A DNA stretch of 64,000 nucleotides from Candidatus Giovannonibacteria bacterium RIFCSPHIGHO2_12_FULL_44_22 (lineage in GTDB: Bacteria; Patescibacteriota; Minisyncoccia; UBA11713; 2-01-FULL-45-33): assembly GCA_001778695.1 (NCBI GenBank), contig MFHU01000003.1, positions 1,521 to 65,520 of the forward strand, in the 5' to 3' direction. Positions 1 to 64,000 of this stretch are shown piece by piece. Position 1 is the first letter of the stretch, and each line of letters starts with the position of its first letter. The translations under genes were made by a program, and so were the position numbers. Below the pieces are notes generated by a model. That model made no database searches. It was not told where the DNA came from and saw nothing but the letters and a program-made list of their open reading frames with translations.

Positions 1-277
1 GGGATGTTCGCGGGGCGGAGGACGGGGACAGTTTCATCATTTAAAACTTTTTCAAAATCTTTTCCTTCAAGCGAATGGTTGCCTCCGGTAAAAATATTAA
101 CTCCCGCCTCACGCAATTCATTAATTTGTTTTATACCGATTCCTTTTCCGTGCGCGATGTTTTCAATGTTGGCAATGACAACGTCCGGAGAAAATTTTTC
201 TCGCCACTTCGGCAAAATCGTTTTCACACCAGCTCTCCCAAGTTTTCCAAAAACATCGCCAAAAATTAAGAGTTTCA
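1..277 (-). CDS. ymdB: YmdB-like metallophosphoesterase (TIGR00282 family), N-terminal part only; gene continues past the window start
   Basis: Reverse-strand translation from the ATG at 277 reads MKLLIFGDVFGKLGRAGVKTILPKWREKFSPDVVIANIENIAHGKGIGIKQINELREAGVNIFTGGNHSLEGKD, the typical YmdB N-terminus. It lies downstream of rny, matching the conserved rny-ymdB pairing. Confidence 0.75.
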
Positions 278-297
278 TATTGTTTCAATATAGGGTT

Positions 298-576
298 TCA
301 CGATTTCACCTTATAAACTTTATCGTGATGATCGAAATCCAAAAAGCGGATTTCGTTTCCTAAAATTTTATAAACTAAAACGAAAGAACCAATATGAACG
401 CGTCTTAGCTGTTTCATATCATAACGAAGCGGTTTGCCCGTTTCTGGATTATTGAGAATTTTATTTATTTGTTCTTCTATTTGGCGCAGGGCTTGCCTAT
501 CTTTCTTTTCTAGTTTTTTTAAAACCCTTTTTAACTTTTCGGAAAAGAATGGAAAATAGTTAGATTGCTCGATCAT
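298..576 (-). CDS. RelE/ParE-family type II toxin
   Basis: 92 aa. C-terminal ...HIGSFVLVYKILGNEIRFLDFDHHDKVY matches the RelE/ParE fold signature. Overlaps the upstream small ORF by 1 nt. Confidence 0.7.
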   Translation of the reverse strand: MIEQSNYFPFFSEKLKRVLKKLEKKDRQALRQIEEQINKILNNPETGKPLRYDMKQLRRVHIGSFVLVYKILGNEIRFLDFDHHDKVYKVKS

Positions 577-809
577 TATGATCTTAACTTATCGAAGTAT
601 GTTTTCAGTTCTTCTCTACTGCGAAACTTAATTCCTTTCCCTTGATCCATCTCGGCGTCTATTTGAGCAAGTTTTTTTAAATATTCTGGCCTTACTTCTT
701 CAAAGGCGTGTTCATCAATGGCTTTTTTGATTATATTTAACTCAACCTCAAATCTTTTTTGAGTCTCCACAACCTTTTTAAGCTCTTTTTGAATAATCGC
801 CGTAGTCAT
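576..809 (-). CDS. putative antitoxin partner of the RelE-like toxin
   Basis: 77 aa helical acidic protein immediately upstream of, and overlapping (ATGA), the toxin ORF. Assignment is by operon position only. Confidence 0.45.
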   Translation of the reverse strand: MTTAIIQKELKKVVETQKRFEVELNIIKKAIDEHAFEEVRPEYLKKLAQIDAEMDQGKGIKFRSREELKTYFDKLRS

Positions 810-830
810 ATTGATTTTATAATATCACAA

Positions 831-2357
831 TTACCGGGCATACTCTATAGCTCTTAGCTCTCTAATTACATTTACTTTTATTTCTCCGGGATATTTTAAT
901 TCGGATTCAATGCGGTCGGCGATATCTCGCGCCATTTTTTTGGCTTCCAGATCGGTAATTTTGTCCGGCGTTATAAAAATTCTTATTTCGCGGCCGGCCT
1001 GAATAGCGTAAGTTTTTTCAACACCCGGGAAAGTATTGGCGATTCTTTCCAAATCTTCCAGCCGTTTTAAATAATTTTCAACGCTGTCTCTCCTGGCGCC
1101 CGGGCGGGATGCAGAAATCGCGTCCGCCGTCTGCACAATGATTGATTCCAAAGTTTCGTAAGGATATTCTTCGTGGTGCGATTGCATGGCTTGAATGACG
1201 CGCTGGTCCACGTTGAATTTTTGCAAAATTCTCCGGCCGATCTCAACATGCGTTCCTTGAATTTCATGGTCCACGGCTTTTCCGATATCGTGAAGAAGCG
1301 CGCCCTTTTTTGCGATGCCAACATCGGCTTTCAATTCCGAAGCCAGCATTCCGGAAATATGCGCCATTTCAACCGAATGTTGCAGAACATTTTGGCCGTA
1401 GGAAGTTCTAAATTTTAATCTGCCGACAAGCATCAGAAGCCTCGGGTCAACATCCAAAATCCTGACTTCGTAAGCCGCTTTTTCTCCCGCGTCTTTGATT
1501 ATTTTTTCAATTTCAACTTTCGCTTTTTCAACCATTTCTTCAATCCGCGCTGGCTGGATTCTGCCGTCTAAAATCAAGTTTTCCAAAGCGACTCTGGCAA
1601 TTTGGCGCCTGACTGGATCAAAACTTGAAATAATAATTACTCCGGGAGTGTCGTCAACGATCAGCTCAACTCCCGCAGCGCGCTCAAAGGCGCGAATGTT
1701 TCTACCTTCTTTTCCGATTATTTTTCCTTTAATATCGTCCGAAGGGATAGTGAGAGACGTCACCGTAACCTCGGAAGCGGTGGAAGAGGCCACGCGCTGG
1801 ATTACGGAAGCAAGAATATCTCGCGCTTTTCTTTCTAAAGTTTCCAAACCGAACTGTTCGATTTTTTGGATGCGGGCTAAAATATCGTTGGAGTGTTTTT
1901 TTTCAACTTCTTCTATAATTTTCGTTTTGGCTTCTTCTTCAGTGAGCCCGGCAACTTTTGCCAGCTCCTCGCGTTTCTGGATTTCAATCGCTTCCAACTG
2001 TTCCTTCATAGATTTCACTTTTTCAAATTTTTCCTGAAGGTTTTGCGTTTCTTTATCCAGCTCCGCGGACTTTTTTTCCAAAATCTCGTCTTTGTGGGCG
2101 AGCCGCTCCTCAATTTTTCTTAGCTCCTTTTCCTGTTCTTTTTGCTCACGCTTGGCCTCTTCCGAGATTTTTTCGGCGCGCGACTTGGCTTCGTCCAATG
2201 TCTTTTGAGCGGATTCTTTCGCATCCAGTAATATTTGTTTGGCTTTAAGCTCCAGCGTGTCCTTCCGCTGCTGAGCGATGATTTGGCGCAGAAAGTAACC
2301 GGCCGCCGCGCCCGCCACTAGCGCAATAGCCGCTTTTACAAGCGTAAGTATATCCAT
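831..2357 (-). CDS. rny: ribonuclease Y
   Basis: 508 aa. N-terminal TM helix, long coiled coil, KH domain (IIGKEGRNIRAFE), HD domain (LLHDIGKAVDHE). Confidence 0.92.
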   Translation of the reverse strand: MDILTLVKAAIALVAGAAAGYFLRQIIAQQRKDTLELKAKQILLDAKESAQKTLDEAKSRAEKISEEAKREQKEQEKELRKIEERLAHKDEILEKKSAELDKETQNLQEKFEKVKSMKEQLEAIEIQKREELAKVAGLTEEEAKTKIIEEVEKKHSNDILARIQKIEQFGLETLERKARDILASVIQRVASSTASEVTVTSLTIPSDDIKGKIIGKEGRNIRAFERAAGVELIVDDTPGVIIISSFDPVRRQIARVALENLILDGRIQPARIEEMVEKAKVEIEKIIKDAGEKAAYEVRILDVDPRLLMLVGRLKFRTSYGQNVLQHSVEMAHISGMLASELKADVGIAKKGALLHDIGKAVDHEIQGTHVEIGRRILQKFNVDQRVIQAMQSHHEEYPYETLESIIVQTADAISASRPGARRDSVENYLKRLEDLERIANTFPGVEKTYAIQAGREIRIFITPDKITDLEAKKMARDIADRIESELKYPGEIKVNVIRELRAIEYAR

Positions 2358-2455
2358 ATATTTGTTTTTGTTCGGTCTTAAAAATCATTGTTAATAAAAT
2401 TATAATCCAATCTTAGCATCCTCTGTTTCAAAAAGCAAGTATTGACTCAGCGGAT

Positions 2456-2725
2456 GTGCTTGCTAGAATGGAGACAATGAGCAATATTCATTACAACTTG
2501 TTTTTACTGCCAGAACCAGAGGGCGGATTTACCGTTGTTGTTCCTGCTTTACCCGGTTGTGTTACTTATGGTAAAAACCTTGCCGAAGCCAAGAAAATGG
2601 CGGCTGACGCGATAAAGGGTTATGTCGCCAGTCTTCGCAAGCACCGAGAATCTATTCCATTGGACGACAGTTTTATAACTTCCATTAATTTAAACTCGCC
2701 TTCTAAAGTTCCAGCGCATGCCTAG
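2456..2725 (+). CDS. hicB: HicB-family antitoxin
   Basis: N-terminus HYNLFLLPEPEGGFTVVVPALPGCVTYGKNLAEA matches the HicB/UPF0150 fold. Overlaps the downstream hicA. Confidence 0.75.
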   Translation: MLARMETMSNIHYNLFLLPEPEGGFTVVVPALPGCVTYGKNLAEAKKMAADAIKGYVASLRKHRESIPLDDSFITSINLNSPSKVPAHA

Positions 2726-2942
2726 GTTGCCGTCTTTATCGCCCAAAAAGATTATAAAAATTTTAAAACAGCATGGCTTCCAGTTGGATCATACTACGGG
2801 AAGCCATTTTATTTTCTACAACCCAGAAACCAAAAAGAGGACGACTGTTGCCTATCATGCCAAAGAACTTCCTCGCGGCACTTTGATTTCTATACTCAAA
2901 CAAACCGGAATTTCAACAGAAAATTTAGAAAAAGCTAAATAA
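2718..2942 (+). CDS. hicA: HicA-family mRNA interferase toxin
   Basis: 74 aa with KILKQHGF...TGSH...AYHAKELPRGTLISILKQTG, the HicA/YcfA signature. Confidence 0.8.
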   Translation: MPRLPSLSPKKIIKILKQHGFQLDHTTGSHFIFYNPETKKRTTVAYHAKELPRGTLISILKQTGISTENLEKAK

Positions 2943-3005
2943 AAAAAGCCCCGCGCGGTTTTACCAGGTAGGGCTATTGGGGTGACCCTTTGCGCATAAC
3001 AGCTA

Positions 3006-3224
3006 TCAATACTTGGACGTGGGGTGAAGCCTTCTGATGTAGAAATGATGATAATCAATATTTTTATCAGCTCGCTCCCAATAGCCTGCGCCAGGCACAT
3101 ATCCCATTTCTTGAGAAAGATGGGTTGTTGCCTCTTCTTCAGAATTAAAAGGTCCAATACACACTATCCTATCATCGGATACTAAAATATGCATAGGTTT
3201 CTCCTTCTCCCCATATGATAGCAA
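3006..3224 (-). CDS. hypothetical small protein
   Basis: 72-aa ORF in an otherwise empty interval. No recognisable motif or ribosome-binding site. Confidence 0.2.
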   Translation of the reverse strand: MLSYGEKEKPMHILVSDDRIVCIGPFNSEEEATTHLSQEMGYVPGAGYWERADKNIDYHHFYIRRLHPTSKY

Positions 3225-3276
3225 TATCTACGATACGTGTCAAGTGGGGTGTAGTGTGGTATAATTGAGTTAAAAT

Positions 3277-4872
3277 ATGGTCAAAAAATACAAGCCAGTT
3301 ATTTTGGTGGTGCTGGATGGGTTTGGGGTGAATGTTGGAAATCCGGAATCAACTTGGAAGCATGCCAAGATGCCAACTTTTCGCGAATTGGAAAAATTTT
3401 TTCCATTCACGACTCTTCAAGCCTCCGGGATCGCGGTGGGTTTGCCATGGGGCGAAGAAGGAAATTCCGAAGTGGGGCATTTAACCCTAGGCGCGGGCAA
3501 ACCCCTGTATCATCATCTGCCGAGAATCATCACCTCCATTCACAACGGGTCTTTTTTTCAAAACCGGGCTTTTTTGGACGCGGCGGATTTTGTAAAAAAA
3601 GGGAATGGAAAAATGCACTTGATGGGGCTTTTTTCTTCGGGTTCTGTGCACGCTTATATTGACCACCTTTACGCGCTTTTAGATTTTTGCAATGGCCAAA
3701 AAGTAAATCAAGTATATCTGCATCTTTTCACTGACGGTAAAGACGCTCCGACAAAAGAAGCAGGTTTATTTTTAAAGCAATTAGATGAACGGCTCGCGGC
3801 CAAATATCCATTTGCCAAAATTGCGACTGTAGCCGGCAGATATTTTGCTTTGGATAGAGATGAAAATTGGGACAGAATTGAAAAATTTTACAAATGCCTA
3901 ACTTTGGGCGAAGGCGAAATTTTTAAAAACGCCCCCGATTACGTTGAGGCGTCTTATGGAAAAAATATCACAGACGAATTGATTCCGCCGGCGTCTTTGG
4001 GCTCCAAAGAAGGCCGGATTGAAGCAGGGGACGCGGTGATTTTTTATAATTATAGAGAAGACTCGGAGCGGGAGCTGACCTCCGCTTTTGTTTTAAATAA
4101 TTTTTCCGGATTTTCAAGGGAAAAAATAAATAATTTGTTTTTTGTGACTATGACGGAGTACGACAAGCGTTTTCCGGCGGAGGTGGCTTTTCCGCCGATG
4201 GACATAAGCTGGCCACTTGCGCGGATAATTTCCGAGGCCGGGCTGAAACAGCTCCACATTGCCGAGACCGAAAAATACGCGCATGTCACTTATTTTTTTA
4301 ACGGCGGGCGGGAAATTCCCTATCCGGGCGAGGAGCGTATTTTGATACCTTCTCCGAAAACGGCGCGCTTTGACCAAACACCGGAGATGTCGGCCGCCAA
4401 AATTACGGACACGGTTCTGGAAAACTGGGACAAGTATGATTTTATTCTGGTGAATTTTTCCAACGGCGACATGGTAGGGCACACCGGAAATTTTGACGCT
4501 ACCGTGAAAGCCGTTGAGGCGCTAGATTTTTCCATCGGGAAAATTATTTTAAAAATTTTAGAAGCTGGCCCGCCTAGACTCGGCGAGGCTGGCGGAGCGA
4601 CGATTATAACGGCCGACCACGGCAATGCGGAAGATAAAGTTTATTCGGCTTCGGGCGAGAAGCGCACCAAGCATACCGCCAATCCAGTGCCGTTTTTTGT
4701 GGCTAGCGCGGATTTAAAAAGCCAAAAACCTCGGCCGGACAACGAAATTTTCTCGCGCTATATGGAGGTGAAGGGCGTGCTCGCCGACATCGCGCCCACG
4801 GTTTTATCTTTGATGGCGCTCCAGCAACCCGCCGATATGTCCGGCGTGAATTTACTTCCGAAGATTTTATAA
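3277..4872 (+). CDS. gpmI: 2,3-bisphosphoglycerate-independent phosphoglycerate mutase
   Basis: 531 aa. N-terminus PVILVVLDGFG...NSEVGHLTLGAGKP and C-terminus ITADHGNAE are hallmark iPGM motifs. Contains an in-frame GC-rich repeat (see repeat at 4567..4599). Confidence 0.9.
   Translation: MVKKYKPVILVVLDGFGVNVGNPESTWKHAKMPTFRELEKFFPFTTLQASGIAVGLPWGEEGNSEVGHLTLGAGKPLYHHLPRIITSIHNGSFFQNRAFLDAADFVKKGNGKMHLMGLFSSGSVHAYIDHLYALLDFCNGQKVNQVYLHLFTDGKDAPTKEAGLFLKQLDERLAAKYPFAKIATVAGRYFALDRDENWDRIEKFYKCLTLGEGEIFKNAPDYVEASYGKNITDELIPPASLGSKEGRIEAGDAVIFYNYREDSERELTSAFVLNNFSGFSREKINNLFFVTMTEYDKRFPAEVAFPPMDISWPLARIISEAGLKQLHIAETEKYAHVTYFFNGGREIPYPGEERILIPSPKTARFDQTPEMSAAKITDTVLENWDKYDFILVNFSNGDMVGHTGNFDATVKAVEALDFSIGKIILKILEAGPPRLGEAGGATIITADHGNAEDKVYSASGEKRTKHTANPVPFFVASADLKSQKPRPDNEIFSRYMEVKGVLADIAPTVLSLMALQQPADMSGVNLLPKIL
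4567..4599. repeat. GC-rich motif CCCGCCTAGACTC...GGCGAGGCTGGCGG inside gpmI; same motif family as at the clpP 3' end
   Basis: Direct sequence match of a 13-mer plus downstream CGAGGCTGNCGG with 6732..6782. Encodes the extra peptide EAGPPRLGEAGGA just upstream of the ITADHGNAE motif. Confidence 0.6.
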
Positions 4873-4881
4873 AAATTAATT

Positions 4882-5160
4882 TTACGAAATTTTGGAGTCG
4901 ACGTACGAGGGGAGCCAGTCCATCAGTTTTTTGCGATGTTTATCTATTGACCATTCGTCGCCGCGTTTAAAAAGCGTCGGGTGCAGAACCTGAAATTCTT
5001 TCAATATTTTTGCCGATACCTTGGGAAAATCCAAAGGAACGCTCTTGTTGTAAGATTCCATAAAATTCGCGAGGGTTGTCGTGTTTTGATTAAGCTCCAG
5101 TTCGCGGTCTTTTTTGCTTCTCATATTTTTAATCCTAGCGCGAATCAATATAAAAAGCAA
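4882..5160 (-). CDS. hypothetical protein
   Basis: ORF of about 80-92 aa. The likely start is an internal Met (MRSKKDRELE...). No known domain recognised. Confidence 0.3.
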   Translation of the reverse strand: MLFILIRARIKNMRSKKDRELELNQNTTTLANFMESYNKSVPLDFPKVSAKILKEFQVLHPTLFKRGDEWSIDKHRKKLMDWLPSYVDSKIS

Positions 5161-5166
5161 GTTTTA

Positions 5167-5238
5167 TGGGCGTTGTAGGGATTGAACCTACGACCTTCTC
5201 GGTGTAAACGAGACGCTCTGCCACTGAGCTAAACGCCC
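5167..5238 (-). tRNA. tRNA-Val (anticodon TAC)
   Basis: Reverse complement GGGCGTTTAGCTCAGTGGCAGAGCGTCTCGTTTACACCGAGAAGGTCGTAGGTTCAATCCCTACAACGCCCA folds as a cloverleaf. Anticodon loop TTTACAC. Confidence 0.8.
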
Positions 5239-5252
5239 GTATATTTTATTTT

Positions 5253-5324
5253 TGCCGCGGGGCAGAATCGAACTGCCGACGCCATCCTCTTCAGGGATGC
5301 GCTCTGCCACTGAGCTACCGCGGC
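5253..5324 (-). tRNA. tRNA-Phe (anticodon GAA)
   Basis: Reverse complement GCCGCGGTAGCTCAGTGGCAGAGCGCATCCCTGAAGAGGATGGCGTCGGCAGTTCGATTCTGCCCCGCGGCA. Anticodon loop CTGAAGA. Confidence 0.85.
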
Positions 5325-5372
5325 AAGCAGTACCACTCCAGCGTAAAAATATATTAGCAGAATTGACCAATC

Positions 5373-6569
5373 TTGGCAAAAAGGATAAGATATTTTCAGA
5401 GGAGACAAAATATGTTTAAAGAAAAAACTGGGTTGTCTGCAATATCGCTTTTTTTGTGTGAAATTAAACAAATTCCTTTGTTGGGCAAAGAGGGAGAGAT
5501 CGCGGCATTCGTAGAGTTGGAAAAAGCAAAAAACGTTTTGTTTAAAAAAGCTCTTTTTCTAAAGCCCGTTCGCGAACAGATGCTCTTTGATTTAAAAAAT
5601 TTTGTTTTGGGTAAGAGCCATAATTCTCGTCCAAAAACGGATGAGGATAAAGATAATATTCGCACCGATCTTAATGCGGCTAAATCGCTCTTTAAGAAAA
5701 TTAGCGGAACTCGCAAATCTTTATGGTGGAATATTATTCAGAATTCCGGAGTTTATTTTTCTCTCTGTAAACTTGAGCGGTGGATTAGCGGTTTGAAAGA
5801 TCAAAATCTTTTTTCGGACGAGCTTGCTATGGTAACCGAAATCAGAAACCGTATAATGAAAGCTAATTTAAGGTTAGTGGTTGATATTGCCAAATCTTAT
5901 CCAGCAAATTCATCTATAGATTTTTTGGATAAAATTAACGAGGGGAACATCGGGCTCATGAAAGCCGTCAGCATGTTCAATCTCTCTCTTGGCTATAAGT
6001 TTAGCACTTACGCTGTGTGGTGGATAAAGCAGTCAATTATTCGAGCTCTAGTTGAAAAAGGCCATGTAATCAGGATTCCAGTGAATAAGGCGCAAGAGAA
6101 AAGTAAAATTTCCCGAGTTTTTCTTGCTTTGGCTCAAAGTTACGGTCGCGAGCCCACCATGGTGGAACTGGCCAAAAAACTTAAGCGGTCTCAAAAACAG
6201 ATTGCGGAAGTTCTGGCAATAGTAAAAGATCCATTTAGCTTAAATGATCCTATTGAGGATGGCGAAGGCGCGGCCGAATTCATTAATATTATAAAAGACA
6301 AAATAACACCTCCACTAGAAGACTCTACGGAAGAAAAAGAGAGAATGGAACTTGTAAACTTGGCGCTGCGCGAGCTTCCGCCACGAGAAGAAATTATTTT
6401 ACGGATGCGTTTCGGAGTCGGATGCAATTATGATCATACCTTGGAAGAAGTGGGAAAAAGTTTTCATATGTCACGTGAACGGGTCAGGCAAATAGAAAAA
6501 ACAGCAAAGAGAAAACTGAGATACCGATTACTTCGCAGAGGAATCCGTCCCAAAGCATTATTTATGTGA
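5373..6569 (+). CDS. rpoD: sigma-70 family RNA polymerase sigma factor (primary-like)
   Basis: Region 2 (LRLVVDIAKSY...NEGNIGLMKAVSMFNLSLGYKFSTYAVWWIKQSI) and region 4 (TLEEVGKSFHMSRERVRQIE) present. Atypical N-terminal 100 aa. Confidence 0.85.
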   Translation: MAKRIRYFQRRQNMFKEKTGLSAISLFLCEIKQIPLLGKEGEIAAFVELEKAKNVLFKKALFLKPVREQMLFDLKNFVLGKSHNSRPKTDEDKDNIRTDLNAAKSLFKKISGTRKSLWWNIIQNSGVYFSLCKLERWISGLKDQNLFSDELAMVTEIRNRIMKANLRLVVDIAKSYPANSSIDFLDKINEGNIGLMKAVSMFNLSLGYKFSTYAVWWIKQSIIRALVEKGHVIRIPVNKAQEKSKISRVFLALAQSYGREPTMVELAKKLKRSQKQIAEVLAIVKDPFSLNDPIEDGEGAAEFINIIKDKITPPLEDSTEEKERMELVNLALRELPPREEIILRMRFGVGCNYDHTLEEVGKSFHMSRERVRQIEKTAKRKLRYRLLRRGIRPKALFM

Positions 6570-6642
6570 TCTCCGAAAAAATATGAACGCCGGTCCCCCG
6601 GCGTTTTTCTATTTGTGAGTATTTTGTTAGCATACATTTATC

Positions 6643-6714
6643 GCGCCCATAGCTCAGTGGTAGAGCGTTTGCATGACACGCAAAAGGCCTGAGGTTCGAT
6701 CCCTCATGGGCGCA
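6643..6714 (+). tRNA. tRNA-Val (anticodon GAC)
   Basis: GCGCCCATAGCTCAGTGGTAGAGCGTTTGCATGACACGCAAAAGGCCTGAGGTTCGATCCCTCATGGGCGCA. Anticodon loop ATGACAC. Confidence 0.85.
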
Positions 6715-6731
6715 AAAATTATTTTTTAGAA

Positions 6732-6782
6732 CCCGCCTAGACTCCCGTCTAGACTCGACGAGGCTGACGGCGAGGCCGGCCG
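6732..6782. repeat. GC-rich repeat CCCGCCTAGACTC (duplicated) ...CGAGGCTGACGGCGAGGCCGGCC at the clpP 3' end
   Basis: Shares a 13-mer and the downstream CGAGGCTGNCGG with gpmI 4567..4599. Contains the internal tandem CTAGACTC x2 and a GGCCGGCC palindrome. Supplies the clpP C-terminal tail and stop region. Confidence 0.6.
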
Positions 6783-7408
6783 TTTTTGGAATTTTTTCCG
6801 AGAGCGTTTTTGGATTTTACGATTTCGTCAATAACGCCGTATTTTTTGGCTTCGTCTGGATCCATATAAAAATTTCTGTCGGCGTCTCGGTCTATCTGGG
6901 AAAAGGGCTGCTTGGTATGGTGCGCTAAAATTTTATTTATTTTTTCCTTAACATGCACGATGTGCTTGGCGTCAATCGCGATATCCGAAGCCTGCCCTTC
7001 GGAGGCGCCTAAAACCTGATGAATCATAATCTCTGAATTAGGCAGAGCGTATCTTTTCCCCGCGGTGCCTCCGGCCAAAAGTATAGCAGCGCCCGAAGCC
7101 GCGAAGCCGACGCAAAGAGTCGCCACATCCGGCTTGATGTGCTGCATTGTGTCATAAACCGCGAGTGTCGCCGAAACAGAGCCTCCAGGAGAATTAATAT
7201 ATAAATAAATATCCTTTTTAGGGTCCTGCAATTCCAAAAACAAAAGCTGGGCAATAATGGTATTAGCCACGGGGTCTATAATGGGGCCGCCCAAAAAAAC
7301 AATGCGGTCCTTGAGCAATCTGGAATAAATGTCGTAGGCGCGTTCGCCGAACTGTTCTTTTTCAATGACCGTTGGGATTAAATAGGTGTTATACATTTCG
7401 TCTTCCAT
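6749..7408 (-). CDS. clpP: ATP-dependent Clp protease proteolytic subunit
   Basis: Core [17 protein letters not shown]...INSPGGSV...MIHQVLGA motifs. Start chosen at the internal Met ([16 protein letters not shown]); the longer ORF to 7507 is less likely. C-terminus carries a basic extension, [16 protein letters not shown], encoded by a GC-rich repeat. Confidence 0.88.
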
Positions 7409-7503
7409 AAAATTTATACTAACAAAAAGCATTTGTGGTTTCAAGGCGTAATATTTTTTAAATAAAAAAGGGGCGCTGATTTCAGCAACCCCGCGAATCC
7501 GTT

Positions 7504-7788
7504 TCAATCTTCATTATCGCCGATCTCAACAAAGAAGCTTCCATCATGAGTTCGGCTAAGAAAAATCGCCTGTCCACTTTCTGTTTTAAGAATCAAGGTT
7601 CCCGGATTACGCCGAGAGAAGAAACTTTCGACCAACAAGGGCGTATTTTCTCCGTCTGTTTTTCGGCCCTCCGCTAAATGGTTTCTGACCTGGCCCTCAA
7701 CAACTCGTCCAATCATTTTTCTCATTATCTTTCTCCTCCTTCCTTCGCAAAATTTTATAAAAATCTCTAATGAACTCAGCTCGTCCAC
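7504..7788 (-). CDS. hypothetical protein
   Basis: ORF of 94 aa, or about 73 aa from the internal [11 protein letters not shown] start. No domain recognised. Confidence 0.3.
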
Positions 7789-7860
7789 ATCCGCGATACA
7801 TTAAAATTTATACTAGCATGGTTGTTTTAAAAAATAAAGAGCCGCCAGGTGGCTGGCAGC

Positions 7861-8184
7861 TTAAGCGGATCGTTGAACGTTTAAATTCAAATGATCTAGG
7901 AATTTAGGTTTAAAGAGCCGGCACCTACCTTCTTCTTTGTAACACAAAACGCAATGCTCATATGCCCGCTCTTCATCCGCGACAGCAATGCCGTCTTTGT
8001 GCCACGAGCGGACAACGCCGTTTTTATCAGGTTTTCTTATGTAAGGTTTTTTCTTGCAAAGAGGATAATATCTCTCTTTTCCCATAAAACACCTTGTCAC
8101 CATGTGAAAAAATCTGCATAGCTCGTGACTAATAGCGTTTCGCCCCTTCTTTTTTGAAAGATCCAATTGTACTACCTCTCCCAT
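7861..8184 (-). CDS. hypothetical Cys/His-rich small protein
   Basis: 107-aa ORF with spaced Cys/His (CRFFHMVTRCF...YPLCKKK...HCVLCYKEEGRC). Possible zinc-binding protein. Confidence 0.3.
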   Translation of the reverse strand: MGEVVQLDLSKKKGRNAISHELCRFFHMVTRCFMGKERYYPLCKKKPYIRKPDKNGVVRSWHKDGIAVADEERAYEHCVLCYKEEGRCRLFKPKFLDHLNLNVQRSA

Positions 8185-8285
8185 TTTCTTTTTCCTTTCC
8201 GTCCATTCTCCGCCATTGTTTTTGTTTGTTTTATGCTTCCTCCTTTTTCACCCTATCATTTTTGTTTTTAAAAATCAAGTCCGCT

Positions 8286-10316
8286 CTAAATTATAAACGG
8301 AATTATGAGGAGGGCGACGATGTTGACCACTTTTATCATCGGATTAATCGCGGGACCGGCGGTGTCTTTGTATGGGTCGCCGACGGTGTCTCCGGTGACG
8401 GCGGCTTTATGCGCGTCCGAACCTTTGCCTCCGTAATTTCCTTCTTCAATAAATTTTTTGGCGTTATCCCAAGCGGCGCCTCCGGAAGTCATTGAGATCG
8501 CCATGAAAAATCCGGTAAGAATCACGCCGATTAAAAGCCCGCCCAAAGCTTTCGGTCCCAAAATAAATCCGACTAAAATTGTAACTAAAATCGGAAGCAA
8601 CGCCGGCAAAATCATTTCTTTCAAGGCCGCGCCGGTTACAATATCCACTGTTTTGGCGTAATCCGGTTTTTGGGTTCCCGCCATGATGCCCGGCAATTCT
8701 TTAAATTGTCTCCGTACTTCTAAAACCACCGCTCCAGCCGCTCTGCCAACCGCGCGCATGGCCAAAGACCCGAAAATATATGGAAGCATCCCGCCGATAA
8801 ATAAACCGGTGATGACCGAGGGGTCGGAAAGCCCAAAAACGGCGCCGGCGCCTTTTGAAATTAATTCCGAAGCGTAAGCGGAAAAAAGCACCATGGCGGC
8901 GAGCCCCGCCGAAGCGATGGCATAGCCCTTTGTGATGGCTTTGGTTGTGTTGCCCACGGCGTCCAATGGGTCGGTAATTTCGCGGACGCTTTTGGGCATA
9001 CCGGCCATCTCGGCGATTCCTCCTGCGTTGTCGGTAATCGGTCCGAATGAATCAATGGCCACGATTATTCCGGTCATGGAAAGCATTGAAACCGCTGAGA
9101 ATGCCACTCCGTAAAGACCAGCGAAATGATACGCGCCCCAAGCGGAAAAAGCGATAAGCAAAGCAGGCAAAGCGGTTGATTCCAAAGAATAGGCCAAGCC
9201 GATTATAATATTCGTGCCGTGGCCGGACTGCGAGCTTTTGGCGATATCTTTAACCGGGCGAAATTTTTTGGAAGTGTAATATTCGGTAATTAAAACAATT
9301 CCCAAAACCACAACGAGCCCCAAAAGAGACGCCAGGAAATAATCCGACGATTTGCCGGGGATTTTTACTATATTTTTAAATAATTCGTTCCCGGAGGTTC
9401 CAGGAACAATTACAAATTCTTTTATTGCGAAATAAAATCCGGCGGCCGAAAGAATCCCCGCCGCCGCCAAGCCTTTATATAATCCCAACATGATTTTTGT
9501 TTTTTCTGACACTTTTACAAAATAAAATCCGATGATTGAAGCAATAATCGCGACGCTGCCCAAAAACAAAGGAAGTAAAATTGCGGCGTCTGAACCGGAA
9601 AAAACCGAAGCGCCTAAAAGCATCGCGGCGATTAAAGTGACGGCGTAAGTTTCAAAAAGATCCGTCGCCATTCCTGCGCAATCGCCGACGTTGTCGCCGA
9701 CCAAATCGGCAATCACCGCGGGGTTCCTGGGGTCGTCCTCCGGAATTCCGACCTCCGTTTTTCCAACCAAATCCGCGCCGACATCAGCCGCTTTGGTGTA
9801 AATTCCTCCGCCCAATCGCGAAAAAACGGAAATCAAAGATCCGCCGAATCCCACGCCGACTAAGGCGGCTAAATCATTTATCCAATTCCAAAATCCCGCG
9901 ACAACCAAAAGGCCCAACCCCACAACCAAAAATCCAGTAACCGCGCCGCCTTTAAACGCCAAAGAAAAAGCCTTTTTTAAACCTGATTTCGCGCCCTCGG
10001 CAACACGGGAATTGGCCATCACGGCGGTTTTCATCCCCAAATAAGCCGCCAAGGACGATGCCAAAGCGCCGATTATGAAACCGATGGCGATATTTTTTCC
10101 CAAAAAAATCCACAAAAGCAGGGCGATTGCTACGCCTACTATTAATACGGATTTAAACTGCCTTTTTAAAAAGGCACCTGACCCAACGCGGATGGCTTCG
10201 GCGATTTCTTTCATTTTGTCATCTCCCTCCGGCGCTCTTTTTACGCTTCTCCTCAAACCCAGCGCGAAAAGTATTGATAATATTCCTGTCCCTATGGCAA
10301 AATATTCTATGGTCAT
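8286..10316 (-). CDS. hppA: membrane-bound proton/sodium-translocating pyrophosphatase
   Basis: 676 aa polytopic protein with [27 protein letters not shown] and [14 protein letters not shown] pyrophosphatase motifs. Confidence 0.92.
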
Positions 10317-10402
10317 ACCAGGTAGTAGAACTTCGCGTTAATGATAATGGCTGCTCGGTAGCGACGCGAAGTTTCACTACCTGGCATAATGGTTATTAGT
10401 AT
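10317..10402 (-). promoter_or_regulatory. long imperfect hairpin in the hppA 5' leader ending at the start codon
   Basis: CAGGTAGTAGAACTTCGCGT ... ACGCGAAGTTTCACTACCTG is an inverted repeat of about 20 bp with a 30-nt loop. The 3' arm abuts the hppA ATG. Confidence 0.4.
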
Positions 10403-10543
10403 AATAAATTTTTATAAAAAATAAAAGCCCCAGTATTGTTACCTGAAGCTTTCCAGATCCTCAGTTTGTTTATCTCTCAATTTTTCTCAAGAGAATGGCC
10501 AGCTTACAGCCTTTTACATGGGTAATCTCGGTTAACCCCACTG

Positions 10544-10900
10544 CTATAGCCATTTTCCGTACATAGCCCTGGTTTTCCCATCTGGCATCTTTTCTGTTTG
10601 ATCAAGCGTTGGCAGATGGCTAAATTGTTTGTTGGGTTCACCGGCAGGCGTGAAATCAAGAGCACATAATAGCCCCTTACTGAGATTGAGTTCATGAGTA
10701 GCCAGATAAATAGAGACATGCGCAACCAGTTTTTCAAACTCAAATCTGGAAAGTCCGGCTTCGAGTTCCATCAAACTTGCTATCGCATTCTCTGCAACTT
10801 TATTCTGACGCATTTCTGTAAGGGTTATCTTGTTACGATCCAATACTGAAGCAAGAAGTCTGTAAAACTGATTTCTTTCCTGTTCATCATTCAGATTCAT
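10544..10900 (-). CDS. hypothetical protein
   Basis: 118-aa ORF. No motif recognised. Confidence 0.35.
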   Translation of the reverse strand: MNLNDEQERNQFYRLLASVLDRNKITLTEMRQNKVAENAIASLMELEAGLSRFEFEKLVAHVSIYLATHELNLSKGLLCALDFTPAGEPNKQFSHLPTLDQTEKMPDGKTRAMYGKWL

Positions 10901-11095
10901 AATTTATTCTCCTTTTTATTTTGTCTTTCTTAGTTATTGTTTTTAAGGTACTTAGTTTCTTGTTCAATGATAGTATATTATTAAACACTTGTCAAGCGCT
11001 TTTGGTAGTTTTTAGCGAAAAAAGACCCAAAATGTCTAAAAAGCCCTTATTTAGAGCCATTTTTTGGACTGGCCATTTTTGGGTTTTAACGCCCC

Positions 11096-11172
11096 CTAGC
11101 CCCCTCTTACATTAAGAGGGGGAATTTTCTCCCCCTTAGAGTAAGGGGGATTAAGGGGGTTACTCCCCCGCG
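11096..11172. repeat. three consecutive G5/C5-stem hairpins spanning the nusA stop codon
   Basis: CCCCCTCTTA-CAT-TAAGAGGGGG; TCCCCCTTA-GAG-TAAGGGGGA; GGGGG-TTACT-CCCCC. No adjacent T-tract. Candidate REP-like element or unconventional terminator. Confidence 0.5.
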
Positions 11173-12443
11173 ATTCCTTCTCCTGAAACTTCGCCTTCGC
11201 TGGTCGCTTCGGCGACGGTTTCGCCAGTGCGCGAGCGGATGTCAATTTTATATCCGGTGAGTTTAGCGGCCAAGCGGACATTCTGCCCGCCTTTGCCGAT
11301 TGCCAGAGAAAGCTGATCTTCGGCCACGGTAACTTTAGCGTGTTTGATATCTTCGTCAATTTCCACTTCCAGCGCTTTGGCCGGAGAAATCGCGGATGAA
11401 ATAAATCTTTCCTTGTCTTCCGACCATGGGATGATGTCTATTTTTTCTCCGCCCAATTCAGCGATCACGGTTGTCACGCGGACGCCTTTTTGCCCGACGC
11501 ATGAGCCGACCGGGTCAATATTTTCTTCTTTGGATGAAACAGCAATTTTGGTGCGGCTACCGGCTTCCCGGGCAACATTTTTTATCTCAACCGCGCCCGA
11601 AGCGATTTCCGGAACTTCAATTTCAAAAAGTTTTGAAACCAGCTGAGGATGCGATCTGGAAAGATAAACACCGGGACCGCGCGGCATTTTTTCCGCTTTT
11701 AAAAGCAATACTTTGATTCTTTCGCCGATTCTGTATCTTTCGCCGCGCACCTGCTCGTCGGGCGGGAGCACGCCGATGGTTCTTCCTAAATCCAAAAATA
11801 CCAGCCGGCCTTCCACTCTTTGCACTATACCGCTGATTACCTCGCCTTCTTTTTCTTTGAATTCGTCAAACACGGAATCTCTTTCGGCTTCGCGGACTCT
11901 TTGCAAAATAACCTGTTTGGCGGTCTGCGCCGCGATTCTTCCGTAATCTTCTTTGGATTCCAGCGGAAAAGTAAGCTCATCGCCGACTTTTGCGTCCTTC
12001 TTGGTTTTTTTGGCGTCGGCCAACATAATGTGCCGGTCGGAGTTGAAGCGGACTTTTCTAATTTCGCCAGCCTCGCCGATTTCGCTTTCTCCGCCCAAAG
12101 CTTCCCGAGCCGCCTCTTTTACAGTCCATTTTTCTGTTTCCCCGCCCAAACCTGCGGATTGTGGCGGGCTCGCCTGAATGCCTTGGCTTTCGGCGAGTTC
12201 CACGGCGATTTCTTCTTCGGATTTAATCATAGATTCGTCCACAACAAGCTTTACCTGCCAAAATTCTGCTTTGCCTGTCGCGATATCAAATTTGGCGCGG
12301 ATTAACTGCGTTTTTTTGCCGTAATCTCTTTTATAAGCGGCGGCCAAAGCCATATCAATCGTCTCCAGAATTTTTTCCTTGGAGATGCCTTTTTCGGAGG
12401 CCAACTGGTCCAACGCCGCGTTGAAATTTTTTATGTCTAACAT
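11160..12443 (-). CDS. nusA: transcription termination/antitermination factor NusA
   Basis: 427 aa with N-terminal domain, S1 (GEVISGIVQRVEG) and two KH domains (KIDIIPWSED..., AIGKGGQNVRLAAKLTGYKIDI). Confidence 0.92.
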   Translation of the reverse strand: MLDIKNFNAALDQLASEKGISKEKILETIDMALAAAYKRDYGKKTQLIRAKFDIATGKAEFWQVKLVVDESMIKSEEEIAVELAESQGIQASPPQSAGLGGETEKWTVKEAAREALGGESEIGEAGEIRKVRFNSDRHIMLADAKKTKKDAKVGDELTFPLESKEDYGRIAAQTAKQVILQRVREAERDSVFDEFKEKEGEVISGIVQRVEGRLVFLDLGRTIGVLPPDEQVRGERYRIGERIKVLLLKAEKMPRGPGVYLSRSHPQLVSKLFEIEVPEIASGAVEIKNVAREAGSRTKIAVSSKEENIDPVGSCVGQKGVRVTTVIAELGGEKIDIIPWSEDKERFISSAISPAKALEVEIDEDIKHAKVTVAEDQLSLAIGKGGQNVRLAAKLTGYKIDIRSRTGETVAEATSEGEVSGEGIAGE

Positions 12444-12453
12444 ATTATTAATA

Positions 12454-13059
12454 TTATTTTGTAAAACCTATCTGTCCTTTTGGTTTACTTTCTTGTATAA
12501 GAAGCTGTTTTAATACGTCAAAAACTTGCCTTAATTTAGCGTCGTATTTTTTTTCCATATTTTCTATCTTTACCCTTAACCCTTTGTTGGTCGCCAGTAA
12601 TTCTCTTAATTTAGTAAAAGTTCTTATAACTTGGATATTTACTTGTATGGCTCTGTCGCTGTTTAAAACGCTGGAAAGCATAGCTACGCCTTGCTCAGTA
12701 AAAGCGTGCGGCAGATAGCGTCTCCCGCCCCAACTTGAGGTTTCAATTTGTGACCTCAAGTTTTTAAATTCCTTTTCTGATAGCTGAAACATAAAATCTG
12801 GCGGGAAGCGGTCAATGTTTCTTTTGACTGCTAGGTTAAGCACTTTGGTTCCAACCTCATACAGCTCGGCGAGATCTTTGTCTATCATCACCCTTCTGCC
12901 CTTGATTAAAAATATCCTACTGATAATCCGCTCGCTCGGTATTGTTATAACGCCTCTTTTATAAAAACCGCTTTTTGTTTTGCCCATATTTTTTAAAATT
13001 AAAAGCCCATCGTAATGATGGACTCTTTTAAGCTTAGCAAGGATAGGAAGAGATGTCAA
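12454..13059 (-). CDS. ORF6N-domain (KilA-N/antirepressor-related) protein
   Basis: IKGRRVMIDKDLAELYEVGTKVLNLAVKRNIDRFPPDFMFQLS...RYLPHAFTEQGVAMLSSVLNSDRAIQVNI matches the ORF6N domain. Such proteins are usually phage or mobile-element associated. Confidence 0.75.
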   Translation of the reverse strand: MTSLPILAKLKRVHHYDGLLILKNMGKTKSGFYKRGVITIPSERIISRIFLIKGRRVMIDKDLAELYEVGTKVLNLAVKRNIDRFPPDFMFQLSEKEFKNLRSQIETSSWGGRRYLPHAFTEQGVAMLSSVLNSDRAIQVNIQVIRTFTKLRELLATNKGLRVKIENMEKKYDAKLRQVFDVLKQLLIQESKPKGQIGFTK

Positions 13060-13092
13060 ATCTCCCGATTCGCTTCAGTGATAATGAAAGCT

Positions 13093-13590
13093 TTATTTAG
13101 CAGAATTTCGCCACTGATTTCTTTTGTTTTCTTCCATTCTTGACCATTGCTTCGCCATAACTTCGTCAGAAAGTTTTTTATCTTTCGGCAACATTATACT
13201 TGCCTTCTCCGATGTAGGCAGATTATCCATATGACGGATGCCGTTTGATGTCATAACAAAATATTCTCCTTCTATTTCTCTTTCTATTTTTATGTATTTG
13301 CTATCGTTTAGTGTGGAGCAATCTTTAATTTCTAGCTTGGAAAGTATTGTTTTTGTCTTATCTCTCGGTGGCAAGTTTTGAATGCGCAGTAAATCTAAAT
13401 ATTTCAATACCATTTTTTCCTCATTACTCAGAAGATTATCGGAGATACTATTAGCAAGAGTAATTTTATCTCTCCCAACAACGTCGCCATCAACATTGGC
13501 TTTTTTAATAACTTGTTTGGTGGAAGGAGAATTCTTTCTATTAAGAAAGTTTAAATGAAGTGCGCCAAGAATTTTATCAATGATATGCAT
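13093..13590 (-). CDS. hypothetical protein
   Basis: 165-aa ORF, very AT-rich. No recognised domain. Confidence 0.4.
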   Translation of the reverse strand: MHIIDKILGALHLNFLNRKNSPSTKQVIKKANVDGDVVGRDKITLANSISDNLLSNEEKMVLKYLDLLRIQNLPPRDKTKTILSKLEIKDCSTLNDSKYIKIEREIEGEYFVMTSNGIRHMDNLPTSEKASIMLPKDKKLSDEVMAKQWSRMEENKRNQWRNSAK

Positions 13591-13595
13591 ATATT

Positions 13596-14039
13596 TTATT
13601 TTTTAAACATCACATCAAGTTTTTCTTGGTTTTTGACTCTATTTATTATTTGTAAATTAGACTTATTTAGTTCCTCTTTTATATATTTAATTGTTTCTGG
13701 ATCTTTTTCTGTTTTTAACAGATCACTTATTATTTCTTTATAAAGTTTAATTGCTTTAATTCTTCCTTTAATACCACTTGCAAAAAAACAAAAAATTAAA
13801 ATCCCTAATGAAACATACCAAGGAAACACAGTTGTTCTAATGGAAACAATAACAGCGACAATAAGAATTGAATAAGCGATATAAAAATAAGCACGCGGGT
13901 TTTTTATAAAACCTTCGGGCGTTTCTGAAAGAAAACCCAACCTTGAAATAGTGAGCCACTCCTCCAGTTTGAGAGAAAACAAGAAATATATTAAAACCAA
14001 AACTAAAAATAATAAATCATACATATAATACCCCACCAT
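13596..14039 (-). CDS. hypothetical membrane protein
   Basis: 147 aa with three predicted TM helices. Confidence 0.45.
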   Translation of the reverse strand: MVGYYMYDLLFLVLVLIYFLFSLKLEEWLTISRLGFLSETPEGFIKNPRAYFYIAYSILIVAVIVSIRTTVFPWYVSLGILIFCFFASGIKGRIKAIKLYKEIISDLLKTEKDPETIKYIKEELNKSNLQIINRVKNQEKLDVMFKK

Positions 14040-14229
14040 AGCTCAAAATCACCTGATTTTCAAGGCGATGGGTATTTTATTAGGTTGAGCCTTGCGCACT
14101 TACAGTTATCAACCTTAAACTTGAATTGTAAGTTTGAGCGCTATCGCCCTCAGATTTAGAATTGGCTTAACACGGTTTTAATAATTTCAAAACCGCCGGG
14201 TTTTCAGGGCGCATGTTATACTTATTCAT

Positions 14230-15186
14230 ATGGCTGGTGGGTTTGTTGAAAGTTTGAATCTTAAAAAAACTTGCGCCGAGTATCGGGTGGGACTTTGGCA
14301 ATGCCCCCAGTTTTTATTTTTGGTAATGGGCGCGGTTATTATTTCGGCCATAATGGTCACTTATATCGTGGCTAGCCGTTACGAAGAGCCGGAAATCGCG
14401 TCCTTGGTGGTTTTAGTTCTCGCCGCGATTTTATTCGCCATCGGTAATTTAATAGTGCGCGCTTTTGAACAAGTGGCTTTGTCTTCGCGTTCCAAATCCG
14501 AGTTTATAAGTATAATGTCTCATCAATTGCGCTCGCCCTTGTCTGCAGTAAAATGGCAGGTGAATTTTTTACTTTCGGATGCTCAAAGAAAAACACCGGA
14601 TGCGGCCTCGATGCAAAAATATCTCCAAACGGTGTATGATCAAAATGAGCGGATGATTAGGTCGGTAAACGATCTTTTAGAGGTCAACCGCATAGAGGAC
14701 AACGACCTTGTTTTGCGCCCTACGCTTTTTTCCATAGAGGATATCACCAAAAAGATCGCGGGCGAATATAAAAGTTTTGCCGCGGCCAGCAATGTTAATA
14801 TAGAAGTAGCCGTCACGGGTTTGGCGCCTACCATATATGCCGATGAAGAAAGAATCAAGTATGTGATGGAGCATCTCATGGACAATGCCGTAAGATACAG
14901 TTCCATGGGTGGTAAGGTTTCCATAAGTATTGCGGTTGAAGGCGGTAAGCTGGTTTGGAAAATTATTGACCAAGGCGCCGGCATTCCGCCAAAAGATCAG
15001 AAAAGGATTTTTGAAAAATTTTTCCGCTCGGACCAAGCTTTGCGATATCAAACAGAGGGTTCGGGCGTGGGGCTTTTTATCGTAAAATCTATTATAAAAA
15101 AATCCGGCGGAGAAGTAGGTTTCACTTCGTCGCTAGGCCAAGGGTCGATGTTTTGGTTCCAATTACCAATTAAAAATAACGTATGA
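14230..15186 (+). CDS. two-component sensor histidine kinase
   Basis: Two N-terminal TM helices, HisKA H-box (SIMSHQLRSPL), HATPase_c (N, G1 DQGAGIP, G2 GSGVGL). Confidence 0.85.
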   Translation: MAGGFVESLNLKKTCAEYRVGLWQCPQFLFLVMGAVIISAIMVTYIVASRYEEPEIASLVVLVLAAILFAIGNLIVRAFEQVALSSRSKSEFISIMSHQLRSPLSAVKWQVNFLLSDAQRKTPDAASMQKYLQTVYDQNERMIRSVNDLLEVNRIEDNDLVLRPTLFSIEDITKKIAGEYKSFAAASNVNIEVAVTGLAPTIYADEERIKYVMEHLMDNAVRYSSMGGKVSISIAVEGGKLVWKIIDQGAGIPPKDQKRIFEKFFRSDQALRYQTEGSGVGLFIVKSIIKKSGGEVGFTSSLGQGSMFWFQLPIKNNV

Positions 15187-15560
15187 AAAAGATTTTATTT
15201 GTTGAAGACGAGGAAGCTCTGCAGCGCGCCATGGGCGACATGCTGGAGCGGGCTGGCTATACTGTGCTCAAGGCTTTGGACGGAGAGGCGGGGCTCGCCA
15301 TGGCCAAAAAAGAAATTCCCGATTTGATTCTTTTGGATTTGGTTTTGCCGAAAAAGAACGGCTTTGAATTTCTTGAGGAAATAAAAAAAGACGCATCTGC
15401 TAAAAATATTCCGGTGATCGTGCTGACCAATTTGGAGGGCAGCGCCGAAGTGGAGCGGGCTTTATCTTTGGGCGCCACCACTTATTTGGTTAAAGCTAAT
15501 TACAAATTAGACGAACTTCTCGGAAAAATTGAGATAATCTTGGGCCATCACGCAAAATAA
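15183..15560 (+). CDS. single-domain response regulator (receiver only)
   Basis: 125-aa CheY-like receiver (DLILLDLVLP, phospho-Asp context, KNIPVIVLT). Translationally coupled to the kinase, and directly upstream of pilB. Confidence 0.85.
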   Translation: MKKILFVEDEEALQRAMGDMLERAGYTVLKALDGEAGLAMAKKEIPDLILLDLVLPKKNGFEFLEEIKKDASAKNIPVIVLTNLEGSAEVERALSLGATTYLVKANYKLDELLGKIEIILGHHAK

Positions 15561-15563
15561 AAA

Positions 15564-17315
15564 ATGAAAATAGAAGAGCAACAATTGAAGGCCTTCCTCT
15601 TAGATTCGGAGCTGGTAAAAAAAGAAGATATTAAAAAGGCCGAAACGGAAGCCAAGAAAAGCGGCAAAAAAATAGACGATGTTCTTTTAGCTTGGGGAAA
15701 AATAAACGAGGAAGAGCTGGCGCGATTAAAAGCTTATATTTTAGGGATTCCCTTCGTGAACCTGGAAGGGGAAAAAATTGACGCGAAAGTGCTGGCCGTG
15801 ATTCCCGAGCCCATCGCCAAAAAACATAATATTGTTTCATTTAAAAAAAACGGCAGCAATTTGGAGGTGGCTATGCTGGATCCAGAAGATCTTGTGACTA
15901 TTGAATTTATCAAAAAAACCGCGGATTTTAAAATTTTTCCACGCCTGACCAATGTCGCTTCCATGAAATACGTCCTTTCGCAGTACCAGAAAAGCTTGGC
16001 GGCGGAATTTGGAGAAATTATAAAAGTGGATAGCGAGACGCTGGCCACGGTGCTTAAAGAACCTGGTGACGAAGTTGATGTTGAAGATTTAAAAAAAACC
16101 GCGGAGGATTTGCCCATCGTCCGCATCGTGGATACTTTAATAAGGCACGCAATTTTACAGCGCTCTTCCGACATTCATATTGAGCCCACGGAAAAAGAAG
16201 TTTTGGTAAGATATCGCATAGACGGAATTTTGCACAACGCCATGGTTCTGCCCAAGCAGGTGACTTCTGGAATTGTGGCTCGCATCAAAGTTTTGGCAAA
16301 TTTAAAATTGGACGAGCATCGCCTGCCGCAGGACGGCCGTTTTAAAATTGAAACTACAGAGTACAAATATTCTTTGCGCGTTTCCATACTGCCTGTTTTT
16401 GACGGCGAAAAAGTCGTAATGCGGCTCCTTCCGGAAAATGCCAAAGGGTTCACTTTAGAAGATTTGGGTTTTCACGGAGAAGCTTTGGAGGCGCTTTATA
16501 AAAATATTAAAAAGCCATTGGGGATGATTTTGGCCACAGGCCCCACGGGCTCCGGGAAAACCACCACGCTTTACACTATTTTATCTTTGCTCAACCTTCC
16601 CGGAGTAAATATTTCAACAATTGAGGACCCGGTTGAATACAGGATGCCAAGAGTCAATCAAACGCAGGTCAGGCCGGATATCGGACTTTCTTTTGCTACT
16701 GGACTTCGTTCGCTGGTTCGCCAGGACCCGGATATTATTATGGTGGGAGAAATTCGCGATACCGAAACCGCCAACTTGGCCATCAATGCGGCGCTCACCG
16801 GCCATTTGGTGCTTTCATCGCTCCACACCAATTCCGCCGCCGGGTCTTTGCCTAGACTTTTGGATATGAAAGTGGAGCCGTTTTTAATAGTTTCCACCAC
16901 CAATGCCATAATTGCCCAAAGATTAGTGCGAAAGCTCTGTGGGGAGCCGGAAAAACATATTCTTACCGAAGCCGAGATAAAAAAATTAGGCGAGCACGTG
17001 GATTTGGAGCGGGTTTTGGAATTTTTGAAAAAAGAAAAAATAGTTTCGCTCAAAGCAGTTTGGAAAGATATTCCCTTTTTTAGGCCGAAGCTTACGGCGG
17101 AATGCCAAGACGGCTATTCCGACCGCATCGGCATTCATGAGGTTTTGGAAATGACTCCGACAATCAAGGATTTGCTTATGAAGAGCGCCACCTCCGACCA
17201 GATTGAGGAGCAGGCAAAAAAAGAAGGCATGATGACCATGGTGGAGGATGGCATAACGAAATGCGTTCAAGGGCTCACAACCATAGAAGAAGTGTTTAGG
17301 GTGACAATGGAATAA
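15564..17315 (+). CDS. pilB: type IV pilus assembly ATPase PilB/GspE
   Basis: 583 aa. N-terminal GSPII_E_N domain, Walker A GPTGSGKTTT, Asp box, His box. Confidence 0.9.
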   Translation: MKIEEQQLKAFLLDSELVKKEDIKKAETEAKKSGKKIDDVLLAWGKINEEELARLKAYILGIPFVNLEGEKIDAKVLAVIPEPIAKKHNIVSFKKNGSNLEVAMLDPEDLVTIEFIKKTADFKIFPRLTNVASMKYVLSQYQKSLAAEFGEIIKVDSETLATVLKEPGDEVDVEDLKKTAEDLPIVRIVDTLIRHAILQRSSDIHIEPTEKEVLVRYRIDGILHNAMVLPKQVTSGIVARIKVLANLKLDEHRLPQDGRFKIETTEYKYSLRVSILPVFDGEKVVMRLLPENAKGFTLEDLGFHGEALEALYKNIKKPLGMILATGPTGSGKTTTLYTILSLLNLPGVNISTIEDPVEYRMPRVNQTQVRPDIGLSFATGLRSLVRQDPDIIMVGEIRDTETANLAINAALTGHLVLSSLHTNSAAGSLPRLLDMKVEPFLIVSTTNAIIAQRLVRKLCGEPEKHILTEAEIKKLGEHVDLERVLEFLKKEKIVSLKAVWKDIPFFRPKLTAECQDGYSDRIGIHEVLEMTPTIKDLLMKSATSDQIEEQAKKEGMMTMVEDGITKCVQGLTTIEEVFRVTME

Positions 17316-17319
17316 ACCT

Positions 17320-18543
17320 ATGCCTCTCTATCATTATAAAGCGCGGGATAAGGAAGGGCGGGATGTTGAAGGTGAAAGGGAAGGAAAAGACAAATATGAT
17401 TTGGCTCATGCTTTGCGCGCGGAGGGAATGACGCCGCTTTTTGTTTTGGAAGCAGGAGTGTCTGGCAGGAAAAAAACTTTAAACAATTATATTCCGGATT
17501 TTCTTAAAAGGATTTCTTTGGAGGAAAAGCTGAATTTCACCAGAAACATCGCCGTGATGATTGGCGCAGGCGTGAGCTTGGCCAAGGCTTTGGAAGTCAT
17601 GGCGCGGCAGACCGCGAACGAAAAATTTAAAATAGTCATACTCACCATGGCAGAGGCCATCAAAAAAGGCAAAAATTTTTCGGACGCTCTGGGGGAGCAC
17701 CCAGAAGTTTTTCCGAAATTTTATCAGGAGATGGCCAGAGCCGGCGAAAAATCTGGAAAACTGGAGGAATCTTTAAAGCTGGTAGCTTTGCAGTTAAAAA
17801 AAGATTACACGCTTCGGAGAAAAATTAGAAGCGCGATGGTATATCCAGCCATTATAATGATTGCCATGGTCGGCATCGGAATTTTAATGATGATTTATGT
17901 GGTGCCGACATTAGTTTCAACTTTTAAAGAGCTTAATGTGACATTGCCGCTCTCAACTAGATTTATTATTTTTATAAGCGAATCTATTTTGCAAAGCGGC
18001 CTGATTTTTTTATTGGCCACGGCTATCTTGGGATATTTTATTTACCGCTGGGGAAAATCACAAATTGGCAAAGAACAGATTGATTGGATTCTTACCCGCC
18101 TGCCGGTGATCAAGGGCATCAACCAAAAATTCAACGCGGCCAGGACTTGCCGCACCTTGAGCTCTCTGATTTCTTCCGGCGTGAATATTTTGGAAGCTAT
18201 ATCAATCACTAAAGAAGTTTTGCAAAATCATTTTTATCAAAATATTTTGGAAGACGCCCGCCTGAAAATCCAGCGCGGCGAAACCATCTCGCGGGCATTT
18301 TTGAGTTCAGAGAGTCTTTACCCTCCACTGGTGGGAGAAATGACGGCCATTGGAGAGGAAACCGGAGAACTTTCCCAGATGCTTTTGCGGCTCGCGTCAT
18401 TTTATGAAAGCGAGGTCAGCCAGGCCACTAAAGACCTCTCCACAATTATTGAGCCCTTGCTGATGATTGTCATTGGCATTATCGTTGGATTTTTCGCCGT
18501 GTCCATGATTTCTCCGATGTATAATTTAGTGGGAGCGTTTTAA
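17320..18543 (+). CDS. pilC: type IV pilus platform protein PilC/GspF
   Basis: 407 aa with duplicated T2SF domains and three TM segments. Confidence 0.88.
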   Translation: MPLYHYKARDKEGRDVEGEREGKDKYDLAHALRAEGMTPLFVLEAGVSGRKKTLNNYIPDFLKRISLEEKLNFTRNIAVMIGAGVSLAKALEVMARQTANEKFKIVILTMAEAIKKGKNFSDALGEHPEVFPKFYQEMARAGEKSGKLEESLKLVALQLKKDYTLRRKIRSAMVYPAIIMIAMVGIGILMMIYVVPTLVSTFKELNVTLPLSTRFIIFISESILQSGLIFLLATAILGYFIYRWGKSQIGKEQIDWILTRLPVIKGINQKFNAARTCRTLSSLISSGVNILEAISITKEVLQNHFYQNILEDARLKIQRGETISRAFLSSESLYPPLVGEMTAIGEETGELSQMLLRLASFYESEVSQATKDLSTIIEPLLMIVIGIIVGFFAVSMISPMYNLVGAF

Positions 18544-18546
18544 TTT

Positions 18547-18993
18547 ATGAAAGGCATAACACTAATTGAGCTTTTGGTGAGTATTTCAATAATCGCGGTA
18601 ATAGCTACGATTTTTATTTCCGCTTTTTCAACATTTCGCGAAAATAGCCAGCTTTCGGAAGCGCAATCCGCGATTATCGGCTTGTTAAAAGACGCGCGGA
18701 GCCGGACGCTTTCTTCGCAAAATAAAAGCAACTACGGCATTCATTTTGAAACGGCCAAAGCAGTTCTTTTTAAGGGCGATATTTATAATTCGGCAGACGC
18801 TTCTAACGAGCCATATTTTCTGCCAACTGCCGTTCAAATTGGCGCCATAAATCTTACCAATGGGGTGGTGGACACGGTTTTTACCCGCCTTTTGGGCACA
18901 ACAACCGCTTCGGGCACCGTGACTATTTCTTCAAAACGCACTGGCGGCTCCTTCCGCGTCATAACGATTCTGGGCACAGGCAACGCGCAATAA
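18547..18993 (+). CDS. prepilin-type N-terminal cleavage/methylation domain pilin
   Basis: MKGITLIELLVSISIIAVIA class III signal sequence. Confidence 0.75.
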   Translation: MKGITLIELLVSISIIAVIATIFISAFSTFRENSQLSEAQSAIIGLLKDARSRTLSSQNKSNYGIHFETAKAVLFKGDIYNSADASNEPYFLPTAVQIGAINLTNGVVDTVFTRLLGTTTASGTVTISSKRTGGSFRVITILGTGNAQ

Positions 18994-19012
18994 TTTATGG
19001 TAAAATAACATC

Positions 19013-19489
19013 ATGAAAGGTTTTGGCATTTTAGAAATTGTAATTGCGGTTTCAATAATCAGCGCCACGATTTTTTCGCTGTCCTTTGTTTTTATTATTT
19101 CCAGCCGCCTGGAAGAAGCATCTTTAAATAAAATCCGGGCCAATTTTCTTGCCGAAGAAGGTCTGGAAGCTACGCGATTTTTGCGCGACCAAAGCTGGGC
19201 AACTAATCTAGGAGGCCTTTCAATCGGCACAACTTATTATCTATCCTTCAACGCAGTAAACTCCGTTTGGTCTATCAATACATCCAACCCTGGCCTTATT
19301 GATAATTTATTTTTAAGAAAAGTGACGGCGGAAAATGTTTGTAGAAACGACTCTTATGACATTGTAAGCTCCTGCGGGACATTGGATCCGGATACAAAAA
19401 AAATAAATGTATCCGTTGAGTGGCTGGAGCGCGGCTCAACCGCAACTATAAGCGCGAGCACGTATTTATCGGATATTTTTGATAATTAA
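19013..19489 (+). CDS. pilin-like (prepilin-type N-terminal domain) protein
   Basis: MKGFGILEIVIAVSIISATIF N-terminus. Confidence 0.65.
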   Translation: MKGFGILEIVIAVSIISATIFSLSFVFIISSRLEEASLNKIRANFLAEEGLEATRFLRDQSWATNLGGLSIGTTYYLSFNAVNSVWSINTSNPGLIDNLFLRKVTAENVCRNDSYDIVSSCGTLDPDTKKINVSVEWLERGSTATISASTYLSDIFDN

Positions 19490-19492
19490 AAT

Positions 19493-19960
19493 ATGCGCGG
19501 ATATACATTATTGGAAACAGTGATCTATGTGGGTATTTTAGCGGTTATCGCCGTCTTGGCTTTGGGGTCAATACTTTCCGTTTACAAAGCTTTCGGAAAA
19601 ACAAAAATAGAAAGAAAACTGGCTTTGAACGGTGACATCGCTGTTGAGAGAATGGTGCGCAGTGTCCGTTCGGCGACCAGCACTGATACATCGGTGAGCG
19701 TTTTCGGCATCCACCCCGGAATTTTAAAAATCGGCGGGACGAAATTTTCGCTTTTGGGGTCGGTTTTACAAGTTACAGAGAACGGAGAAGCTCCGCAAGA
19801 TTTAACATCTGACGTGAATGTCAGCAGTTTAGTATTTTACCGCACAGTTTCCGCGAATTCCGAAATAATAAAAATAGAGCTGGCGCTTCAGGCTGGGACT
19901 GGAATATTCCAAAAAAGTAAAAATTTTTACGGGTCGGCGGTATTAAGAGGAGCGTATTAA
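19493..19960 (+). CDS. pilin-like (prepilin-type N-terminal domain) protein
   Basis: MRGYTLLETVIYVGILAVIAV N-terminus. Confidence 0.65.
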   Translation: MRGYTLLETVIYVGILAVIAVLALGSILSVYKAFGKTKIERKLALNGDIAVERMVRSVRSATSTDTSVSVFGIHPGILKIGGTKFSLLGSVLQVTENGEAPQDLTSDVNVSSLVFYRTVSANSEIIKIELALQAGTGIFQKSKNFYGSAVLRGAY

Positions 19961-19970
19961 ATCTTGAAAC

Positions 19971-21737
19971 ATGAAACTTAAAACGCAAAATCAGGAACAA
20001 GTCCGGCAAAAAACAGGGCAAGCAGCTTTGATTGCGGTGATGCTAATGCTGATAATTATGCTTTCGGCTATTTTTGGAGCTTCGTCAGTTGCTTTAAAAG
20101 AGGCCAAGGTTGCCGAAGAAAATAAAAAATCAAAGCTCTCATTTTTTGCGGCCGAAGCCGGATTGGAAGACGCCGTTTACAGGCTGAAAAGGGGCAAAAT
20201 CGTCAGTTCTTCTTTTTCCATTTTGCTAAACGGCGCGACTTCCAACACCACCGTCACTTCTGCCGGCGGTCGGCGAGACGTGTATTCCGAAGGTGATCTT
20301 GCTGGAAATGTGCGTGCCTTAAACGCCGCGCTTTTAAATAGCGACGGGGTGAGCTTTTATTACGGAGTGCAAGTGGGAGACGGCGGGCTTGAAATGAGCA
20401 ATAACTCCACAATCAACGGCAATGTTTTTTCAAACGGAAGTATTGTCGGAAGCAACGGGACGATTATTACGGGGGACGCGATTGTGGCAGGAGGCATCAA
20501 CACAAATCCCAGCTTGGAATGGGCAATTCAAAATTCGGACAATTTTTTTGCCACAGCGACCGGAAATAGGGATATAACGCAGTCTTTTATCGCCAACGCC
20601 ACCAATAAGCTTAACAAGGTTGCGGTTTATTTGGGAAAAGTCGGCAATCCCACATCAAATATCACTTTGAGAATAAATACCGACAATGGAAATAAGCCAT
20701 CAACAACAAGCATCGCGAGCGCCACAATACAATACACGTCAGTCGGATTGACGCCAGGATGGATAGGTGTCGCGCTTCCTTCCCCGCCGAATATCACTAA
20801 TGGCACAAAATACTGGATAGTTTTGGATTATGGTTCAAACTCCGCTTCCAATTATTGGAATTGGAGAAAAGATTCTTCCGACAATTATTTAAATAACACC
20901 GGCAAATATACTTCAAACTGCTGTTCCGGAAACCCTGTTTGGACGAACGTGGGCGGTGATTTGGCATTTCAAGCTTGGATAGGTGGAGTAAACACAAAAA
21001 TTGATGGATTAACCATAGGAAACGCGAGTTCAGGAACCGGGCGCGCGAATTTATTTGTTAACACAACAATACACGGCTCCGCGTGCCCGAACCAATATTG
21101 CATAGTGGAAAATCCAGCAAGAGAAGAAATGCCTATATCGGCTGGGCTGATACAGGATTGGAAAGACGCTGCGGCGACGGGAGGCATATGTGTACAACCG
21201 CAATGCGATGCACTTGGCAACCTTTTTCTTTCCAATGGAGCATCAGCCAATCTCGGCCCGATAAAAATAAACGGAAATTTAACACTTTCAAATAATGCCA
21301 CATTGACTGTTACTGGAGTCATTTGGGTAGCGGGAAATATAAACGTTTCAAATAATTGCAATGTGCGCTTAAGCCCGAGTTACGGAAGTTTATCTGGCAT
21401 GATAGTTACTGATGGAACGGTGCGCGTGTCTAATAACTGCGTTTTTTCCGGGTCGGGGACTACAGGGAGTTATATAATGCTCCTTTCAGCTAAAAACGCT
21501 CCGACATCCGATGTTATAGAAGTAAACAACAACGCGACCGGAGTAATTTATTACGCCAGCAACGGACGGATTGAATTTGAAAATAACGCTGCCGCCAAAG
21601 AAGCCGTCGCTTACGGAATAGATATGGAAAACGGGGCTACGATTACTTACGAAACCGGCTTGGCTAACATCAATTTTTCCTCCGGACCGTCGGGAGGATG
21701 GGATATTAATAGCTGGCAAGAAACTTTACCGCAATGA
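19971..21737 (+). CDS. large pilus-associated protein with PilX-like N-terminal hydrophobic segment and Asn/Gly/Ser-rich repetitive body (putative minor pilin/tip adhesin)
   Basis: 588 aa. N-terminus QAALIAVMLMLIIMLSAIFGASSVAL. Long low-complexity N/G/S/T-rich beta-rich region. Sits inside the pilus operon. Confidence 0.5.
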   Translation: MKLKTQNQEQVRQKTGQAALIAVMLMLIIMLSAIFGASSVALKEAKVAEENKKSKLSFFAAEAGLEDAVYRLKRGKIVSSSFSILLNGATSNTTVTSAGGRRDVYSEGDLAGNVRALNAALLNSDGVSFYYGVQVGDGGLEMSNNSTINGNVFSNGSIVGSNGTIITGDAIVAGGINTNPSLEWAIQNSDNFFATATGNRDITQSFIANATNKLNKVAVYLGKVGNPTSNITLRINTDNGNKPSTTSIASATIQYTSVGLTPGWIGVALPSPPNITNGTKYWIVLDYGSNSASNYWNWRKDSSDNYLNNTGKYTSNCCSGNPVWTNVGGDLAFQAWIGGVNTKIDGLTIGNASSGTGRANLFVNTTIHGSACPNQYCIVENPAREEMPISAGLIQDWKDAAATGGICVQPQCDALGNLFLSNGASANLGPIKINGNLTLSNNATLTVTGVIWVAGNINVSNNCNVRLSPSYGSLSGMIVTDGTVRVSNNCVFSGSGTTGSYIMLLSAKNAPTSDVIEVNNNATGVIYYASNGRIEFENNAAAKEAVAYGIDMENGATITYETGLANINFSSGPSGGWDINSWQETLPQ

Positions 21738-22786
21738 TGATGCCAAGTTTTTTACGGCTTCCCATTTACGCTTTTGAGCTTTCCGACAAGTCTTACAAAT
21801 ACCTGCGCTTGAAAGAAGAGCGCGGCGGGATTGTGTTGGACGATTTTGGCGAGGGCGAGATCGCCGCCGGAGTTATAGAGCACGGAGAAATCAAAAAAAA
21901 GGACATACTCAAAGCGCTTTTAAAAGAACTTTTTTCCAAAAAAAATATACATTTTACGGCAATTTCTTTGCCGGAAGAAAAAGGATTTTTGGAAAACATC
22001 CAGCTTACGGGAATTAAAGAGAGTGAACTGCGCCAAGCCTTGGAACTGCAATTGGAAGAGCACGTGCCCTTGCCGCCTTCCGAGGTGATTTTTGATTATA
22101 TTTTGGCGCGTAACGAAAAAAATCATTTAGACGTGGCGCTCAACGCTTTTCCGCGCGCTTTGGTTGAAGATTATCTTGAAGTTTTTTCCTCGGCTGGCGT
22201 TTCGCCGACTTTTATGGAATCAGAGCTCACCGCCGCGACAAGATCAATAGTGCCACAGGACTTCGCTTCGCCCGCCATGGTGCTGGATTGGGGCAAAACC
22301 AGAATTAGTTTTTTTATCGTGGAGAACCGCGTTTTAAGATTCGCCTCCACAGTGCCTATAGGCGGCGAGATGCTGGATCAAGCCATAGCCAAAAATTTAA
22401 ACGTGAGCCTTGAAGAAGCCCAAAAATTAAAAGCCAAAAAAGGATTTTTGCAGGACAAGGATTCTTTACCGGTGTTTCAGGCGATTGTGCCAGTTGTTAC
22501 AGCCATACGCGAAGAAGCGGAAAAATATATTAATTTTTGGCAAACCCATTCGGAAAATAAGGAAGCGCCAAAAAAACTTTTTCTTTCGGGTGGGGACGCT
22601 AATCTGCCTGGCTTGCCGCAATATCTGGAGCAAGAGCTGGGTTTGCCGGTGGTTATGGCCAATCCTTGGGTCAACGTGAAATTTCCAAAATACTATCTGC
22701 CCAATTTGGAATTTAAAGACGCCGTCCGTTTCTCGATTTCCATCGGCATGGCTTTGGCCGCGATGGATAAAGAAAAAACCATATGA
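21734..22786 (+). CDS. pilM: type IV pilus assembly protein PilM (actin-like ATPase fold)
   Basis: 350 aa with PilM/FtsA-like architecture. Overlaps the upstream gene by 4 nt. Confidence 0.8.
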   Translation: MMMPSFLRLPIYAFELSDKSYKYLRLKEERGGIVLDDFGEGEIAAGVIEHGEIKKKDILKALLKELFSKKNIHFTAISLPEEKGFLENIQLTGIKESELRQALELQLEEHVPLPPSEVIFDYILARNEKNHLDVALNAFPRALVEDYLEVFSSAGVSPTFMESELTAATRSIVPQDFASPAMVLDWGKTRISFFIVENRVLRFASTVPIGGEMLDQAIAKNLNVSLEEAQKLKAKKGFLQDKDSLPVFQAIVPVVTAIREEAEKYINFWQTHSENKEAPKKLFLSGGDANLPGLPQYLEQELGLPVVMANPWVNVKFPKYYLPNLEFKDAVRFSISIGMALAAMDKEKTI

Positions 22787-23349
22787 ACTTACTTACTCCA
22801 AATTATGAAAAAGAATTCCGCCACGAGAAAATTATCCGTGTTTGGATAAGCTTCCTTATAATTTTGATAATCGTCGCCGCTACCGGACTGGTTTTTATGC
22901 TGCCGTCTTATTTCGCGCTCGCGCTTTCCAAGGACGATATTTTGCGCAGGCTTCAGGCCGAAGAAAAAGTATTTGAAAAAAAAGAATTTAAAAGCCTGGA
23001 AGAAAAAATAACGTCTTTAAACGAGAAAATTTTCACTTTTGAAAAGAGCGAAAAAAGGCGGCATGATTTCGCGCCACTTTTAAATAAAATCGCGATCAAT
23101 ACCGTTTCCGGCATCAGCTTAACTTTGATTACTTTAAGTAAAAATGAGCAGGGGCTCTTCACTTTTTCCGTGACGGGAGAAACGGACGCCAGAGACAATC
23201 TTTTAAAATACATCGATCGTTTGAGAGCGGTTAAGGAATTTTCTTCGATAAATTCTCCAGTTGCTAATTTGCTTAAGGAAAATAAAGCTTCTTTTTCCTT
23301 GGAAATTAAAATTAATCCCGAGGCCTACAAATATGAATCTGTTAAATAA
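22783..23349 (+). CDS. pilN: PilN-like bitopic membrane protein
   Basis: 188 aa with a single TM helix after a short cytoplasmic N-terminus, then coiled coil. Position is after pilM. Confidence 0.55.
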   Translation: MNLLTPNYEKEFRHEKIIRVWISFLIILIIVAATGLVFMLPSYFALALSKDDILRRLQAEEKVFEKKEFKSLEEKITSLNEKIFTFEKSEKRRHDFAPLLNKIAINTVSGISLTLITLSKNEQGLFTFSVTGETDARDNLLKYIDRLRAVKEFSSINSPVANLLKENKASFSLEIKINPEAYKYESVK

Positions 23350-23869
23350 CAAAAAACCCTTTTGGGCGCTGGCGGCGGGATTTACGATACTGGCCATATT
23401 GGGCGCTTTGATTTGGTTTACTTACGGAAAAATACAGCAGGCCAGCGCCGTTTCCGCGGAAGCCGAAGGCAAAATCGCCCTCTTGGAAAAAAAGGAGCGT
23501 GAATTTTCTTTAGCCGAATCAAACCTCAAAGATTTCGGCCCGGAAATTGATCTTTTGGACGGTGCTTTTCTTTCTGAGGGCACTTTCGTTGATTTTTTAC
23601 GCCTTTTGGAAAGCCTGGCCAAAAAAACGGGAGTTAAATTTTCCGCCCAGAACGCCAAGCTGCCTCAATCGGATAAAGAAATAGCCAGCTTGAATTTTGA
23701 AATAACTGGAAATTTCCGCGGAGTTGCCGATTTTTTCGCGCTGCTTGATAAAATTCCCTACGCTGGCATTGTTGATAGCGCCATTATTTCTCCCAAAGCC
23801 GATGGGCAAAAAAGAACCGGCGTGATTACCGCTAGGATAAATTATATTATATTTAATTTCAAAATATGA
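23333..23869 (+). CDS. PilO-like bitopic membrane protein
   Basis: Start set at the internal Met (MNLLNNKKPFWALAAGFTILAILGALIWF). One TM helix plus coiled coil. Position is after pilN. Confidence 0.45.
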   Translation: MNLLNNKKPFWALAAGFTILAILGALIWFTYGKIQQASAVSAEAEGKIALLEKKEREFSLAESNLKDFGPEIDLLDGAFLSEGTFVDFLRLLESLAKKTGVKFSAQNAKLPQSDKEIASLNFEITGNFRGVADFFALLDKIPYAGIVDSAIISPKADGQKRTGVITARINYIIFNFKI

Positions 23870-24162
23870 AGTTAAAAAATTTATTTTCAAAAATAGGGCG
23901 CAGGCCGCAGGGTCCCGTAACCATAGAATCAATCTGGACAGCGGGTTTGGTAATCGCCCTAGTTTTACTTTTAGCGGCGCTTTGGGCGGATTATTTTCTT
24001 ATCTATAAAAAATTCGTGGTGGAGAAATTATTACCGGCGCAATTTGAGGCTTCCGGGTCTTTTCTTAAAAAAACCAATCTGGAAAATGCCGGGAAAAAAC
24101 TCCGCGAGAGAAAAACATTTTTGGATAATCCAACTTCTCAATTTGTGGAAAGCCCTTTTTGA
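23866..24162 (+). CDS. small membrane protein, last gene of the pilus operon
   Basis: 98 aa with one TM helix. Overlaps the upstream gene. Confidence 0.35.
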   Translation: MKLKNLFSKIGRRPQGPVTIESIWTAGLVIALVLLLAALWADYFLIYKKFVVEKLLPAQFEASGSFLKKTNLENAGKKLRERKTFLDNPTSQFVESPF

Positions 24163-24191
24163 TGTTAGAATTTTTCCGAGTACGAGCTTTT

Positions 24192-24263
24192 CTCCTCGTA
24201 GTTCAATGGATAGAACGGCGCTCTTCTAAGGCGTATATGGGGGTTCGATTCCCTCCGAGGGGA
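24192..24263 (+). tRNA. tRNA-Arg (anticodon TCT)
   Basis: Cloverleaf with anticodon loop CTTCTAA and T-arm GGGGGTTCGATTCCCTC. Acceptor has one G-U pair. Confidence 0.65.
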
Positions 24264-24368
24264 TAAAAAATATTTAAATTTAAAAAATCGTATTAAAAAC
24301 TTGCTGTTTTAGGCACAAACATTTGTCGAGTTTGAATGAGAATGTAAGTTATATTATGATTACGATAC

Positions 24369-24617
24369 ATGAGCTATGAACTTACAAAACACGCGAGAGA
24401 ACGAATGGAGGAACGGACTATATCTAAAGAGCTCATTGAGGAGGCCTTGCGTAACCCTACAAAAGTTTGGTATGATGAAGATGGCAGGATTCTTATCAAA
24501 AAGTTATATAAGAAAAAAGACAAGGAAAGGCTTTTGCTCATCATCGGCGAGAAAGCTAACGGAAAATTAAAAATTATTACTATTATTGAGACATCAAAGA
24601 TTAAAAAATATTTATGA
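24369..24617 (+). CDS. DUF4258-family toxin-like protein
   Basis: LTKHARERMEERTISKELIEEAL N-terminus is typical of DUF4258. Translationally coupled to the downstream DUF2283 gene. Confidence 0.55.
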   Translation: MSYELTKHARERMEERTISKELIEEALRNPTKVWYDEDGRILIKKLYKKKDKERLLLIIGEKANGKLKIITIIETSKIKKYL

Positions 24618-24853
24618 AAAAGAATAAACCCAAAATTTCATATGACAAAGAGAGCAAGGTGCTAATGGTAGAACTGAAACCAGCAAAAAGCGTGGATTCA
24701 GATATTCATGGCAACATTGTTATTGATTATGACAAAAAAGGAGAAGCCATCAGAGTTAATTTCTATCAGTTTAACTTTGAGGAATTTGCGAAAGGGCTTA
24801 GATCCTTAAAAGAATTTGCACGAGATTCCCGCGCCGCCCTCATTACCAGATAA
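24614..24853 (+). CDS. DUF2283-family protein (putative antitoxin partner)
   Basis: ISYDKESKVLMVEL...GNIVIDYDKKGEAIRVNF matches the DUF2283 pattern. Confidence 0.6.
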   Translation: MKKNKPKISYDKESKVLMVELKPAKSVDSDIHGNIVIDYDKKGEAIRVNFYQFNFEEFAKGLRSLKEFARDSRAALITR

Positions 24854-24975
24854 AGAACCCGGAGAAAAACATCGGCGCGAACCATATTTTGATTTTGGGG
24901 GACGGGAAATTTTTTAATCCTAGAATCTATAAAATTTAGGCCTTGAAACAGCAGAGATGCTGATTTTTTGTGGGC

Positions 24976-25004
24976 TTGACTTCCAGTCCATAATATGCTA
25001 TTCT
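24976..25004 (+). promoter_or_regulatory. sigma-70-like promoter for the high-GC cassette gene
   Basis: TTGACT, 17-bp spacer, TATTCT, about 95 nt upstream of the ATG. The leader contains the hairpin CCACGAGGGCATCGTGG and a strong GAAGGAGG Shine-Dalgarno. Confidence 0.4.
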
Positions 25005-25097
25005 CAACGGCATCGGAATCATGGTAGAAACCTTGTAAATCCGGTAACCCCGCCACGAGGGCATCGTGGTAACTCAGTACCTTGAAGGAGGAGTCAA

Positions 25098-25463
25098 ATG
25101 ACTCAAAACAATCAGGTCGTTGCCAGTGTTCTGGAAGTTCTCGAAGGAGTGGGGCTCAATCACTCCTGTACGATGGGCAAGGCGGTCATCCTGGAGGGAG
25201 GTCTCAGTGATCACATGAAAGCCCTTCGCGTCTCCACCTTTCGTGACGCCATCACGGGCGGCACCGGATTCATCAACCGCCCTGTCGTCCAGCAGAACAT
25301 GCTTCCGGCTCGCCGAGCTTTGCTCGCCCATGTCGCGAGTGTCCTGCAGGAGAAGGGAGCCACTCTCAAGAGTAAGGAGGACTTTCACGGCCCTACGGTG
25401 GACGAGGTTTACCACTTCGTCATCGAGGGTCAGGAAGTCGACCTCGTGCTCATGCCGGGCTGA
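25098..25463 (+). CDS. hypothetical protein encoded by a high-GC cassette
   Basis: 121-aa ORF. Local GC is far above the window average. Perfect Shine-Dalgarno GAAGGAGG 7 nt upstream. Followed by a strong intrinsic terminator. Confidence 0.6.
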   Translation: MTQNNQVVASVLEVLEGVGLNHSCTMGKAVILEGGLSDHMKALRVSTFRDAITGGTGFINRPVVQQNMLPARRALLAHVASVLQEKGATLKSKEDFHGPTVDEVYHFVIEGQEVDLVLMPG

Positions 25464-25480
25464 ACCAGGCATGCGACATT

Positions 25481-25527
25481 CCCCGAGCCCTTGCGAAACA
25501 CGTTTTCGCTCGGGGCTCTTCTTTTTT
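25481..25527 (+). terminator. rho-independent terminator
   Basis: CCCCGAGC...GCGAAA-CACG-TTTCGC...GCTCGGGG compound hairpin, followed by CTCTTCTTTTTTC. Confidence 0.6.
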
Positions 25528-25730
25528 CTAAAATCATTGTAATTTTCATAAAAATTGATTATTCTTTAGGTATTCGCTTTGCGAATTCTGAATTAGTTGC
25601 CGCCAAAGAAAAATTGGAAATTGTTATCGGTGCGGCTTCGCCGCAAATTCTAAATTTTTTCGTGGGGGGAATTCCTCGCCGCCTGCGGCGGCGAAAACCG
25701 TTCGAACTATCTCAAGAATACCGCGAAAAC

Positions 25731-26075
25731 ATGAAATTGACAGAAAAAATATCAAAAGTATTTATAGAAACACTGCCAATATTTTTTGGAATACTCTTGT
25801 CATATTTATTTTGGGAAAATAATATGTTGCTTTTTATAATTTATCTTGCGTTAACTTTGGGCTTGATTTATTTTCATAAGGACAAAATCGAATTTATTAT
25901 TTTCGCATATGGTATTTTGGTCGGCGCAATCGTTGAAATTATCGGCACTCAAGTTAGTGGCTATCAATCTTTTACGAAACCTGATTTTGGGGGTATTCCT
26001 ATATGGCTGCCTGTTGTTTGGGGATATGGCTTTGTTGCAATGAAACGAATCAGTTTCGTTCTTAAAAACTTATAA
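25731..26075 (+). CDS. hypothetical membrane protein
   Basis: Start set at the internal Met after the terminator. About 114 aa with three or four TM helices. Confidence 0.4.
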   Translation: MKLTEKISKVFIETLPIFFGILLSYLFWENNMLLFIIYLALTLGLIYFHKDKIEFIIFAYGILVGAIVEIIGTQVSGYQSFTKPDFGGIPIWLPVVWGYGFVAMKRISFVLKNL

Positions 26076-26236
26076 GTTTCTAATTTGCAATCTCCACACT
26101 ATAGCTGGCAAATTGCAAATTCTATTTATCGCTAAAAAATTTAATGTGATGAGTATACTCGTTTTTGCTCGATCGTAGCAAATTGAGTATATATGTTTTT
26201 GTCTTTAGTTTCTTTAGTTTTAAGTATTTTTACTAT

Positions 26237-26677
26237 TTACTCATTCTTCACTTTGAGTTTTGAGATGCGGGCTTTGTCCAGTTTGGGGAGTTTGATAGTT
26301 AAAAGGCCGTTTTTCATTGTCGCTTCCGCTTCGTCGGAATCAACTTCCTGCGGAAGCAAAATGGAACGTGAAAACGCGCCCCAATAAAGTTCTTGATAAA
26401 AATAGTCGTTGCCGGAAATTTCCTTTTGGCGCTCGCGCTTTCCGCGGAGCGTTACCATATCATGCGTTACCTCCACATCCAAATCATCTAATCTTACCCC
26501 ACCCACAATCGCTTGCACCATAATTTCTTCCGGCGTTTGCCAGACGTCAATCGTAAGCTGGCCTTCCTCGTCTTGAGGCAGGTCATGTTTCTGGGTTTTG
26601 TGGAGCATTCCGGATTCCTCAACCGGTTCCACTTTAACGCTCCCGGTAAGCCGTTCAAAAAATGATCTTTTTTCCAT
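26237..26677 (-). CDS. Hsp20/alpha-crystallin family small heat-shock protein
   Basis: 146 aa with alpha-crystallin domain (DVWQTPEEIMVQA..., GLLTIKLPK). Confidence 0.88.
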   Translation of the reverse strand: MEKRSFFERLTGSVKVEPVEESGMLHKTQKHDLPQDEEGQLTIDVWQTPEEIMVQAIVGGVRLDDLDVEVTHDMVTLRGKRERQKEISGNDYFYQELYWGAFSRSILLPQEVDSDEAEATMKNGLLTIKLPKLDKARISKLKVKNE

Positions 26678-26682
26678 ATAAG

Positions 26683-27399
26683 TTATATTTTAGCACGTTT
26701 AGCTCTTTCAAATAAAACCAGGGCAATGGCGGCGCCCAAAATTACGAATGATGTAATCCAAATCTGGTTCAGCACGCCACCTACGCTTTTTATTATAAAA
26801 AAATTATAAAAACCGTGCAACAAGGTGGCGAAAAATAACCCAATAAACAGCTCTCGGAGCCGTCGCTCCTTGTGAAAAAACGAAAAAGCGAACGCGGAGC
26901 CTATGATTGCCGTGGCCGAAACGTGAATCAATAGGGCATTGATAAACCGGAAAGCGCTGACCATGACGGATTGGGTTACGCCGACTTTCAGAGACTCGCC
27001 CAAAAATAAAATATTTTCCAGCGCCGCGAAACCCAAAGCGGCCGCGACCATGTAAATCATGGCGTCCACGGGCTCGTCAAAATATTTGCTGCGGATGGCC
27101 GTAAAAAAAGCCGCGGCGGTTTTGGTGATTTCCTCCAAAAAAGCGAACCCGAAAATATTTAATATTGAGAACCAAAAAGCTCCGTATCCGAAAAATTTTT
27201 GGAAAACATTATTTGCCGAAGAAAAACTATTTTCCAAAATTATCGCCACAACCACTCCTAGCATGCCGGCAAGAAACACTAGTAAAATTTCCCGGCGCGG
27301 CTCTGGATGGTCATCCTCTTTCAGCCAAAACCAAAGCCAAAAAAGTGAAGGCAGAAATGCCAGCGCTCCCGCCAAAAAAATATAAGCTAGGAAATCCAT
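26683..27399 (-). CDS. PrsW/CPBP-like intramembrane metalloprotease
   Basis: 238 aa polytopic protein. Motifs EEITK (EExxK), FAALENILF and HGFYN (HxxxN). Confidence 0.6.
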   Translation of the reverse strand: MDFLAYIFLAGALAFLPSLFWLWFWLKEDDHPEPRREILLVFLAGMLGVVVAIILENSFSSANNVFQKFFGYGAFWFSILNIFGFAFLEEITKTAAAFFTAIRSKYFDEPVDAMIYMVAAALGFAALENILFLGESLKVGVTQSVMVSAFRFINALLIHVSATAIIGSAFAFSFFHKERRLRELFIGLFFATLLHGFYNFFIIKSVGGVLNQIWITSFVILGAAIALVLFERAKRAKI

Positions 27400-29459
27400 G
27401 ATTCTGTCATCAGCATAGTCCTGTTAAATTTTTGCCAGACGGTTTCGGTGATGAATGGCATGAAGGGGTGCAAAAGTTTTAAAGATTCTTTTAAGGCGCG
27501 CGCCAAAACTTCCGGGTTTGGATTTTTTTTGGATTCCTCCAGATAAATATCGCAAAAATCGTGCCAGAAAAATTCGTAAAGAATATGGAGCGCTTTCCCG
27601 AAATCGTATTTTTCTATAAGTTTATTAACTTGTTTTTGCGTTTTTCGGAGCCTTACAATAATTTTTTTGTCAGCTACAGTTTTCCCGCCCAGGAAGAAGT
27701 CCGACTTCTTTTGGGATCCGAAGTCGGACTTCGAGGATGGTGGACATTGCCCTAAAACAAATCTCGCAGCGTTCCAAATTTTGTTGCAAAACTTTTTTCC
27801 GGCCATCACGTGTTCTTCAGACCATTTTATATCTTGCCCGCCCATGGCTTGCCAGATAAGCCCGAAACGCGTCGCGTCGGCGCCGTATTTATTTATCAGA
27901 TCCATCGGGTCAATTCCCGTGCCTAAAGATTTGGACATTCTCTCTCCGGATTTTGCTAAAATTGTGGCATGAATGATCACATCAGAAAAAGGCACATAGC
28001 CCAAAAATTCTTCGGATGAAAAAACCATCCGTGCCACCCAAAGATTGATGATATCGCGCGCGGTGGAAAGAACCTGCGTCGGATAATAATTTTTTAAATC
28101 TGCGGAATTTTCTGGCCATCCCAAAATCGCGAACGGCCAAAGGGCGGAAGAAAACCAGGTGTCCAAAACATCGTCAACTCCTTCAATCGGAATTTTGTGC
28201 CCCCACCAGATTTGGCGGGAAATGCACCAATCTCTGACATTTTTTAACCAATCAAAATAAATTTTTTCCCAGCGCTTGGGATGAAATTTTATTTTGCCCT
28301 TTTTGACATCTTGAATCGCTAGCTTGGCGAGCTCTTCCATTTTTAAAAACCATTGTTTACTTCTTAAGGGCTCAATGGCTGTGCCACATCGATAACATTT
28401 GGCTACATTATGCGAATAATCTTCTATTTTTTCTATCAGGCCGAGCTTTTCTAATTTTTTCACAACCTTTTCCCGGGCTTCCAAAATTTTAAGCCCATCA
28501 AATTCTGCGCCGGCTTCTTTTGTCATTCGCCCCTTTTCATTAATAACTTGGATGACAGGCAGTTTGTGGGTAATTGCGATTTGTTCGTCTAGCATATCGT
28601 GCGCGGGAGTAATTTTCACAGCGCCAGTCCCGAAATCTATCTCTATTCTCCTATCGGATACAATCGGGATCTCTTTATTTTGAATTGGTAGAATAACTTT
28701 TTTGCTAATTAAGCTTTTATATTTTTTATCTTTGGGGTTTACCGCCACGGCGGTATCTCCCAGCATAGTTTCAGGTCTTGTCGTAGCAATAATGATGAAT
28801 TTATTTTTTTCTTCCGCCAACAGATATTTAATAAACCAAAGTTTCCCTTTTTCTTCATAATATTCCAATTCCAAATCGGAAAGTGACGTTTGGCATCTTA
28901 CACACCAGTTGATAACGCGCTCGCCTTGGTAAATCCAACTCTTTTTTTGGTAATGCAAAAAAGCGGTTTTCACAGCTTCTTGGTACTCCGGGTCCATAGT
29001 AAAGCGGGTTCTAGACCAATCGCAGCTTGCCCCCAGTTTTTTTAATTGGTCTAAAATGATGTTTCCGTATTTCTCTTTCCACTCCCAAACTTTTTCCAAA
29101 AATTTTTTCCGTCCCAAGTCGTGCCGGCTCACGCCTTGTTTTTTTAAATCTTTTTCAACAACATTTTGCGTGGCGATTCCGGCGTGGTCCGTCCCCGGAA
29201 TCCAAAGGACGCGGTAGCCCTCCATCCTTTTTTTACGGATTAAAATATCTTGGATGGCAGCGTTCAGTGCGTGCCCCATGTGCAATGACCCCGTAATGTT
29301 CGGTGGCGGCAAAGCGATAGTGAAAGTTTTATTTTTATTTGGATTTTCAGCCTGAGGCTGATGCGCCTCGGACGCAAAAAAACCGCTCTTTTCCCAGAGC
29401 TTATATATTTTATCTTCATGTTCTTTCGGGTTATACGGCTTATCAAAATCGGAAAGCAT
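27387..29459 (-). CDS. valS: valine--tRNA ligase (short form, 690 aa)
   Basis: PPPNITGSLHMGHA (HIGH region), KMSKS (MSKSLGTG), editing and anticodon-binding regions. Lacks the long C-terminal coiled coil. Contains the in-frame repeat at 27696..27732. Confidence 0.9.
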   Translation of the reverse strand: MLSDFDKPYNPKEHEDKIYKLWEKSGFFASEAHQPQAENPNKNKTFTIALPPPNITGSLHMGHALNAAIQDILIRKKRMEGYRVLWIPGTDHAGIATQNVVEKDLKKQGVSRHDLGRKKFLEKVWEWKEKYGNIILDQLKKLGASCDWSRTRFTMDPEYQEAVKTAFLHYQKKSWIYQGERVINWCVRCQTSLSDLELEYYEEKGKLWFIKYLLAEEKNKFIIIATTRPETMLGDTAVAVNPKDKKYKSLISKKVILPIQNKEIPIVSDRRIEIDFGTGAVKITPAHDMLDEQIAITHKLPVIQVINEKGRMTKEAGAEFDGLKILEAREKVVKKLEKLGLIEKIEDYSHNVAKCYRCGTAIEPLRSKQWFLKMEELAKLAIQDVKKGKIKFHPKRWEKIYFDWLKNVRDWCISRQIWWGHKIPIEGVDDVLDTWFSSALWPFAILGWPENSADLKNYYPTQVLSTARDIINLWVARMVFSSEEFLGYVPFSDVIIHATILAKSGERMSKSLGTGIDPMDLINKYGADATRFGLIWQAMGGQDIKWSEEHVMAGKKFCNKIWNAARFVLGQCPPSSKSDFGSQKKSDFFLGGKTVADKKIIVRLRKTQKQVNKLIEKYDFGKALHILYEFFWHDFCDIYLEESKKNPNPEVLARALKESLKLLHPFMPFITETVWQKFNRTMLMTESWIS
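27696..27732. repeat. palindromic repeat GAAGTCCGACTTC-TTTTGGGATCC-GAAGTCGGACTTC inside valS
   Basis: Two 13-mers that are exact reverse complements of each other; each is itself a mini-palindrome. In-frame (peptide SSKSDFGSQKKSDFF). Confidence 0.75.
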
Positions 29460-29471
29460 AATCTAAAATTA

Positions 29472-30509
29472 TCATAATTTTAGATTTCCGTCAGCTCTGA
29501 TAGTTTTGGGATTTTTTGAGAATTTTTTAGCTTTGAAACGATAATATCCCGCCACGGCGATCATCGCGGCATTATCGCCGCAAAGCCAGAGAGGGGAGAT
29601 ATAAAGCGAGATTTTGGGGAATGATTTTTTGATCATATTTTCCAAAGCCGAGCGGAGTTTTTTGTTTGCGGCAACGCCTCCGCCGACAACTAACGATTTT
29701 GATTTATATTTTCGCAAAGCATCGCCGGTTTTTTTAACCAAAACATCAACCACGGCTTGCTGAAATTCGTTGGCTACGGCTGATTTATCGGCGTTGGGGT
29801 TATCCCGAAGATAATAAAGAACGGCGGTTTTGAGTCCTGAAAAACTAAAATCAAAATCACTGGAATTAATCATCGGGCGAGGAAATAATCCCTTACCCGA
29901 GGTTTTCAATCTCTCCGCCAATTTTGAAATCAAAGGCCCGCCCGGGTAGCCAAGCTTCAACATTCTCGCTACTTTATCAAATGCTTCGCCGGTGGCGTCG
30001 TCTCTAGTTTCTCCCAAAATTTTATAATCTAGATGTTTTTTCATTAAAACCAATTCCGTATGCCCGCCGGAGACGATTAGGGCAATAAGCGGAAATTGAG
30101 GAGATATGCGTCGGAGCCAGCTCGCATAAATATGCCCTTCCAAATGATTTACCGGGACCAGCGGAACACGCCATTTTTTTGCCAAGTCCTTCGCAAAATT
30201 GATTCCCTCCCAAAGCGCCGGCTCCAAGCCTGGGCCCGAGGTTACGGCTATCGCGTTGAACTTAGACGTCCGACGTCCAAGTGGACGTCGGACGTCTTTC
30301 ATAACCCGCGCGAGAATTATCGGCAGATTTTTTCTGTGTTCTCTCATCGCCAAATTTGGCACTACTCCTCCGAATGGCTTATGTATTTTTATCTGCGACA
30401 AAACTTGATTGGAAAGCAAATTAAACTTAGGTGAATTTTGTTTTTCGCTTATTTCCAAAACCGCGATTGCCGTCTCATCGCAGGATGTCTCAATAGCTAG
30501 GATTTTCAT
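29472..30509 (-). CDS. tsaD: tRNA N6-adenosine threonylcarbamoyltransferase
   Basis: MKILAIETSCDETAIAVL N-terminus, His pair, AIAVTSGPGL motif. Contains the in-frame repeat at 30258..30296. Confidence 0.9.
   Translation of the reverse strand: MKILAIETSCDETAIAVLEISEKQNSPKFNLLSNQVLSQIKIHKPFGGVVPNLAMREHRKNLPIILARVMKDVRRPLGRRTSKFNAIAVTSGPGLEPALWEGINFAKDLAKKWRVPLVPVNHLEGHIYASWLRRISPQFPLIALIVSGGHTELVLMKKHLDYKILGETRDDATGEAFDKVARMLKLGYPGGPLISKLAERLKTSGKGLFPRPMINSSDFDFSFSGLKTAVLYYLRDNPNADKSAVANEFQQAVVDVLVKKTGDALRKYKSKSLVVGGGVAANKKLRSALENMIKKSFPKISLYISPLWLCGDNAAMIAVAGYYRFKAKKFSKNPKTIRADGNLKL
30258..30296. repeat. palindromic repeat ACTTAGACGTCCGACGTC-CAAGTG-GACGTCGGACGTCT inside tsaD
   Basis: GACGTCCGACGTC and its reverse complement GACGTCGGACGTC separated by 6 nt. 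Encodes the extra peptide around DVRRPLGRRTSK, next to the conserved AIAVTSGPG motif. Confidence 0.75.
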
Positions 30510-30554
30510 AACGTATAATTGATTTTACGGCTATTTGTTGTAAAATCAATGCGA

Positions 30555-30628
30555 GGCCCTATCGTCTAGCCTGGTTAGGACACCACGCTTTCAATGTGGG
30601 AACACGGGTTCGAATCCCGTTGGGGCCA
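30555..30628 (+). tRNA. tRNA-Glu (anticodon TTC)
   Basis: GGCCCTATCGTCTAGCCTGGTTAGGACACCACGCTTTCAATGTGGGAACACGGGTTCGAATCCCGTTGGGGCCA. Anticodon loop CTTTCAA. Confidence 0.85.
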
Positions 30629-30634
30629 AAAATT

Positions 30635-31294
30635 ATGGAAATTATTTACGAAGATAAAAATCTTATCGCCCTAAATAAACCGGCTGGGGCGAATTTTGAT
30701 TGGGCACTGAAGGAAAAGCCAGAACTTTTGCCCATCCATAGATTGGATAAAGACACTTCCGGGATTATTCTTTTCGCGAAGAGCGAAAAGACGCAAGAGT
30801 ATTTGAGAGAACTTTTTAAAAATCATAAAATCAAAAAAACTTACAAGGCGCTGGTTGTTGGAAATATAAAAAATAATACGGGAGTGATCGATTTAGCAAT
30901 CGGACGCTCCAAAAAAACTCCACTAAAGCGTGTGGCGATAGGAGAGCAACGCGGAAAAATTCGCGAAGCAATAACGGAGTACAAAGTGCTGAAAAGATTT
31001 AACGGACGTCCGACGTCCACTTGGACGTCGGACGTCCAAGTGGGATTCACGCTTATTGAAGCTTATCCAAAAACTGGTCGCACCCATCAAATTCGTTCGC
31101 ATTTTTCCGCGATCGGGCATCCGATAGTTTGCGACAAGCTTTATGCTGGAAAAAAGTTTATCTGCCCCGCCGGGCTTACTCGTCAATTCCTGCACGCCTA
31201 TGCCATAGAATTTAATTTACAAAACGGCTCTCGATTAAGGCTCGAGGCCGATTTGCCGGAGGATTTGAAAAAAGTTTTAGATATGTTATCTTAA
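30635..31294 (+). CDS. RluA-family pseudouridine synthase
   Basis: LIALNKPAG, HRLDKDTSGIILFAKS (catalytic Asp), KTGRTHQIRSHF. Start moved to the Met after the tRNA. Contains the in-frame repeat at 31004..31044. Confidence 0.85.
   Translation: MEIIYEDKNLIALNKPAGANFDWALKEKPELLPIHRLDKDTSGIILFAKSEKTQEYLRELFKNHKIKKTYKALVVGNIKNNTGVIDLAIGRSKKTPLKRVAIGEQRGKIREAITEYKVLKRFNGRPTSTWTSDVQVGFTLIEAYPKTGRTHQIRSHFSAIGHPIVCDKLYAGKKFICPAGLTRQFLHAYAIEFNLQNGSRLRLEADLPEDLKKVLDMLS
31004..31044. repeat. palindromic repeat GACGTCCGACGTC-CACTTG-GACGTCGGACGTC-CAAGTG inside the rluA-family gene
   Basis: Same 13-mer pair as in tsaD, plus flanking CACTTG/CAAGTG inverted hexamers. In-frame peptide GRPTSTWTSDVQ. Confidence 0.75.
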
Positions 31295-31300
31295 TTCATT

Positions 31301-31753
31301 ATGCCATCGCTAAATTTAATACATTCGCCAGTGGATATTGAAGCTAGAAAAAAGCTTTCTTTTCGGGCCGGAGACACTATTCGCGTCACCCAAAAAGTGA
31401 AGGAGGGCGACCCGTCTCGCAAAGGCGGAGCCGAGGCGGAAAAGACACGCCTCCAAGCCTTTGAGGGGATAGTGCTCGCCAGAAAACATGGCTATGAGCC
31501 GGGTGCTACTTTTACCATGCGCAAAGTTTTGGACGGAATCGGCGTGGAGCGAGTTTTTCCATTGTATTCCCCGGATATTGATAAAATAGAAATCAAATCC
31601 AAGACGAAATTCAAACGGGCCAAGCTTTATTATGTCCGCGACCGCGCCGCCAGAGAAATCAGAAAAAAAATGAAGCAAACCCGTTTTGACCCTCGGCTGG
31701 ATTCGGCCCGACAGACCACCCAACCTCCGCAGGTTGAAGTATCTTCACAATAA
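31301..31753 (+). CDS. rplS: 50S ribosomal protein L19
   Basis: FRAGDTIRVTQKV...FEGIVLARKHG...TFTMRKVLDGIGVERVFPLYSP...AKLYYVRD is the typical bL19 pattern, with a short insertion and C-terminal tail. Confidence 0.88.
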   Translation: MPSLNLIHSPVDIEARKKLSFRAGDTIRVTQKVKEGDPSRKGGAEAEKTRLQAFEGIVLARKHGYEPGATFTMRKVLDGIGVERVFPLYSPDIDKIEIKSKTKFKRAKLYYVRDRAAREIRKKMKQTRFDPRLDSARQTTQPPQVEVSSQ

Positions 31754-31758
31754 AATAC

Positions 31759-31842
31759 GCCCAGGTGGAGGAACTGGCAGACTCGCAGGCTTGAGGTGCC
31801 TGTGGCCGCAAGGCCGTGGGGGTTCAAATCCCCCCTTGGGCA
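31759..31842 (+). tRNA. tRNA-Leu (anticodon GAG)
   Basis: Long variable arm. Anticodon stem CAGGC/GCCTG, loop TTGAGGT. T-arm GGGGGTTCAAATCCCCC. Confidence 0.85.
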
Positions 31843-31934
31843 AAAACGAAATAATTTGACTTGTCGGCGTTTTTTGCTAAGATTAAAGCGCAAGGCCGAG
31901 TTTTATAATTAACATTGCTAAATATTTCAATTTT

Positions 31935-32183
31935 ATGGAAAAAGAAATCGGCAAAATCACCCATTGGTACGATAAATTGGGTGTGGCCGTGTTGGATCTG
32001 AAGGGCTCGCTGAAAGTGGGGAATATCGTGAAAGTGCGGAAAGGCGCCGAAGAATTTGAAGACACAATCGTTTCCATGCAGATTGACCACAAAAACGTTT
32101 CCTCCGCCAAAAAAGGCGACGAGGTGGCTGTGAAATTTTCCCAAAAAACCAAAGAGGGCGCGGTGATTTATAAGGTGGAGTAA
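31935..32183 (+). CDS. hypothetical small beta-barrel protein
   Basis: 82 aa, KVGNIVKVRKG...GDEVAVKF pattern suggestive of an OB or EF-Tu-domain-2-like barrel. No firm assignment. Confidence 0.45.
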   Translation: MEKEIGKITHWYDKLGVAVLDLKGSLKVGNIVKVRKGAEEFEDTIVSMQIDHKNVSSAKKGDEVAVKFSQKTKEGAVIYKVE

Positions 32184-32188
32184 TAGTT

Positions 32189-32263
32189 GGTGCCTATAGC
32201 TTAGTGGTAAAGCACCGCTCTGTGGCAGCGGTAACGAGGGTTCGATCCCCTCTAGGCACCCCA
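32189..32263 (+). tRNA. tRNA-His (anticodon GTG), with encoded G-1 and CCA
   Basis: G-GTGCCTATAGCTTAGTGGTAAAGCACCGCTCTGTGGCAGCGGTAACGAGGGTTCGATCCCCTCTAGGCAC-C-CCA. Anticodon loop CTGTGGC. The 3' end overlaps the recombinase stop. Confidence 0.88.
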
Positions 32264-33865
32264 TCGTGCACGAATGGATGCGAAAGCGTCCATTTTTGCT
32301 TGTGCTGTAAGGGTTTTCTCCAGTTCTAACCTTTTATATTCTTGCTCCAGTGCCGGATAGCCATTATTGATGGGTTGAAACCATTCATTCGGCTCAATAA
32401 AGAGCTTTTCGCCTTGTATTATCGGGGTTTTTCCAAGCGCTAGTAAAATTTCCTTTTGCAGTTCTAACCTTCCTTTCGCTTTTGCCTTAAGAAACTCCGC
32501 ACGGGCGTAAGTTGCGAAATGAAATGTCTTTTCCGTAAGCTCCAGCCATTTATCTGCTCTGCTCTCGGTTTCCCTTAGTTTGCTTTTCATATCGCTTATT
32601 TTGGCTTTAAGCTCGCTTTTTTCTTTGAGGTAAGCCTCATCATCAATAAGTTTGCGGTATCGCATTTTGGTAAGCTCATCTAAATTCGCCTGTGCTTCGG
32701 TTAAAGCCTTGTGGCGAGCTTCGTAAATTTTAGTTCGGTCTTCAATCTCGGTATCATTCTTGCTGTTTAGTCCTTCCAAAGCCCATTCCAAGAACTTCGG
32801 CAAAATAGTGTATTTGTCTATTTCTTGCTTAATTTGCGATTCTAAATTATCTGCCGGTATGTTTTTTATCTGCGGACACTTAAAATCCTTTTTTCTTTTG
32901 GTGCAATGGTAATACGTAAAGGTTTTTGCTTCGCTGGTCTTCTTTATAATTTTAGTATGGCTTTCTGCTGTGTAGAGGCATCCGCATTTCCCGCACCTAA
33001 TCGCTCCAGTAAATGCGAAATTATGCGTTTTGGGTCTAGGTTTGCCACTTTTGCCGAGTATGACTTGCACTTGGTCAAATTCTTCAAGAGAAATCATCGG
33101 TTCGTGCTTGCCTTGATATTGTGAGCCGTCTTTTCGCGCTATAAGCCCTGCGTAAAAAGAATTATTGAAAATTTTGTATATTCCGCTTTGGGAAAGCACG
33201 TTATCACTACTCTTTTTGATTTTTCGTGTCCTAAAACCCCATTCGCTAGTGGCAATTCCCAAAACTTTCATTGCGGAGTAATGACCAGTTAACATCAAAC
33301 TCCACATTTTCTTTACCAAGTTAAATCGCTCTGGGTCTTTGATAATGGTATGGTTAATTTTGTCGTTTAAGTATCCAAGCGGTGCTAGGCTCGGTAGCCA
33401 CCCTTTTTCTAGCTTGCTTTGTAAGCCTCGCTTAGTGTTCTTACTTAAATCCAAAATAAATTGGTTGGCCACGCCGGTCTCAACGCTGAATATCAAGACA
33501 TTGTCTTCCGGCACATACTCTCGGTCTATGGTGCGGATGGATTTTAATATGCCTTGCTGGAGCATCCAGCTTAAGTTCCCGCTATCAATAGGATTGCGGG
33601 ACAAGCGGTTAATTTGCCAGCACAAAATACCTTCTGCCTCACCGCTTTTAATTTTATTTAACACCTCGTCAAATACAGGGCGGTTGTCAGGTTGCTTGGC
33701 TGACTTTGCTTCCGTATAGATTTTTACAATATGCAAATTTAAGTCCTTGGCTAACTGCTTTAGCCGGTTTACTTGGTCATCAATGGACTGCACCTGCCGG
33801 TCTTCGCTTTCCGACGACTTCCTTGCGTATAAAAAGTATTTAATTTTTGGTTTATCTTGATTCAT
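32252..33865 (-). CDS. large serine recombinase (phage-integrase type)
   Basis: 537 aa. Resolvase catalytic domain (YARKSSESEDRQVQSIDDQ with catalytic Ser), recombinase domain, Cys-rich zinc ribbon (CGKCGC...HC), C-terminal coiled coil. Confidence 0.88.
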   Translation of the reverse strand: MNQDKPKIKYFLYARKSSESEDRQVQSIDDQVNRLKQLAKDLNLHIVKIYTEAKSAKQPDNRPVFDEVLNKIKSGEAEGILCWQINRLSRNPIDSGNLSWMLQQGILKSIRTIDREYVPEDNVLIFSVETGVANQFILDLSKNTKRGLQSKLEKGWLPSLAPLGYLNDKINHTIIKDPERFNLVKKMWSLMLTGHYSAMKVLGIATSEWGFRTRKIKKSSDNVLSQSGIYKIFNNSFYAGLIARKDGSQYQGKHEPMISLEEFDQVQVILGKSGKPRPKTHNFAFTGAIRCGKCGCLYTAESHTKIIKKTSEAKTFTYYHCTKRKKDFKCPQIKNIPADNLESQIKQEIDKYTILPKFLEWALEGLNSKNDTEIEDRTKIYEARHKALTEAQANLDELTKMRYRKLIDDEAYLKEKSELKAKISDMKSKLRETESRADKWLELTEKTFHFATYARAEFLKAKAKGRLELQKEILLALGKTPIIQGEKLFIEPNEWFQPINNGYPALEQEYKRLELEKTLTAQAKMDAFASIRARWGA

Positions 33866-33997
33866 AAAAACTTGAAGGGACGGTCTGGTTCACCCAATCA
33901 CTTGCTCCGAAGAGTAGCCTACTGGCAGACCGCCCCTTAAAGGACAGTAAGCAATAAAAAATCTTCGGACATTTATTGTGATTAAAGGTGAACATTA

Positions 33998-35224
33998 TCA
34001 TTGTATATTGTCTTTTTTGTCCTTGCAAGTGGATAAATACTCTAACGAGATTGGCTCAAATTTTTGCAACTCTTGGCCTATGTATAGTGTTCCATCCGAG
34101 AGCGGCAAATCGTTGGCCAGTTTTTGTGCCGTAGCCAACTTTTCATCCAAGCGGCTATCTGATTTTTTAGACCACACCTTGCCCATTTCTTTGCGGAGTG
34201 TTTTTGCCCCGTGTTTTTTTATAATTGAAGCAAGGGCGTAGCTGATAAGTGCCTTATTATAGCTATGGACGCTTTGCTCTTTCTCTTTTGCTCTTTTCAA
34301 AATGTGAAGTAATAAATCTATATCGCCGTTTGAGTTTAATAATGCAATTTGATTTTCTGGTTTAGCAAGTATTCTTTGCCACGATGCATTCAAAATGTCT
34401 TTCCACAAATTTTCGGTAAATAAATCGGAAAGTTTTACAGGCGTGGCATAGGGTCTTTTAAGAAATCGGTTAACTTCACTCCTAATGGTCTGCGCCTTAT
34501 TTAGACGATATTCGTATCTGAAAACCTCCGTATTTTGTAAATTATAAAGTTCAATGACTTCTTTTTCATATGCCGTTTTTTGTTTTTCCAAACTTTTACC
34601 GCTTGGCCGGAGCATTTCTTGTATTTTATCGTAAAAAGCCCATTCTCTAGTTCCGCAAAAAAGATGGAGCGTTTCGTTTTCGTTTTGGTTTTTGCTTCGT
34701 ATGTCCTTTGTATTTCCATACGCCTTGCCAATATCTACGCGCGACAACTCTGCTAATATGGGGCGCAACGGACGGTCTGCGGGCAGTGGTATATTTTTAC
34801 AAAAATGCACCACGGATACAGAAGCATCGGCAATGGTTTGCGAAGTGATGTATATACCAATCTCTGGCAAGCGTTCCATCAGCGTAGTTAACAATTTGTG
34901 GTAGTCGCTCGGTAGGGCTTCCTGTAGGCTGTTTTCGTTTATCAGCTTTGGCGCAGAGAACTTTAATTTCATATCGTAATATATGCTTCTGCTTCGGTTG
35001 TCTGCGTTTTCGTATATTTCAACCCCCGGGTAAGTTAGACCATTATCTATGTCGGCGTGTAGAACAAAACTCCGCAGGTAGGGGACTTTTTTATTGTCTG
35101 CTCGCTTTCGGTCTTTTGGTGTCAAATCCGCGTAAGGTCTGGTGGAAAATTCGTGATTAAACATAGCCCAGTCTGCTACTCGGAATTTATCTATGCCGCG
35201 AATGCGAATTATGACTGTATCCAT
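33998..35224 (-). CDS. putative rolling-circle replication initiator (Rep_trans-like)
   Basis: 408 aa. HLFCGTREWAFYDKIQE resembles the Rep_trans motif (xYIGSRxSxxFxRVYDK). Assignment tentative. Confidence 0.4.
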   Translation of the reverse strand: MDTVIIRIRGIDKFRVADWAMFNHEFSTRPYADLTPKDRKRADNKKVPYLRSFVLHADIDNGLTYPGVEIYENADNRSRSIYYDMKLKFSAPKLINENSLQEALPSDYHKLLTTLMERLPEIGIYITSQTIADASVSVVHFCKNIPLPADRPLRPILAELSRVDIGKAYGNTKDIRSKNQNENETLHLFCGTREWAFYDKIQEMLRPSGKSLEKQKTAYEKEVIELYNLQNTEVFRYEYRLNKAQTIRSEVNRFLKRPYATPVKLSDLFTENLWKDILNASWQRILAKPENQIALLNSNGDIDLLLHILKRAKEKEQSVHSYNKALISYALASIIKKHGAKTLRKEMGKVWSKKSDSRLDEKLATAQKLANDLPLSDGTLYIGQELQKFEPISLEYLSTCKDKKDNIQ

Positions 35225-35229
35225 ATTTA

Positions 35230-35529
35230 TTAAATTATTTTGTTGTCCTTAAATTTCTTGGAATCCTTCTGCGGTGTTTCTTGGCGGTCTCTTTGCACCG
35301 CTTCGTATTCTTCTTGGGTTATCGGCTTATAAACCAGCTCAACTAGACGCATCAGCTTAATCCCTTTTTCAAGGGCTTCTTTCCGGCTGATTTCTTTTCC
35401 GAATTGCTCTTTATAGAGCGTTTGGAATTTGGTTATCTGTGCGTCTGACAGCATATACAGCCATTCTAAAAAACCCTCTAAGCCAAAAAGAGCCAGAGGG
35501 TTTGAGAGGGTTTTTGGGCATTCAGACAC
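35230..35529 (-). CDS. hypothetical small helical protein
   Basis: 99-aa ORF between the rep-like and large hypothetical genes. Confidence 0.35.
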   Translation of the reverse strand: MSECPKTLSNPLALFGLEGFLEWLYMLSDAQITKFQTLYKEQFGKEISRKEALEKGIKLMRLVELVYKPITQEEYEAVQRDRQETPQKDSKKFKDNKII

Positions 35530-35595
35530 AAAAAATAAAAGGGCTTTTTGTCAGCCCCTCAATACCGAAACAAGCTGTTGTCCAAAATTTACTCT

Positions 35596-37239
35596 CTAAC
35601 CCTCTACTTCAAGCCACATATTTTGCTTCCTGTCGTCAAACTGATATTTTAATTTACCCCGTAGTTTCTCGTATCTTTCCTTTTGCAATTCCTTTTTTGT
35701 ATTTTCTATAATCTGCAACATTCTTTGTGCTCTGGTATTAGAATCGTTTAGCGTTGTGTCGTTTTTGTCTTTAGGCAACCTTATTGATTCAAAAACAGAA
35801 GCAATAGTTCTATGTGCGCCAAATGGACTGCAAAGTATATCTAACAACCTATAATGTCTTGAATTTAGCCCGCCTATTTTTATTGGGGTTGCTTGTTTGT
35901 AAAACTTAAAATAACCCTGCCCATTTCTAGCTTCTGTATAGGGTTTAGGGTTGTCTTGCATTAAGACTTCGTCTGCGGCGGGTTTTGGTGATACCATCTC
36001 ACTCACGCTATGCAAAGGCGTAAATGCGTCAAATTGAAGGCGAAGTATATTTATTTTTAATAGAGCATTGTTTTCAAGCTTGAGCACAAATTTATAAATA
36101 AAATCGTCCAGTTGTAACCCCAATTTTTTGCCTTCCGTTTCAAGCCATTCGTTCAAGATTTCTGCTCTGTATTGTTCTGAATCTCTATTAAATTCCCCTG
36201 CCGCTACACCAAACTCTGCGTTTGATATATTTGGACTTTGTGAGCTTTGCGTCCCCTTACGCCTCAACTTGTCTATTTCATAAATTTCATCTCGCAATAT
36301 TACAATAAGTTTTTCTCCAACAATTCTGTTTACGGCGTTCACCATAATTTTAGCTTCTTCTTTATCAAATTCTGCCCTGTTTAGTGTTGATAATGGTATT
36401 TTAACAATGCATTGCAATTTACCGCAGTCAGCTAACTCTATTTGGTTATAAACCAATTCAACAAATTTTTTGATTTTTCTTAAGTTATCTTCAGAAAACC
36501 CGTCTAAATTTGCTTTATTTTTTACTCCGGCTATCATTCTGGTTTGCATTGCCTCGCCAGATTTTTTGGCGGCTGTATATTTTGCCGCTTCTTTCAACCA
36601 TTCTTGGTAGTCGTCTTTGCTGGCTGAGGCGGTCAATACACTATTTATATATTCAAAAAGTTTATTTGCGGTTTCCTTGCCGTTAATATCGTAATAAATA
36701 GGATTGAGAAATTCGGTGAGAACTACCGACAAGGGTTTTGCCCGCTTTCTCGCATAGGCGTGCCGAAACAACAAATCCGTAAGCGTGTAACTTCCCTCAT
36801 TAAGAAACAACGCAACATTATCAAATTGAGCAAATGCGACAACAGCCCTCAACCATTCGTCTTTGCTAAATAATTTTTCAATTTGTTTGGCAATAGAAAA
36901 AACCGCCTCTCTTGGTATAAACGGTGTTTGCCGCAACACATAGTGCTCCTTTAGGTATGCTACTTGCTTTTTGACCGCTTCTTGGTCAACCAGTAATGCG
37001 TCATAAGACATTTCGTGGGCTAGATTCCCATACTTATCCTCAATTTCTACTGGCTTGTCTTCCCAAACAAGCAGTTTCTCATATTCAAATTGCTCGCAAA
37101 TCTCCTTTGCTTCGTTGGCGGTCATATCAAATTGTTTTGCAAAAGCATCGGTTATGTCGGGGAGTTCATAGTAGCCATCCCGCAAAAGTTTTTCTGCGAA
37201 ATAAAGCATTTTTGTGCACGAGAGATAATCAATTTTCAT
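35596..37239 (-). CDS. hypothetical protein (547 aa) with LVWEDKP motif shared with the Type III Mod N-terminus
   Basis: No NTPase or nuclease motif seen. Segment EKLLVWEDKPVEIEDKY parallels KKYGLVWEDKPEDVVEQ at the start of the adjacent mod gene. Confidence 0.45.
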   Translation of the reverse strand: MKIDYLSCTKMLYFAEKLLRDGYYELPDITDAFAKQFDMTANEAKEICEQFEYEKLLVWEDKPVEIEDKYGNLAHEMSYDALLVDQEAVKKQVAYLKEHYVLRQTPFIPREAVFSIAKQIEKLFSKDEWLRAVVAFAQFDNVALFLNEGSYTLTDLLFRHAYARKRAKPLSVVLTEFLNPIYYDINGKETANKLFEYINSVLTASASKDDYQEWLKEAAKYTAAKKSGEAMQTRMIAGVKNKANLDGFSEDNLRKIKKFVELVYNQIELADCGKLQCIVKIPLSTLNRAEFDKEEAKIMVNAVNRIVGEKLIVILRDEIYEIDKLRRKGTQSSQSPNISNAEFGVAAGEFNRDSEQYRAEILNEWLETEGKKLGLQLDDFIYKFVLKLENNALLKINILRLQFDAFTPLHSVSEMVSPKPAADEVLMQDNPKPYTEARNGQGYFKFYKQATPIKIGGLNSRHYRLLDILCSPFGAHRTIASVFESIRLPKDKNDTTLNDSNTRAQRMLQIIENTKKELQKERYEKLRGKLKYQFDDRKQNMWLEVEG

Positions 37240-37394
37240 AGTGATAGTAATTTAACAAACTAAGCCATTTTTCTCAATGTTGTCCCGAATTTTGAGCTAT
37301 TACTTCAATTTGCGCCCAAATAGTGATATTTTACATTTATACAATTAAATATGGTTATTGCCTAACCCTCGTGAATTAAAAACTCCGAGGTATG

Positions 37395-37537
37395 GCAGAA
37401 AAACTGTTCAGGTATATTAAGCTCTTCGTCCAGAGCACCTGAACAGTCATATTCCGAAAGGAGTATGGGTGGCGAAAGCCATCGCTGGCGGAGAGCTTTG
37501 TGTTTTCCGCCAACAAGGCATAAATAAAACTGTTCAG
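37395..37537. promoter_or_regulatory. three copies of a CTGTTCAGGT 10-mer (two direct, one inverted) upstream of mod
   Basis: AAAACTGTTCAGGTAT at about 37400 and again immediately before the mod ATG. ACCTGAACAGT (inverted) at about 37440. Candidate operator or phase-control sites. Confidence 0.35.
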
Positions 37538-37539
37538 GT

Positions 37540-39147
37540 ATGCCAAAAAAATTACAATTACAAGATTGGACAAAAGAGCAACTCGTTGATGAGGTTGCGC
37601 GACTTCGTAAACGCAAGAAATACGGCCTTGTCTGGGAAGATAAGCCGGAAGATGTTGTTGAGCAATGCAAGACGGAATTGCCGGTGCTCAAGGAAGTGAA
37701 GAATAAGGCGATTGCGAAAGACAAAAACGGCCCCGTGAACATTCTGATTGAGGGCGACAATTACCACGCTCTCTCGGTCCTTAATTACACGCATAAAGGC
37801 AAGATTGATGTCATCTACATTGACCCGCCGTATAACACTGGAAATAAAGATTTTATTTACAATGACAATTTTGTAGATGCGGAAGACCCATACCGACATA
37901 GCAAATGGCTTTCGTTTATAGAAAAGCGATTAAAATTGGCACATTCTCTATTAAAAAATAGTGGTGCGATATTTATTTCTATTGATGATAACGAGGTGAC
38001 GCAATTGAAATTATTATGTGATGAGATTTTTGGCAAGAGAAATTTTGTTGAATGTATATCTTGGGAAAAGAAATCATCTGCAAAAGGAGTGCCTCCAAAG
38101 AATATGATTGTAAATGTCCACGAGTATATTTTGGTCTATCAAAAATCAGATAAATTTTCATTCTTGGGCGAGCCGAGAAGTGAAGAAAGTTTTAGCAATC
38201 CAGACAATGACCCACGAGGGCCGTGGCGAAATACGAATATAAAAAGCACGGTAAAGGACAGGTCTCACGCATTTTTAATCACCGACCCAAAAACTGGCAA
38301 TGTTTTTACTGACACTTGGGCGTTTAGCAAAAATGAGCTTGAAAGATTGATAAAAGAAAGGTATTTAATTTTCCCAAAAAATAAAAACGGCCAAGTAAGA
38401 GCAAAAGAATTTTACAATGAATTTAAAAATGCAAACATTCCGATAAAATCATCTTGGGGTTTGTTTGATAATCAAAAAAATACCGAGATGTTAAAAAAAA
38501 TTCTCGGCGATATAGTTTTCTTAAATCCCAAGCCGTTAGATTTGATAATTTATTTACTGAAAAGCGCGGCCAGCAAGGATGCTGTTGTTTTGGATTTTTT
38601 TGCTGGTTCGGGGACAACTGTTCACGCTTTATTAGTGGTTAATAGGCAGGATAAGGGTAAGCGTAAGTTTATTCTTTGCACTAACAATGAAAATAATATC
38701 GCAACCGATGTTTGCTATCCAAGAATAAAAGCAGTGATTGACGGGCATAAAGATTATCGGGACATTACAGGAATACCAAGCAATCTCAAATACTTCCGCA
38801 CAGCGTTTGTCGGCGCAGAGCCGAATGATAAAAACAAAGAAGCGTTGACCAAGCAAGCAACCGAAATGCTCTGTATGCGCGAAGATACCTTTGAGTCGGT
38901 AAAAGAGACAGGTGCGGTAAAGATTTTCAAAAACCCAAAACAGCATACGGGCATTGTTTTTGACGAGGATGCTATCCCCGCACTCAAAAAAGAAATTTCC
39001 AAGATTGGCGGCGTATGGAGCGTGTATATCTTCTCTCTTGGTGATGACACTTTTGAGGACGAGTTTGAGGATATGAAAGAGAAAATAACTGTTGCGCCGA
39101 TACCCGAAGCGATTTTGCGGGTCTATCGGCGTTTATTCAAACCATAA
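37540..39147 (+). CDS. mod: Type III restriction-modification system methyltransferase (Mod), beta-class N6A/N4C MTase
   Basis: DVIYIDPPYN (motif IV) precedes FFAGSGTT (motif I). 535 aa. Confidence 0.85.
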   Translation: MPKKLQLQDWTKEQLVDEVARLRKRKKYGLVWEDKPEDVVEQCKTELPVLKEVKNKAIAKDKNGPVNILIEGDNYHALSVLNYTHKGKIDVIYIDPPYNTGNKDFIYNDNFVDAEDPYRHSKWLSFIEKRLKLAHSLLKNSGAIFISIDDNEVTQLKLLCDEIFGKRNFVECISWEKKSSAKGVPPKNMIVNVHEYILVYQKSDKFSFLGEPRSEESFSNPDNDPRGPWRNTNIKSTVKDRSHAFLITDPKTGNVFTDTWAFSKNELERLIKERYLIFPKNKNGQVRAKEFYNEFKNANIPIKSSWGLFDNQKNTEMLKKILGDIVFLNPKPLDLIIYLLKSAASKDAVVLDFFAGSGTTVHALLVVNRQDKGKRKFILCTNNENNIATDVCYPRIKAVIDGHKDYRDITGIPSNLKYFRTAFVGAEPNDKNKEALTKQATEMLCMREDTFESVKETGAVKIFKNPKQHTGIVFDEDAIPALKKEISKIGGVWSVYIFSLGDDTFEDEFEDMKEKITVAPIPEAILRVYRRLFKP

Positions 39148-39148
39148 T

Positions 39149-41398
39149 ATGGCTTTTCAACTTACAAAATATCAAGACAAAGCGGCCCGCGAACTTCTGA
39201 TTAAATCAGAAGAACTTTTGAGCACTGGCAATCCCAAGACACTTGTCTTTAAGGCACCAACTGGCTCTGGAAAAACAATAATTATAGCAGAGTTTTTGAC
39301 ACGATTTTCGGATGACCACGACCATTCGCCTTGTGCGTTTATATGGGCCGCTCCTCACAAATTGCACGAGCAGAGCAAGGAGAAACTTGAGCAGTATTTT
39401 GAAAACACGCGAGCAATGGAATGTTCGTTTTTTGAGGATTTGGACGACCGGCAAATCGGCGAAAACGAAATCTTATTTTTTAACTGGGAGAGCATCCGGC
39501 GCGAAGACCTTATTTATATCCGAGAAAACGAACAGGACAATAACCTTTCAAGCGTTCTTGAACGAACACACAAAGCTGGACGAAAAATTATTTTAATTAT
39601 TGATGAAAGCCATCTCCACGCACCTGCCGAAACTTCTCAAAATCTCAAAAACGATATTGCGCCTGACCTGATTATAGAAACATCCGCAACCCCAACCCTT
39701 CCCGGAGACGATAATGTTACGGTGCAAATTGAAGCTGTTAAAGCGGAAGAAATGATAAAGAAAGCAGTGATACTCAATGAGGATTTCAAAAGCGTGGTGC
39801 GCCGTGGCCGCACCGAAACCATAAAGAGCGAGCTTGCCGGTAGTACCGATGATACTGTTTTGCGAGAAGCGTTGAAGAAGCGCGAGGAGCTTGTCCGAGC
39901 ATATAAAGCAGAAGGTGTTGCCGTAAATCCATTACTTCTTATCCAGTTGCCGAACCGTATTGGTCAGGCGGAGGAAGACCGCCAAACAATAATTGTACGG
40001 ACTCTCAATGATAAGCACGGCATCAGTGTTGAAAATGGCAAACTTGCCTTCTATATTTCAGAAAATAAAGAGAACTCTGAAAATATCTCTCGGAATGATA
40101 ACGAAGCCGAGGTTTTGATATTCAAGCAGGCCGTTGCACACGGCTGGGATTGCCCGCGAGCGCATATACTTGTGCTCTTTCGTGAGTGGCATAGCCCTGT
40201 GTTTTCCATTCAAACGCTCGGCCGGATTATGAGAGTGTCGGAGCCGGAGCACGGGTATTACGATAACGACATACTCAATTTTGCTTATGTTTATACGAAC
40301 ATTGACGACATTGTAATTCAAGAGGACATCGGTGGCGGATATGTAGTGATACATACCAGCAAACGAATTGCGAAATACAAGTCGGTTGAATTGCCATCGG
40401 TTCACCGCAAACGGCATCGTGAGCAGACGCGCTTGAGCCCGCTTTTTACACGGCTATTTCTTATGGAAGCGCAAAAATATACAAGCAAGGATAAAAAGAA
40501 AAAGGGCCTTGAAAAGATAATAAAACCCAAAGGCCAGCGTGTTCAGCAGGCGTTTATTTCTGACTGGAAAGCAGAAAACATAGATACTATTGCAGGCGAG
40601 CGCATACAAGCAGATGTGCAGATTGAAAGAGCAAGCGATATGGACCTTCAAAGGTTGTTTGATTATTTTGTGCGCAAAAATCTCTCTCCGTTTCACCCCG
40701 AAGACCGGTCCGTGGGCCGTCTGAAAGAGTCAATCTATAAGTTTTTTGATAAAGAGATGAGAATGACGAGGGCCGAGCATTTCCGGGATATCATAAACAT
40801 TGTCTTGAGCGAAGATAACCGGCCGCATTTTGAGGCAGTGATAGATAGTGCCAAACGCGCCTATATTGCGACAGCAGAGAAACGAGAGAAAGAAATAGTG
40901 GAAGATGTTTGGGAAGTGCCGGAGCGTGTCGCTTTCGGAAAAGGATATGTTGAAGCAAAACCAAAAAAGAAAAAATCCGTAATGAAGCCGTTTTTTTCTG
41001 ACGAACGCTGGCAATCTGAAAAAGCATTTATTGACTTTTTGGATAAGCCGCGAAATGATGTATCGTGGTGGTTCAAAAATGGAGACCGAGATGCGACTTT
41101 CTTCGCCGTGCAGTATAAAGATGGCAATGACTCGGCCCCGTTTTATGTTGATTTCGTGGTTATGATGAAAGACGGGAGTATCGGGCTATTTGACCCACAC
41201 GGGCTTCATCTGGCCGATTTTGGTGCGAAATCAGATGGTCTGCGAGCATACATAGCCCACTTGAAGAAAAAGGGCCGCAAGGTATCCGGTGGTATTATTG
41301 CGAATACCAAACCCGATTATACCGGCCAGTGGATGGTCTATGAAGGCAACGGAAAAAACGCGCGAGAGGGCAACTGGGATAACTGGAAACAACTTTAA
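39149..41398 (+). CDS. res: Type III restriction enzyme Res subunit (SF2 helicase-nuclease)
   Basis: Walker A KAPTGSGKTII, DEAH-like IIDESH, further helicase motifs. Start immediately after the mod stop. Confidence 0.82.
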   Translation: MAFQLTKYQDKAARELLIKSEELLSTGNPKTLVFKAPTGSGKTIIIAEFLTRFSDDHDHSPCAFIWAAPHKLHEQSKEKLEQYFENTRAMECSFFEDLDDRQIGENEILFFNWESIRREDLIYIRENEQDNNLSSVLERTHKAGRKIILIIDESHLHAPAETSQNLKNDIAPDLIIETSATPTLPGDDNVTVQIEAVKAEEMIKKAVILNEDFKSVVRRGRTETIKSELAGSTDDTVLREALKKREELVRAYKAEGVAVNPLLLIQLPNRIGQAEEDRQTIIVRTLNDKHGISVENGKLAFYISENKENSENISRNDNEAEVLIFKQAVAHGWDCPRAHILVLFREWHSPVFSIQTLGRIMRVSEPEHGYYDNDILNFAYVYTNIDDIVIQEDIGGGYVVIHTSKRIAKYKSVELPSVHRKRHREQTRLSPLFTRLFLMEAQKYTSKDKKKKGLEKIIKPKGQRVQQAFISDWKAENIDTIAGERIQADVQIERASDMDLQRLFDYFVRKNLSPFHPEDRSVGRLKESIYKFFDKEMRMTRAEHFRDIINIVLSEDNRPHFEAVIDSAKRAYIATAEKREKEIVEDVWEVPERVAFGKGYVEAKPKKKKSVMKPFFSDERWQSEKAFIDFLDKPRNDVSWWFKNGDRDATFFAVQYKDGNDSAPFYVDFVVMMKDGSIGLFDPHGLHLADFGAKSDGLRAYIAHLKKKGRKVSGGIIANTKPDYTGQWMVYEGNGKNAREGNWDNWKQL

Positions 41399-41400
41399 CT

Positions 41401-41586
41401 TTGAATATGGCAACATTTGGTAGCGGGACGCCGGAGAGCCCGGACAACAAATCTATAAGAGCCCAGCTTGAGGAGCTCAAGAAGCTCAACTCATCTACTG
41501 CTTCTTACAACAAGCTCATCATTGGCATAGCGTTGTCCACGCTTATCGTGAGCATTGTCGGCGTGATAATTGCGCTATGGAAATAA
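41401..41586 (+). CDS. small single-TM protein
   Basis: 61 aa with a C-terminal TM helix. Tightly packed after res. Confidence 0.3.
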   Translation: MNMATFGSGTPESPDNKSIRAQLEELKKLNSSTASYNKLIIGIALSTLIVSIVGVIIALWK

Positions 41587-42098
41587 ACAAAGAAACAATA
41601 AAAGAGTATGCCAATAGATACGATAGGCGTAGTAAGGGAACAGATGATGAGATTGCGGCAAATGAAATAACGAAATGGTTTAAGACGCATAGGTATTTGG
41701 ACAAGGAAAGATTTATGAGAGTTGCGCTTTGGAAGTCAAAAAGACCACAAAGGCATTACGCAAGCAATGACAATGCGATTGTTAAAGAAATCACCCAGTT
41801 TAGTTTGGCAACGAAAAACGAGGAGGTAAGATTAAAAGTCCTTTTTGCCATCAACGGCGTGTCATATCCTATCGCCTCGGTCATTCTTCACTTCGCATTT
41901 CCAGATAAATACCCGATATTGGATTTCAGAGTGATATGGTCTCTCGGTATAAAACAGCCCAAAAGCTATAATTTTGCTTTTTGGCAAAAGTATTGTGATA
42001 ATGTAAGGGATATTTCAAAAGAAATGGGCGAAAGCATAAGAACGGTGGATAAAGCTCTATGGGAGTATTCAAAAGAGCATCAAACTAAAGAGAAATAA
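41577..42098 (+). CDS. hypothetical protein with helix-hairpin-helix-like segment (OGG/EndoIII-like pattern)
   Basis: LKVLFAINGVSYPIASVILHFAFPDKYPILDFRVIWSLGI resembles the LxGVGxxTAxxIL...PVDxHV HhH-GPD pattern. Tentative. Confidence 0.35.
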   Translation: MEINKETIKEYANRYDRRSKGTDDEIAANEITKWFKTHRYLDKERFMRVALWKSKRPQRHYASNDNAIVKEITQFSLATKNEEVRLKVLFAINGVSYPIASVILHFAFPDKYPILDFRVIWSLGIKQPKSYNFAFWQKYCDNVRDISKEMGESIRTVDKALWEYSKEHQTKEK

Positions 42099-42266
42099 TG
42101 ATGTAATCACTTTGCATTTCTTCCCAATAGTAATTGAAGATATATATTTAGATTGGGAATCAAAAATAAAAGAAGATGGGACTATTGAAGTTTTGCTCAC
42201 CAATTTTTATAAGCCATAAATAACACAATTAGTGCGAGATGGTAAATGGTATAGTATGTTAGAAAT

Positions 42267-42710
42267 ATGACCAAATTATTAAAGGAGCAATTTGTTCAGG
42301 ATTGTATTTCTAACTATTTATCAAAACTCGGCTACCACAAACAAGAGCCGAAAGGATTAAGAGAGCACGGAGTTGATATAAAAGTTAAGCATAAAAATTT
42401 CGGCAGGTATTATTTGGTTGAGGTTAAGGGAGACCCCGGTAAAGACGTAAAATCACCGGGCGGTAGCAGGAATAGCTGTATGAACTCGGCAATCGGGCAA
42501 ATTATTACCAGAATGCATACCAACCGCAAAAGGGGCTATAAATATGGTTACAAATACGGCATCGGTTTCCCGATTTCTTTTAAGGAAAGAGTTATTAACA
42601 AAATACCCTACGATGTCTGCGACAAACTAAATCTTAATTTGTTTTTTGTTCACCCGTCTGGGGTAGTTGAAGCATATAATGATAAAAAATTAAAAGCATT
42701 ACAAAAATGA
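42267..42710 (+). CDS. hypothetical PD-(D/E)xK-like nuclease-fold protein
   Basis: HGVDIKVKH...YYLVEVKGD gives a D...E-x-K arrangement typical of restriction-endonuclease-like folds. Tentative. Confidence 0.35.
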   Translation: MTKLLKEQFVQDCISNYLSKLGYHKQEPKGLREHGVDIKVKHKNFGRYYLVEVKGDPGKDVKSPGGSRNSCMNSAIGQIITRMHTNRKRGYKYGYKYGIGFPISFKERVINKIPYDVCDKLNLNLFFVHPSGVVEAYNDKKLKALQK

Positions 42711-42988
42711 TTTCCAATTCAAACGAAGAAAAATCAGCGAAGAAAACCGATGATTTTAAGTTGAGCGATTTGTGTAAGTGCGGACATACATACGGCTCGC
42801 ATCCCTTCCTAAAAATACGCACCGAAGGCTTTCCAATGCCGCCCGCTTATTCTTGCATTAGTTGTAAATGCCAAAAATTTGAACTAAGTAGCAAGTATAT
42901 TACCGAAGACCGGAAACAAGAACTGCAACAGCTATTAGTAAATGCCGTGAAAGAAAAGCTAAGGAACAAGAGTGAAAATAACGAGTAG
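42707..42988 (+). CDS. Cys-rich small protein (putative zinc-binding)
   Basis: CKCGH...CISCKC arrangement. 93 aa. Confidence 0.4.
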   Translation: MISNSNEEKSAKKTDDFKLSDLCKCGHTYGSHPFLKIRTEGFPMPPAYSCISCKCQKFELSSKYITEDRKQELQQLLVNAVKEKLRNKSENNE

Positions 42989-43027
42989 CGGTAGAAAAAC
43001 TTTTTAGAACAAGTTAGATTTGGCTAT

Positions 43028-43225
43028 ATGAAAACAATCAAAGAAATATCGGAAAAGTGGGTTAAAAACTCACTTCGGGCATATCTTGAGGGCGAAAAAG
43101 ACCTCAAGTGGATTCAAGGCATTTTACGAGGAATGAGCAAGAACGAAGTAATGGGGCTTTTAAGCTCTCTACAATATGGCTTACCGGAGAGGCGCAATGA
43201 ATTGAATCAATGGCTCAATACTTAG
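43028..43225 (+). CDS. hypothetical small protein
   Basis: 65-aa ORF in a co-directional tight array. Confidence 0.3.
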   Translation: MKTIKEISEKWVKNSLRAYLEGEKDLKWIQGILRGMSKNEVMGLLSSLQYGLPERRNELNQWLNT

Positions 43226-43237
43226 TTAAGATAATTT

Positions 43238-43510
43238 ATGTTTTTCAAAAGCAGATTAAAGGAAATAGAAGAGGAAATTCTGAGAAAACGGAATGGTATT
43301 TTTGGGGATGGCACTGTCAATTTTGGCAATTCTTTTAATGCACGAAAAACAGAAATTGAGGCACAGGTTGCGATTTTAGAAGCGGAAAGACGTTTCATTA
43401 TAGATAGGAGAAATGGTTGGAAACCGAAAGTTATTTGGGATGTGCTTGTCCCAATTGTCGTAGCTGTGGCAACTGCTTATATCGTGGCCACTTTCGTCTC
43501 CGGGGCTTAA
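43238..43510 (+). CDS. hypothetical protein with C-terminal TM anchor
   Basis: 90 aa. Coiled-coil N-terminus, then TM helix (VIWDVLVPIVVAVATAYIVATFV). Confidence 0.35.
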   Translation: MFFKSRLKEIEEEILRKRNGIFGDGTVNFGNSFNARKTEIEAQVAILEAERRFIIDRRNGWKPKVIWDVLVPIVVAVATAYIVATFVSGA

Positions 43511-43689
43511 TAGTTTATGACCAAACATTACGACAAAGAAACGAGCGAAGAAATAGACGAAAATATCCACGAGCTGATGGAAAGCCACAATTTAGACAAA
43601 GATGAAGCGGAAAAAGTCCAAGAAATTATGGACGATTACGACTTGGACGAAAGCGATGCCGTTGAACTCAAAGATGACTTATAAAATTT

Positions 43690-43965
43690 ATGTTAAATTT
43701 CAGCCCCAAAAAATGCCTTTGTAATGTTGCCGATTGCGGCAAATGTTTAACTCTGGGGTGCACAAATGATAGCTGTAGCACTCATCGCATAGTAACTAAA
43801 TGGCGATACAGAAAACACCTTTTGGAAAGTTTAACAAACAAGATTGAAAAAATGCGTGACAGCAAACCTGAAAAAGAATTGGCGACTTTACGAAAAGATA
43901 TAAAAACTTGCAAAGAAGAAGTTAAAAGGTTGGGCGAGGTTATGGGTATGAAAAATAATGAGTAG
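43690..43965 (+). CDS. zinc-ribbon small protein
   Basis: N-terminal CLCNVADCGKCLTLGCTNDSCSTH (six Cys plus His), then a coiled coil. Confidence 0.4.
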   Translation: MLNFSPKKCLCNVADCGKCLTLGCTNDSCSTHRIVTKWRYRKHLLESLTNKIEKMRDSKPEKELATLRKDIKTCKEEVKRLGEVMGMKNNE

Positions 43966-44015
43966 CGGGATGAGGCTGAGTAGTAAAAATTACAAAAACC
44001 TGATATTTATTAAAT

Positions 44016-44612
44016 ATGCCTTTGGACAATTCTCAAAATCAAGCAACAAACGCAATCTATGTCTTTATTGACGCATCCAATTTGTGGGAGGCATTCAAGG
44101 CGAAGGGTAGATTTTTAGATTTTGAGAAGACGACAAAGTATATTAAAGAAAAGTTTAGCGGAACATCTATAAAAGCTTTTTACTATACGGCTTATCCAGC
44201 AGAGGGCACAAGAAATTACAGTTTGGACGGCAAACATAAATTTTTTACATACCTAAAAAAGGCATTGGGATTCGCAGTTATAAAGAAGGAGCTGAAAAGA
44301 ATCAGTGTAATAAATGAGCACGGCGAAGCAATAGAAGAAAAAGGCAATATGGATGTAGAGATGACCATAGATGCTATGCTTCATTTCAAAAAATATGACA
44401 CGGCGATTTTCTTTACTGGAGATTCCGATTTTCTGGCACTTGTAACATATTTGAAAAATCACGGGAAAAAAGTTTTTATATTTTCTTCAGAAAACAATGT
44501 GTCGCAGGAGTTGAGAACTGGCGCAAATGGCTATACCGATATTCTGGATGTTGATGGTGTCTGGGGCAAAGAGTTGAAACACAGAGCCGAATTAGAAAAG
44601 GAGGGTAGATAA
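44016..44612 (+). CDS. NYN-domain (LabA-like PIN-fold) putative RNase
   Basis: IYVFIDASNL, VEMTIDAM and FTGDSDF acidic residues match the NYN/LabA pattern. Confidence 0.78.
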   Translation: MPLDNSQNQATNAIYVFIDASNLWEAFKAKGRFLDFEKTTKYIKEKFSGTSIKAFYYTAYPAEGTRNYSLDGKHKFFTYLKKALGFAVIKKELKRISVINEHGEAIEEKGNMDVEMTIDAMLHFKKYDTAIFFTGDSDFLALVTYLKNHGKKVFIFSSENNVSQELRTGANGYTDILDVDGVWGKELKHRAELEKEGR

Positions 44613-44615
44613 AAA

Positions 44616-44639
44616 GCAACCCTCCTCGCGGAGGGTTGC
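44616..44639 (+). terminator. stem-loop after the NYN gene (terminator-like, no T-tract)
   Basis: GCAACCCTCC-TCGC-GGAGGGTTGC perfect 10-bp stem. Confidence 0.4.
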
Positions 44640-45060
44640 CCTTGGATGTTATACCCTTTCAGTTATGACTAACCGAAAGACAATATTAGTGTAGCAAATC
44701 AGCATACCCCGTCAATAACAAGTATTGGGTATAAATAGTGAATAGCGGGGGCGGGGTAAGTTTATGCGTTGGAGTAAGTTCTTAAATCCGGCACATAAAT
44801 ATATTCCTTTTGTCTTGCTATAATAGTTCTAACGTCCTCTACAATGCGACCCAAAATTATAAAAACAAAATTTCTAAATAAAAAAGGGCCCCGCGCGTGA
44901 AAGCGAAGGGCCTCAAAAGATGATAAACATAGCAAAGATAATTTTTTAATCGCAAGTCAGGATTATTAGTCCGACTAAAGTCTTTCGACTTCCCGCAAGG
45001 TTTGATCTTATCTCCCCCGGGGCCAATTAATATTTTATATTTGCCAGTTTTGTTTGGAAA

Positions 45061-45876
45061 CTACGCTGCTTCAAGGTCTTCTATATAGACCTGGGCGTAA
45101 TGTATGTCGTCTAAATGCCCACCACAATTTTGGTCCTTAAGATTATTCTCTCCACAAAGGGGGCAACAACGGCGTGGAACTATTTTCCCGGACGCGCTTA
45201 GATCGGACCTGTTAGAAATCGGAAATGTATATTTTTTTCCGAATTTCCAAACAATAATGCTATGATCTACAATCTCTTTGTTTCTGAGATTCCAATGGTT
45301 TATCCCAAGAGCCCCTCCTAGGCCAAGTATGAAAGCAACAATTAACCATACCTGATCCATAAAAGACCATTCGCCAAACCTAGTCACGGTCTGTTCCTTG
45401 GCGAGCAAGGCCTCCTTTAGCTTAACGTTTTCTACGCTCAACCTATCTCTTTCGCGAGCTCTTTCAACCAGTTCTTGACGTATTCTTTGTAATTCGTTTT
45501 CTTTCTTGTCGCGATCCGCGTTGGCCGTTTTTAGGTCATTTTCAAGCGTCGCTATCCGCGCAGATCTAGCTTGGTTTTCACCTCTTTCAGCATCCGCCAT
45601 ATAAATTTGGGCGGACACATTGGCCATTCTCTCTTCCGGAGATTGGCTGCAATTTTTCGGTAGAACAATCTCTTGGCCGATTGGTAATTTTCGCGGGTTG
45701 GCCAACGTCAAATTGCTGTCAATCATTATATCCGCAATCCATCCCGGATGGCAACCGGCTTTTTTCATAACAGAACTTAATGTCTGGCCTCTGGCCAGCT
45801 TCACAACATCTTGCGCTGAAGCCATTCGCGGCTCCAGCGCTCCAAACAAAATAAACAAACCGAGTACTAATTTCAT
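45061..45876 (-). CDS. LysM-domain membrane protein with coiled coil and C-terminal Cys cluster
   Basis: Start at the Met after FtsZ. Signal/TM N-terminus, LysM-like VKLARGQTLSSVMKK...IGQEIVLP, coiled coil, TM helix, C-terminus RRCCPLCGEN...CGGH. Confidence 0.55.
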   Translation of the reverse strand: MKLVLGLFILFGALEPRMASAQDVVKLARGQTLSSVMKKAGCHPGWIADIMIDSNLTLANPRKLPIGQEIVLPKNCSQSPEERMANVSAQIYMADAERGENQARSARIATLENDLKTANADRDKKENELQRIRQELVERARERDRLSVENVKLKEALLAKEQTVTRFGEWSFMDQVWLIVAFILGLGGALGINHWNLRNKEIVDHSIIVWKFGKKYTFPISNRSDLSASGKIVPRRCCPLCGENNLKDQNCGGHLDDIHYAQVYIEDLEAA

Positions 45877-45877
45877 A

Positions 45878-47311
45878 TCACCGTCCTCCTTTGTTGGTAT
45901 TGATTCCAATGAAATGCGGTTGATCGGCCGCTTCCACTTTCCTTTGGTTACTATCATTTCCATCGGCAATTCTTTTGCCGGTGTATGCCTCTACTCTTTT
46001 TCGGACATCTTCTTTTCTATCTATAAATTCTTGGCGGGGTTTTTTCCCACACCACCTAGGAAGAATGCCCCTTTGCATTTCCAACCACTCATTCGCTAAA
46101 GATTGAGGAACTTTAAGCTGGGTCATCTTCGCGGAGCTCCTGCCATTTTCTGCGACTATGACAGGAAAAGATATTGACACCAGAGCATCCTCCGTGTCTT
46201 CAGGAAACGGTACTTTGATCACCGGTTTGAGCCGGACGATTTCCGGCGGCTTTTCTTTTTTAGCCACGCCAACAACTCCAGTTTTTTCAATTGGCTGATC
46301 AGATGGCGGTTCCTTTGCTACAACGATCATGGCAACCCATTTCTTGCGGTCCTCAACTTGTTCGCGAGTGCTTACGTGAAATTCTACATTCGGCCTTCTG
46401 TCAGGATTTATAGCCTCTTTCACTTGGCCCGTAACTTTTTCAACTTCTCCCACAGACCAATTTCCATGAAATAAAATTAGTCCGCTTTCGGCCTTTTTCA
46501 CTATCTCTGTATCCTGATATCTGTTCTGAACGAGCTCTTTTCCTATTATTTTAGGATCGCACGGGGCGTCTTTATCTTCAAAGAAAAAGCTCCCGTACTG
46601 GACGTAATGTCCAAGAGCCAGGCGCGTCGTATAATCTTTAAGATCGGAATTTATGCCGTCTCCGACCTCCAGAATTAATTCGCGGAGAAAAACCATTACC
46701 AGCTGTTCTAAACAGCTTTTATTGATTATATTCCACGCTTCGCTTACCAATACATCCCTGTTCTCGATGTTATTATTGTATATCACAATCGTCGGAACAG
46801 CGTCTCGTATCGTATTTAAAGCGTCGTTGGCCCTGTTCATCCTGCCTTCAAATGGAAAGGGCATTGTGACTATTGTCAGCATGGGGATCTCTTTATCTTT
46901 CGCCATTTGCGCCACCGCTGGAACACCGCCAGTGCCCGTTCCGCCTCCGAGTCCCGCAACAATCAAGAGCGTTTGCAGTTTGTCTAAAAAATGCGATATC
47001 TCTTCTCTATCTTCTTCGATGGCTTTGGCTCCTATTTGCGGATCGCCACCAGCGCCCAGGCCTTTCGTTAGTTCATAGCCCAATTGGCACATGTACAACC
47101 TCTCGCTATTTTCCCATCCCTCGCAGCCTTTATTCTCTTGAAACAGTTTTAAATGTCCGGCATCTGTGTTCGCGGCCAAAATGTGCACGTGAGGATGATT
47201 TTCCGGCGGGAATGAATTAATTATTAGGCCGGCGTTGTTCACGCCGCACCCGCCAATAAACGCTATTCCTAAATTAACCGGACCTGTTTTTAGTTCTTTG
47301 TTTGGCTCCAT
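45878..47311 (-). CDS. ftsZ: FtsZ/tubulin-family GTPase with long charged C-terminal extension
   Basis: IGGCGVNNAG, NTDAGHL, AGLGGGTGTGGVPAVAQMAKD (tubulin signature GGGTGTG), T7-loop region. About 160 extra C-terminal residues rich in K/E/P. Confidence 0.8.
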   Translation of the reverse strand: MEPNKELKTGPVNLGIAFIGGCGVNNAGLIINSFPPENHPHVHILAANTDAGHLKLFQENKGCEGWENSERLYMCQLGYELTKGLGAGGDPQIGAKAIEEDREEISHFLDKLQTLLIVAGLGGGTGTGGVPAVAQMAKDKEIPMLTIVTMPFPFEGRMNRANDALNTIRDAVPTIVIYNNNIENRDVLVSEAWNIINKSCLEQLVMVFLRELILEVGDGINSDLKDYTTRLALGHYVQYGSFFFEDKDAPCDPKIIGKELVQNRYQDTEIVKKAESGLILFHGNWSVGEVEKVTGQVKEAINPDRRPNVEFHVSTREQVEDRKKWVAMIVVAKEPPSDQPIEKTGVVGVAKKEKPPEIVRLKPVIKVPFPEDTEDALVSISFPVIVAENGRSSAKMTQLKVPQSLANEWLEMQRGILPRWCGKKPRQEFIDRKEDVRKRVEAYTGKRIADGNDSNQRKVEAADQPHFIGINTNKGGR

Positions 47312-47706
47312 GTCATACTACCTCCATTTTTTTGGATTTTTGTTATTTTTAACCCTACTAAGAATTTTGGGCCGTTATTGGTCGTATCTCTAATGAAGAT
47401 CGTTGCCGCATTTTTGACCTCTTCTTTTTTGATTTCTTCGGAGAGCAAAGATATTTCAAGAACGATTCGTGAAAAGCGTCTTAAAATCAGACCTTCTCTT
47501 CTCCAAATTTTTTCAACGCGGGAATGGATTTTCATCCCGTCTCTAAGTCGAGGTGAAACAGAGTTTATGAAAAGATTGTGAAGAGTTTTCGCTAAACTCT
47601 TTCCATCTTCTTCAAGCTTATCGGTACGTTCTTTTTTCCCGATATATTTGATGTATGCAATAAACCCCGCAATCAGAACCGCAAAAAACACAAAGAATTT
47701 ATTCAT
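47290..47706 (-). CDS. small membrane-anchored hypothetical protein
   Basis: 138 aa with N-terminal TM helix. Lies upstream of, and overlapping, the ftsZ-like gene. Confidence 0.4.
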   Translation of the reverse strand: MNKFFVFFAVLIAGFIAYIKYIGKKERTDKLEEDGKSLAKTLHNLFINSVSPRLRDGMKIHSRVEKIWRREGLILRRFSRIVLEISLLSEEIKKEEVKNAATIFIRDTTNNGPKFLVGLKITKIQKNGGSMTWSQTKN

Positions 47707-47869
47707 TTTCCCCCCTTTTCTGTTATTCGGTTTTAGTTTGTTTATTTTCCTTTAGTTTTCAAGGTATTTGAACCTGAAACGATGCTAGCAAATAGCCGAT
47801 TTTCTGTCAATATCTGCTTTTTTATTTGAAATAAAAAATATATAATGGATATGTTAGCAGAAAATTATT

Positions 47870-48382
47870 ATGTCAAGGACAAGTTTTTACATCGGCGATC
47901 TGGTTTTAGGCGCGAACGACGGAATTATCACTTCTTTCGCCGTCATCTCTGGCGCGGCTGGAGCGGGGCTGCCAGCTTTTGTGGTTATTGTTTTGGGCTT
48001 GGCGAATTTGGTAGCCGACGGCATCTCCATGGGCCTTTCAAATTATTTATCTTTAGAGTCAATGAAAGAAGCCGAGGAAATGGTAGGTGTCAGTGAAAAA
48101 AGATTGGATCATCCTTCAAAGCATGGCTTGGCTACCGCGTTCGCGTTCAGCTCCGCCGGAATTCTCCCGCTCATTCCTTATTTTTTTAACATTTCTCCGA
48201 GTACGCAATTTTTTGTGGCGATTGCGGCAACGGCAATCTCTCTTTTTGCGGTCGGCGCTTCAAGGACAATCGTAACAGGCGCGCATTGGTTTCGCTCTGG
48301 CATGGAAATGCTTTTAGTGGGCGGGTTCGCTGCTCTGGCGGCTTACAGCGTGGGAGCGGCGGTCAAAGCATATCTCGGATGA
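47870..48382 (+). CDS. VIT1/CCC1-family membrane protein (putative iron/manganese transporter)
   Basis: GANDGIITSFAVISG...LANLVADGISMG motifs and TM topology. Confidence 0.78.
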   Translation: MSRTSFYIGDLVLGANDGIITSFAVISGAAGAGLPAFVVIVLGLANLVADGISMGLSNYLSLESMKEAEEMVGVSEKRLDHPSKHGLATAFAFSSAGILPLIPYFFNISPSTQFFVAIAATAISLFAVGASRTIVTGAHWFRSGMEMLLVGGFAALAAYSVGAAVKAYLG

Positions 48383-48888
48383 ACTTCTGCGACGCCTGTT
48401 TTTTTATTTACATATCTGGCCAAAACGAAAAGCAGGCTGGAAAGGCGGTTTAAATATGCGAGCGACGCCGGACTTATTTTTTCTTTTACGGATGCCACGC
48501 GCCTTTCGGCTTTCCGCGCGAGCGCCCTTGCGTAGTCTAGGCGCGCCGAAAGAGGATTGCCTCCGGGGATTGTAAATTTAGTTATTTGTCCGACGAAGCC
48601 ACCGAATTCATCAATTGTTTTTTCCAAATTTTTAGTTTTATCTTCGGCTAATGCCATATTTTTAGCCCCTCCGAGCTCAGCTTGTATTATAAACAAATTT
48701 TCCTGCGCGTTTTCCAGCGCGCTTTTAATGTTATCTCCGTCGGCCAGCGATTTACATACCCCCAAATACGAATTTAACTCATCTAGCGCGCCCAAAGCTT
48801 CAAACCTCGGGTCGGTTTTTGGTATTCTGTCGCCTGAACCGAAAAGTGCGGTTTGTCCGTTATCTCCTTGCCCTGTATAAAATCTCAT
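48343..48888 (-). CDS. PduO-type ATP:cob(I)alamin adenosyltransferase family protein
   Basis: [18 protein letters not shown]...DELNSYLG...[15 protein letters not shown] matches the Cob_adeno_trans pattern. Confidence 0.78.
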
Positions 48889-48903
48889 ACTATTATATTC
48901 TAT

Positions 48904-50229
48904 ATGAATAAAAAATATTTTATAGCTTTAGCTATCGCCAGTTTCCTTGTGGCTAGCGCGTCTTATGCGCACGATGTGGATTTGGGCGTTGACCCGGGCA
49001 CTTTACCCACAAGCCCATTTTATTTCGTTAAAGAGTGGCGGCGCGCTATCCAGCGGGTGTTTACTTTCAACGCCATCAAAAGGGCGGATTTGGAGCTCAA
49101 TATTTTAAACGAACGGGCGGCCGAGGCGCAAAAAATAAGCGAGGACGACTCGCAAAATATTGAGGCGGTGAAAAGCGCGCTCCAAAACTATATAGAGGCG
49201 CATAACCGCTTGGCTAATAAATTGAAGGCGCTTAAAGAAACCTCTCAAAATCCAAATATGGACAAATTGCTTGATAAGCTGGTTGAAAAAACCGCGAAAC
49301 ACAAAAAACTTTTTGAAGACGTCTCTAAAGAGTTTGATGATAACGACGAAATCAAAAAGCTCACGAAGTTCGCGCAAGACAACTTGGATGAAACAGTTTC
49401 TTTGGCCTCGGAAAAGGACGAAGAAAAAAAATTCTCCGAGCGCCTAAAGAAAGACGCCGAAGAGGAGATTGATGACAAAGAAGACGCTTACGAAAAAGTC
49501 GCGGAGCAGATAAAAGAGGCGGAGGAGAAGATAAATGAGCTTGAAAAGAAAATAATAAAGAAAGCGTCATCAACGCCGGAGCTTGCTACAAACTTGGCGG
49601 CGAAGCATTTAATGTCTGCTAAAGAGCATCTAGGCGCGGCTAAAAAAGCTTTTGAAGAAAAGAAATATGGCGAGGCATTCGGTCAGGCGCGCTCGGCAGA
49701 GGTTTTGGCCAGAAACGGAATGAAAGTTTTGGAACGTGAAGAAGAAGAGGAAGAAGAAAAAGAAGAAATTAAAGACGATAAAGATGATGAAGATTTTAGC
49801 AATGTAGTTTGCACTCAAGAGTTTAAGCCGGTTTGCGGGGCGGATGGAAAAACTTATTCCAATTCTTGCCATGCTAGAGTCGCGGGAATAACTATAAAGC
49901 GCGAAGGAGAATGCGCAGTTGCGCCCAGTCCGGTTTCTAGGGACGAATTGATGAGTGTTTTTGTGGTAATTGATGAAAGCGGAAAATTTTCGCCGAGGGA
50001 AATTAAAATAAAAAAAGGCGGGAAAGTTACCTGGGTCAATAAAAGCCAGAATCGAGTTTGGCCGGCGTCCAACCCGCATCCAATTCACACTGACTACTCC
50101 GGCTTTGACGCTTTGCGCGGCTTAGCTGCCGGAGAATCATATTCATTCACCTTTGAAAAAGTTGGCTCGTGGGGTTATCACGACCATTTCAACCCCGGCA
50201 CGAGAGGCGAGGTAAAAGTTGTTGAGTAA
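48904..50229 (+). CDS. secreted protein with coiled-coil region, Kazal-type inhibitor domain and C-terminal cupredoxin-like domain
   Basis: Signal peptide [22 protein letters not shown]. Kazal signature [22 protein letters not shown]...GEC. C-terminus [17 protein letters not shown]...[15 protein letters not shown] is cupredoxin-like. Confidence 0.6.
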
Positions 50230-50242
50230 ATAGAAATTCTTA

Positions 50243-51148
50243 ATGAATAAAAAACTTTTAGCTTTTCTGATATTTTTGGCTTTGGGGGCTTACTTGATTT
50301 ACGGCAATTTTTTCAAGAACGCTCTGCCGGCAGTACCGGTTTACACTCCTAACAAGGTTGCGGAGCAGGCCAAAGACTTGCCCAAAAAAGAAGTTGCCGC
50401 CCCGCCACCATTAAAAGCCAAGAAAGAAGCGCCGACCGCCGAGATAATTTTGACTGCCGACGGAGTTTTCTTTCGGGCAAATCAAGAAAGAAAAAAAGCC
50501 GATTTGCCAGATCTGGCGCCAAATTCTAAACTTACAGCTTCTGCCTTGGCCAAAATCCGCGATATGTTTAAAAATCAATATTTCGCGCACGAATCGCCTG
50601 CGGGCAAAGGAGTCGGCGATTTGGCGGAAACAGAAGGTTACGATTTTATTTTAATCGGCGAAAATCTCGCCTTGGGAAATTTTGAAGGGGATAATGCGTT
50701 GGTGGATGCTTGGATGGCGAGTCCCGGACACCGCGCCAATATTTTGGGGAGCCGTTATAAAGAAATTGGCATCGCGGTGGGGCGGGGAATGTTTCCCGCC
50801 GAAGGCGGGTCCGCCTTTGGCGGAGAAATTCGGGAGACCTGGCTCGCGGTCCAGCATTTCGGGCTTCCGCTTTCGACTTGCCTCAAACCCGATGAAAATT
50901 TAAAAACCGGCATTGAATCTTTTGAAGCGCAGATTAAAAAATTAGGAGTTACTGCTTCGGCCCTTAAAGCCGAACTTGAATCCGAAAAACCGCAAAACAG
51001 AAACGAATACGAGGCCTATAACACCAAAGTTGAAGAATACAACGCTCTAGCTCAACAAATGAATTCTTTAATTGACCAGGTAAAGAGCATTATTCCTGTT
51101 TATAACCAGCAAATAAAAACATTCAACCAATGCGCGGGAATAAATTAA
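50243..51148 (+). CDS. secreted CAP/SCP/PR1-domain protein
   Basis: Signal/TM N-terminus. GENLALGNF...WMASPGHRANIL...YKEIGIAV is the CAP signature. Confidence 0.75.
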   Translation: MNKKLLAFLIFLALGAYLIYGNFFKNALPAVPVYTPNKVAEQAKDLPKKEVAAPPPLKAKKEAPTAEIILTADGVFFRANQERKKADLPDLAPNSKLTASALAKIRDMFKNQYFAHESPAGKGVGDLAETEGYDFILIGENLALGNFEGDNALVDAWMASPGHRANILGSRYKEIGIAVGRGMFPAEGGSAFGGEIRETWLAVQHFGLPLSTCLKPDENLKTGIESFEAQIKKLGVTASALKAELESEKPQNRNEYEAYNTKVEEYNALAQQMNSLIDQVKSIIPVYNQQIKTFNQCAGIN

Positions 51149-51741
51149 TTTCTACGTATTTTTTTAGCAGCTTTTTTTACTTGTGTTTTCCAGTTTTGGG
51201 AGGTGGTGTCAATTTCGGCAATAAATTTTATCGGCAATTTTTTTAGTAAAAATGTCCCGCCGTTTTTTTCAGACCATCGGTAGTGATGCGGAGTTCTTCG
51301 CCACATCTCGCGCAAAGCTACCACCGCGCCTTTATTTTTCCCCAGCCAATCGGTTGATGCGCCTCCAAATAAATCATTCGGCGTGTATTTTGCGGAAATT
51401 AGGCGACCAATCATGATATCCCGATCGGAGAAAACGCGGATGTAAAAAACTTTTATGCCGTTTGCCCGAGCCGTTTTTTCCAAACTTTTACATTTTTTGG
51501 GGTCAACAAAATCCGAATCCAAAACCACGCTTTGTTCATTTTTTAATGTTGAAGTAGCAGTTTTTTCAACAATATTTCTCACTTGCCCGAAATTTTTGCC
51601 GTGTTTTCTAAGCGCGACCCGAACAACATCTCCCTCTATTACTTTTGCGTTTATTGCTTTGGCCAATGCCTTAGCAACCGAACTTTTGCCTGAACCGACT
51701 AAACCGACTATCGCCACGACTTTAGGTTTTTTAGATTTCAT
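51145..51741 (-). CDS. P-loop NTPase, putative small-molecule or nucleotide kinase (AAA_33-like)
   Basis: VVAIVGLVGSGKSSVAKALA Walker A. About 200 aa. Confidence 0.55.
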   Translation of the reverse strand: MKSKKPKVVAIVGLVGSGKSSVAKALAKAINAKVIEGDVVRVALRKHGKNFGQVRNIVEKTATSTLKNEQSVVLDSDFVDPKKCKSLEKTARANGIKVFYIRVFSDRDIMIGRLISAKYTPNDLFGGASTDWLGKNKGAVVALREMWRRTPHHYRWSEKNGGTFLLKKLPIKFIAEIDTTSQNWKTQVKKAAKKIRRN

Positions 51742-51743
51742 GC

Positions 51744-52319
51744 TTGAATATTATCATGAAACAGGTTCCGCGCGCAATGGTTTTGGGTCAAAAATTTTTT
51801 AATCGGACGGCGATTAAGGTGGCGCGGGAACTTTTGGGAAAATTTTTATGCCGCCGAGCCTCACTTAGACGTCGGACGTCTAAGTGCTATATGGTCACTG
51901 AAACCGAAGCTTATGTCGGGCCGGAAGATAAAGCTTCGCACGCGCACAGAGGAAAAACTTTGCGTAATACTCCTATGTTTGGCCCCGCCGGCCGGTGGTA
52001 TGTTTATTTTACTTACGGAATGCATTGGATGCTCAATATTGTAACCGGATCAGATGGTTATCCGGCGGCGGTTTTAATCCGTGCTCTTGGAAGTCCGACT
52101 TCCCCTGGAAGTATGACTTCCGTAGACGGCCCAGGGCGCGTTACTAAATTTTTAAAAATTGATAGGCGTTTTAACGATAAAAGGGCTGATAAAAAGATTG
52201 GATTATGGATAGAAAACCATGGAATTAAAATAAAAAAGCATAAAATTAAAAGTATGCCGCGCGTGGGCGTAGATTATGCCGGAAAATGGGCAAAAAAACC
52301 GCTTCGCTTTACTTTTTAG
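51744..52319 (+). CDS. mpg: DNA-3-methyladenine glycosylase (Mpg/AAG family)
   Basis: ARELLGKFL...VTETEAY...ASHAHRGKT...MFGP...VYFTYGMHWMLNIV...AVLIRAL. Carries two in-frame repeat insertions. Confidence 0.85.
   Translation: MNIIMKQVPRAMVLGQKFFNRTAIKVARELLGKFLCRRASLRRRTSKCYMVTETEAYVGPEDKASHAHRGKTLRNTPMFGPAGRWYVYFTYGMHWMLNIVTGSDGYPAAVLIRALGSPTSPGSMTSVDGPGRVTKFLKIDRRFNDKRADKKIGLWIENHGIKIKKHKIKSMPRVGVDYAGKWAKKPLRFTF
51862..51886. repeat. 25-nt perfect palindrome CACTTAGACGTC-G-GACGTCTAAGTG inside mpg
   Basis: Related to the tsaD and rluA units (GACGTC core, ACTTAG/CAAGTG flanks). Encodes RRASLRRRTSKC, inserted between the LLGKFL and VTETEAY motifs. Confidence 0.75.
52089..52121. repeat. GGAAGTCCGACTTCC-CCTG-GAAGTATGACTTCC imperfect palindromic repeat inside mpg
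   Basis: Same GAAGTCCGACTTC unit as in valS. Encodes GSPTSPGSMTSVDG, inserted after the AVLIRAL motif. Confidence 0.7.
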
Positions 52320-52343
52320 TTGTTTCTCATCTATAATAAATAT

Positions 52344-52580
52344 ATGAAAAAAGTTTCAATTTACTCAACTCCCTGGTGCGTCTACTGCAAGATGGCCAAA
52401 AAGTTTTTTGAGGCCAATAAAATTGCTTTTGAAGAGCATGATGTTGCAACGGACGTCAAAAGCCGAGATGAGATGATAAAAAAAACCGGCCAGATGGGCG
52501 TTCCTGTGATTGATATCGACGGCGAGCTGACCATCGGCTTCGATCAGCCCAAATTAAAAGAGCTTTTGGGGTTAAAATAA
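52344..52580 (+). CDS. glutaredoxin-like protein (NrdH/YruB-like)
   Basis: VSIYSTPWCVYCKMAKKFF...GVPVIDIDGE has the thioredoxin fold with a CxxC motif. Confidence 0.8.
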   Translation: MKKVSIYSTPWCVYCKMAKKFFEANKIAFEEHDVATDVKSRDEMIKKTGQMGVPVIDIDGELTIGFDQPKLKELLGLK

Positions 52581-52586
52581 AAAAAT

Positions 52587-53648
52587 TTAGCTAAATTTCG
52601 CGCGGTCTTCCAGTTTGACGCTGAAAGACATATTTTTTCCGTGCCGCAGAACTCCGAGTTTCAGCTCGTCTCCGATCGCGCAGGTGTCCAAAACGTCTTC
52701 CAGGGTTTCTTTTTCCGTAATTTCTTTATTATTTGCGGTTAAAATTATGTCGTGCTCTTTTAAGCCCGCTTCATAGGCTGCGCTCCCTGGCAAAACGGCG
52801 TGATCTCCCGGGAGCTCTTCCCGCACAATGAGGGCGCCCCGCTCCACCGGAATTTTAAAATGCCGGCCGATATTTTTATTCAATAAAACATATCTTATTC
52901 CCAAAAATGGCGCCCGGATGTGCCCGTATTTTTTAATTTCATCCAGATCTTTTTTCGCGCGGTCAATCGGTATGGCGAATCCAATATTTTGCGCGCCGTA
53001 GACCACGGCCGCGTTGATGCCGATGGCGTTTCCTTCCAAATTTATCAATGGTCCGCCGGAGTTTCCGGGGTTTATCGCGGCGTCGGTTTGGATGAGTCCC
53101 CGCAACCTTTGCTGGTGACCTTCAATATCAGTAATGGCGGAAAGAAGCCGCGAAAGGCCAGAAACGATGCCGGTGGAAACCGTGTTTTGAAATTCTCCCA
53201 AAGCGTTGCCGATGGCGATGACGGTTCTGCCTAATTTTATATTTTTGGAAGTTCCCAAAGAAATTACGGTGAGATCTTTAGGCGGGTTCACGATTTTTAA
53301 TATGGCGATATCTGCCAAGGGGTCTGCTCCCACAATTTCCACGTCATATTTATCTTCTCCGATGACGGCTTTATAATGAGCTTCTTTATCTTGAATAACA
53401 TGTTTATTGGTAAGAATGATCCCGGATGAGTCCACAATAAACCCCGAACCGCCAGATACCGAAACATTGCCTTTTTTATCGGCTTCGCCGAAAAGTTTTT
53501 CTTCAAACATCTTCAGGTCCATGCCTATTTTCATTAAATCTTTTTCAACCAGTTCAACATTTTTGGAGGCGGCGATGCTTACCACTCCGGGAAGAACGCG
53601 CTCTATTATTTTTATAATTTTTTCTTCGTGTTCGGTCATCTTCTTCAA
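52587..53648 (-). CDS. htrA: HtrA/DegP-family serine protease with PDZ domain
   Basis: GSGFIVDSSGIILTNKHV (His), catalytic Asp region, GNSGGPL (Ser), C-terminal PDZ. Confidence 0.88.
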   Translation of the reverse strand: MKKMTEHEEKIIKIIERVLPGVVSIAASKNVELVEKDLMKIGMDLKMFEEKLFGEADKKGNVSVSGGSGFIVDSSGIILTNKHVIQDKEAHYKAVIGEDKYDVEIVGADPLADIAILKIVNPPKDLTVISLGTSKNIKLGRTVIAIGNALGEFQNTVSTGIVSGLSRLLSAITDIEGHQQRLRGLIQTDAAINPGNSGGPLINLEGNAIGINAAVVYGAQNIGFAIPIDRAKKDLDEIKKYGHIRAPFLGIRYVLLNKNIGRHFKIPVERGALIVREELPGDHAVLPGSAAYEAGLKEHDIILTANNKEITEKETLEDVLDTCAIGDELKLGVLRHGKNMSFSVKLEDRAKFS

Positions 53649-53680
53649 TATAACAAAAATTTATGCTATAAGGAAACTAT

Positions 53681-53752
53681 TGCCCCCATAGTTCAAGGGA
53701 TAGAACGAGGGACTCCTAAGCCCTAGATCTCCGTTCAACTCGGGGTGGGGGC
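53681..53752 (+). tRNA. tRNA-Arg (anticodon CCT)
   Basis: GCCCCCATAGTTCAAGGGATAGAACGAGGGACTCCTAAGCCCTAGATCTCCGTTCAACTCGGGGTGGGGGCA. Anticodon loop CTCCTAA. One mismatch at the base of the anticodon stem. Confidence 0.6.
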
Positions 53753-53796
53753 ACAATTTGACAGCATAGTTTGATAAAGATATGCTTTAAAATATT

Positions 53797-53970
53797 ATGG
53801 TCAAGAAAAAATTTAATGCGGTTTATGAATTAAACAAAGCGATAAAAAACGGTTTCGATGTTGCTAGAAAATCAGATACCGATAAGCTAATTGGACGCCG
53901 CGAATTTAAAAACGCCTTGGCGCGCATTTCTCTTTTGGAGAAAAAGGTTGGCGTAAAAAGCGGGAAATAA
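53797..53970 (+). CDS. hypothetical small protein (57 aa)
   Basis: ATGGTCAAGAAAAAATTT... ORF. Below the ORF-track size cutoff. Codon usage looks native. Low confidence. Confidence 0.25.
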   Translation: MVKKKFNAVYELNKAIKNGFDVARKSDTDKLIGRREFKNALARISLLEKKVGVKSGK

Positions 53971-54156
53971 AACCATATTTTAGGAGAAAAAAGAAAAGAA
54001 AATTTTTTCATAATGATTTTGGAACAGAAACTCGAAAAGGGTTTCTTTATTGTTTTGGTTGATTTTTCTTGGCATCTTTGTTAATGTAGTTTTAGTAATC
54101 AGCTGGATAATCTGACTGTGATCGTACATTCCCAACCGAAAAGGAGGTGAACGGAA

Positions 54157-54558
54157 ATGAAAAATGGTATCAAACTTCTCTTGGAGCCTGGGACTGGGGT
54201 GCGAGACTGGGTCAGGTATCAAACACTAAATGTCGAGATTGGCCGAGAACGGCTCAATGGAAGAAGTGTCAGTTTTGTTAAGATTCGCAATGGGGAAGCA
54301 CAGTTCTTTCCCAGTGGTGGTGTCGAGGTGAAGATGCCCGGCGCTGATGAGTTCCGGGTCGCGTTTCAACCACGGAAGGTTCTGGAGATTCGCGACCTAA
54401 AAGGGAGCCTCATCGAGCGTAACCACTATCTCTGCACCGAGTGCGCTACTCTCACCGGCAAAATGGAAAACTACGAGCCGAGTACCGTCGTCGCTGGTCG
54501 TGTGAATGCAAACTTCAAGTGCACCAAGTGCGGACATCAATGGGAGAAGAGGGTATGA
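54157..54558 (+). CDS. hypothetical protein with C-terminal zinc ribbon, encoded by a high-GC cassette
   Basis: 133 aa. CTEC...CTKCGH zinc ribbon. Elevated GC. Strong AAAGGAGGTG Shine-Dalgarno. Candidate promoter TTGGCA-N17-TTAGTA upstream. Confidence 0.55.
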   Translation: MKNGIKLLLEPGTGVRDWVRYQTLNVEIGRERLNGRSVSFVKIRNGEAQFFPSGGVEVKMPGADEFRVAFQPRKVLEIRDLKGSLIERNHYLCTECATLTGKMENYEPSTVVAGRVNANFKCTKCGHQWEKRV

Positions 54559-54732
54559 CATCTTCCTTCTGTGCTCCCGATCCAAGGGGCCGTGCGCGAA
54601 TTCTTGCGCCGGCTCTTTTTCTTTTCAAAGAATTTGCCGCCAAACCCACCAAAAGTTTCGTATTTAGGCGGGCAGAGAAAAACTTGAAATTGGCAACTGG
54701 AAATTTTGGCCGATAGATGCTAGTATAAAAAC

Positions 54733-54978
54733 ATGAATAATTGGTTTTATGGTTCATATGGCCATTGGGCCAGCCCCTTTTGGGGAGGATTTGGCGTGGG
54801 ATTTTTGGCGCCGATTTTATTGGTTTTGATTCTGTGGAGTTTCTATTGGAAAACCAGAGCCTTGTGGCGCGCCGCCAAAAACGGGGACAAAGCTTGGTTT
54901 GTCGTTTTGATTTTGGTCCAATCCCTCGGTCTTCTGGACATTCTCTACCTCTACGTTTTCGGCAAAAAATCGGAGTAA
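54733..54978 (+). CDS. small two-TM membrane protein
   Basis: 81 aa with two hydrophobic helices (FGVGFLAPILLVLILWSF, WFVVLILVQSLGLLDILYLYVF). Confidence 0.4.
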   Translation: MNNWFYGSYGHWASPFWGGFGVGFLAPILLVLILWSFYWKTRALWRAAKNGDKAWFVVLILVQSLGLLDILYLYVFGKKSE

Positions 54979-55278
54979 GGGGCCTACCCCCACACCAACT
55001 TATGTTTTATGTGTATGTTCTGAAAAGCAAGAAAGATGGCGAGTTTTACATTGGCTCTACCAACGATTTACGTAGAAGGTTTAAAGAACATAATGATGGA
55101 AAGGTTTTTTCAACAAAATCTCACATACCATTTGAAATTATTTATTACGAGGCGTATAAAAAAGAGGAAGATGCTAGACGCAGAGAATCAAATCTGAAGT
55201 TGCGATCGCGAGCCTTTGCACAACTTAAGAAACGAATAGGCGCATCTTCCAAAACATAAGTTGGTGTGGGGGCCTATA
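54979..55278. mobile_element. GIY-YIG mini-element: nuclease gene flanked by about 20-bp inverted repeats, abutting the tRNA-Ala 5' end
   Basis: Left GGGGCCTA-CCCCCACACCAACTTATG; right CATAAGTTGGTGTGGGGG-CCTA. The right repeat merges into the tRNA-Ala acceptor (GGGCCTA). The left end carries a copy of GGGGCCTA, a possible target duplication. Confidence 0.45.
55002..55259 (+). CDS. GIY-YIG nuclease-family protein
   Basis: FYVYVLKSKKDGEFYIGSTNDLRRRFKEHNDG... is the classic GIY-YIG (UPF0213-like) motif. 85 aa. Confidence 0.8.
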   Translation: MFYVYVLKSKKDGEFYIGSTNDLRRRFKEHNDGKVFSTKSHIPFEIIYYEAYKKEEDARRRESNLKLRSRAFAQLKKRIGASSKT

Positions 55279-55340
55279 GTAAAATGGTATTACGCGTCCA
55301 TGGCATGGACGAGGTGCGAGTTCGATTCTCGCTAGGTCCA
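55270..55340 (+). tRNA. tRNA-Ala (anticodon GGC)
   Basis: GGGCCTATAGTAAAATGGTATTACGCGTCCATGGCATGGACGAGGTGCGAGTTCGATTCTCGCTAGGTCCA. G3:U70 identity pair present. Anticodon loop ATGGCAT. Confidence 0.82.
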
Positions 55341-55360
55341 AAACAATAAATTATTATTTT

Positions 55361-55395
55361 ATCAACCTCCACACCAACACATTTTGGTGTGGGGG
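55361..55395. repeat. third copy of the CCACACCAA / TTGGTGTGGGGG hairpin downstream of tRNA-Ala
   Basis: CTCCACACCAACAC-ATTT-TGGTGTGGGGGTC. Same arm sequence as the GIY-YIG element inverted repeats. Confidence 0.45.
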
Positions 55396-55442
55396 TCAAG
55401 ATAGCGGGTAGAGAAAAGTTATGGTATTTTAAATTTATTAAT

Positions 55443-56027
55443 ATGTATTTGGATTTGAAGACAAATTTCGCGGATCTCGCGGACGATGAAATTCTGAAGA
55501 AGTCACAGGACAATCCTTCGCTTTTTTCGGTTTTGATTGATAAATACCAGCTTCCTTTCGTGAGAAAAGCGCAGGGAATAGTCCACTCCAAAGAGGAAGC
55601 CGAAGACATTGTGCAGGAGACTTTCACCAAAATTTATTTAAACGCGGGAAAATTTAAAAAACAGCCGGGCGTGGAATTTAAAAGCTGGGCCTGGCGGATT
55701 TTGGTGAATACTTCACTTACTCATTATAGAAAGCTCAAAAAAAGTTTCGGAGACGTAGGTTATCTGGACGAAATTTTGGCGGACGACGAAAAAACCGAAT
55801 CGCTTTTTTCCATGGAAGATAATCTGGACAGAAACGAGAATATAGGCGAGGTGCGTGAGGCGATTGAGAAAATGCCTTCCGAGGCGGCCGAGCTTTTGCG
55901 GGCGCATTATGTGGAGGACCGGCCTTACGCCGAAATTGCCAGAAAACAGGGGATTTCCATAGGCGCTTTAAAGATGAAACTTTTTCGCGCGCGCAAGGTT
56001 TTAAAGGATATCATGAAGCAGGCTTAA
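55443..56027 (+). CDS. ECF-type (sigma-24 family) RNA polymerase sigma factor
   Basis: Region 2 (EEAEDIVQETFTKIY...WAWRILVNTSLTHYR) and region 4 (PYAEIARKQGISIGALKMKLFRAR). Start at the internal Met. Confidence 0.8.
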   Translation: MYLDLKTNFADLADDEILKKSQDNPSLFSVLIDKYQLPFVRKAQGIVHSKEEAEDIVQETFTKIYLNAGKFKKQPGVEFKSWAWRILVNTSLTHYRKLKKSFGDVGYLDEILADDEKTESLFSMEDNLDRNENIGEVREAIEKMPSEAAELLRAHYVEDRPYAEIARKQGISIGALKMKLFRARKVLKDIMKQA

Positions 56028-56031
56028 ACTG

Positions 56032-56388
56032 ATGGCTAACGATCTAAAAAAGCGAATAATGAGGCGGGTTTACGGGATTTGGTTCGTCAAACGGGTCATT
56101 CCCATGGCTGGCGGTAGCGCTCTTTTTATGGGTATTGCCATGAAAGAGACAGCCGGTAGGTTTTTTGTGGCCAAAATCTTCTCCAATTTTATGGAAGTGG
56201 CCGGAACCAACGCTTGGGCGATTCCAAATTTCATCGCTTCGGCATTAAATAAACTTGAGCCTTCGGCGCTGGTTTTGACGGCTGGAGCCGGATTGGTTGG
56301 TTTTGTCTTGGCGGTAAAGTTATTGCGAAGCATTAGAGTAATGTCGCAAAATCCAGGAATGGTACGCGCCGCGTACGCCAAGAAGTAA
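56032..56388 (+). CDS. small membrane protein, candidate anti-sigma factor
   Basis: 118 aa with two TM helices, immediately downstream of the ECF sigma gene. Positional inference only. Confidence 0.35.
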   Translation: MANDLKKRIMRRVYGIWFVKRVIPMAGGSALFMGIAMKETAGRFFVAKIFSNFMEVAGTNAWAIPNFIASALNKLEPSALVLTAGAGLVGFVLAVKLLRSIRVMSQNPGMVRAAYAKK

Positions 56389-56416
56389 TTTAATTTGAAA
56401 GGTCGTTTTTAATAAA

Positions 56417-56443
56417 TTAAGAAAATCTCCGCAAGAGCGGAGG
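56417..56443 (+). terminator. rho-independent terminator
   Basis: CTCCGC-AAGA-GCGGAG, followed by GTTTTCTTTTT. Confidence 0.7.
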
Positions 56444-56479
56444 TTTTCTTTTTGGTAAAAAGTTGTATAATTTCAAAAT

Positions 56480-56552
56480 CCGCCCATAGCTCAATTGGCA
56501 GAGCAGGTCCCTCTTAAGGACAAGGTTGTAGGTTCAACTCCTACTGGGCGGA
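56480..56552 (+). tRNA. tRNA-Lys (anticodon CTT)
   Basis: CCGCCCATAGCTCAATTGGCAGAGCAGGTCCCTCTTAAGGACAAGGTTGTAGGTTCAACTCCTACTGGGCGGA. Anticodon loop CTCTTAA. C1:G72 and one anticodon-stem mismatch. Confidence 0.7.
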
Positions 56553-56560
56553 AAAATATT

Positions 56561-56648
56561 GGAGGTGTGGCTGAGTGGTTGAAGGCGCCGCTCTCGAAAA
56601 GCGGTGTCGCCGACAAGGCGACCGGAGGTTCGAATCCTCCCACCTCCG
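56561..56648 (+). tRNA. tRNA-Ser (anticodon CGA)
   Basis: Class II tRNA with long variable arm. Anticodon stem CCGCT/AGCGG, loop CTCGAAA. Acceptor GGAGGTG/CACCTCC. Confidence 0.85.
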
Positions 56649-56665
56649 AAAATAAATTAAAATAA

Positions 56666-57202
56666 ATGAAACAAAATTTAAAAAAAGAATTTATGGAATT
56701 TGAAATATTGGCTTGGTCGATAATAGCTGGTTTTTCGAGAGGCATAAATATATATAAAAACAACACAGAGGATTTTAACAAGGCAGAGTTCAAAAAATTT
56801 TTAAAGAAAGAGCTTCGTGATAGATTTGGAAACAATTACCATACTGATTCAAAGACTCATATTAAAAAGCTAAGCAAATTAAAAGAAGATATCGATAGAA
56901 AATTTGGTAAAATATTGGATAACGGAGAGCAAATTTATTTCGGTCGGGTACAAAAAATTGTAAATCTTTATCTTAAATACCGTTGGGTATGTTTTAATGA
57001 ACGCAAACCTGTCCATTGCCCCTTCGATTCCAATATTTTGAATGAGTTGGGTTTGTTTGGTATTAGATTTACTAGAATGACAGAAGATCAGTATAGAGAA
57101 GCTATAAAAAAAGTTGAAGAAAAAGCTAACAGATTTGAGAATATTGCTGAATGGGAAATAAAAGTATTTAATAGTAAAAATCCGTTTTATCAGAACTTAT
57201 AG
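56666..57202 (+). CDS. hypothetical protein (178 aa), very AT-rich
   Basis: ORF directly after the tRNA pair. No domain recognised. Composition is AT-skewed relative to neighbours. Confidence 0.4.
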   Translation: MKQNLKKEFMEFEILAWSIIAGFSRGINIYKNNTEDFNKAEFKKFLKKELRDRFGNNYHTDSKTHIKKLSKLKEDIDRKFGKILDNGEQIYFGRVQKIVNLYLKYRWVCFNERKPVHCPFDSNILNELGLFGIRFTRMTEDQYREAIKKVEEKANRFENIAEWEIKVFNSKNPFYQNL

Positions 57203-57246
57203 TATTTTCTTTTAATCTGTTTTTATGTTAAGCTTTTTATATTCAA

Positions 57247-57723
57247 ATGAACCAGCTGATAAACTTATTCGCTAAATACGGGTTTTATTTTTTTCTGGGG
57301 CTTTTGGCGCTGGAGGCGACCACTTTGATATGGATGTTTGTTTTGCGCAAGAATTTCAGAAAAATTTTCGGCGGCTCTCCGGCAGGCGGAGTGAATCTGG
57401 AAAAAATCCTTTTGGAACTGCGGGAAAACCAGAATATCTCGGCTGTAAATTTTGATGAGCTGAAAAAGAGAATCGAGATTTTAGAAGAAGCTTTGCCAAA
57501 AAATTTAAGAAAAATCGGGCTCGTGAGATACAATCCATTTTCCGACGCCGGCGGCGACCAAAGCTTCGCTTTAGCATTGCTTAATGAAAAAAATGACGGC
57601 TTAATAATTTCATCGCTTTACGGCCGGGAAATGAACCGCGTTTACGCCAAGCCGATTATGAACGGCGTCTCACAATATCAATTAACAGACGAGGAAAAAG
57701 AGGCGATACAAAATGCACAATGA
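57247..57723 (+). CDS. DUF4446-like membrane-anchored protein
   Basis: N-terminal TM helix. VRYNPFSDAGGDQSFALALLNEKNDGLIISSLYGREMNRVYAKP resembles the DUF4446 core. Confidence 0.5.
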   Translation: MNQLINLFAKYGFYFFLGLLALEATTLIWMFVLRKNFRKIFGGSPAGGVNLEKILLELRENQNISAVNFDELKKRIEILEEALPKNLRKIGLVRYNPFSDAGGDQSFALALLNEKNDGLIISSLYGREMNRVYAKPIMNGVSQYQLTDEEKEAIQNAQ

Positions 57724-59261
57724 AAGAAGAAACAAAAAAAATCTCGCGCCCGCCGATCGTGGTAATAATGGGCCATATTGACCATGGCAAGACCACGCTT
57801 TTGGATTACATCAGAAAATCCAGCGTCGCGGCTTCGGAAGCGGGAGGCATCACTCAGCATATTGGCGCTTATGAAGTGAAAATCCCGACGCCAGCTAACG
57901 CTGGGTCGGAACCCCGACCGCAAGCGTCGGGGATCACTTTTCTGGACACGCCGGGGCATGAAGCTTTTTCTAAAATGCGATCCCGCGGCGCGAAAGTTGC
58001 CGACATTGCTATTTTAGTTGTGGCGGCGGACGACGGAGTGAAGCCCCAAACCAAGGAAGCGTTGGAAGCAATAAAAAATGCCGCGATTCCATTTATGGTG
58101 GCGATTAATAAAATAGACAAGCCAGCGGTGGATTTGGAAAAAGTAAAAAACGAACTGGCGGAACAGCAAGTTTTCTTGGAAGGGCGGGGAGGAACGGTTC
58201 CCTGCGCCGAAATTTCGGCAAAACAAGGAATCGGAGTTGACCATCTTTTGGAAATAATTTTACTTTTGGCCGAGATGGAAGATATCACAGCCGATCCGAA
58301 AAGTTTCGCTTCCGGCTTGGTGATAGAATCGCACAGGGACCCCAAAAGAGGCGTCACCTCAACTTTGCTTATCATAAATGGCACGCTGAAAAAAGGGGAA
58401 TACGTGGCGGCCGGGGAAGCCGTGGCCAAGGTCAAGATTTTGGAAAATTTCAAAGGCGAGGCGATGGATTTGGCAGGGCCATCCCAGCCAGCGGTGGTTG
58501 TCGGCTTTGATAAAACTCCACAAGTTGGGGCGGAATTCAAAACTTTTTTTTCGCAAAAAGACGCTTTACTGGCTTCTTCGGTATCGGTAGAAAAAAACGC
58601 GCCCAAAAAACAAAATGAAGCAAAAACCGCGGAGACTCCATCAACAATTCTAGGCGTGGTTATAAAAACCGATGTTTTGGGCTCGGCTGAAGCTATTTTG
58701 CATGAAATTGAAAAACTGAAAAACGAAAAACTTGACCTTAAAATTTTGCGCGCCGGAGCCGGTGATTTGTCCGAAGACGATATTAAAATGGCAGCTTCTT
58801 CCGCCCTGCCCCTAGCTGTCGCTTTTAAAGTTGAGATTTCTGCGGCCACCCGGGAGCTGGCTCGGCGCATGGGAGTGGAGATTGCCGAATTCGAAATTAT
58901 TTATGACGTCGCTGATTTTTTGAAAAAGAAAATTGAAGCAATTTTGCCCAAGGAGGAAAATAAAATTCTTTTGGGGCGCGCCAAGATTTTAAAAATTTTT
59001 CACGCCAAAGCCGCGACTGCGCCGCGGGGGCAGATTATCGGCGGGAAAGTATCAGAGGGAGTTTTGAAAAAGGGAGCTGTTTTTGATGTTTTAAGGCGCA
59101 ATAAAAAAATCGGCGAAGGTAAAATTGAAAATCTGCAGCAGGGGAAAATCAATATCCCTGAGGTTCCGGCGGGCGGGGAATTCGGGGCGCTGGCAAATTC
59201 CAAAATTTCAATAGCCGAAGGAGATGAATTGGAAACCTTTTCCGCCAAAGGCGGAGAATAA
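57720..59261 (+). CDS. infB: translation initiation factor IF-2, minimal form lacking N-terminal domains
   Basis: G domain begins at residue 10 (PPIVVIMGHIDHGKTTLLD). DTPGHEAF, NKID, then beta-barrel and C-terminal domains. Only 513 aa. Carries a GC-rich in-frame insert at 57884..57932. Confidence 0.9.
   Translation: MKEETKKISRPPIVVIMGHIDHGKTTLLDYIRKSSVAASEAGGITQHIGAYEVKIPTPANAGSEPRPQASGITFLDTPGHEAFSKMRSRGAKVADIAILVVAADDGVKPQTKEALEAIKNAAIPFMVAINKIDKPAVDLEKVKNELAEQQVFLEGRGGTVPCAEISAKQGIGVDHLLEIILLLAEMEDITADPKSFASGLVIESHRDPKRGVTSTLLIINGTLKKGEYVAAGEAVAKVKILENFKGEAMDLAGPSQPAVVVGFDKTPQVGAEFKTFFSQKDALLASSVSVEKNAPKKQNEAKTAETPSTILGVVIKTDVLGSAEAILHEIEKLKNEKLDLKILRAGAGDLSEDDIKMAASSALPLAVAFKVEISAATRELARRMGVEIAEFEIIYDVADFLKKKIEAILPKEENKILLGRAKILKIFHAKAATAPRGQIIGGKVSEGVLKKGAVFDVLRRNKKIGEGKIENLQQGKINIPEVPAGGEFGALANSKISIAEGDELETFSAKGGE
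57884..57932. repeat. GC-rich nested palindrome inside the infB G domain
   Basis: CCCGACG-CCAGC-TAA-GCTGG-GTCGG-AACC-CCGACC-GCAAG-CGTCGGGG. Encodes KIPTPANAGSEPRPQASG, an insertion between the switch region and DTPGHEAF. Confidence 0.6.
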
Positions 59262-59262
59262 A

Positions 59263-59598
59263 ATGGCGCACCAACAAGAAAGATTCGCGTCGTTTTTAAG
59301 AAAAGAAATTGCCGGATTTCTCCAGCAAAACACTCCGCATAATGAAGACGCGTTTATATCTGTAACCAGAGTTATTACAAAGGAGCGGTCGGACAAAGCC
59401 GATGTATTAATTTCTATTTTCCCGGATAAAAACGCTGACGCGATTTTTCACAACATAAAACGGATGGAAAAAAGCGCTCGCAAATACATTGCTTCCAGGT
59501 CGCGCCGGCATTTTATACCGCTGATTAAATTTGTTTTATACGGTGGAGACAAATCGGCTAACCTTGAAAATTTGTTGGAAAAAGTCAAGAATGAATAA
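59263..59598 (+). CDS. rbfA: ribosome-binding factor A
   Basis: Position immediately after infB. FISVTRVITKERSDKADVLISIF and RRHFIPLIKFV are consistent with the RbfA KH-like fold. Confidence 0.75.
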   Translation: MAHQQERFASFLRKEIAGFLQQNTPHNEDAFISVTRVITKERSDKADVLISIFPDKNADAIFHNIKRMEKSARKYIASRSRRHFIPLIKFVLYGGDKSANLENLLEKVKNE

Positions 59599-59600
59599 AT

Positions 59601-59672
59601 GGCGCCGTAGCCAAGTGGTAAGGCAAGGGACTGCAAATCCCTTATACGAGGGTTCAATTCCCTCCGGCGCCT
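59601..59672 (+). tRNA. tRNA-Cys (anticodon GCA)
   Basis: GGCGCCGTAGCCAAGTGGTAAGGCAAGGGACTGCAAATCCCTTATACGAGGGTTCAATTCCCTCCGGCGCCT. Anticodon loop CTGCAAA. U73 discriminator. Confidence 0.85.
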
Positions 59673-59683
59673 CAAAATCTTTC

Positions 59684-59765
59684 GCCGGGGTGGTGAAATT
59701 GGCAGACACACTAGCTTTAGGAGCTAGCGCCGAAAGGCATGCGGGTCCAAATCCCGCCCCCGGCA
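59684..59765 (+). tRNA. tRNA-Leu (anticodon TAG)
   Basis: Class II tRNA. Anticodon stem CTAGC/GCTAG, loop TTTAGGA. Long variable arm. Confidence 0.85.
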
Positions 59766-59772
59766 TTAGAAC

Positions 59773-59843
59773 GCGGCCATGGTTTAGTGGCAGAACATAT
59801 CCTTGCCAAGGATAGGATGGGGGTTCGATTCCCCCTGGCCGCA
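59773..59843 (+). tRNA. tRNA-Gly (anticodon GCC)
   Basis: GCGGCCATGGTTTAGTGGCAGAACATATCCTTGCCAAGGATAGGATGGGGGTTCGATTCCCCCTGGCCGCA. Anticodon loop TTGCCAA. Confidence 0.85.
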
Positions 59844-59906
59844 AAAAATTAGAAAAATAAAACTTAAAATCGTGACTATGCCAGCTTTCGGTTGTTATTA
59901 TAAAAT

Positions 59907-60185
59907 ATGGCTCAAAAAAGAATAACCGCCCGCATCGCGGGGCGGGTGCAGATGGTAATGTTTCGGGATTTCGCTTCCAGAAAAGCGCGGGGGTTGGGGC
60001 TCACGGGATTTGTAAAAAATGACGCCGACGGAAGCGTAAAAGTTGTGGCGGAGGGCGATGAGGACGTTCTTAAGCAATTTATTGAGTTATTGCGCGAAGG
60101 GCCTCTCTTTGCTAAAGTAGAAAACATTATGGTTGATTGGGAAGAGCCGACTTTTGAATTTACTTCGTTTGAAATTATCTATTAA
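59907..60185 (+). CDS. acyP: acylphosphatase
   Basis: ARIAGRVQMVMFRDFASRKARGLGLTGFVKNDADGSVKVVAEG is the acylphosphatase signature. Confidence 0.85.
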   Translation: MAQKRITARIAGRVQMVMFRDFASRKARGLGLTGFVKNDADGSVKVVAEGDEDVLKQFIELLREGPLFAKVENIMVDWEEPTFEFTSFEIIY

Positions 60186-60205
60186 ATTAAACAATTTTCA
60201 CGGTT

Positions 60206-60874
60206 ATGAATTGCATCGGCATTATTATGGACGGCAACCGGCGATGGGCAAAAGAAAAAAACCTCCCGCAATTTGCTGGCCACGAAGCAGGTTATCAAAA
60301 ATTACTTGAAGTTCTAGGGTGGGCGCGCGAAGCCGGAGCGCGCAATTTGATTGTCTACGCGTTTTCCACGGAAAACTGGAACCGTCCCGATGAAGAAGTT
60401 TCATATCTAATGAAGCTGATTGAGATGGTTATTGAAGAGCGCGTCCAAAAAATCGCGGAAGAAAAGGTGCGGGTTCGGTTCATTGGGGAACTTGATAAAT
60501 TTCCCGAGCGCGTTAGGAAAAGCATGAGAGTGCTTGAAGAAAAAACTGCAATTTTTAAAGAGTACACTTTGGGAATCGCTGTTTCTTACGGAGGAAAAGC
60601 GGAAATCATCTCCGCTGTAAAGCGCCTCCCGCAGAATATTATGCAAAATTTGACCGAAGAAGAATTTTCAAAATATTTATGGACCGGCGATTTTCCGGAT
60701 CCGGAGCTTATCATACGCACCGGCGGGCAAAAACGCCTTTCTAATTTTCTTTTGTGGCGGGCCGCTTATTCCGAACTTTATTTTACCGATACCTATTGGC
60801 CGGCACTTTCTAAAGAAGAATTTTTATCGGCAATAAAATTTTTCGCCGGAACCCAGCGCAATTTCGGGAAATAA
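60206..60874 (+). CDS. uppS: undecaprenyl-diphosphate synthase (isoprenyl transferase)
   Basis: IIMDGNRRWA...LIVYAFSTENW...LRTGG..RLSNFLLWRAAYSELYF motifs. Confidence 0.9.
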   Translation: MNCIGIIMDGNRRWAKEKNLPQFAGHEAGYQKLLEVLGWAREAGARNLIVYAFSTENWNRPDEEVSYLMKLIEMVIEERVQKIAEEKVRVRFIGELDKFPERVRKSMRVLEEKTAIFKEYTLGIAVSYGGKAEIISAVKRLPQNIMQNLTEEEFSKYLWTGDFPDPELIIRTGGQKRLSNFLLWRAAYSELYFTDTYWPALSKEEFLSAIKFFAGTQRNFGK

Positions 60875-60886
60875 AAATTTACCATA

Positions 60887-60967
60887 TGCCGGAGGAGAGA
60901 TTCGAACTCTCACGCCTTTCGGCACTCGATCTTAAGTCGAGCGTGTCTGCCATTTCACCACTCCGGC
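60887..60967 (-). tRNA. tRNA-Leu (anticodon TAA)
   Basis: Reverse complement GCCGGAGTGGTGAAATGGCAGACACGCTCGACTTAAGATCGAGTGCCGAAAGGCGTGAGAGTTCGAATCTCTCCTCCGGCA. Anticodon loop CTTAAGA. Confidence 0.85.
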
Positions 60968-61043
60968 AAAATTAGTGCGGAGAAAAAATTAACTATTCGC
61001 ATCCCGGTTGGCCTAACATGCCTGGCCCGCAACGGTTGAAGGT

Positions 61044-61286
61044 TCAAGTATTAAATAGCGTATTCCTGACTGCCGTAACAATTCCCCACATTGAGAGCAT
61101 CACAAAAAGCCCGACCAATCCGTAGATTATATATTTTTTCCCTTCCGCCAGTTTCTTTTCATCTCCTGAAGCAAGGATATATTGTATCACTCCCCACAAA
61201 AATGCAAGAGTGGCGACAATAAATAAAAGTCCAATCAGCTGATTGAGCACTAGGGTTATATTGCCGAAGAGTTTGGATATAGTCAT
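61044..61286 (-). CDS. VirB2/TrbC-like T4SS-pilin-family small membrane protein (paralog 1)
   Basis: 80 aa. Two hydrophobic helices flanking W-GVIQYILASGDEKKLAEGKK. The pattern recurs in the adjacent paralogs. Confidence 0.5.
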   Translation of the reverse strand: MTISKLFGNITLVLNQLIGLLFIVATLAFLWGVIQYILASGDEKKLAEGKKYIIYGLVGLFVMLSMWGIVTAVRNTLFNT

Positions 61287-61287
61287 A

Positions 61288-61581
61288 TTAGGTGAAAAAA
61301 TTTTGTAATATGGCGATAATGGCTTTTACGGAAACCATAATCAAAAGGCCAAAAAGCCCCCATACAATATGTTTTTTCCCTCTGGCGCGAGTGGCGTAGC
61401 TTATGCTCCCGGATGAAGAAGTCTGGCCTGCCGAGGCTCCGGCGATAAACTCCACCACGCCGTAAAGAAACACCACCCCGCCCAAGACCAGAAGCAAATT
61501 AGTGATAGGGTCTAAAATGGATTGTTGTATAGTGACGATTAGTTCGTCAATGGTTTTAGCAGATGCTATGGCAATCATCAC
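61288..61581 (-). CDS. T4SS-pilin-like small membrane protein (paralog 2)
   Basis: 97 aa. Similar architecture (LLVLGGVVFLYGVVEFIAGASAG...HIVWGLFGLLIMVSV). Confidence 0.45.
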   Translation of the reverse strand: MMIAIASAKTIDELIVTIQQSILDPITNLLLVLGGVVFLYGVVEFIAGASAGQTSSSGSISYATRARGKKHIVWGLFGLLIMVSVKAIIAILQNFFT

Positions 61582-61593
61582 TTTGTTTGGTGA

Positions 61594-61944
61594 TTATGGC
61601 GAAGGCCTTACGTCTCCAGGACCCGGCGGGATTATTCCTCCTCCTACTCCGAATTGGGAAACCAGCGCTCGGACTACTCCCCAGATCGCCACCATAACGA
61701 AAAGGCCGATCAAGCCAAAAACTATAAATCTGCGCCCTTCGGTTAATTTTTCCTCGTCACCGCTCGCGGTAATATATCTGATAACGCCCCAAAGGAAAAC
61801 AATGGTGGCGATAATCATAAGAATCGGAATAACCCTGTTCAAAATGATTTCCGTTTGTTGAAGAATTGAGGTCACATCTGCGGCGTAGGCGAAAAGCGGC
61901 GCCAGCAATGCTGTTGAAAGCGAAATCTTAGCTAATGTTTTCAT
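61594..61944 (-). CDS. T4SS-pilin-like small membrane protein (paralog 3) with signal peptide and Gly/Pro-rich tail
   Basis: 116 aa. Signal peptide, FLWGVIRYITASGDEEKLTEGRRFIVFGLIGLFVMVAIWGVV, closely similar to paralog 1. Confidence 0.55.
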   Translation of the reverse strand: MKTLAKISLSTALLAPLFAYAADVTSILQQTEIILNRVIPILMIIATIVFLWGVIRYITASGDEEKLTEGRRFIVFGLIGLFVMVAIWGVVRALVSQFGVGGGIIPPGPGDVRPSP

Positions 61945-62011
61945 AATACTAATCTACTAATTTATACTAATGCTACTAATAATTTTTTTACTAACTCGAC
62001 CTTTTTATATT

Positions 62012-62437
62012 TTATAATTTTTCGGCGAAATTTACTATAGCCGAGGCGATGGCATAAGCGCCCACTAAAATAGCCGTGCCCACTACTGTCCAGTAAAATG
62101 TGCCTTTGGCTTTTTTAAGCTGATCGTCGTTGCCTCTCGCGGTCACAAAAAGCAAGCCCGACCAGATAAGAAAAACCGTCGCTATGGGGATGCCTATTTT
62201 GGTAAGAAGCTGGGCGAATTTTTCCACAACCTGCCCGAAAGTCCCGGCGTTTATGGGATTAACCAGCATATATTCTTCCGCGTAAGCCGTGCCTATGTTT
62301 AACATAGCATAAATTATAGAAAAAAGGAAGATTTTTGTTTTGTTTATAAACATGGTTTTATTATAACTCATTTTTATAGTTATTATAATTAAATTTAAGG
62401 CCAAACAACATGTACGTGGCTTGTCCCCCCGTCGCAA
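62012..62437 (-). CDS. T4SS-pilin-like membrane protein (paralog 4)
   Basis: 141 aa. Signal peptide, FLIWSGLLFVTARGNDDQLKKAKGTFYWTVVGTAILV. Same motif arrangement. Confidence 0.45.
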   Translation of the reverse strand: MRRGDKPRTCCLALNLIIITIKMSYNKTMFINKTKIFLFSIIYAMLNIGTAYAEEYMLVNPINAGTFGQVVEKFAQLLTKIGIPIATVFLIWSGLLFVTARGNDDQLKKAKGTFYWTVVGTAILVGAYAIASAIVNFAEKL

Positions 62438-63270
62438 TTAGAATATCGTATAGTGCCACCTGAATTTTCACAATAAGCTTGCCCACCAAGACCGCTAATT
62501 TGATTTCTTAATTGTAGAAAATCTGATGGCGTGTTGTTACGCGGAGTGCCGCCAGTTGGTGTTGCTGGTACTAAATCTACAACCGGCTTGCCTGACCCAT
62601 GCTCTTTATGACCGACTTCAGTTCCTCCTATTATAAAAAAGTTTAATCCTGTAGTTTTTAGATCCGTTAAGTGTTGAGCCGTTGAAATTGGCAATCCCAC
62701 AACACTAGTGCAGCCAGGGTCTGATTGAATATGGCAATTACTTCCGCTCTGATTTATAACTAATATGCCCGCTTTATTTAGAAAAGTCTCACCTTCAGTT
62801 TCGGTGCTGAATACCGCTCCAATTGGCTTTGGAATTGTAGTAATTCCTCCGCTCGGGGTTCCGCCGATTGGGGCGGTTTGTATTGCTACTGGGCATTGTT
62901 CCATTTCATTCCAGCTAATAATACCCTTCCCTTCGGCTAAAGTTTGAATTATGGAATTGACTATTAGCCATCCACCGAAAGCAATGAAAATCCCGACTAT
63001 TGAAGATGTTAAGATTTTTTTGCCTTTTTCAATTTGCGCTGGATTTCCGGAGCTAGTAAGCCATACAATTCCTCCAGCCAAGAGGGCAATCACTAAAATT
63101 GGAGTTGCCAATTGAAATAATAAAAAACTTACAATACGGCTTGACAGCAGCCATAAATGGCAAGGCGTGCACGGGATAAATTGCGTGCCGCAAGGAACAA
63201 GCGGTAGAGCGAAAACTGGCAATGCCAAAATCAATAAAAGACCGCTGATTAATAAAATTTTATTTTTCAT
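62395..63270 (-). CDS. pilin-like N-terminal module fused to a Gly/Thr-rich C-terminal domain (paralog 5, candidate tip or adhesin subunit)
   Basis: 291 aa. N-terminus ILVIALLAGGIVWLTSSGNPAQIEKGKKILTSSIVGIFIAFGGWLIV repeats the pilin-like pattern. C-terminal 180 aa domain with Cys pairs and GGT repeats. Confidence 0.45.
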   Translation of the reverse strand: MKNKILLISGLLLILALPVFALPLVPCGTQFIPCTPCHLWLLSSRIVSFLLFQLATPILVIALLAGGIVWLTSSGNPAQIEKGKKILTSSIVGIFIAFGGWLIVNSIIQTLAEGKGIISWNEMEQCPVAIQTAPIGGTPSGGITTIPKPIGAVFSTETEGETFLNKAGILVINQSGSNCHIQSDPGCTSVVGLPISTAQHLTDLKTTGLNFFIIGGTEVGHKEHGSGKPVVDLVPATPTGGTPRNNTPSDFLQLRNQISGLGGQAYCENSGGTIRYSNCDGGTSHVHVVWP

Positions 63271-64000
63271 TTTAATTCCATAAACCTGGCTTTAGCTTTT
63301 TCCAAAGAATCCCGCAAAGTGAATCGCCCAATAGCCATGTCTTCTATTAAAGTTCTGAAAATTTGGTCGGCGCGCTGGGGGTCGGGATTCGGCCAAAGCT
63401 TAAGCGCCAAAACCGAATTCGCGAAAACCGAGAGTATGGACTCTTTTTGATAAACCGGCAGGACATCGCGCCGCGGAGAAACATTTCCGGTTTTATCCGC
63501 ATAGCTGGCTGAATTTTCCGCGCTAGCCAAAAATTGTATGAATTGCCAGGCTTGCAGTTGCGCTTTTGAAGCCTTTGGCACGGCCAGGGCGAAAATTTCC
63601 CCGCCGGTCACGGGGCGCTGGGCCCCTGCCAATTGCGGCAAGAGCGCCACGGAAAAAGACAGATGCGCGTTTTTATTTTTTATTTCATTATATTCCGAAA
63701 TTTTGCCGAAATACATAGCCAGTTTTCCATTTATGAAAGCATCTCTGGCTTCCGGCAGCGCCCCCGACCAACTTTGAGAATTTTTCTTAGGATTCGCGAA
63801 ATCGATAACGAACTGCAAAGAAGATTCGGCAGGATGAAGCGTAACTTCGCCGATGTTAAGCGGTTCGTTTAGCGTGATTTCTCCGGAATCATTTATAATT
63901 TTTTCTCCGGATTGCAAAAAAAGCGTGGTTAAAATAAGCGGGGCGTTTTGTATGTTTTCCGCTCTGCCCAAAGCCGCTCCGGATATCACGATATTTCCGG
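63267..64000 (-). CDS. ABC-transporter extracellular solute-binding protein (C-terminal part; gene continues beyond the window end)
   Basis: C-terminal region typical of family-1 solute-binding proteins (GKLAMYFG, FALAVPKASK, AWQFIQFL). N-terminus lies outside the window. Confidence 0.55.
   Translation of the reverse strand, partial: GNIVISGAALGRAENIQNAPLILTTLFLQSGEKIINDSGEITLNEPLNIGEVTLHPAESSLQFVIDFANPKKNSQSWSGALPEARDAFINGKLAMYFGKISEYNEIKNKNAHLSFSVALLPQLAGAQRPVTGGEIFALAVPKASKAQLQAWQFIQFLASAENSASYADKTGNVSPRRDVLPVYQKESILSVFANSVLALKLWPNPDPQRADQIFRTLIEDMAIGRFTLRDSLEKAKARFMELK

What the first reader, a model, noticed from the sequence alone, without database searches (positions are those of the whole stretch)
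32189..44640. Integrated element at tRNA-His carrying a serine recombinase, Rep_trans-like gene and a Type III R-M system
A large serine recombinase gene overlaps the 3' end of tRNA-His. It is followed by a putative rolling-circle Rep protein, two hypotheticals, a complete Type III mod-res pair and a run of small co-directional cargo genes ending in a strong hairpin. The layout is that of an integrative plasmid or phage-like element delivering a defence module. Integrated elements are rarely described in CPR-like genomes.
Basis: partly seen in the sequence, partly recalled or inferred. Interest (0 to 1): 0.7.

Follow-up and report, generated by a model that had tools for sequence, protein, structure and literature searches.

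The report
Mobile defence island in CPR bacterium
A roughly 12.4-kb mobile DNA element sits at the end of a histidine tRNA gene in a tiny groundwater (CPR) bacterium; it carries its own integration and rolling-circle replication genes, a restriction-modification defence system and an orphan structured RNA (LOOT), and it belongs to a widespread family, which I could not find described, that moves defence genes between CPR species.

Summary
tRNA-His (32190-32263) is overlapped by a 537-aa large serine recombinase. After it come a 408-aa protein, two unknown proteins, a Type III mod-res pair, eight small ORFs, a NYN gene and a strong hairpin.

Mobility is shown. The two closest relatives have an identical tRNA-His but none of these genes. 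A different species (housekeeping genes about 73% identical) carries the element at 99.99% identity at its own tRNA-His.

About 74 distinct metagenomic loci share the backbone small ORF-Rep-recombinase-tRNA. Their cargo varies (Type III R-M, SIR2-HerA). The recombinase ORF always ends inside the tRNA.

One is LOOT RNA (Rfam RF03000, function unknown), which heads the cargo operon in 18 elements and has an unrecorded 12-bp covarying helix. The other is a terminator-like element between rep and int.

The right end is uncertain (about 44.64-44.88 kb favoured; 47.8 kb possible). Verdict: a real integrative rolling-circle element and a new variant of a known kind.

The parts
32189..32263 (+). tRNA-His(GUG), with G-1 and an encoded CCA; the integration target (attL side)
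   Evidence: ARAGORN and Rfam. It is identical to the empty-site tRNAs of L004 and L011 up to 32261, after which the sequences diverge. The four element-bearing tRNA-His genes encode CCA; the two empty sites read ...GGCACCC|ACG.
32268..32299 (+). Hairpin plus U-run directly after the tRNA, lying inside the 3' coding end of the recombinase; a replacement terminator for the tRNA supplied by the element
   Evidence: -18.8 kcal/mol, z -5.2. An equivalent hairpin plus T-run follows the tRNA in most element-bearing Asp, Asn, Gln and His junctions listed.
32252..33865 (-). Large serine recombinase (integrase), 537 aa; its stop codon lies inside tRNA-His
   Evidence: Resolvase, Recombinase and Zn_ribbon_recom domains. 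PHROG 95 integrase, 1.5e-64. Motif R15-K-S17-S18. In all 16 family loci where it could be scored, the ORF runs 10-61 nt into the tRNA.
33866..33997 (-). Conserved structured rep-int spacer: a 17-bp helix followed by a U-run and the int start codon, plus a second 9-bp helix that crosses it. Read as an attenuator and RBS-sequestering element, or possibly an origin.
   Evidence: In 28 sequences RNAalifold predicts 17 pairs, 14 of them with compensatory changes and conserved G.U pairs. The crossing helix GUUGACCCA/UGGGUCAAC also covaries. The MFE of the window copy is -42.8 kcal/mol.
33998..35224 (-). Rolling-circle replication initiator of the Rep_trans/G2P superfamily (p408)
35230..35529 (-). 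p99, a small conserved backbone protein directly upstream of rep (function unknown; candidate Rep accessory or directionality factor)
   Evidence: A homolog sits directly upstream of the rep homolog in 30 of 61 loci with room for it. No family hit.
35596..37239 (-). p547, first gene of the leftward operon; no known domain. This position is variable across the family.
   Evidence: Only 14 homologs, which share the N-terminal ~220 aa; all are CPR. A homolog lies 2 kb upstream of rep in L093 and L096. No P-loop is visible in the sequence.
37359..37508 (+). LOOT RNA (RF03000) plus a 3' extension: a new helix pairing 37419-37430 with 37487-37498, followed by a U-rich tail. It is the leader of the cargo operon.
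   Evidence: 91.2 bits against a gathering score of 46.4. Found in 18 distinct element loci and in no host-only locus. The new helix has 12 bp, is 93.5% paired, and has 9 pairs with changes on both sides in 18 sequences.
37526..37541 (+). Exact copy of the LOOT P2 5' strand (AAAACUGUUCAGGUAU, also at 37400-37415) overlapping the mod start codon; it can pair with the P2 3' strand
   Evidence: The same design, with different sequences, occurs in 7 of 18 LOOT loci and always abuts the next start codon. 27 of the 34 repeated 8-mers fall in this ~16-nt segment.
37540..39147 (+). Type III R-M methyltransferase (Mod)
   Evidence: N6_N4_Mtase, 1.9e-38. PADLOC MTase_III, 2e-96.
39092..41398 (+). Type III R-M restriction subunit (Res); the alternative ATG start at 39149 gives 749 aa
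   Evidence: ResIII, 4.8e-20. PADLOC REase_III, 4.4e-17. 67-77% identical Res proteins occur in related elements L045 and L075.
41407..43965 (+). Eight small co-directional ORFs (59, 173, 147, 93, 65, 90, 55 and 91 aa); accessory cargo of unknown function
   Evidence: ORFs. Only p173 has a family hit (phrog_24538, unknown function). p147 has a D...EVK nuclease-like motif, p55 has 22 D/E in 55 aa, p59 and p90 have C-terminal TM helices, and p91 and p93 are Cys-rich. Homologs of p91, p90 and p147 occur in other elements (L082, L063).
44016..44612 (+). NYN-domain (LabA-like) putative RNase; last gene of the rightward operon
   Evidence: PF01936, 1.3e-23. PADLOC NYN, 3e-11.
44616..44639 (+). Strong terminal hairpin after NYN. 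The most likely right end (attR) lies between here and 44883.
   Evidence: -19.8 kcal/mol, z -3.25. The next unit has its own terminator on the minus strand at 44883-44912. G+C returns to host level beyond this point. Identity with L032 is shown only up to 43865.
44883..47706 (-). Adjacent three-gene cassette (TM protein of 138 aa, FtsZ-like protein of 477 aa, coiled-coil/TM protein of 271 aa) with its own terminator. It lies in the region that varies relative to L004 but is probably not part of the element.
   Evidence: Absent from L004; homology resumes at 47818. The same triad occurs without recombinase or Rep in L134 and L135. G+C is 42.9%, like the host. It never appeared in the L032 host context.

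Best explanation
This is an integrative, rolling-circle-replicating mobile element (an integrated plasmid, IME-like) of a Candidatus Giovannonibacteria genome. Its confident extent is 32262 to about 44640-44880.

Shown:
- It is inserted at the 3' end of tRNA-His.
- It is absent from the closest relatives.
- It is nearly identical in another species.
- It belongs to a large CPR family with a fixed backbone (variable first gene, p99, Rep, structured spacer, large serine recombinase, tRNA) and exchangeable defence cargo.

Inferred mechanism:
1. The serine recombinase joins attP, which overlaps its own 3' end, to attB at the 3' end of the tRNA. The element then supplies the last tRNA nucleotides (CCA) and a new terminator.
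2. After excision, which needs an unidentified directionality factor, the Rep_trans-like protein nicks an origin with Tyr198 and copies the circle by rolling-circle replication.
3. Recombinase expression is held down by the terminator-like, RBS-occluding helix in the rep-int spacer.
4. The divergent cargo operon (Type III Mod-Res, small ORFs, NYN) is transcribed through the LOOT leader. The pseudoknot/terminator helix of LOOT, together with the copy of its P2 strand at the mod start codon, gates cargo expression.
5. The R-M system defends the host and stabilises the element.

The route of cell-to-cell transfer is unknown. Possibilities are uptake by competence, mobilisation or packaging.
For: - Empty sites: L004 and L011 have an identical tRNA. 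Homology to the window stops at 32261 and resumes at 47818.
- Recent transfer: L032 is 99.991% identical over window 32187-43865, while its flanks are 72-78% identical.
- Composition: G+C is about 7 sd below host windows, and tetranucleotide distance is 3x the host maximum.
- Recombinase: all three domains and the catalytic motif are present.
- Family: 1102 clusters at 50% identity. Among 74 distinct loci, 45/51 with room have the recombinase immediately downstream of rep, and 16/24 have an abutting tRNA that is always overlapped by the ORF.
- Cargo varies: Type III R-M, SIR2 + HerA, Type I-like.
- Non-coding parts.
Against: - No attR was found. There is no second copy of the tRNA 3' end, no B' sequence of the empty sites and no P/P' symmetry. 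The right end is therefore undefined within 43866-47817.
- No circular or excised copy was seen among the contigs held.
- All 23-24 contigs read per look-up for this host strain carry the element, so excision in this population is not shown.
- The Rep assignment rests on fold and on transitive weak HMM hits. The protein itself hits nothing, and hhalign against pT181 RepC was negative.
- No origin has been identified.
- No transfer genes are present.
Confidence: 0.8

Rival explanations
1. It is an integrative and mobilisable element in the strict sense. On this reading p408 acts mainly as a MobT-like relaxase, nicking an oriT for conjugative transfer by a helper element, rather than as a maintenance replicase.
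For: MobT relaxases of Tn916, ICEBs1 and ICESt3 and of many streptococcal IMEs are Rep_trans relatives and can do both jobs (PMC5704250). p408 has the Rep_trans fold. The element was transferred between species recently.
Against: No coupling protein (TcpA/FtsK-like) or T4SS gene is present in the element. p547 has no P-loop. Nothing of the kind appeared in the flanks of related loci, apart from the HerA of a SIR2-HerA pair. From my own knowledge, conjugation machinery is not known in Parcubacteria.
Confidence: 0.12
2. It is a prophage or phage satellite, for example an inovirus-like ssDNA element that uses a G2P-type initiator.
For: Relatives match Pfam Phage_CRI, the G2P N-terminal domain. 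The model matches three unnamed viral proteins in BFVD (E down to 3.9e-8) and, weakly, an Inoviridae 'GST REP'. The run of small ORFs includes two with TM helices.
Against: There is no morphogenesis ATPase, capsid, portal or terminase. The only PHROG hits are the integrase, one unknown family and weak NYN matches. The whole family has only two weak relatives in 2.9 million IMG/VR contigs. The small ORFs are not conserved across the family, whereas the defence cargo slot is.
Confidence: 0.05
3. It is a decayed, no longer mobile genomic island: a defence island fixed next to a tRNA hotspot. On this reading p408 and the non-coding structures are relics or have unrelated functions.
For: No attR and no excised form were found. 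All contigs of this strain carry the island. The neighbouring FtsZ-like cassette shows that the locus is a variable hotspot anyway.
Against: All ORFs are intact. The element is 99.99% identical in a second species at the cognate site. The backbone proteins and both structured RNAs show purifying selection and covariation over hundreds of diverged copies.
Confidence: 0.03

Closest known systems
Integrative and mobilisable elements (IMEs) of streptococci and other Firmicutes that encode Rep_trans/MobT initiators plus a site-specific integrase (reviewed in PMC5704250)
   Same: Small integrated elements (5-20 kb) that combine an integrase, a Rep_trans-type nicking protein and cargo that can include R-M or TA systems. 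They integrate at the 3' ends of conserved genes. Maintenance of the excised form is thought to use rolling-circle replication.
   Different: In that review, tRNA 3' ends are targets of tyrosine integrases, while site-specific serine-recombinase IMEs disrupt dispensable genes. Here a large serine recombinase targets tRNA 3' ends and its ORF ends inside the tRNA. The host phylum is CPR. The Rep is too diverged for PF02486. There is no oriT, coupling protein or helper. The LOOT leader and the rep-int structured spacer have no counterpart.
pT181/pC221-family rolling-circle plasmids (RepC, RepD, RepDE, RepSTK1; PDB 4cij, 4cwc)
Filamentous-phage G2P / Pfam PF05144 (Phage_CRI) initiators and integrative inoviruses
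   Same: PF05144 is the only Pfam family matched repeatedly by relatives of p408 (14 of 114 scanned). Both are rolling-circle initiators carried on small integrating replicons.
   Different: There is no morphogenesis or coat module. Integration uses a large serine recombinase at tRNA genes.
SCCmec-type cassettes (Ccr large serine recombinases)
   Same: A large serine recombinase (NCBIfam CcrB, CcrA and CcrC are weak best hits) inserts a cargo cassette at the extreme 3' end of a conserved housekeeping gene without inactivating it.
   Different: SCC elements have no Rep_trans initiator of this kind and target rlmH, not tRNAs. The scores are far below the family cut-offs (78 bits against 900).
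LOOT RNA motif (Rfam RF03000)
   Same: The window copy is a full-length, high-scoring member (91.2 bits; gathering score 46.4).
   Different: The papers I could read describe LOOT only as a metagenome-derived RNA with six helices and no function or context (PMC7779021, PMC7657543). Here it has a defined genomic context, namely the head of the cargo operon of CPR integrative elements. It also has an extra 12-bp covarying helix with a U-rich tail beyond the Rfam model, and in R-M-bearing elements a start-codon-proximal copy of its P2 strand.

Membership tests
Large serine recombinase (phage/ICE-type serine integrase) | N-terminal resolvase catalytic domain with the nucleophilic serine in a Y-x-R-x-S motif | tested here: met
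   PF00239, 3.3e-18. Sequence KYFLYARKSSESEDRQ at residues 9-24.
Large serine recombinase (phage/ICE-type serine integrase) | Recombinase domain plus zinc-ribbon domain C-terminal to the catalytic domain | tested here: met
   PF07508, 1.6e-5, and PF13408, 8.4e-11. PHROG 95 covers residues 2-487.
Large serine recombinase (phage/ICE-type serine integrase) | Short attP/attB sites sharing a 2-bp crossover; attL and attR flank the element | tested here: inconclusive
   attL is placed at or upstream of 32260-32261 by comparison with the empty sites. attR was not found.
Rep_trans rolling-circle initiators (Pfam PF02486) | Match to the family HMM | tested here: not met
   No hit for p408 at E<=0.01, and none among 57 close relatives at E<=1. 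2 of 57 sequences in A6 (56 distant relatives plus the window protein) hit at E about 1e-3. hhalign against pT181 RepC was negative.
Rep_trans rolling-circle initiators (Pfam PF02486) | Rep_trans catalytic-domain fold | tested here: met
Rep_trans rolling-circle initiators (Pfam PF02486) | Catalytic tyrosine and acidic metal-binding residues | tested here: inconclusive
   Y198, K200, E238 and R240 are invariant down to 20% identity. They resemble RepC IYNK...RVEIELKR by eye. No residue-level structural alignment was available.
Rep_trans rolling-circle initiators (Pfam PF02486) | Sequence-specific nicking at a double-strand origin | not testable with these tools
   No origin identified. The conserved structured spacer at 33866-33997 is a candidate only.
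Phage_CRI / G2P N-terminal domain (Pfam PF05144) | Match to the family HMM | tested here: not met
   The window protein has no hit. 5/57 close relatives (best 8.7e-6) and 9/57 in A6 (best 2e-7) do. The link is superfamily-level and transitive.
Type III restriction-modification system | Mod: N6/N4 DNA methyltransferase of Type III architecture | tested here: met
   PF01555, 133 bits. PADLOC MTase_III, 322 bits.
Type III restriction-modification system | Res: SF2 helicase-type ATPase (ResIII) encoded immediately downstream of mod and co-directional with it | tested here: met
   PF04851, 72.6 bits. PADLOC REase_III, 59 bits. The genes overlap or abut at 39092-39149.
Type III restriction-modification system | C-terminal PD-(D/E)xK endonuclease motif in Res; cleavage activity | not tested
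   Only a precomputed PF27151 (YagJ) label on the product. The motif was not inspected.
LOOT RNA (Rfam RF03000) | Covariance-model score at or above the gathering threshold over the full model | tested here: met
   91.2 bits against 46.4, model positions 1-121.
Integrative mobile element (general) | Presence/absence polymorphism at a conserved site, and the same element in unrelated chromosomal backgrounds | tested here: met
   Empty in L004 and L011. 99.99% identical copy in L032, whose flanks are ~73% identical. Related elements occupy the same tRNA-His/L19 site in L074 and L091.
Prophage | Capsid, portal, terminase or (for inoviruses) morphogenesis ATPase genes | tested here: not met
   None found in Pfam or PHROGs scans of the ORFs.
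Integrative conjugative element | Type IV secretion genes and a coupling protein | tested here: not met
   No such domain in any ORF of 32252-44612.
TubZRC-type plasmid partition (considered for 45061-47706) | TubZ-like GTPase with a small DNA-binding TubR | tested here: not met
   The 477-aa protein is closest to FtsZ (PDB 1.5e-24, N-terminal domain only; TIGR00065 134 bits against a cut-off of 295). The small partner has an N-terminal TM helix rather than an HTH. The triad occurs in chromosomal contexts without a replicon.

The most novel reading that the evidence does not exclude
The p408-recombinase elements may be the principal, CPR-specific vehicle for exchanging defence systems among Patescibacteria. 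LOOT, so far an orphan 'metagenomic' RNA, would be their riboregulator. On this reading LOOT is a pseudoknotted leader whose extra helix and U-tail act as a conditional terminator. Its P2 3' strand can alternatively occlude the start codon of the methyltransferase. Together these would time or limit expression of R-M and other toxic defence cargo when the element enters a new, unmethylated host.
Probability: 0.3. Interest if true: 0.8.

Novelty: new variant of a known kind. Interest (0 to 1): 0.72.

Why it matters
CPR/Patescibacteria are a large part of bacterial diversity. They have tiny genomes and mostly lack CRISPR, and how they gain and lose defence genes is poorly understood. Published work reports islands predicted from composition, without a mechanism (PMC12455944).

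This locus gives a concrete, recurrent vehicle:
- a serine-integrase plus rolling-circle replicon;
- a Rep clade of more than 1000 clusters at 50% identity that no HMM library recognises;
- precise targeting of tRNA 3' ends by a large serine recombinase whose gene overlaps its own attachment site;
- a swappable defence slot.

It also gives the orphan LOOT RNA a genomic context and a testable regulatory model. The recombinases, with their natural tRNA targets, may be of interest as genome-engineering tools. Finally, the backbone could serve as a starting point for genetic tools in CPR bacteria, which currently have almost none.

Tried and rejected
1. Direct or inverted repeats that would mark the att sites. 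Generic repeat search, 22-mer direct and inverted scans of the junction against 44.6-47.9 kb, a second copy of the tRNA 3' end and the empty-site downstream sequence all found nothing. Only the small tRNA-Trp element in L112, which has a distant recombinase, shows a 20-nt tRNA repeat.
2. P-arm search in tRNA-Asp elements. No consistent site emerged.
3. Recovering the right end of the L032 copy. Exact-protein look-ups of NYN, p91, FtsZ-like, VIT and p138 returned only the window's own host context.
4. Circular contigs. None had terminal overlaps.
6. A TubZ-type partition system as part of the element. Rejected (see the membership test).
7. LOOT as a single-strand origin. Disfavoured. Its orientation is fixed relative to the downstream cargo gene, not relative to rep (the L056 and L093 copies are on the rep strand, the others on the opposite strand). 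Conserved U.G pairs make the structure strand-specific.
8. Function of p547, p99 and the small ORFs. No informative hits.

Full report
**Observation**

The window comes from a Candidatus Giovannonibacteria (Parcubacteria, CPR) genome. It matches GCA_001778615.1 contig MFHN01000005, and relatives found with TsaD are Giovannonibacteria or Parcubacteria MAGs.

The region contains the following features:
- tRNA-His(GUG) lies at 32190-32263.
- A 537-aa ORF at 32252-33865 (-) carries Resolvase, Recombinase and Zn_ribbon_recom domains. It matches PHROG 95 integrase at 1.5e-64 and has the catalytic motif YARKSSESEDRQ. Its last three codons and stop lie in the 3' acceptor strand of the tRNA.
- On the same strand follow ORFs of 408, 99 and 547 aa.
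- On the opposite strand lie Type III mod (PADLOC MTase_III, 322 bits) and res (ResIII; REase_III, 59 bits).
- Then come eight small ORFs, a NYN-domain gene and a 10-bp G+C-rich hairpin at 44616-44639.

The block is compositionally foreign. G+C is 40.2%, against 43.4 +/- 0.45% in host windows of equal size. Tetranucleotide distance is 0.236, against a host maximum of 0.082.

**Is it an insertion, and is it mobile?**

The two closest relatives with usable contigs are L004 and L011. Their p82 is 91-95% identical to the window's and their LeuRS 73-82%. They keep the order LeuRS-TsaD-PsiS-L19-tRNA-Leu-p82-tRNA-His, with a tRNA-His identical to the window's over 32188-32261. After the tRNA they continue with a Nudix-like gene, and in L004 with VIT and the genes found at 47.9-53 kb in the window. 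Homology to L004 stops at 32261 and resumes at 47818.

An exact-sequence look-up of the recombinase returned contig L032 from another assembly. Its chromosomal genes are only 70-79% identical in protein and 72-78% in DNA, so it is a different species. From the tRNA-His to the end of the fetched stretch (window 32187-43865) it is 99.991% identical over 11,679 nt.

A third genome, L006, has a 69%-identical recombinase fragment in the same overlapping position at its tRNA-His.

The element has therefore moved between species recently, to the cognate site.

**The 408-aa protein**

It has no hit in Pfam, PHROGs, NCBIfam, PADLOC or PDB sequences. A profile of 57 homologs also finds nothing in the PDB.

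The evidence for a Rep assignment is as follows:
- An AlphaFold model built from that alignment is confident (pLDDT 89, pTM 0.87).
- The family is large: 1102 clusters at 50% identity at E<=1e-3, and 435 at E<=1e-30.
- Across close relatives and distant ones at 20-26% identity, D2, T3, S90, E102, K143, N144, Y198, K200, E238 and R240 stay invariant.
- The motifs FYDK and FRYEYRLKK resemble IYNK and WRVEIELKR of pT181 RepC (sequence read). That the RepC tyrosine is catalytic is from my own knowledge. hhalign against that single sequence was not significant.
- Pfam PF05144 (G2P N-terminal domain) is matched by 5/57 close and 9/57 distant relatives, and PF02486 by 2/57.
- BFVD holds three unnamed viral proteins with E down to 3.9e-8.

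I conclude that p408 is a diverged member of the Rep_trans/G2P superfamily.

**The family**

Scanning JGI metagenomes with the p408 profile gave 80 loci, 74 with distinct p408 DNA.
- 45 of the 51 loci with room downstream have a large serine recombinase immediately after rep.
- 16 of the 24 loci with further room have a tRNA on the opposite strand abutting it: Asp 12, His 2, Gln 2. Asn, Glu and Trp also occur next to recombinases in other loci.
- In all 16 the recombinase ORF runs 10-61 nt into the tRNA.
- A p99 homolog precedes rep in 30 of 61 loci.
- L074 and L091 carry related elements (recombinase 58% identical) at the same tRNA-His/L19 site in other Parcubacteria.

Cargo sits in a divergent operon and varies: Type III R-M in many loci, N6_N4_Mtase plus ResIII in L074, SIR2 plus HerA in L091, and Type I-like enzymes in L043. 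Only two weak relatives exist in IMG/VR.

Directly after the tRNA, most of the element-bearing Asp, Asn, Gln and His junctions listed have a hairpin plus T-run inside the recombinase coding end. In the window it scores -18.8 kcal/mol, z -5.2. This reads as a replacement terminator for the tRNA.

The four element-bearing tRNA-His genes encode CCA, while the two empty sites read GGCACCC|ACG. The crossover is therefore at or upstream of 32260-32261, and the element supplies the last nucleotides.

**Non-coding parts: the rep-int spacer**

The spacer at 33866-33997 is conserved and structured in at least 28 distinct loci.
- RNAalifold predicts a 17-bp helix, 14 of whose pairs show compensatory changes. 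It has conserved G.U pairs and is followed by a U-run and, 5-8 nt later, the recombinase ATG.
- A second 9-bp helix (GUUGACCCA/UGGGUCAAC) crosses it and also covaries.

The G.U pairs make the structure specific to the sense strand. I read it as an attenuator and RBS-occluding element that limits integrase expression. A role as an origin on the displaced strand is not excluded.

**Non-coding parts: LOOT**

Rfam finds a full-length LOOT RNA (RF03000, 91.2 bits) at 37359-37483, 56 nt upstream of mod and on the same strand. The papers I could read describe LOOT only as a metagenome-derived RNA with six helices and no known function.

- Rfam and a model of my own find LOOT in 18 distinct element loci. 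They find none in host-only loci and none elsewhere in the window.
- LOOT always heads the next gene, whatever the cargo: mod in the window, L075, L083, L098 and L074, and the SIR2-HerA operon in L091.
- Its orientation relative to rep is not fixed (L056, L093).
- Beyond the Rfam model there is a 12-bp helix between the apical part of P2 (37419-37430) and 37487-37498, followed by a U-rich tail. It is 93.5% paired in 18 sequences. Nine pairs change on both sides, and conserved U.G pairs are present. This is as good as the accepted helices.
- That helix crosses P2, so it is either a pseudoknot or an alternative, terminator-like state.
- In 7 of 18 loci, all those shown to have methyltransferase cargo plus L129 and L056, the P2 5' strand is repeated exactly (8-14 nt, a different sequence in each lineage) directly at the next start codon. 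In the window the copies are at 37400-37415 and 37526-37541, and the mod ATG is at 37540.
- 27 of the 34 repeated 8-mers fall in that ~16-nt segment.

The P2 3' strand can therefore pair either within LOOT or with the translation start. This is the design of a cis-acting switch. What triggers it is unknown.

**The right boundary**

The minimum is 43865 (identity with L032, which is limited by the fetched stretch). The maximum is 47817 (L004).

Between 45061 and 47706 lies a three-gene operon on the minus strand: a 138-aa TM protein, a 477-aa FtsZ-like protein and a 271-aa coiled-coil/TM protein. It has its own terminator at 44883-44912.
- The FtsZ-like protein has only four close relatives among 5.8 billion sequences. 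It lacks the FtsZ C-terminal domain hit that canonical FtsZ proteins have.
- The same triad occurs in two other CPR contigs in chromosomal contexts without recombinase or Rep.
- Its G+C (42.9%) is host-like.
- It never appeared in the L032 host context.

On that reading the cassette is a separate accessory unit of the same variable hotspot.

No attR signature was found by any search. The Nudix gene of the empty sites is missing, so the ancestral right junction has been remodelled.

**Mechanism, comparison and novelty**

The most likely reading is an integrative rolling-circle replicon that delivers defence cargo, as set out under Best explanation. The insertion, its transfer, the domain content, the family architecture and the RNA covariation are shown. 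The recombination sites, Rep activity, the origin, the regulatory roles of the two RNAs, the excision factor and the transfer route are inferred.

The nearest described kind is the IME of Firmicutes, with Rep_trans/MobT plus an integrase (PMC5704250). This family differs in several respects:
- the host phylum;
- a Rep clade that is invisible to the current HMM libraries;
- a serine recombinase, rather than a tyrosine one, targeting tRNA 3' ends with gene/att overlap;
- the absence of any transfer function;
- two dedicated structured RNAs.

Searches of the held literature found genomic islands with R-M in Patescibacteria (PMC12455944) but no description of this backbone. I classify it as a new variant of a known kind.

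Noticed in passing
window 45061-47706 (-), terminator 44883-44912; also L134 6031-8755 and L135 7044-9972: An orphan three-gene cassette: a small N-terminal-TM protein, a diverged FtsZ/tubulin-family GTPase (477 aa, no FtsZ_C hit, only 4 close homologs in 5.8e9 proteins), and a ~270-300-aa coiled-coil protein with a TM segment. It recurs in three unrelated CPR chromosomal contexts. It may be a membrane-remodelling FtsZ-like system. It is absent from the closest relative at this locus.
   Followed up: partly
L003 2556-9204 (MFIM01000001, sibling Giovannonibacteria genome): A different large serine recombinase (26% identical) overlaps the 3' end of tRNA-Glu by about 40 nt. A LOOT RNA (4991-5110) heads a divergent gene cluster, and no p408 homolog is present. 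LOOT and the recombinase/tRNA overlap therefore also occur in elements without this Rep.
   Followed up: partly
window 37273-37373 and 31640-31752 versus L033 (Logan SRR29904088): An otherwise 100% identical contig lacks 101 bp, which removes the putative LOOT promoter and the first 15 nt of LOOT. It also lacks 113 bp at the 3' end of the L19 gene. This is either strain-level indel variation or an assembly artefact.
   Followed up: no
L112 1679-7458 (tRNA-Trp element): A small (~5.7 kb) relative with a distant recombinase (25% identity) is flanked by a 20-nt direct repeat of the tRNA-Trp 3' end. It is the only family member held here with a clear attL/attR pair and could serve as the minimal model element.
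   Followed up: no
window 32264-32273: A perfect 10-bp palindrome, TCGTGCACGA, lies directly after the encoded CCA at the junction. L006 has ACGTGTACGA at the same place. It may be part of the recombinase core site or it may be chance.
   Followed up: no
window 43517-43684 (p55) and 42267-42710 (p147): p55 is extremely acidic (22 D/E in 55 residues), which is reminiscent of DNA-mimic anti-restriction proteins. p147 carries a D...E-V-K motif typical of PD-(D/E)xK nucleases. Neither has a family hit.
   Followed up: no
L091 4230-8368: A related element at the same tRNA-His/L19 site carries a SIR2-like gene and a HerA-type ATPase gene behind LOOT in place of the Type III R-M. This shows that the cargo slot exchanges whole defence systems.
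   Followed up: partly
window 1-64000: The window holds 15 tRNA genes in 64 kb, several in tight clusters (56479-56649 and 59601-59843). tRNA-rich regions may favour repeated targeting by this element family (Asp and Met clusters flank many related elements).
   Followed up: no

What the first reader, a model, noticed from the sequence alone, without database searches (positions are those of the whole stretch)
41401..44640. Cargo cluster after Type III res: HhH-like, PD-(D/E)xK-like, three Cys-rich or zinc-ribbon proteins, TM protein and a NYN RNase; candidate uncharacterised defence or toxin module
Eight tightly spaced co-directional genes follow res, several overlapping. They combine a helix-hairpin-helix glycosylase-like fold (41577..42098) and a restriction-endonuclease-like D...ExK protein (42267..42710). 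Two distinct zinc-ribbon small proteins are present (42707..42988, 43690..43965). There is also a membrane-anchored coiled-coil protein, a tiny acidic protein, and a NYN/PIN-fold RNase (44016..44612). The cluster is closed by a perfect 10-bp hairpin. Nuclease plus zinc-ribbon plus NYN combinations next to R-M systems are typical of defence islands. This particular arrangement does not match a named system that I recognise.
Basis: inference. Interest (0 to 1): 0.7.

Follow-up and report, generated by a model that had tools for sequence, protein, structure and literature searches.

The report
Mosaic cargo genes after a restriction system

Summary
The window comes from a Candidatus Giovannonibacteria genome. 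Nine tightly packed co-directional ORFs (41401-44612) follow a Type III mod/res pair. They lie on an island that has a large serine recombinase next to tRNA-His.

Confirmed folds:
- The 147-aa protein has a PD-(D/E)xK fold whose only significant solved relatives are XisH proteins.
- The 198-aa protein is a NYN domain protein.

The nine genes are not a conserved module:
- 80 loci of the 173-aa family carry none of the other genes.
- 80 loci of the 147-aa family carry restriction-modification genes instead (31 of 49 informative loci, against 3 of 61 controls), plus serine recombinases and excisionase-like HTH genes.
- The nearest relative island (L177) has res, the 61-aa protein, a relative of the 90-aa protein and NYN, but lacks six of the genes.
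- The two Cys-rich proteins do recur together once elsewhere.

NYN is a conserved CPR gene, found beside NusA or trigger factor/ClpP/RNase Y in island-free loci. The "closing hairpin" is the terminator of a conserved convergent small-RNA-like gene of about 72 nt on the minus strand, which has no Rfam match.

Interest is moderate.

The parts
32190..32263 (+). tRNA-His (context; likely left end of the island)
   Evidence: ARAGORN and Rfam. The 3' end of the recombinase gene overlaps it.
32252..33865 (-). Large serine recombinase (context; island integrase)
   Evidence: Pfam Resolvase, Recombinase and Zn_ribbon_recom. Homologs occur in 17-19 of the 80 loci of the 147-aa family.
37359..37483 (+). 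LOOT RNA (RF03000) directly upstream of mod (context)
   Evidence: Rfam 91.2 bits against a gathering score of 46.4. It is also directly upstream of mod in L177 and L086.
37540..39147 (+). Type III methyltransferase (mod)
   Evidence: PADLOC MTase_III 2e-96. Pfam N6_N4_Mtase 1.9e-38.
39146..41398 (+). Type III restriction subunit (res)
   Evidence: Pfam ResIII 4.5e-20. PADLOC REase_III 4e-17. 80% identical to the res gene of L177.
41401..41586 (+). 61-aa tail-anchored membrane protein
   Evidence: ORF, with a C-terminal hydrophobic segment read by eye. An 83% identical ORF follows res in L177. No family match.
41577..42098 (+). 173-aa HhH-GPD-fold protein, a putative monofunctional DNA glycosylase; a solitary mobile gene
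42267..42710 (+). 147-aa XisH-like PD-(D/E)xK protein, linked to R-M operons and serine-recombinase islands
42707..42988 (+). 93-aa Cys/His-rich small protein
   Evidence: It overlaps the stop of the 147-aa gene by 4 nt. The family is rare: 11 clusters in 1.84 billion representatives. CxCxH-x4-H...CxxCxC is invariant. Homologs occur downstream of a related res (L189) and next to a homolog of the 91-aa protein (L185).
43028..43225 (+). 65-aa ORF, an orphan
   Evidence: ORF. Called by JGI. No homolog in any locus held.
43238..43510 (+). 90-aa protein with a helical N-terminus and a C-terminal membrane anchor
   Evidence: ORF. Its C-terminal 50 aa are 62% identical to the 112-aa protein of L177.
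43517..43684 (+). 55-aa highly acidic protein
   Evidence: ORF. A 54% identical stretch lies directly after a 147-aa homolog in L094.
43690..43965 (+). 91-aa protein with a Cys-rich N-terminus and a helical tail
   Evidence: ORF. A 72% identical homolog lies immediately upstream of the 93-aa homolog in L185-L188.
44016..44612 (+). 198-aa NYN (LabA/DUF88-type) putative RNase; a conserved CPR gene at the edge of the island
   Evidence: PF01936 1.3e-23. 2204 homologs, the top 120 at 72-100% identity. Beside NusA, or upstream of trigger factor/ClpP/RNase Y, in island-free loci.
44611..44682 (-). Predicted small RNA of about 72 nt, convergent with NYN. It has two hairpins joined by a near-invariant linker.
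   Evidence: Conserved after NYN in every sampled locus that retains 3' flank: 12 covariance-model matches, 11 distinct sequences, 54-130 bits. The minus-strand fold has 26 pairs, 5 of them covarying, and the C.A mismatches of the plus strand become G.U. MFE -36 kcal/mol, z -6.7. No Rfam family.
44616..44639 (.). Perfect 10-bp hairpin. It is the intrinsic terminator of the minus-strand RNA and possibly bidirectional for NYN.
   Evidence: Sequence. Three stem pairs covary. The T run (44611-44615) is on the minus strand only.
44688..44715 (-). Sigma-70-like promoter of the small RNA (TTGACG-16 nt-TACACT)
   Evidence: Promoter scan. The same -35/-10 arrangement is conserved in 9 loci.

Best explanation
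The segment 41401-44640 is not one multi-gene system. It is the variable accessory region downstream of a Type III R-M operon, on a low-GC island that carries a large serine recombinase next to tRNA-His. It is built from at least three evolutionarily independent units plus lineage-restricted small ORFs.

1. The 173-aa gene is solitary and horizontally mobile. It encodes an HhH-GPD-fold protein. It keeps the family's catalytic Asp (D116) and has Pro where bifunctional enzymes have the lyase Lys. I infer that it is a monofunctional DNA glycosylase with an unknown base target.

2. The 147-aa protein is an XisH-like PD-(D/E)xK protein with an intact D...ExK site. Its family lies co-directionally inside or at the end of Type I, II-like and III R-M operons. 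Many of these sit on compact islands of the form [408-aa gene][147-aa gene][excisionase-like HTH][R-M][serine recombinase], some followed by a tRNA. I infer that it is a Mg-dependent nuclease or DNA-binding accessory of these R-M islands. It could act like XisH in controlling serine-recombinase excision, or it could act with the R-M system.

3. The NYN RNase gene, together with a convergent small RNA of about 72 nt, is a conserved CPR unit that the island abuts.

The small membrane, acidic and Cys-rich ORFs belong to a pool of short genes that are shuffled between related islands.

Shown: the ORFs, the folds, the conserved residues, the co-occurrence counts, the synteny, and the RNA conservation and strand. 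Inferred: every biochemical activity and any defence role.
For: Independence of the parts:
- None of 80 genome loci of the 173-aa family, from many phyla and one archaeon, encodes any other cluster protein. Their neighbours are miscellaneous.
- None of 80 metagenome loci of the 147-aa family encodes the 173-, 93-, 65-, 90- or 91-aa proteins.
- The closest relative island, L177, is about 80% identical in DNA over LOOT-mod-res and over NYN. It keeps only the 61-aa ORF, the C-terminus of the 90-aa protein, and NYN. The window carries two extra blocks, 41588-43413 and 43510-43974.
- L189 has res, a 122-aa gene, a 93-aa homolog and a 107-aa gene.

Folds.

R-M linkage of the 147-aa family:
- Cluster representatives are N6_Mtase, N6_N4_Mtase, ResIII, HsdR, RE_endonuc, DUF6997 and LexA-Dam.
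- 31 of 49 loci have an R-M gene within +-3 genes, and 52 of 58 such genes are co-directional. The control figure is 3 of 61 (Fisher 2e-11).
- The order is mod-147-res in L084 and L085.
- An HTH_17 gene lies nearby in 20 loci and a serine recombinase in 17-19.

NYN as a conserved unit.

Small RNA.

Low GC (0.36-0.38) at 42-45 kb, against mostly 0.40-0.49 in the rest of the window.
Against: - The nine ORFs are very tightly packed, with two overlaps. They are probably co-transcribed with res, so they may be co-regulated even if they arrived separately.
- Homologs of the 91-aa and 93-aa proteins are adjacent in L185-L188, next to a frameshifted NYN gene of another subfamily.
- A distant NYN (30% identity) directly follows a 147-aa homolog in L138. 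Some recurrent association between NYN and these small genes is therefore not excluded.
- L177 shares the whole block from LOOT to 240 bp past NYN, with different flanks on both sides. This could mean that NYN travels with this R-M block.
- tblastn cannot detect very divergent homologs of proteins of 55-93 aa.
- The island's right boundary was not determined. No repeat of the tRNA end was found, and no empty site was found.
Confidence: 0.7

Rival explanations
1. The nine genes, or a core of them (glycosylase-like, nuclease, Cys-rich proteins, NYN), form one novel multi-component defence or toxin system. It would work with, or back up, the Type III R-M system.
For: - The packing is tight, co-directional and overlapping directly after res.
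- No housekeeping assignment was found.
- The NYN domain hits PADLOC NYN and HEC-09 models at domain level.
- The 91-aa and 93-aa homologs recur together beside a NYN gene in L185.
- A NYN gene lies next to a 147-aa homolog in L138.
Against: - No co-occurrence of the 173-aa, 147-aa and this NYN subfamily outside the species: 0 of 80 and 0 of 80 loci.
- None of the 10 distinct NYN contexts outside this species carries the 173-, 147-, 93-, 65-, 55- or 91-aa genes.
- The nearest relative island lacks six of the nine genes.
- Close homologs of this NYN (72-85% identity) sit among NusA, trigger factor, ClpP and RNase Y in island-free loci.
Confidence: 0.1
2. The 147-aa protein is specifically a recombination-directionality or excision factor for the island's large serine recombinase. 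On this reading it is a functional XisH analogue, paired with an excisionase-like HTH protein in place of XisI. The R-M genes would be only the island's cargo.
For: - XisH is listed as the fdxN element excision controlling factor within the PD-(D/E)xK superfamily (PMC3424549).
- The reference list of PMC5311408 cites Ramaswamy et al. [quoted passage not shown] 2014 on an XisF-XisH-XisI complex.
- Serine recombinases occur in 17-19 of the 80 loci, directly adjacent and convergent in L097, L099, L104 and L107. HTH_17 is the immediate neighbour in many loci.
Against: - No sequence-level match to Pfam XisH at E<=1, nor to XisH chains in the PDB.
- Six of the seven loci with a full 8 kb on both sides show R-M genes but no serine recombinase.
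- The gene sits between mod and res in L084 and L085.
- In the window it lies 8.4 kb from the recombinase and has no HTH_17 neighbour.
Confidence: 0.3
3. The 147-aa protein is an R-M-linked nuclease. It could be an extra restriction or Type IV-like nuclease, or a guard that acts when the neighbouring R-M system is inhibited. Its fold resemblance to XisH would then be only a matter of shared ancestry.
For: - The D37/E52/K54/Q78 active-site pattern is invariant.
- Co-directional adjacency to R-M genes of three or more types.
- It is embedded in the mod-147-res order in L084 and L085.
- Weak sequence links to NOV_C/DUF3883 (5 of 49 members, best E 1e-5) and to Mrr_cat_2.
Against: - No PADLOC hit.
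- There is no evidence of activity.
- The R-M association could be hitch-hiking on the same islands.
- Restriction enzymes are only weak structural matches compared with XisH.
Confidence: 0.3
4. The small ORFs (61, 65, 90, 55, 91 and 93 aa) are an anti-defence or addiction-type cassette array of the mobile element. The acidic protein could be a DNA mimic, for example, and the small metal-binding proteins could be inhibitors. On this reading they are not host defence genes.
For: - They are short.
- One is strongly acidic (55 aa).
- They are shuffled among related islands.
- They are lineage-restricted: clusters of 1-3 members and 11 clusters for the 93-aa family.
Against: - No family or structural evidence supports it.
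- No match to PHROGs functional categories or NCBIfam (AcrIF11 at E 0.37 is noise).
- The idea is inference from size and composition only.
Confidence: 0.15

Closest known systems
HhH-GPD DNA glycosylases (Ogg2-type 8-oxoguanine glycosylase Tm1821, PDB 3n0u; EndoIII, MutY, MagIII)
   Same: - The helix-hairpin-helix aligns to the hairpin of the Nth sequence I supplied from memory.
- An invariant Asp lies 22 residues after the hairpin Gly, which by my own residue count is the spacing to D138 in EndoIII.
   Different: - No Pfam HhH-GPD hit at E<=1.
- 12-16% identity.
- It is shorter (173 aa) and has no Fe-S cluster.
- Pro replaces the lyase Lys.
- W52, K53, N64, H105 and Y112 are invariant and specific to this family.
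- It is a solitary gene in unrelated contexts across phyla.
XisH (fdxN element excision controlling factor, Pfam PF08814; PDB 2okf, 2inb)
   Same: - It is a small stand-alone PD-(D/E)xK protein.
- Many family members lie on elements with a large serine recombinase. This parallels the XisF-XisH-XisI complex named in the title of Hwang et al. 2014 (cited in PMC5311408).
   Different: - No sequence-level membership.
- No XisI partner was seen. The usual neighbour is an HTH_17 protein or an R-M gene.
- It is found in CPR bacteria rather than mostly in cyanobacteria (PMC3424549).
- It has a strong R-M linkage.
NOV_C / DUF3883 PD-(D/E)xK domain (PF13020)
   Same: This is the only Pfam family reached by sequence. 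It matched 5 of 49 family members (best E 1e-5) and the window protein at E 0.039, over the N-terminal half that includes the D...ExK core.
   Different: - The window protein scores below the curated cut-off.
- DUF3883 usually occurs fused to ATPases, helicases or MTases (PMC3424549). Here it is a stand-alone 147-aa protein.
R-M-linked accessory genes and defence-island cargo (my own knowledge: for example the anticodon nuclease PrrC embedded in a Type I hsd locus, and the rlo genes of Campylobacter hsd loci)
   Same: Extra co-directional genes, including nucleases and an RNase, sit inside or at the end of R-M operons on mobile DNA.
   Different: - No sequence relationship.
- No evidence of functional coupling.
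- The accessory genes differ even between closely related islands.
LabA/DUF88-type NYN domain proteins (PF01936)
   Same: A full-length domain match well above the curated cut-off. From my own reading of the sequence, Asp-containing motifs of the kind expected for NYN active sites are present (IDASN, GDSDF).
   Different: This CPR subfamily is always followed by a convergent, near-invariant RNA-like gene of about 72 nt. My one literature search (NYN domain plus Patescibacteria) returned no papers, and Rfam has no match.

Membership tests
HhH-GPD DNA glycosylase superfamily (173-aa protein) | Two-lobe helical fold containing a helix-hairpin-helix | tested here: met
   [not shown]
HhH-GPD DNA glycosylase superfamily (173-aa protein) | Catalytic Asp about 20 residues after the hairpin, following a Gly/Pro-rich loop | tested here: met
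   D116 is invariant in 43 sequences, and P109 and P113 are nearly invariant. By my count the spacing from G94 equals that from G116 to D138 in Nth (alignment anchor; residue numbering from my own knowledge).
HhH-GPD DNA glycosylase superfamily (173-aa protein) | Sequence-profile membership (Pfam HhH-GPD) | tested here: not met
   No HhH-GPD hit at E<=1. A PDB profile search gives Ogg only at E 1.
HhH-GPD DNA glycosylase superfamily (173-aa protein) | N-glycosidic bond cleavage of a damaged or modified base | not testable with these tools
   Needs enzyme assays.
PD-(D/E)xK nuclease superfamily (147-aa protein) | alpha-beta-beta-beta-alpha-beta core with a D...(D/E)xK motif | tested here: met
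   [not shown]
XisH family (147-aa protein) | Sequence membership in Pfam PF08814 | tested here: not met
   No hit at E<=1. None of 49 family members hits XisH at E<=0.01. A PDB profile search finds nothing.
XisH family (147-aa protein) | Closest structural similarity to XisH | tested here: met
   [not shown]
XisH family (147-aa protein) | Adjacent XisI partner and a role with a large serine recombinase (XisF) | tested here: inconclusive
   No XisI family match in the Pfam scans of neighbour representatives. Serine recombinases are present in 17-19 of 80 loci, but absent within 8 kb in six of the seven full-flank loci.
NYN domain RNases (198-aa protein) | PF01936 match above the curated cut-off over the full domain | tested here: met
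   84.5 bits against a cut-off of 24.2, covering profile positions 2-144 of 145.
Type III restriction-modification (context genes) | A Mod (beta-class N6/N4 MTase) followed by a Res with a helicase domain | tested here: met
   MTase_III 2e-96 and REase_III 4e-17. Pfam. The start of res overlaps the stop of mod.
Any named anti-phage defence system (PADLOC 2.0) | Profile matches to the system's component proteins | tested here: not met
   Eight of the nine ORFs have no hit at E<=1. NYN has domain-level hits only (PDLC01154 3e-11, HEC-09 1e-6).
Conserved multi-gene module (operational definition) | The same genes co-occur across genomes | tested here: not met
   The exceptions are the 91-aa/93-aa pair and the 61-aa/90-aa/NYN set shared with L177.
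Intrinsic terminator closing the + strand cluster (the hairpin) | GC-rich stem followed by a T run on the transcribed strand | tested here: not met
   The stem is followed by CCTTGGATG on the + strand, and the scan did not list it as a + strand terminator. On the - strand it is followed by TTTTT, and this holds in 9 loci.

The most novel reading that the evidence does not exclude
Two parts of the region could each be a new functional pairing.

(a) The NYN RNase and the convergent, near-invariant RNA of about 72 nt could form an undescribed conserved RNA-protein unit of Patescibacteria. The RNA has its own conserved promoter, often with a DnaA-box-like 9-mer upstream. It could be an RNA regulator or a substrate of the NYN enzyme.

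(b) The XisH-like 147-aa family could be a general accessory nuclease of mobile R-M islands in CPR bacteria, coupling restriction systems to serine-recombinase mobility.

The probability below is for (a) being a genuine, functionally linked small-RNA gene.
Probability: 0.4. Interest if true: 0.6.

Novelty: new member of a known kind. Interest (0 to 1): 0.45.

Why it matters
- It shows that a suggestive "nuclease + zinc protein + RNase next to R-M" cluster can be a mosaic rather than a system. That affects how defence-island candidates are prioritised.
- It gives structure-based fold assignments to two sizeable families that have no Pfam, NCBIfam or PADLOC match. One is an HhH-GPD glycosylase-like family spread across many phyla. 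The other is an XisH-like nuclease family tied to R-M operons and serine-recombinase islands in CPR bacteria.
- It turns up a conserved small-RNA-like gene paired with a NYN RNase.
- It places the function-unknown LOOT RNA directly upstream of Type III mod genes.
- Each of these is directly testable.

Tried and rejected
- Direct repeats of the tRNA-His 3' end, to define the island's right boundary: none found.
- Empty-site variants, sought through the flanking 271-aa protein: all contigs carry the island.
- The hairpin as a plain + strand terminator: rejected, because there is no T run on that strand and the stem belongs to a conserved minus-strand element.
- Base-pairing of the small RNA with the NYN 5' region: duplex energies were no better than shuffles in most loci.
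- The motif in viral contigs: no match. In 1.7 Mb of held loci it appears only after this NYN subfamily. A weak hit after the distant NYN of L138 (E 0.81) did not look like the same element on inspection.
- Sequence-only PDB searches for both families: nothing for the 147-aa family, and Ogg only at E 1 for the 173-aa family.
- afdb50 fold search: the library was unavailable.
- Viral-contig scans: one locus each for the 147-aa, 173-aa and 93-aa families, so they are not typical phage genes.
- Literature: the LOOT description was not retrievable. The XisF-XisH-XisI structure paper is not held. No papers link CPR, R-M and serine recombinases, or NYN and Patescibacteria.

Full report
**Source and layout**

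The window matches Candidatus Giovannonibacteria (CPR/Patescibacteria) contigs from the Rifle aquifer.

On the + strand a LOOT RNA (RF03000, 37359-37483) precedes a Type III mod gene (37540-39147) and a res gene (39146-41398). Nine further co-directional ORFs run from 41401 to 44612. The JGI gene caller called all nine on identical contigs.

To the left, on the - strand, lie a 547-aa, a 99-aa and a 408-aa gene and a large serine recombinase (32252-33865). The 3' end of the recombinase gene overlaps tRNA-His (32190-32263). GC content drops to 0.36-0.38 at 42-45 kb, against mostly 0.40-0.49 in the rest of the window.

The setting is therefore an integrative island that carries an R-M system. Its right boundary could not be fixed: no repeat of the tRNA end was found, and no empty site was found among contigs that share the flanking gene.

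**Observation check**

Three corrections apply:
- There are nine ORFs, not eight.
- The hairpin is at 44616-44639.
- "Zinc ribbon" is not demonstrated for either Cys-rich protein.

**The 173-aa protein (41577-42098)**

It has no Pfam, NCBIfam or PADLOC family, and only an unknown-function PHROG. It does belong to a well-conserved family: 162 homologs at 49% identity or more among those listed.

hhalign places the hairpin on an E. coli Nth sequence that I supplied from memory. G94 aligns with G116 and P98 with K120. By the same spacing, the invariant D116 then corresponds to the catalytic D138. That residue numbering is my own knowledge. I infer a monofunctional glycosylase with an unknown substrate.

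The family occurs in Patescibacteria, Planctomycetota, Acidobacteriota, Proteobacteria, Actinomycetota and a Methanoregula genome. None of the 80 loci encodes any other protein of the cluster. No neighbour family recurs in more than 8 loci. The immediate neighbours range from shikimate enzymes to integrases, with a few scattered defence genes. It is a solitary, horizontally mobile gene.

**The 147-aa protein (42267-42710)**

This too is an unannotated family, with 207 homologs, mostly from CPR bacteria. D37, E52, K54, Q78 and R82 are invariant. The model has pLDDT 88.7.

By sequence the family reaches only NOV_C/DUF3883, in 5 of 49 members (best E 1e-5). It does not reach XisH.

The 80 metagenome loci give a clear context:
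- The gene lies co-directionally beside HsdM/HsdS/HsdR, Type III mod/res, DUF6997-type enzymes or LexA-Dam fusions.
- It lies between mod and res in L084 and L085.
- An R-M gene is within +-3 genes in 31 of 49 loci that have enough flank. The figure is 3 of 61 for the 173-aa loci (Fisher 2e-11).
- Caveat on that control: the seed proteins came from the 147-aa loci themselves, and the two locus sets come from different collections. The unbiased Pfam scan agrees.
- Many loci are compact islands of the form [408-aa family][147][HTH_17][R-M][serine recombinase]. In some loci a tRNA follows the recombinase.
- Serine recombinases occur in 17-19 loci, HTH_17 in 20, and the 408-aa family in 7-14.

XisH is catalogued as the fdxN excision controlling factor (PMC3424549). 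The reference list of PMC5311408 cites Ramaswamy et al. [quoted passage not shown] 2014 on an XisF-XisH-XisI complex.

Two readings remain open. The protein may be an excision or recombination accessory, or it may be an R-M-linked nuclease. In either case its true partners are R-M/island genes, not the other ORFs of the flagged cluster.

**NYN (44016-44612) and the hairpin**

NYN is confirmed by Pfam. This subfamily has 2204 homologs, with the top 120 at 72-100% identity across CPR lineages. Close homologs sit in varied contexts:
- after NusA (L170, L174);
- upstream of trigger factor, ClpP and RNase Y (L170, L181);
- beside Mrr, toxin-antitoxin or recombinase genes (L168, L172, L173).

In L177 the NYN gene lies downstream of a mod-res pair that is about 80% identical to the window's.

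In every sampled locus that retains 3' flank, NYN is followed by a conserved element of about 115 nt. The covariance model scores 89-130 bits on the eleven full-length matches. It finds nothing similar elsewhere in 1.7 Mb of held sequence. There is no Rfam match.

The element reads best on the minus strand:
- A conserved TTGAC-N16-18-TAYACT promoter precedes it.
- It would give a transcript of about 72 nt with two hairpins.
- The C.A mismatches of the plus-strand reading become G.U pairs.
- Its stability is far above shuffled controls (z -6.7).
- A T run follows the GC stem on the minus strand only.

It is therefore most likely a small RNA gene convergent with NYN.

In six of nine loci, though not in the window, a DnaA-box-like 9-mer lies within 220 nt after the NYN stop. 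The expectation is 0.07 per locus.

**Small ORFs**

- The 93-aa protein belongs to a rare family of 11 clusters among 1.84 billion representatives. The pattern CxCxH-x4-H...CxxCxC is invariant.
- In L185-L188 a homolog of the 93-aa protein lies immediately after a 72% identical homolog of the 91-aa protein. Upstream are a Fic gene and a frameshifted NYN gene of another subfamily.
- In L189 a 93-aa homolog lies two genes after an 82% identical res.
- The 61-aa ORF and the C-terminus of the 90-aa protein are conserved in L177.
- An acidic peptide resembling the 55-aa protein follows a 147-aa homolog in L094.
- The 65-aa ORF has no homolog in anything examined.
- At 90% identity all of these are confined to this species.

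Relative to L177, the window carries two extra blocks. Block 41588-43413 holds the 173-, 147-, 93- and 65-aa genes and the N-terminus of the 90-aa protein. Block 43510-43974 holds the 55- and 91-aa genes. These small genes form a shuffled pool downstream of this res lineage.

**Conclusion**

The cluster is real, and the fold guesses were good. The "one uncharacterised defence or toxin module" reading fails its own co-occurrence test. The best description is a mosaic accessory region of a mobile Type III R-M island. It abuts a conserved NYN-plus-small-RNA unit. All enzymatic roles and any defence role are inferred, not shown.

What is new lies in the parts:
- two unannotated families now placed by structure;
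- the R-M/serine-recombinase linkage of the XisH-like family;
- the NYN-associated RNA;
- LOOT RNA as a leader of Type III mod genes, seen in the window, L177 and L086.

Noticed in passing
window 44611-44715 (minus strand); also L168, L170, L172, L173, L174, L177, L178, L181, L182: A near-invariant small-RNA-like gene of about 72 nt, with its own conserved promoter and an intrinsic terminator. It is convergent with every sampled member of this NYN subfamily and is absent from Rfam. The strand is supported by the G.U versus C.A asymmetry.
   Followed up: yes
L168 7716, L170 7702 and 7764, L172 7695, L174 8656, L177 7964, L178 6704 (not in the window): DnaA-box-like 9-mers (TTATCCACA, at most 1 mismatch; three are perfect) within 220 nt after the NYN stop in 6 of 9 loci. 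The expectation is about 0.07 per locus. Most lie just upstream of the small-RNA promoter, which hints at DnaA control or proximity to an origin.
   Followed up: partly
window 37359-37483 (+); L177 2161-2279; L086 3501-3622: LOOT RNA (RF03000, function unknown) sits directly upstream of Type III mod genes in three related CPR islands. It is absent from about 14 other R-M loci that were scanned. It may be a leader or regulator of a subset of mod-res operons.
   Followed up: partly
window 33998-35224 (-); homologs in L088-L092, L100, L101, L108, L110-L112, L125, L153: A 408-aa protein family with no Pfam or PADLOC match recurs at one end of compact R-M islands, usually directly upstream of the 147-aa gene. 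It is probably a backbone gene of these islands (replication or mobility?). Its function is unknown.
   Followed up: partly
window 45878-47311 (-) and 45061-45969 (-): A divergent tubulin/FtsZ-family GTPase (477 aa, with a long C-terminal extension) lies next to a 271/302-aa coiled-coil membrane protein, immediately right of the island. It may be a second FtsZ-like cytoskeletal gene.
   Followed up: no
L185 1531-2357 (and L186-L188): A NYN gene of another subfamily appears frameshifted (N-terminal MAYLLIDGENF in one frame, the rest in another). It lies just upstream of the 146-aa Zn protein, the 91-aa homolog and the 93-aa homolog, and next to a Fic gene.
   Followed up: partly
L094, L115, L118, L119, L125, L128, L131, L133, L136, L140, L149 (near the 147-aa homologs): Two further small families recur on these islands. 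One is a 55-89-aa family with the motif F(K/Q)KIWxEE(F/Y)G...LLxL. The other is DUF5659. Both are of unknown function and are absent from the window.
   Followed up: no
L172 3189-7001: A 3.8-kb stretch with no called genes lies directly upstream of the NYN gene in this locus. It was not examined and could be an rRNA or another RNA gene.
   Followed up: no
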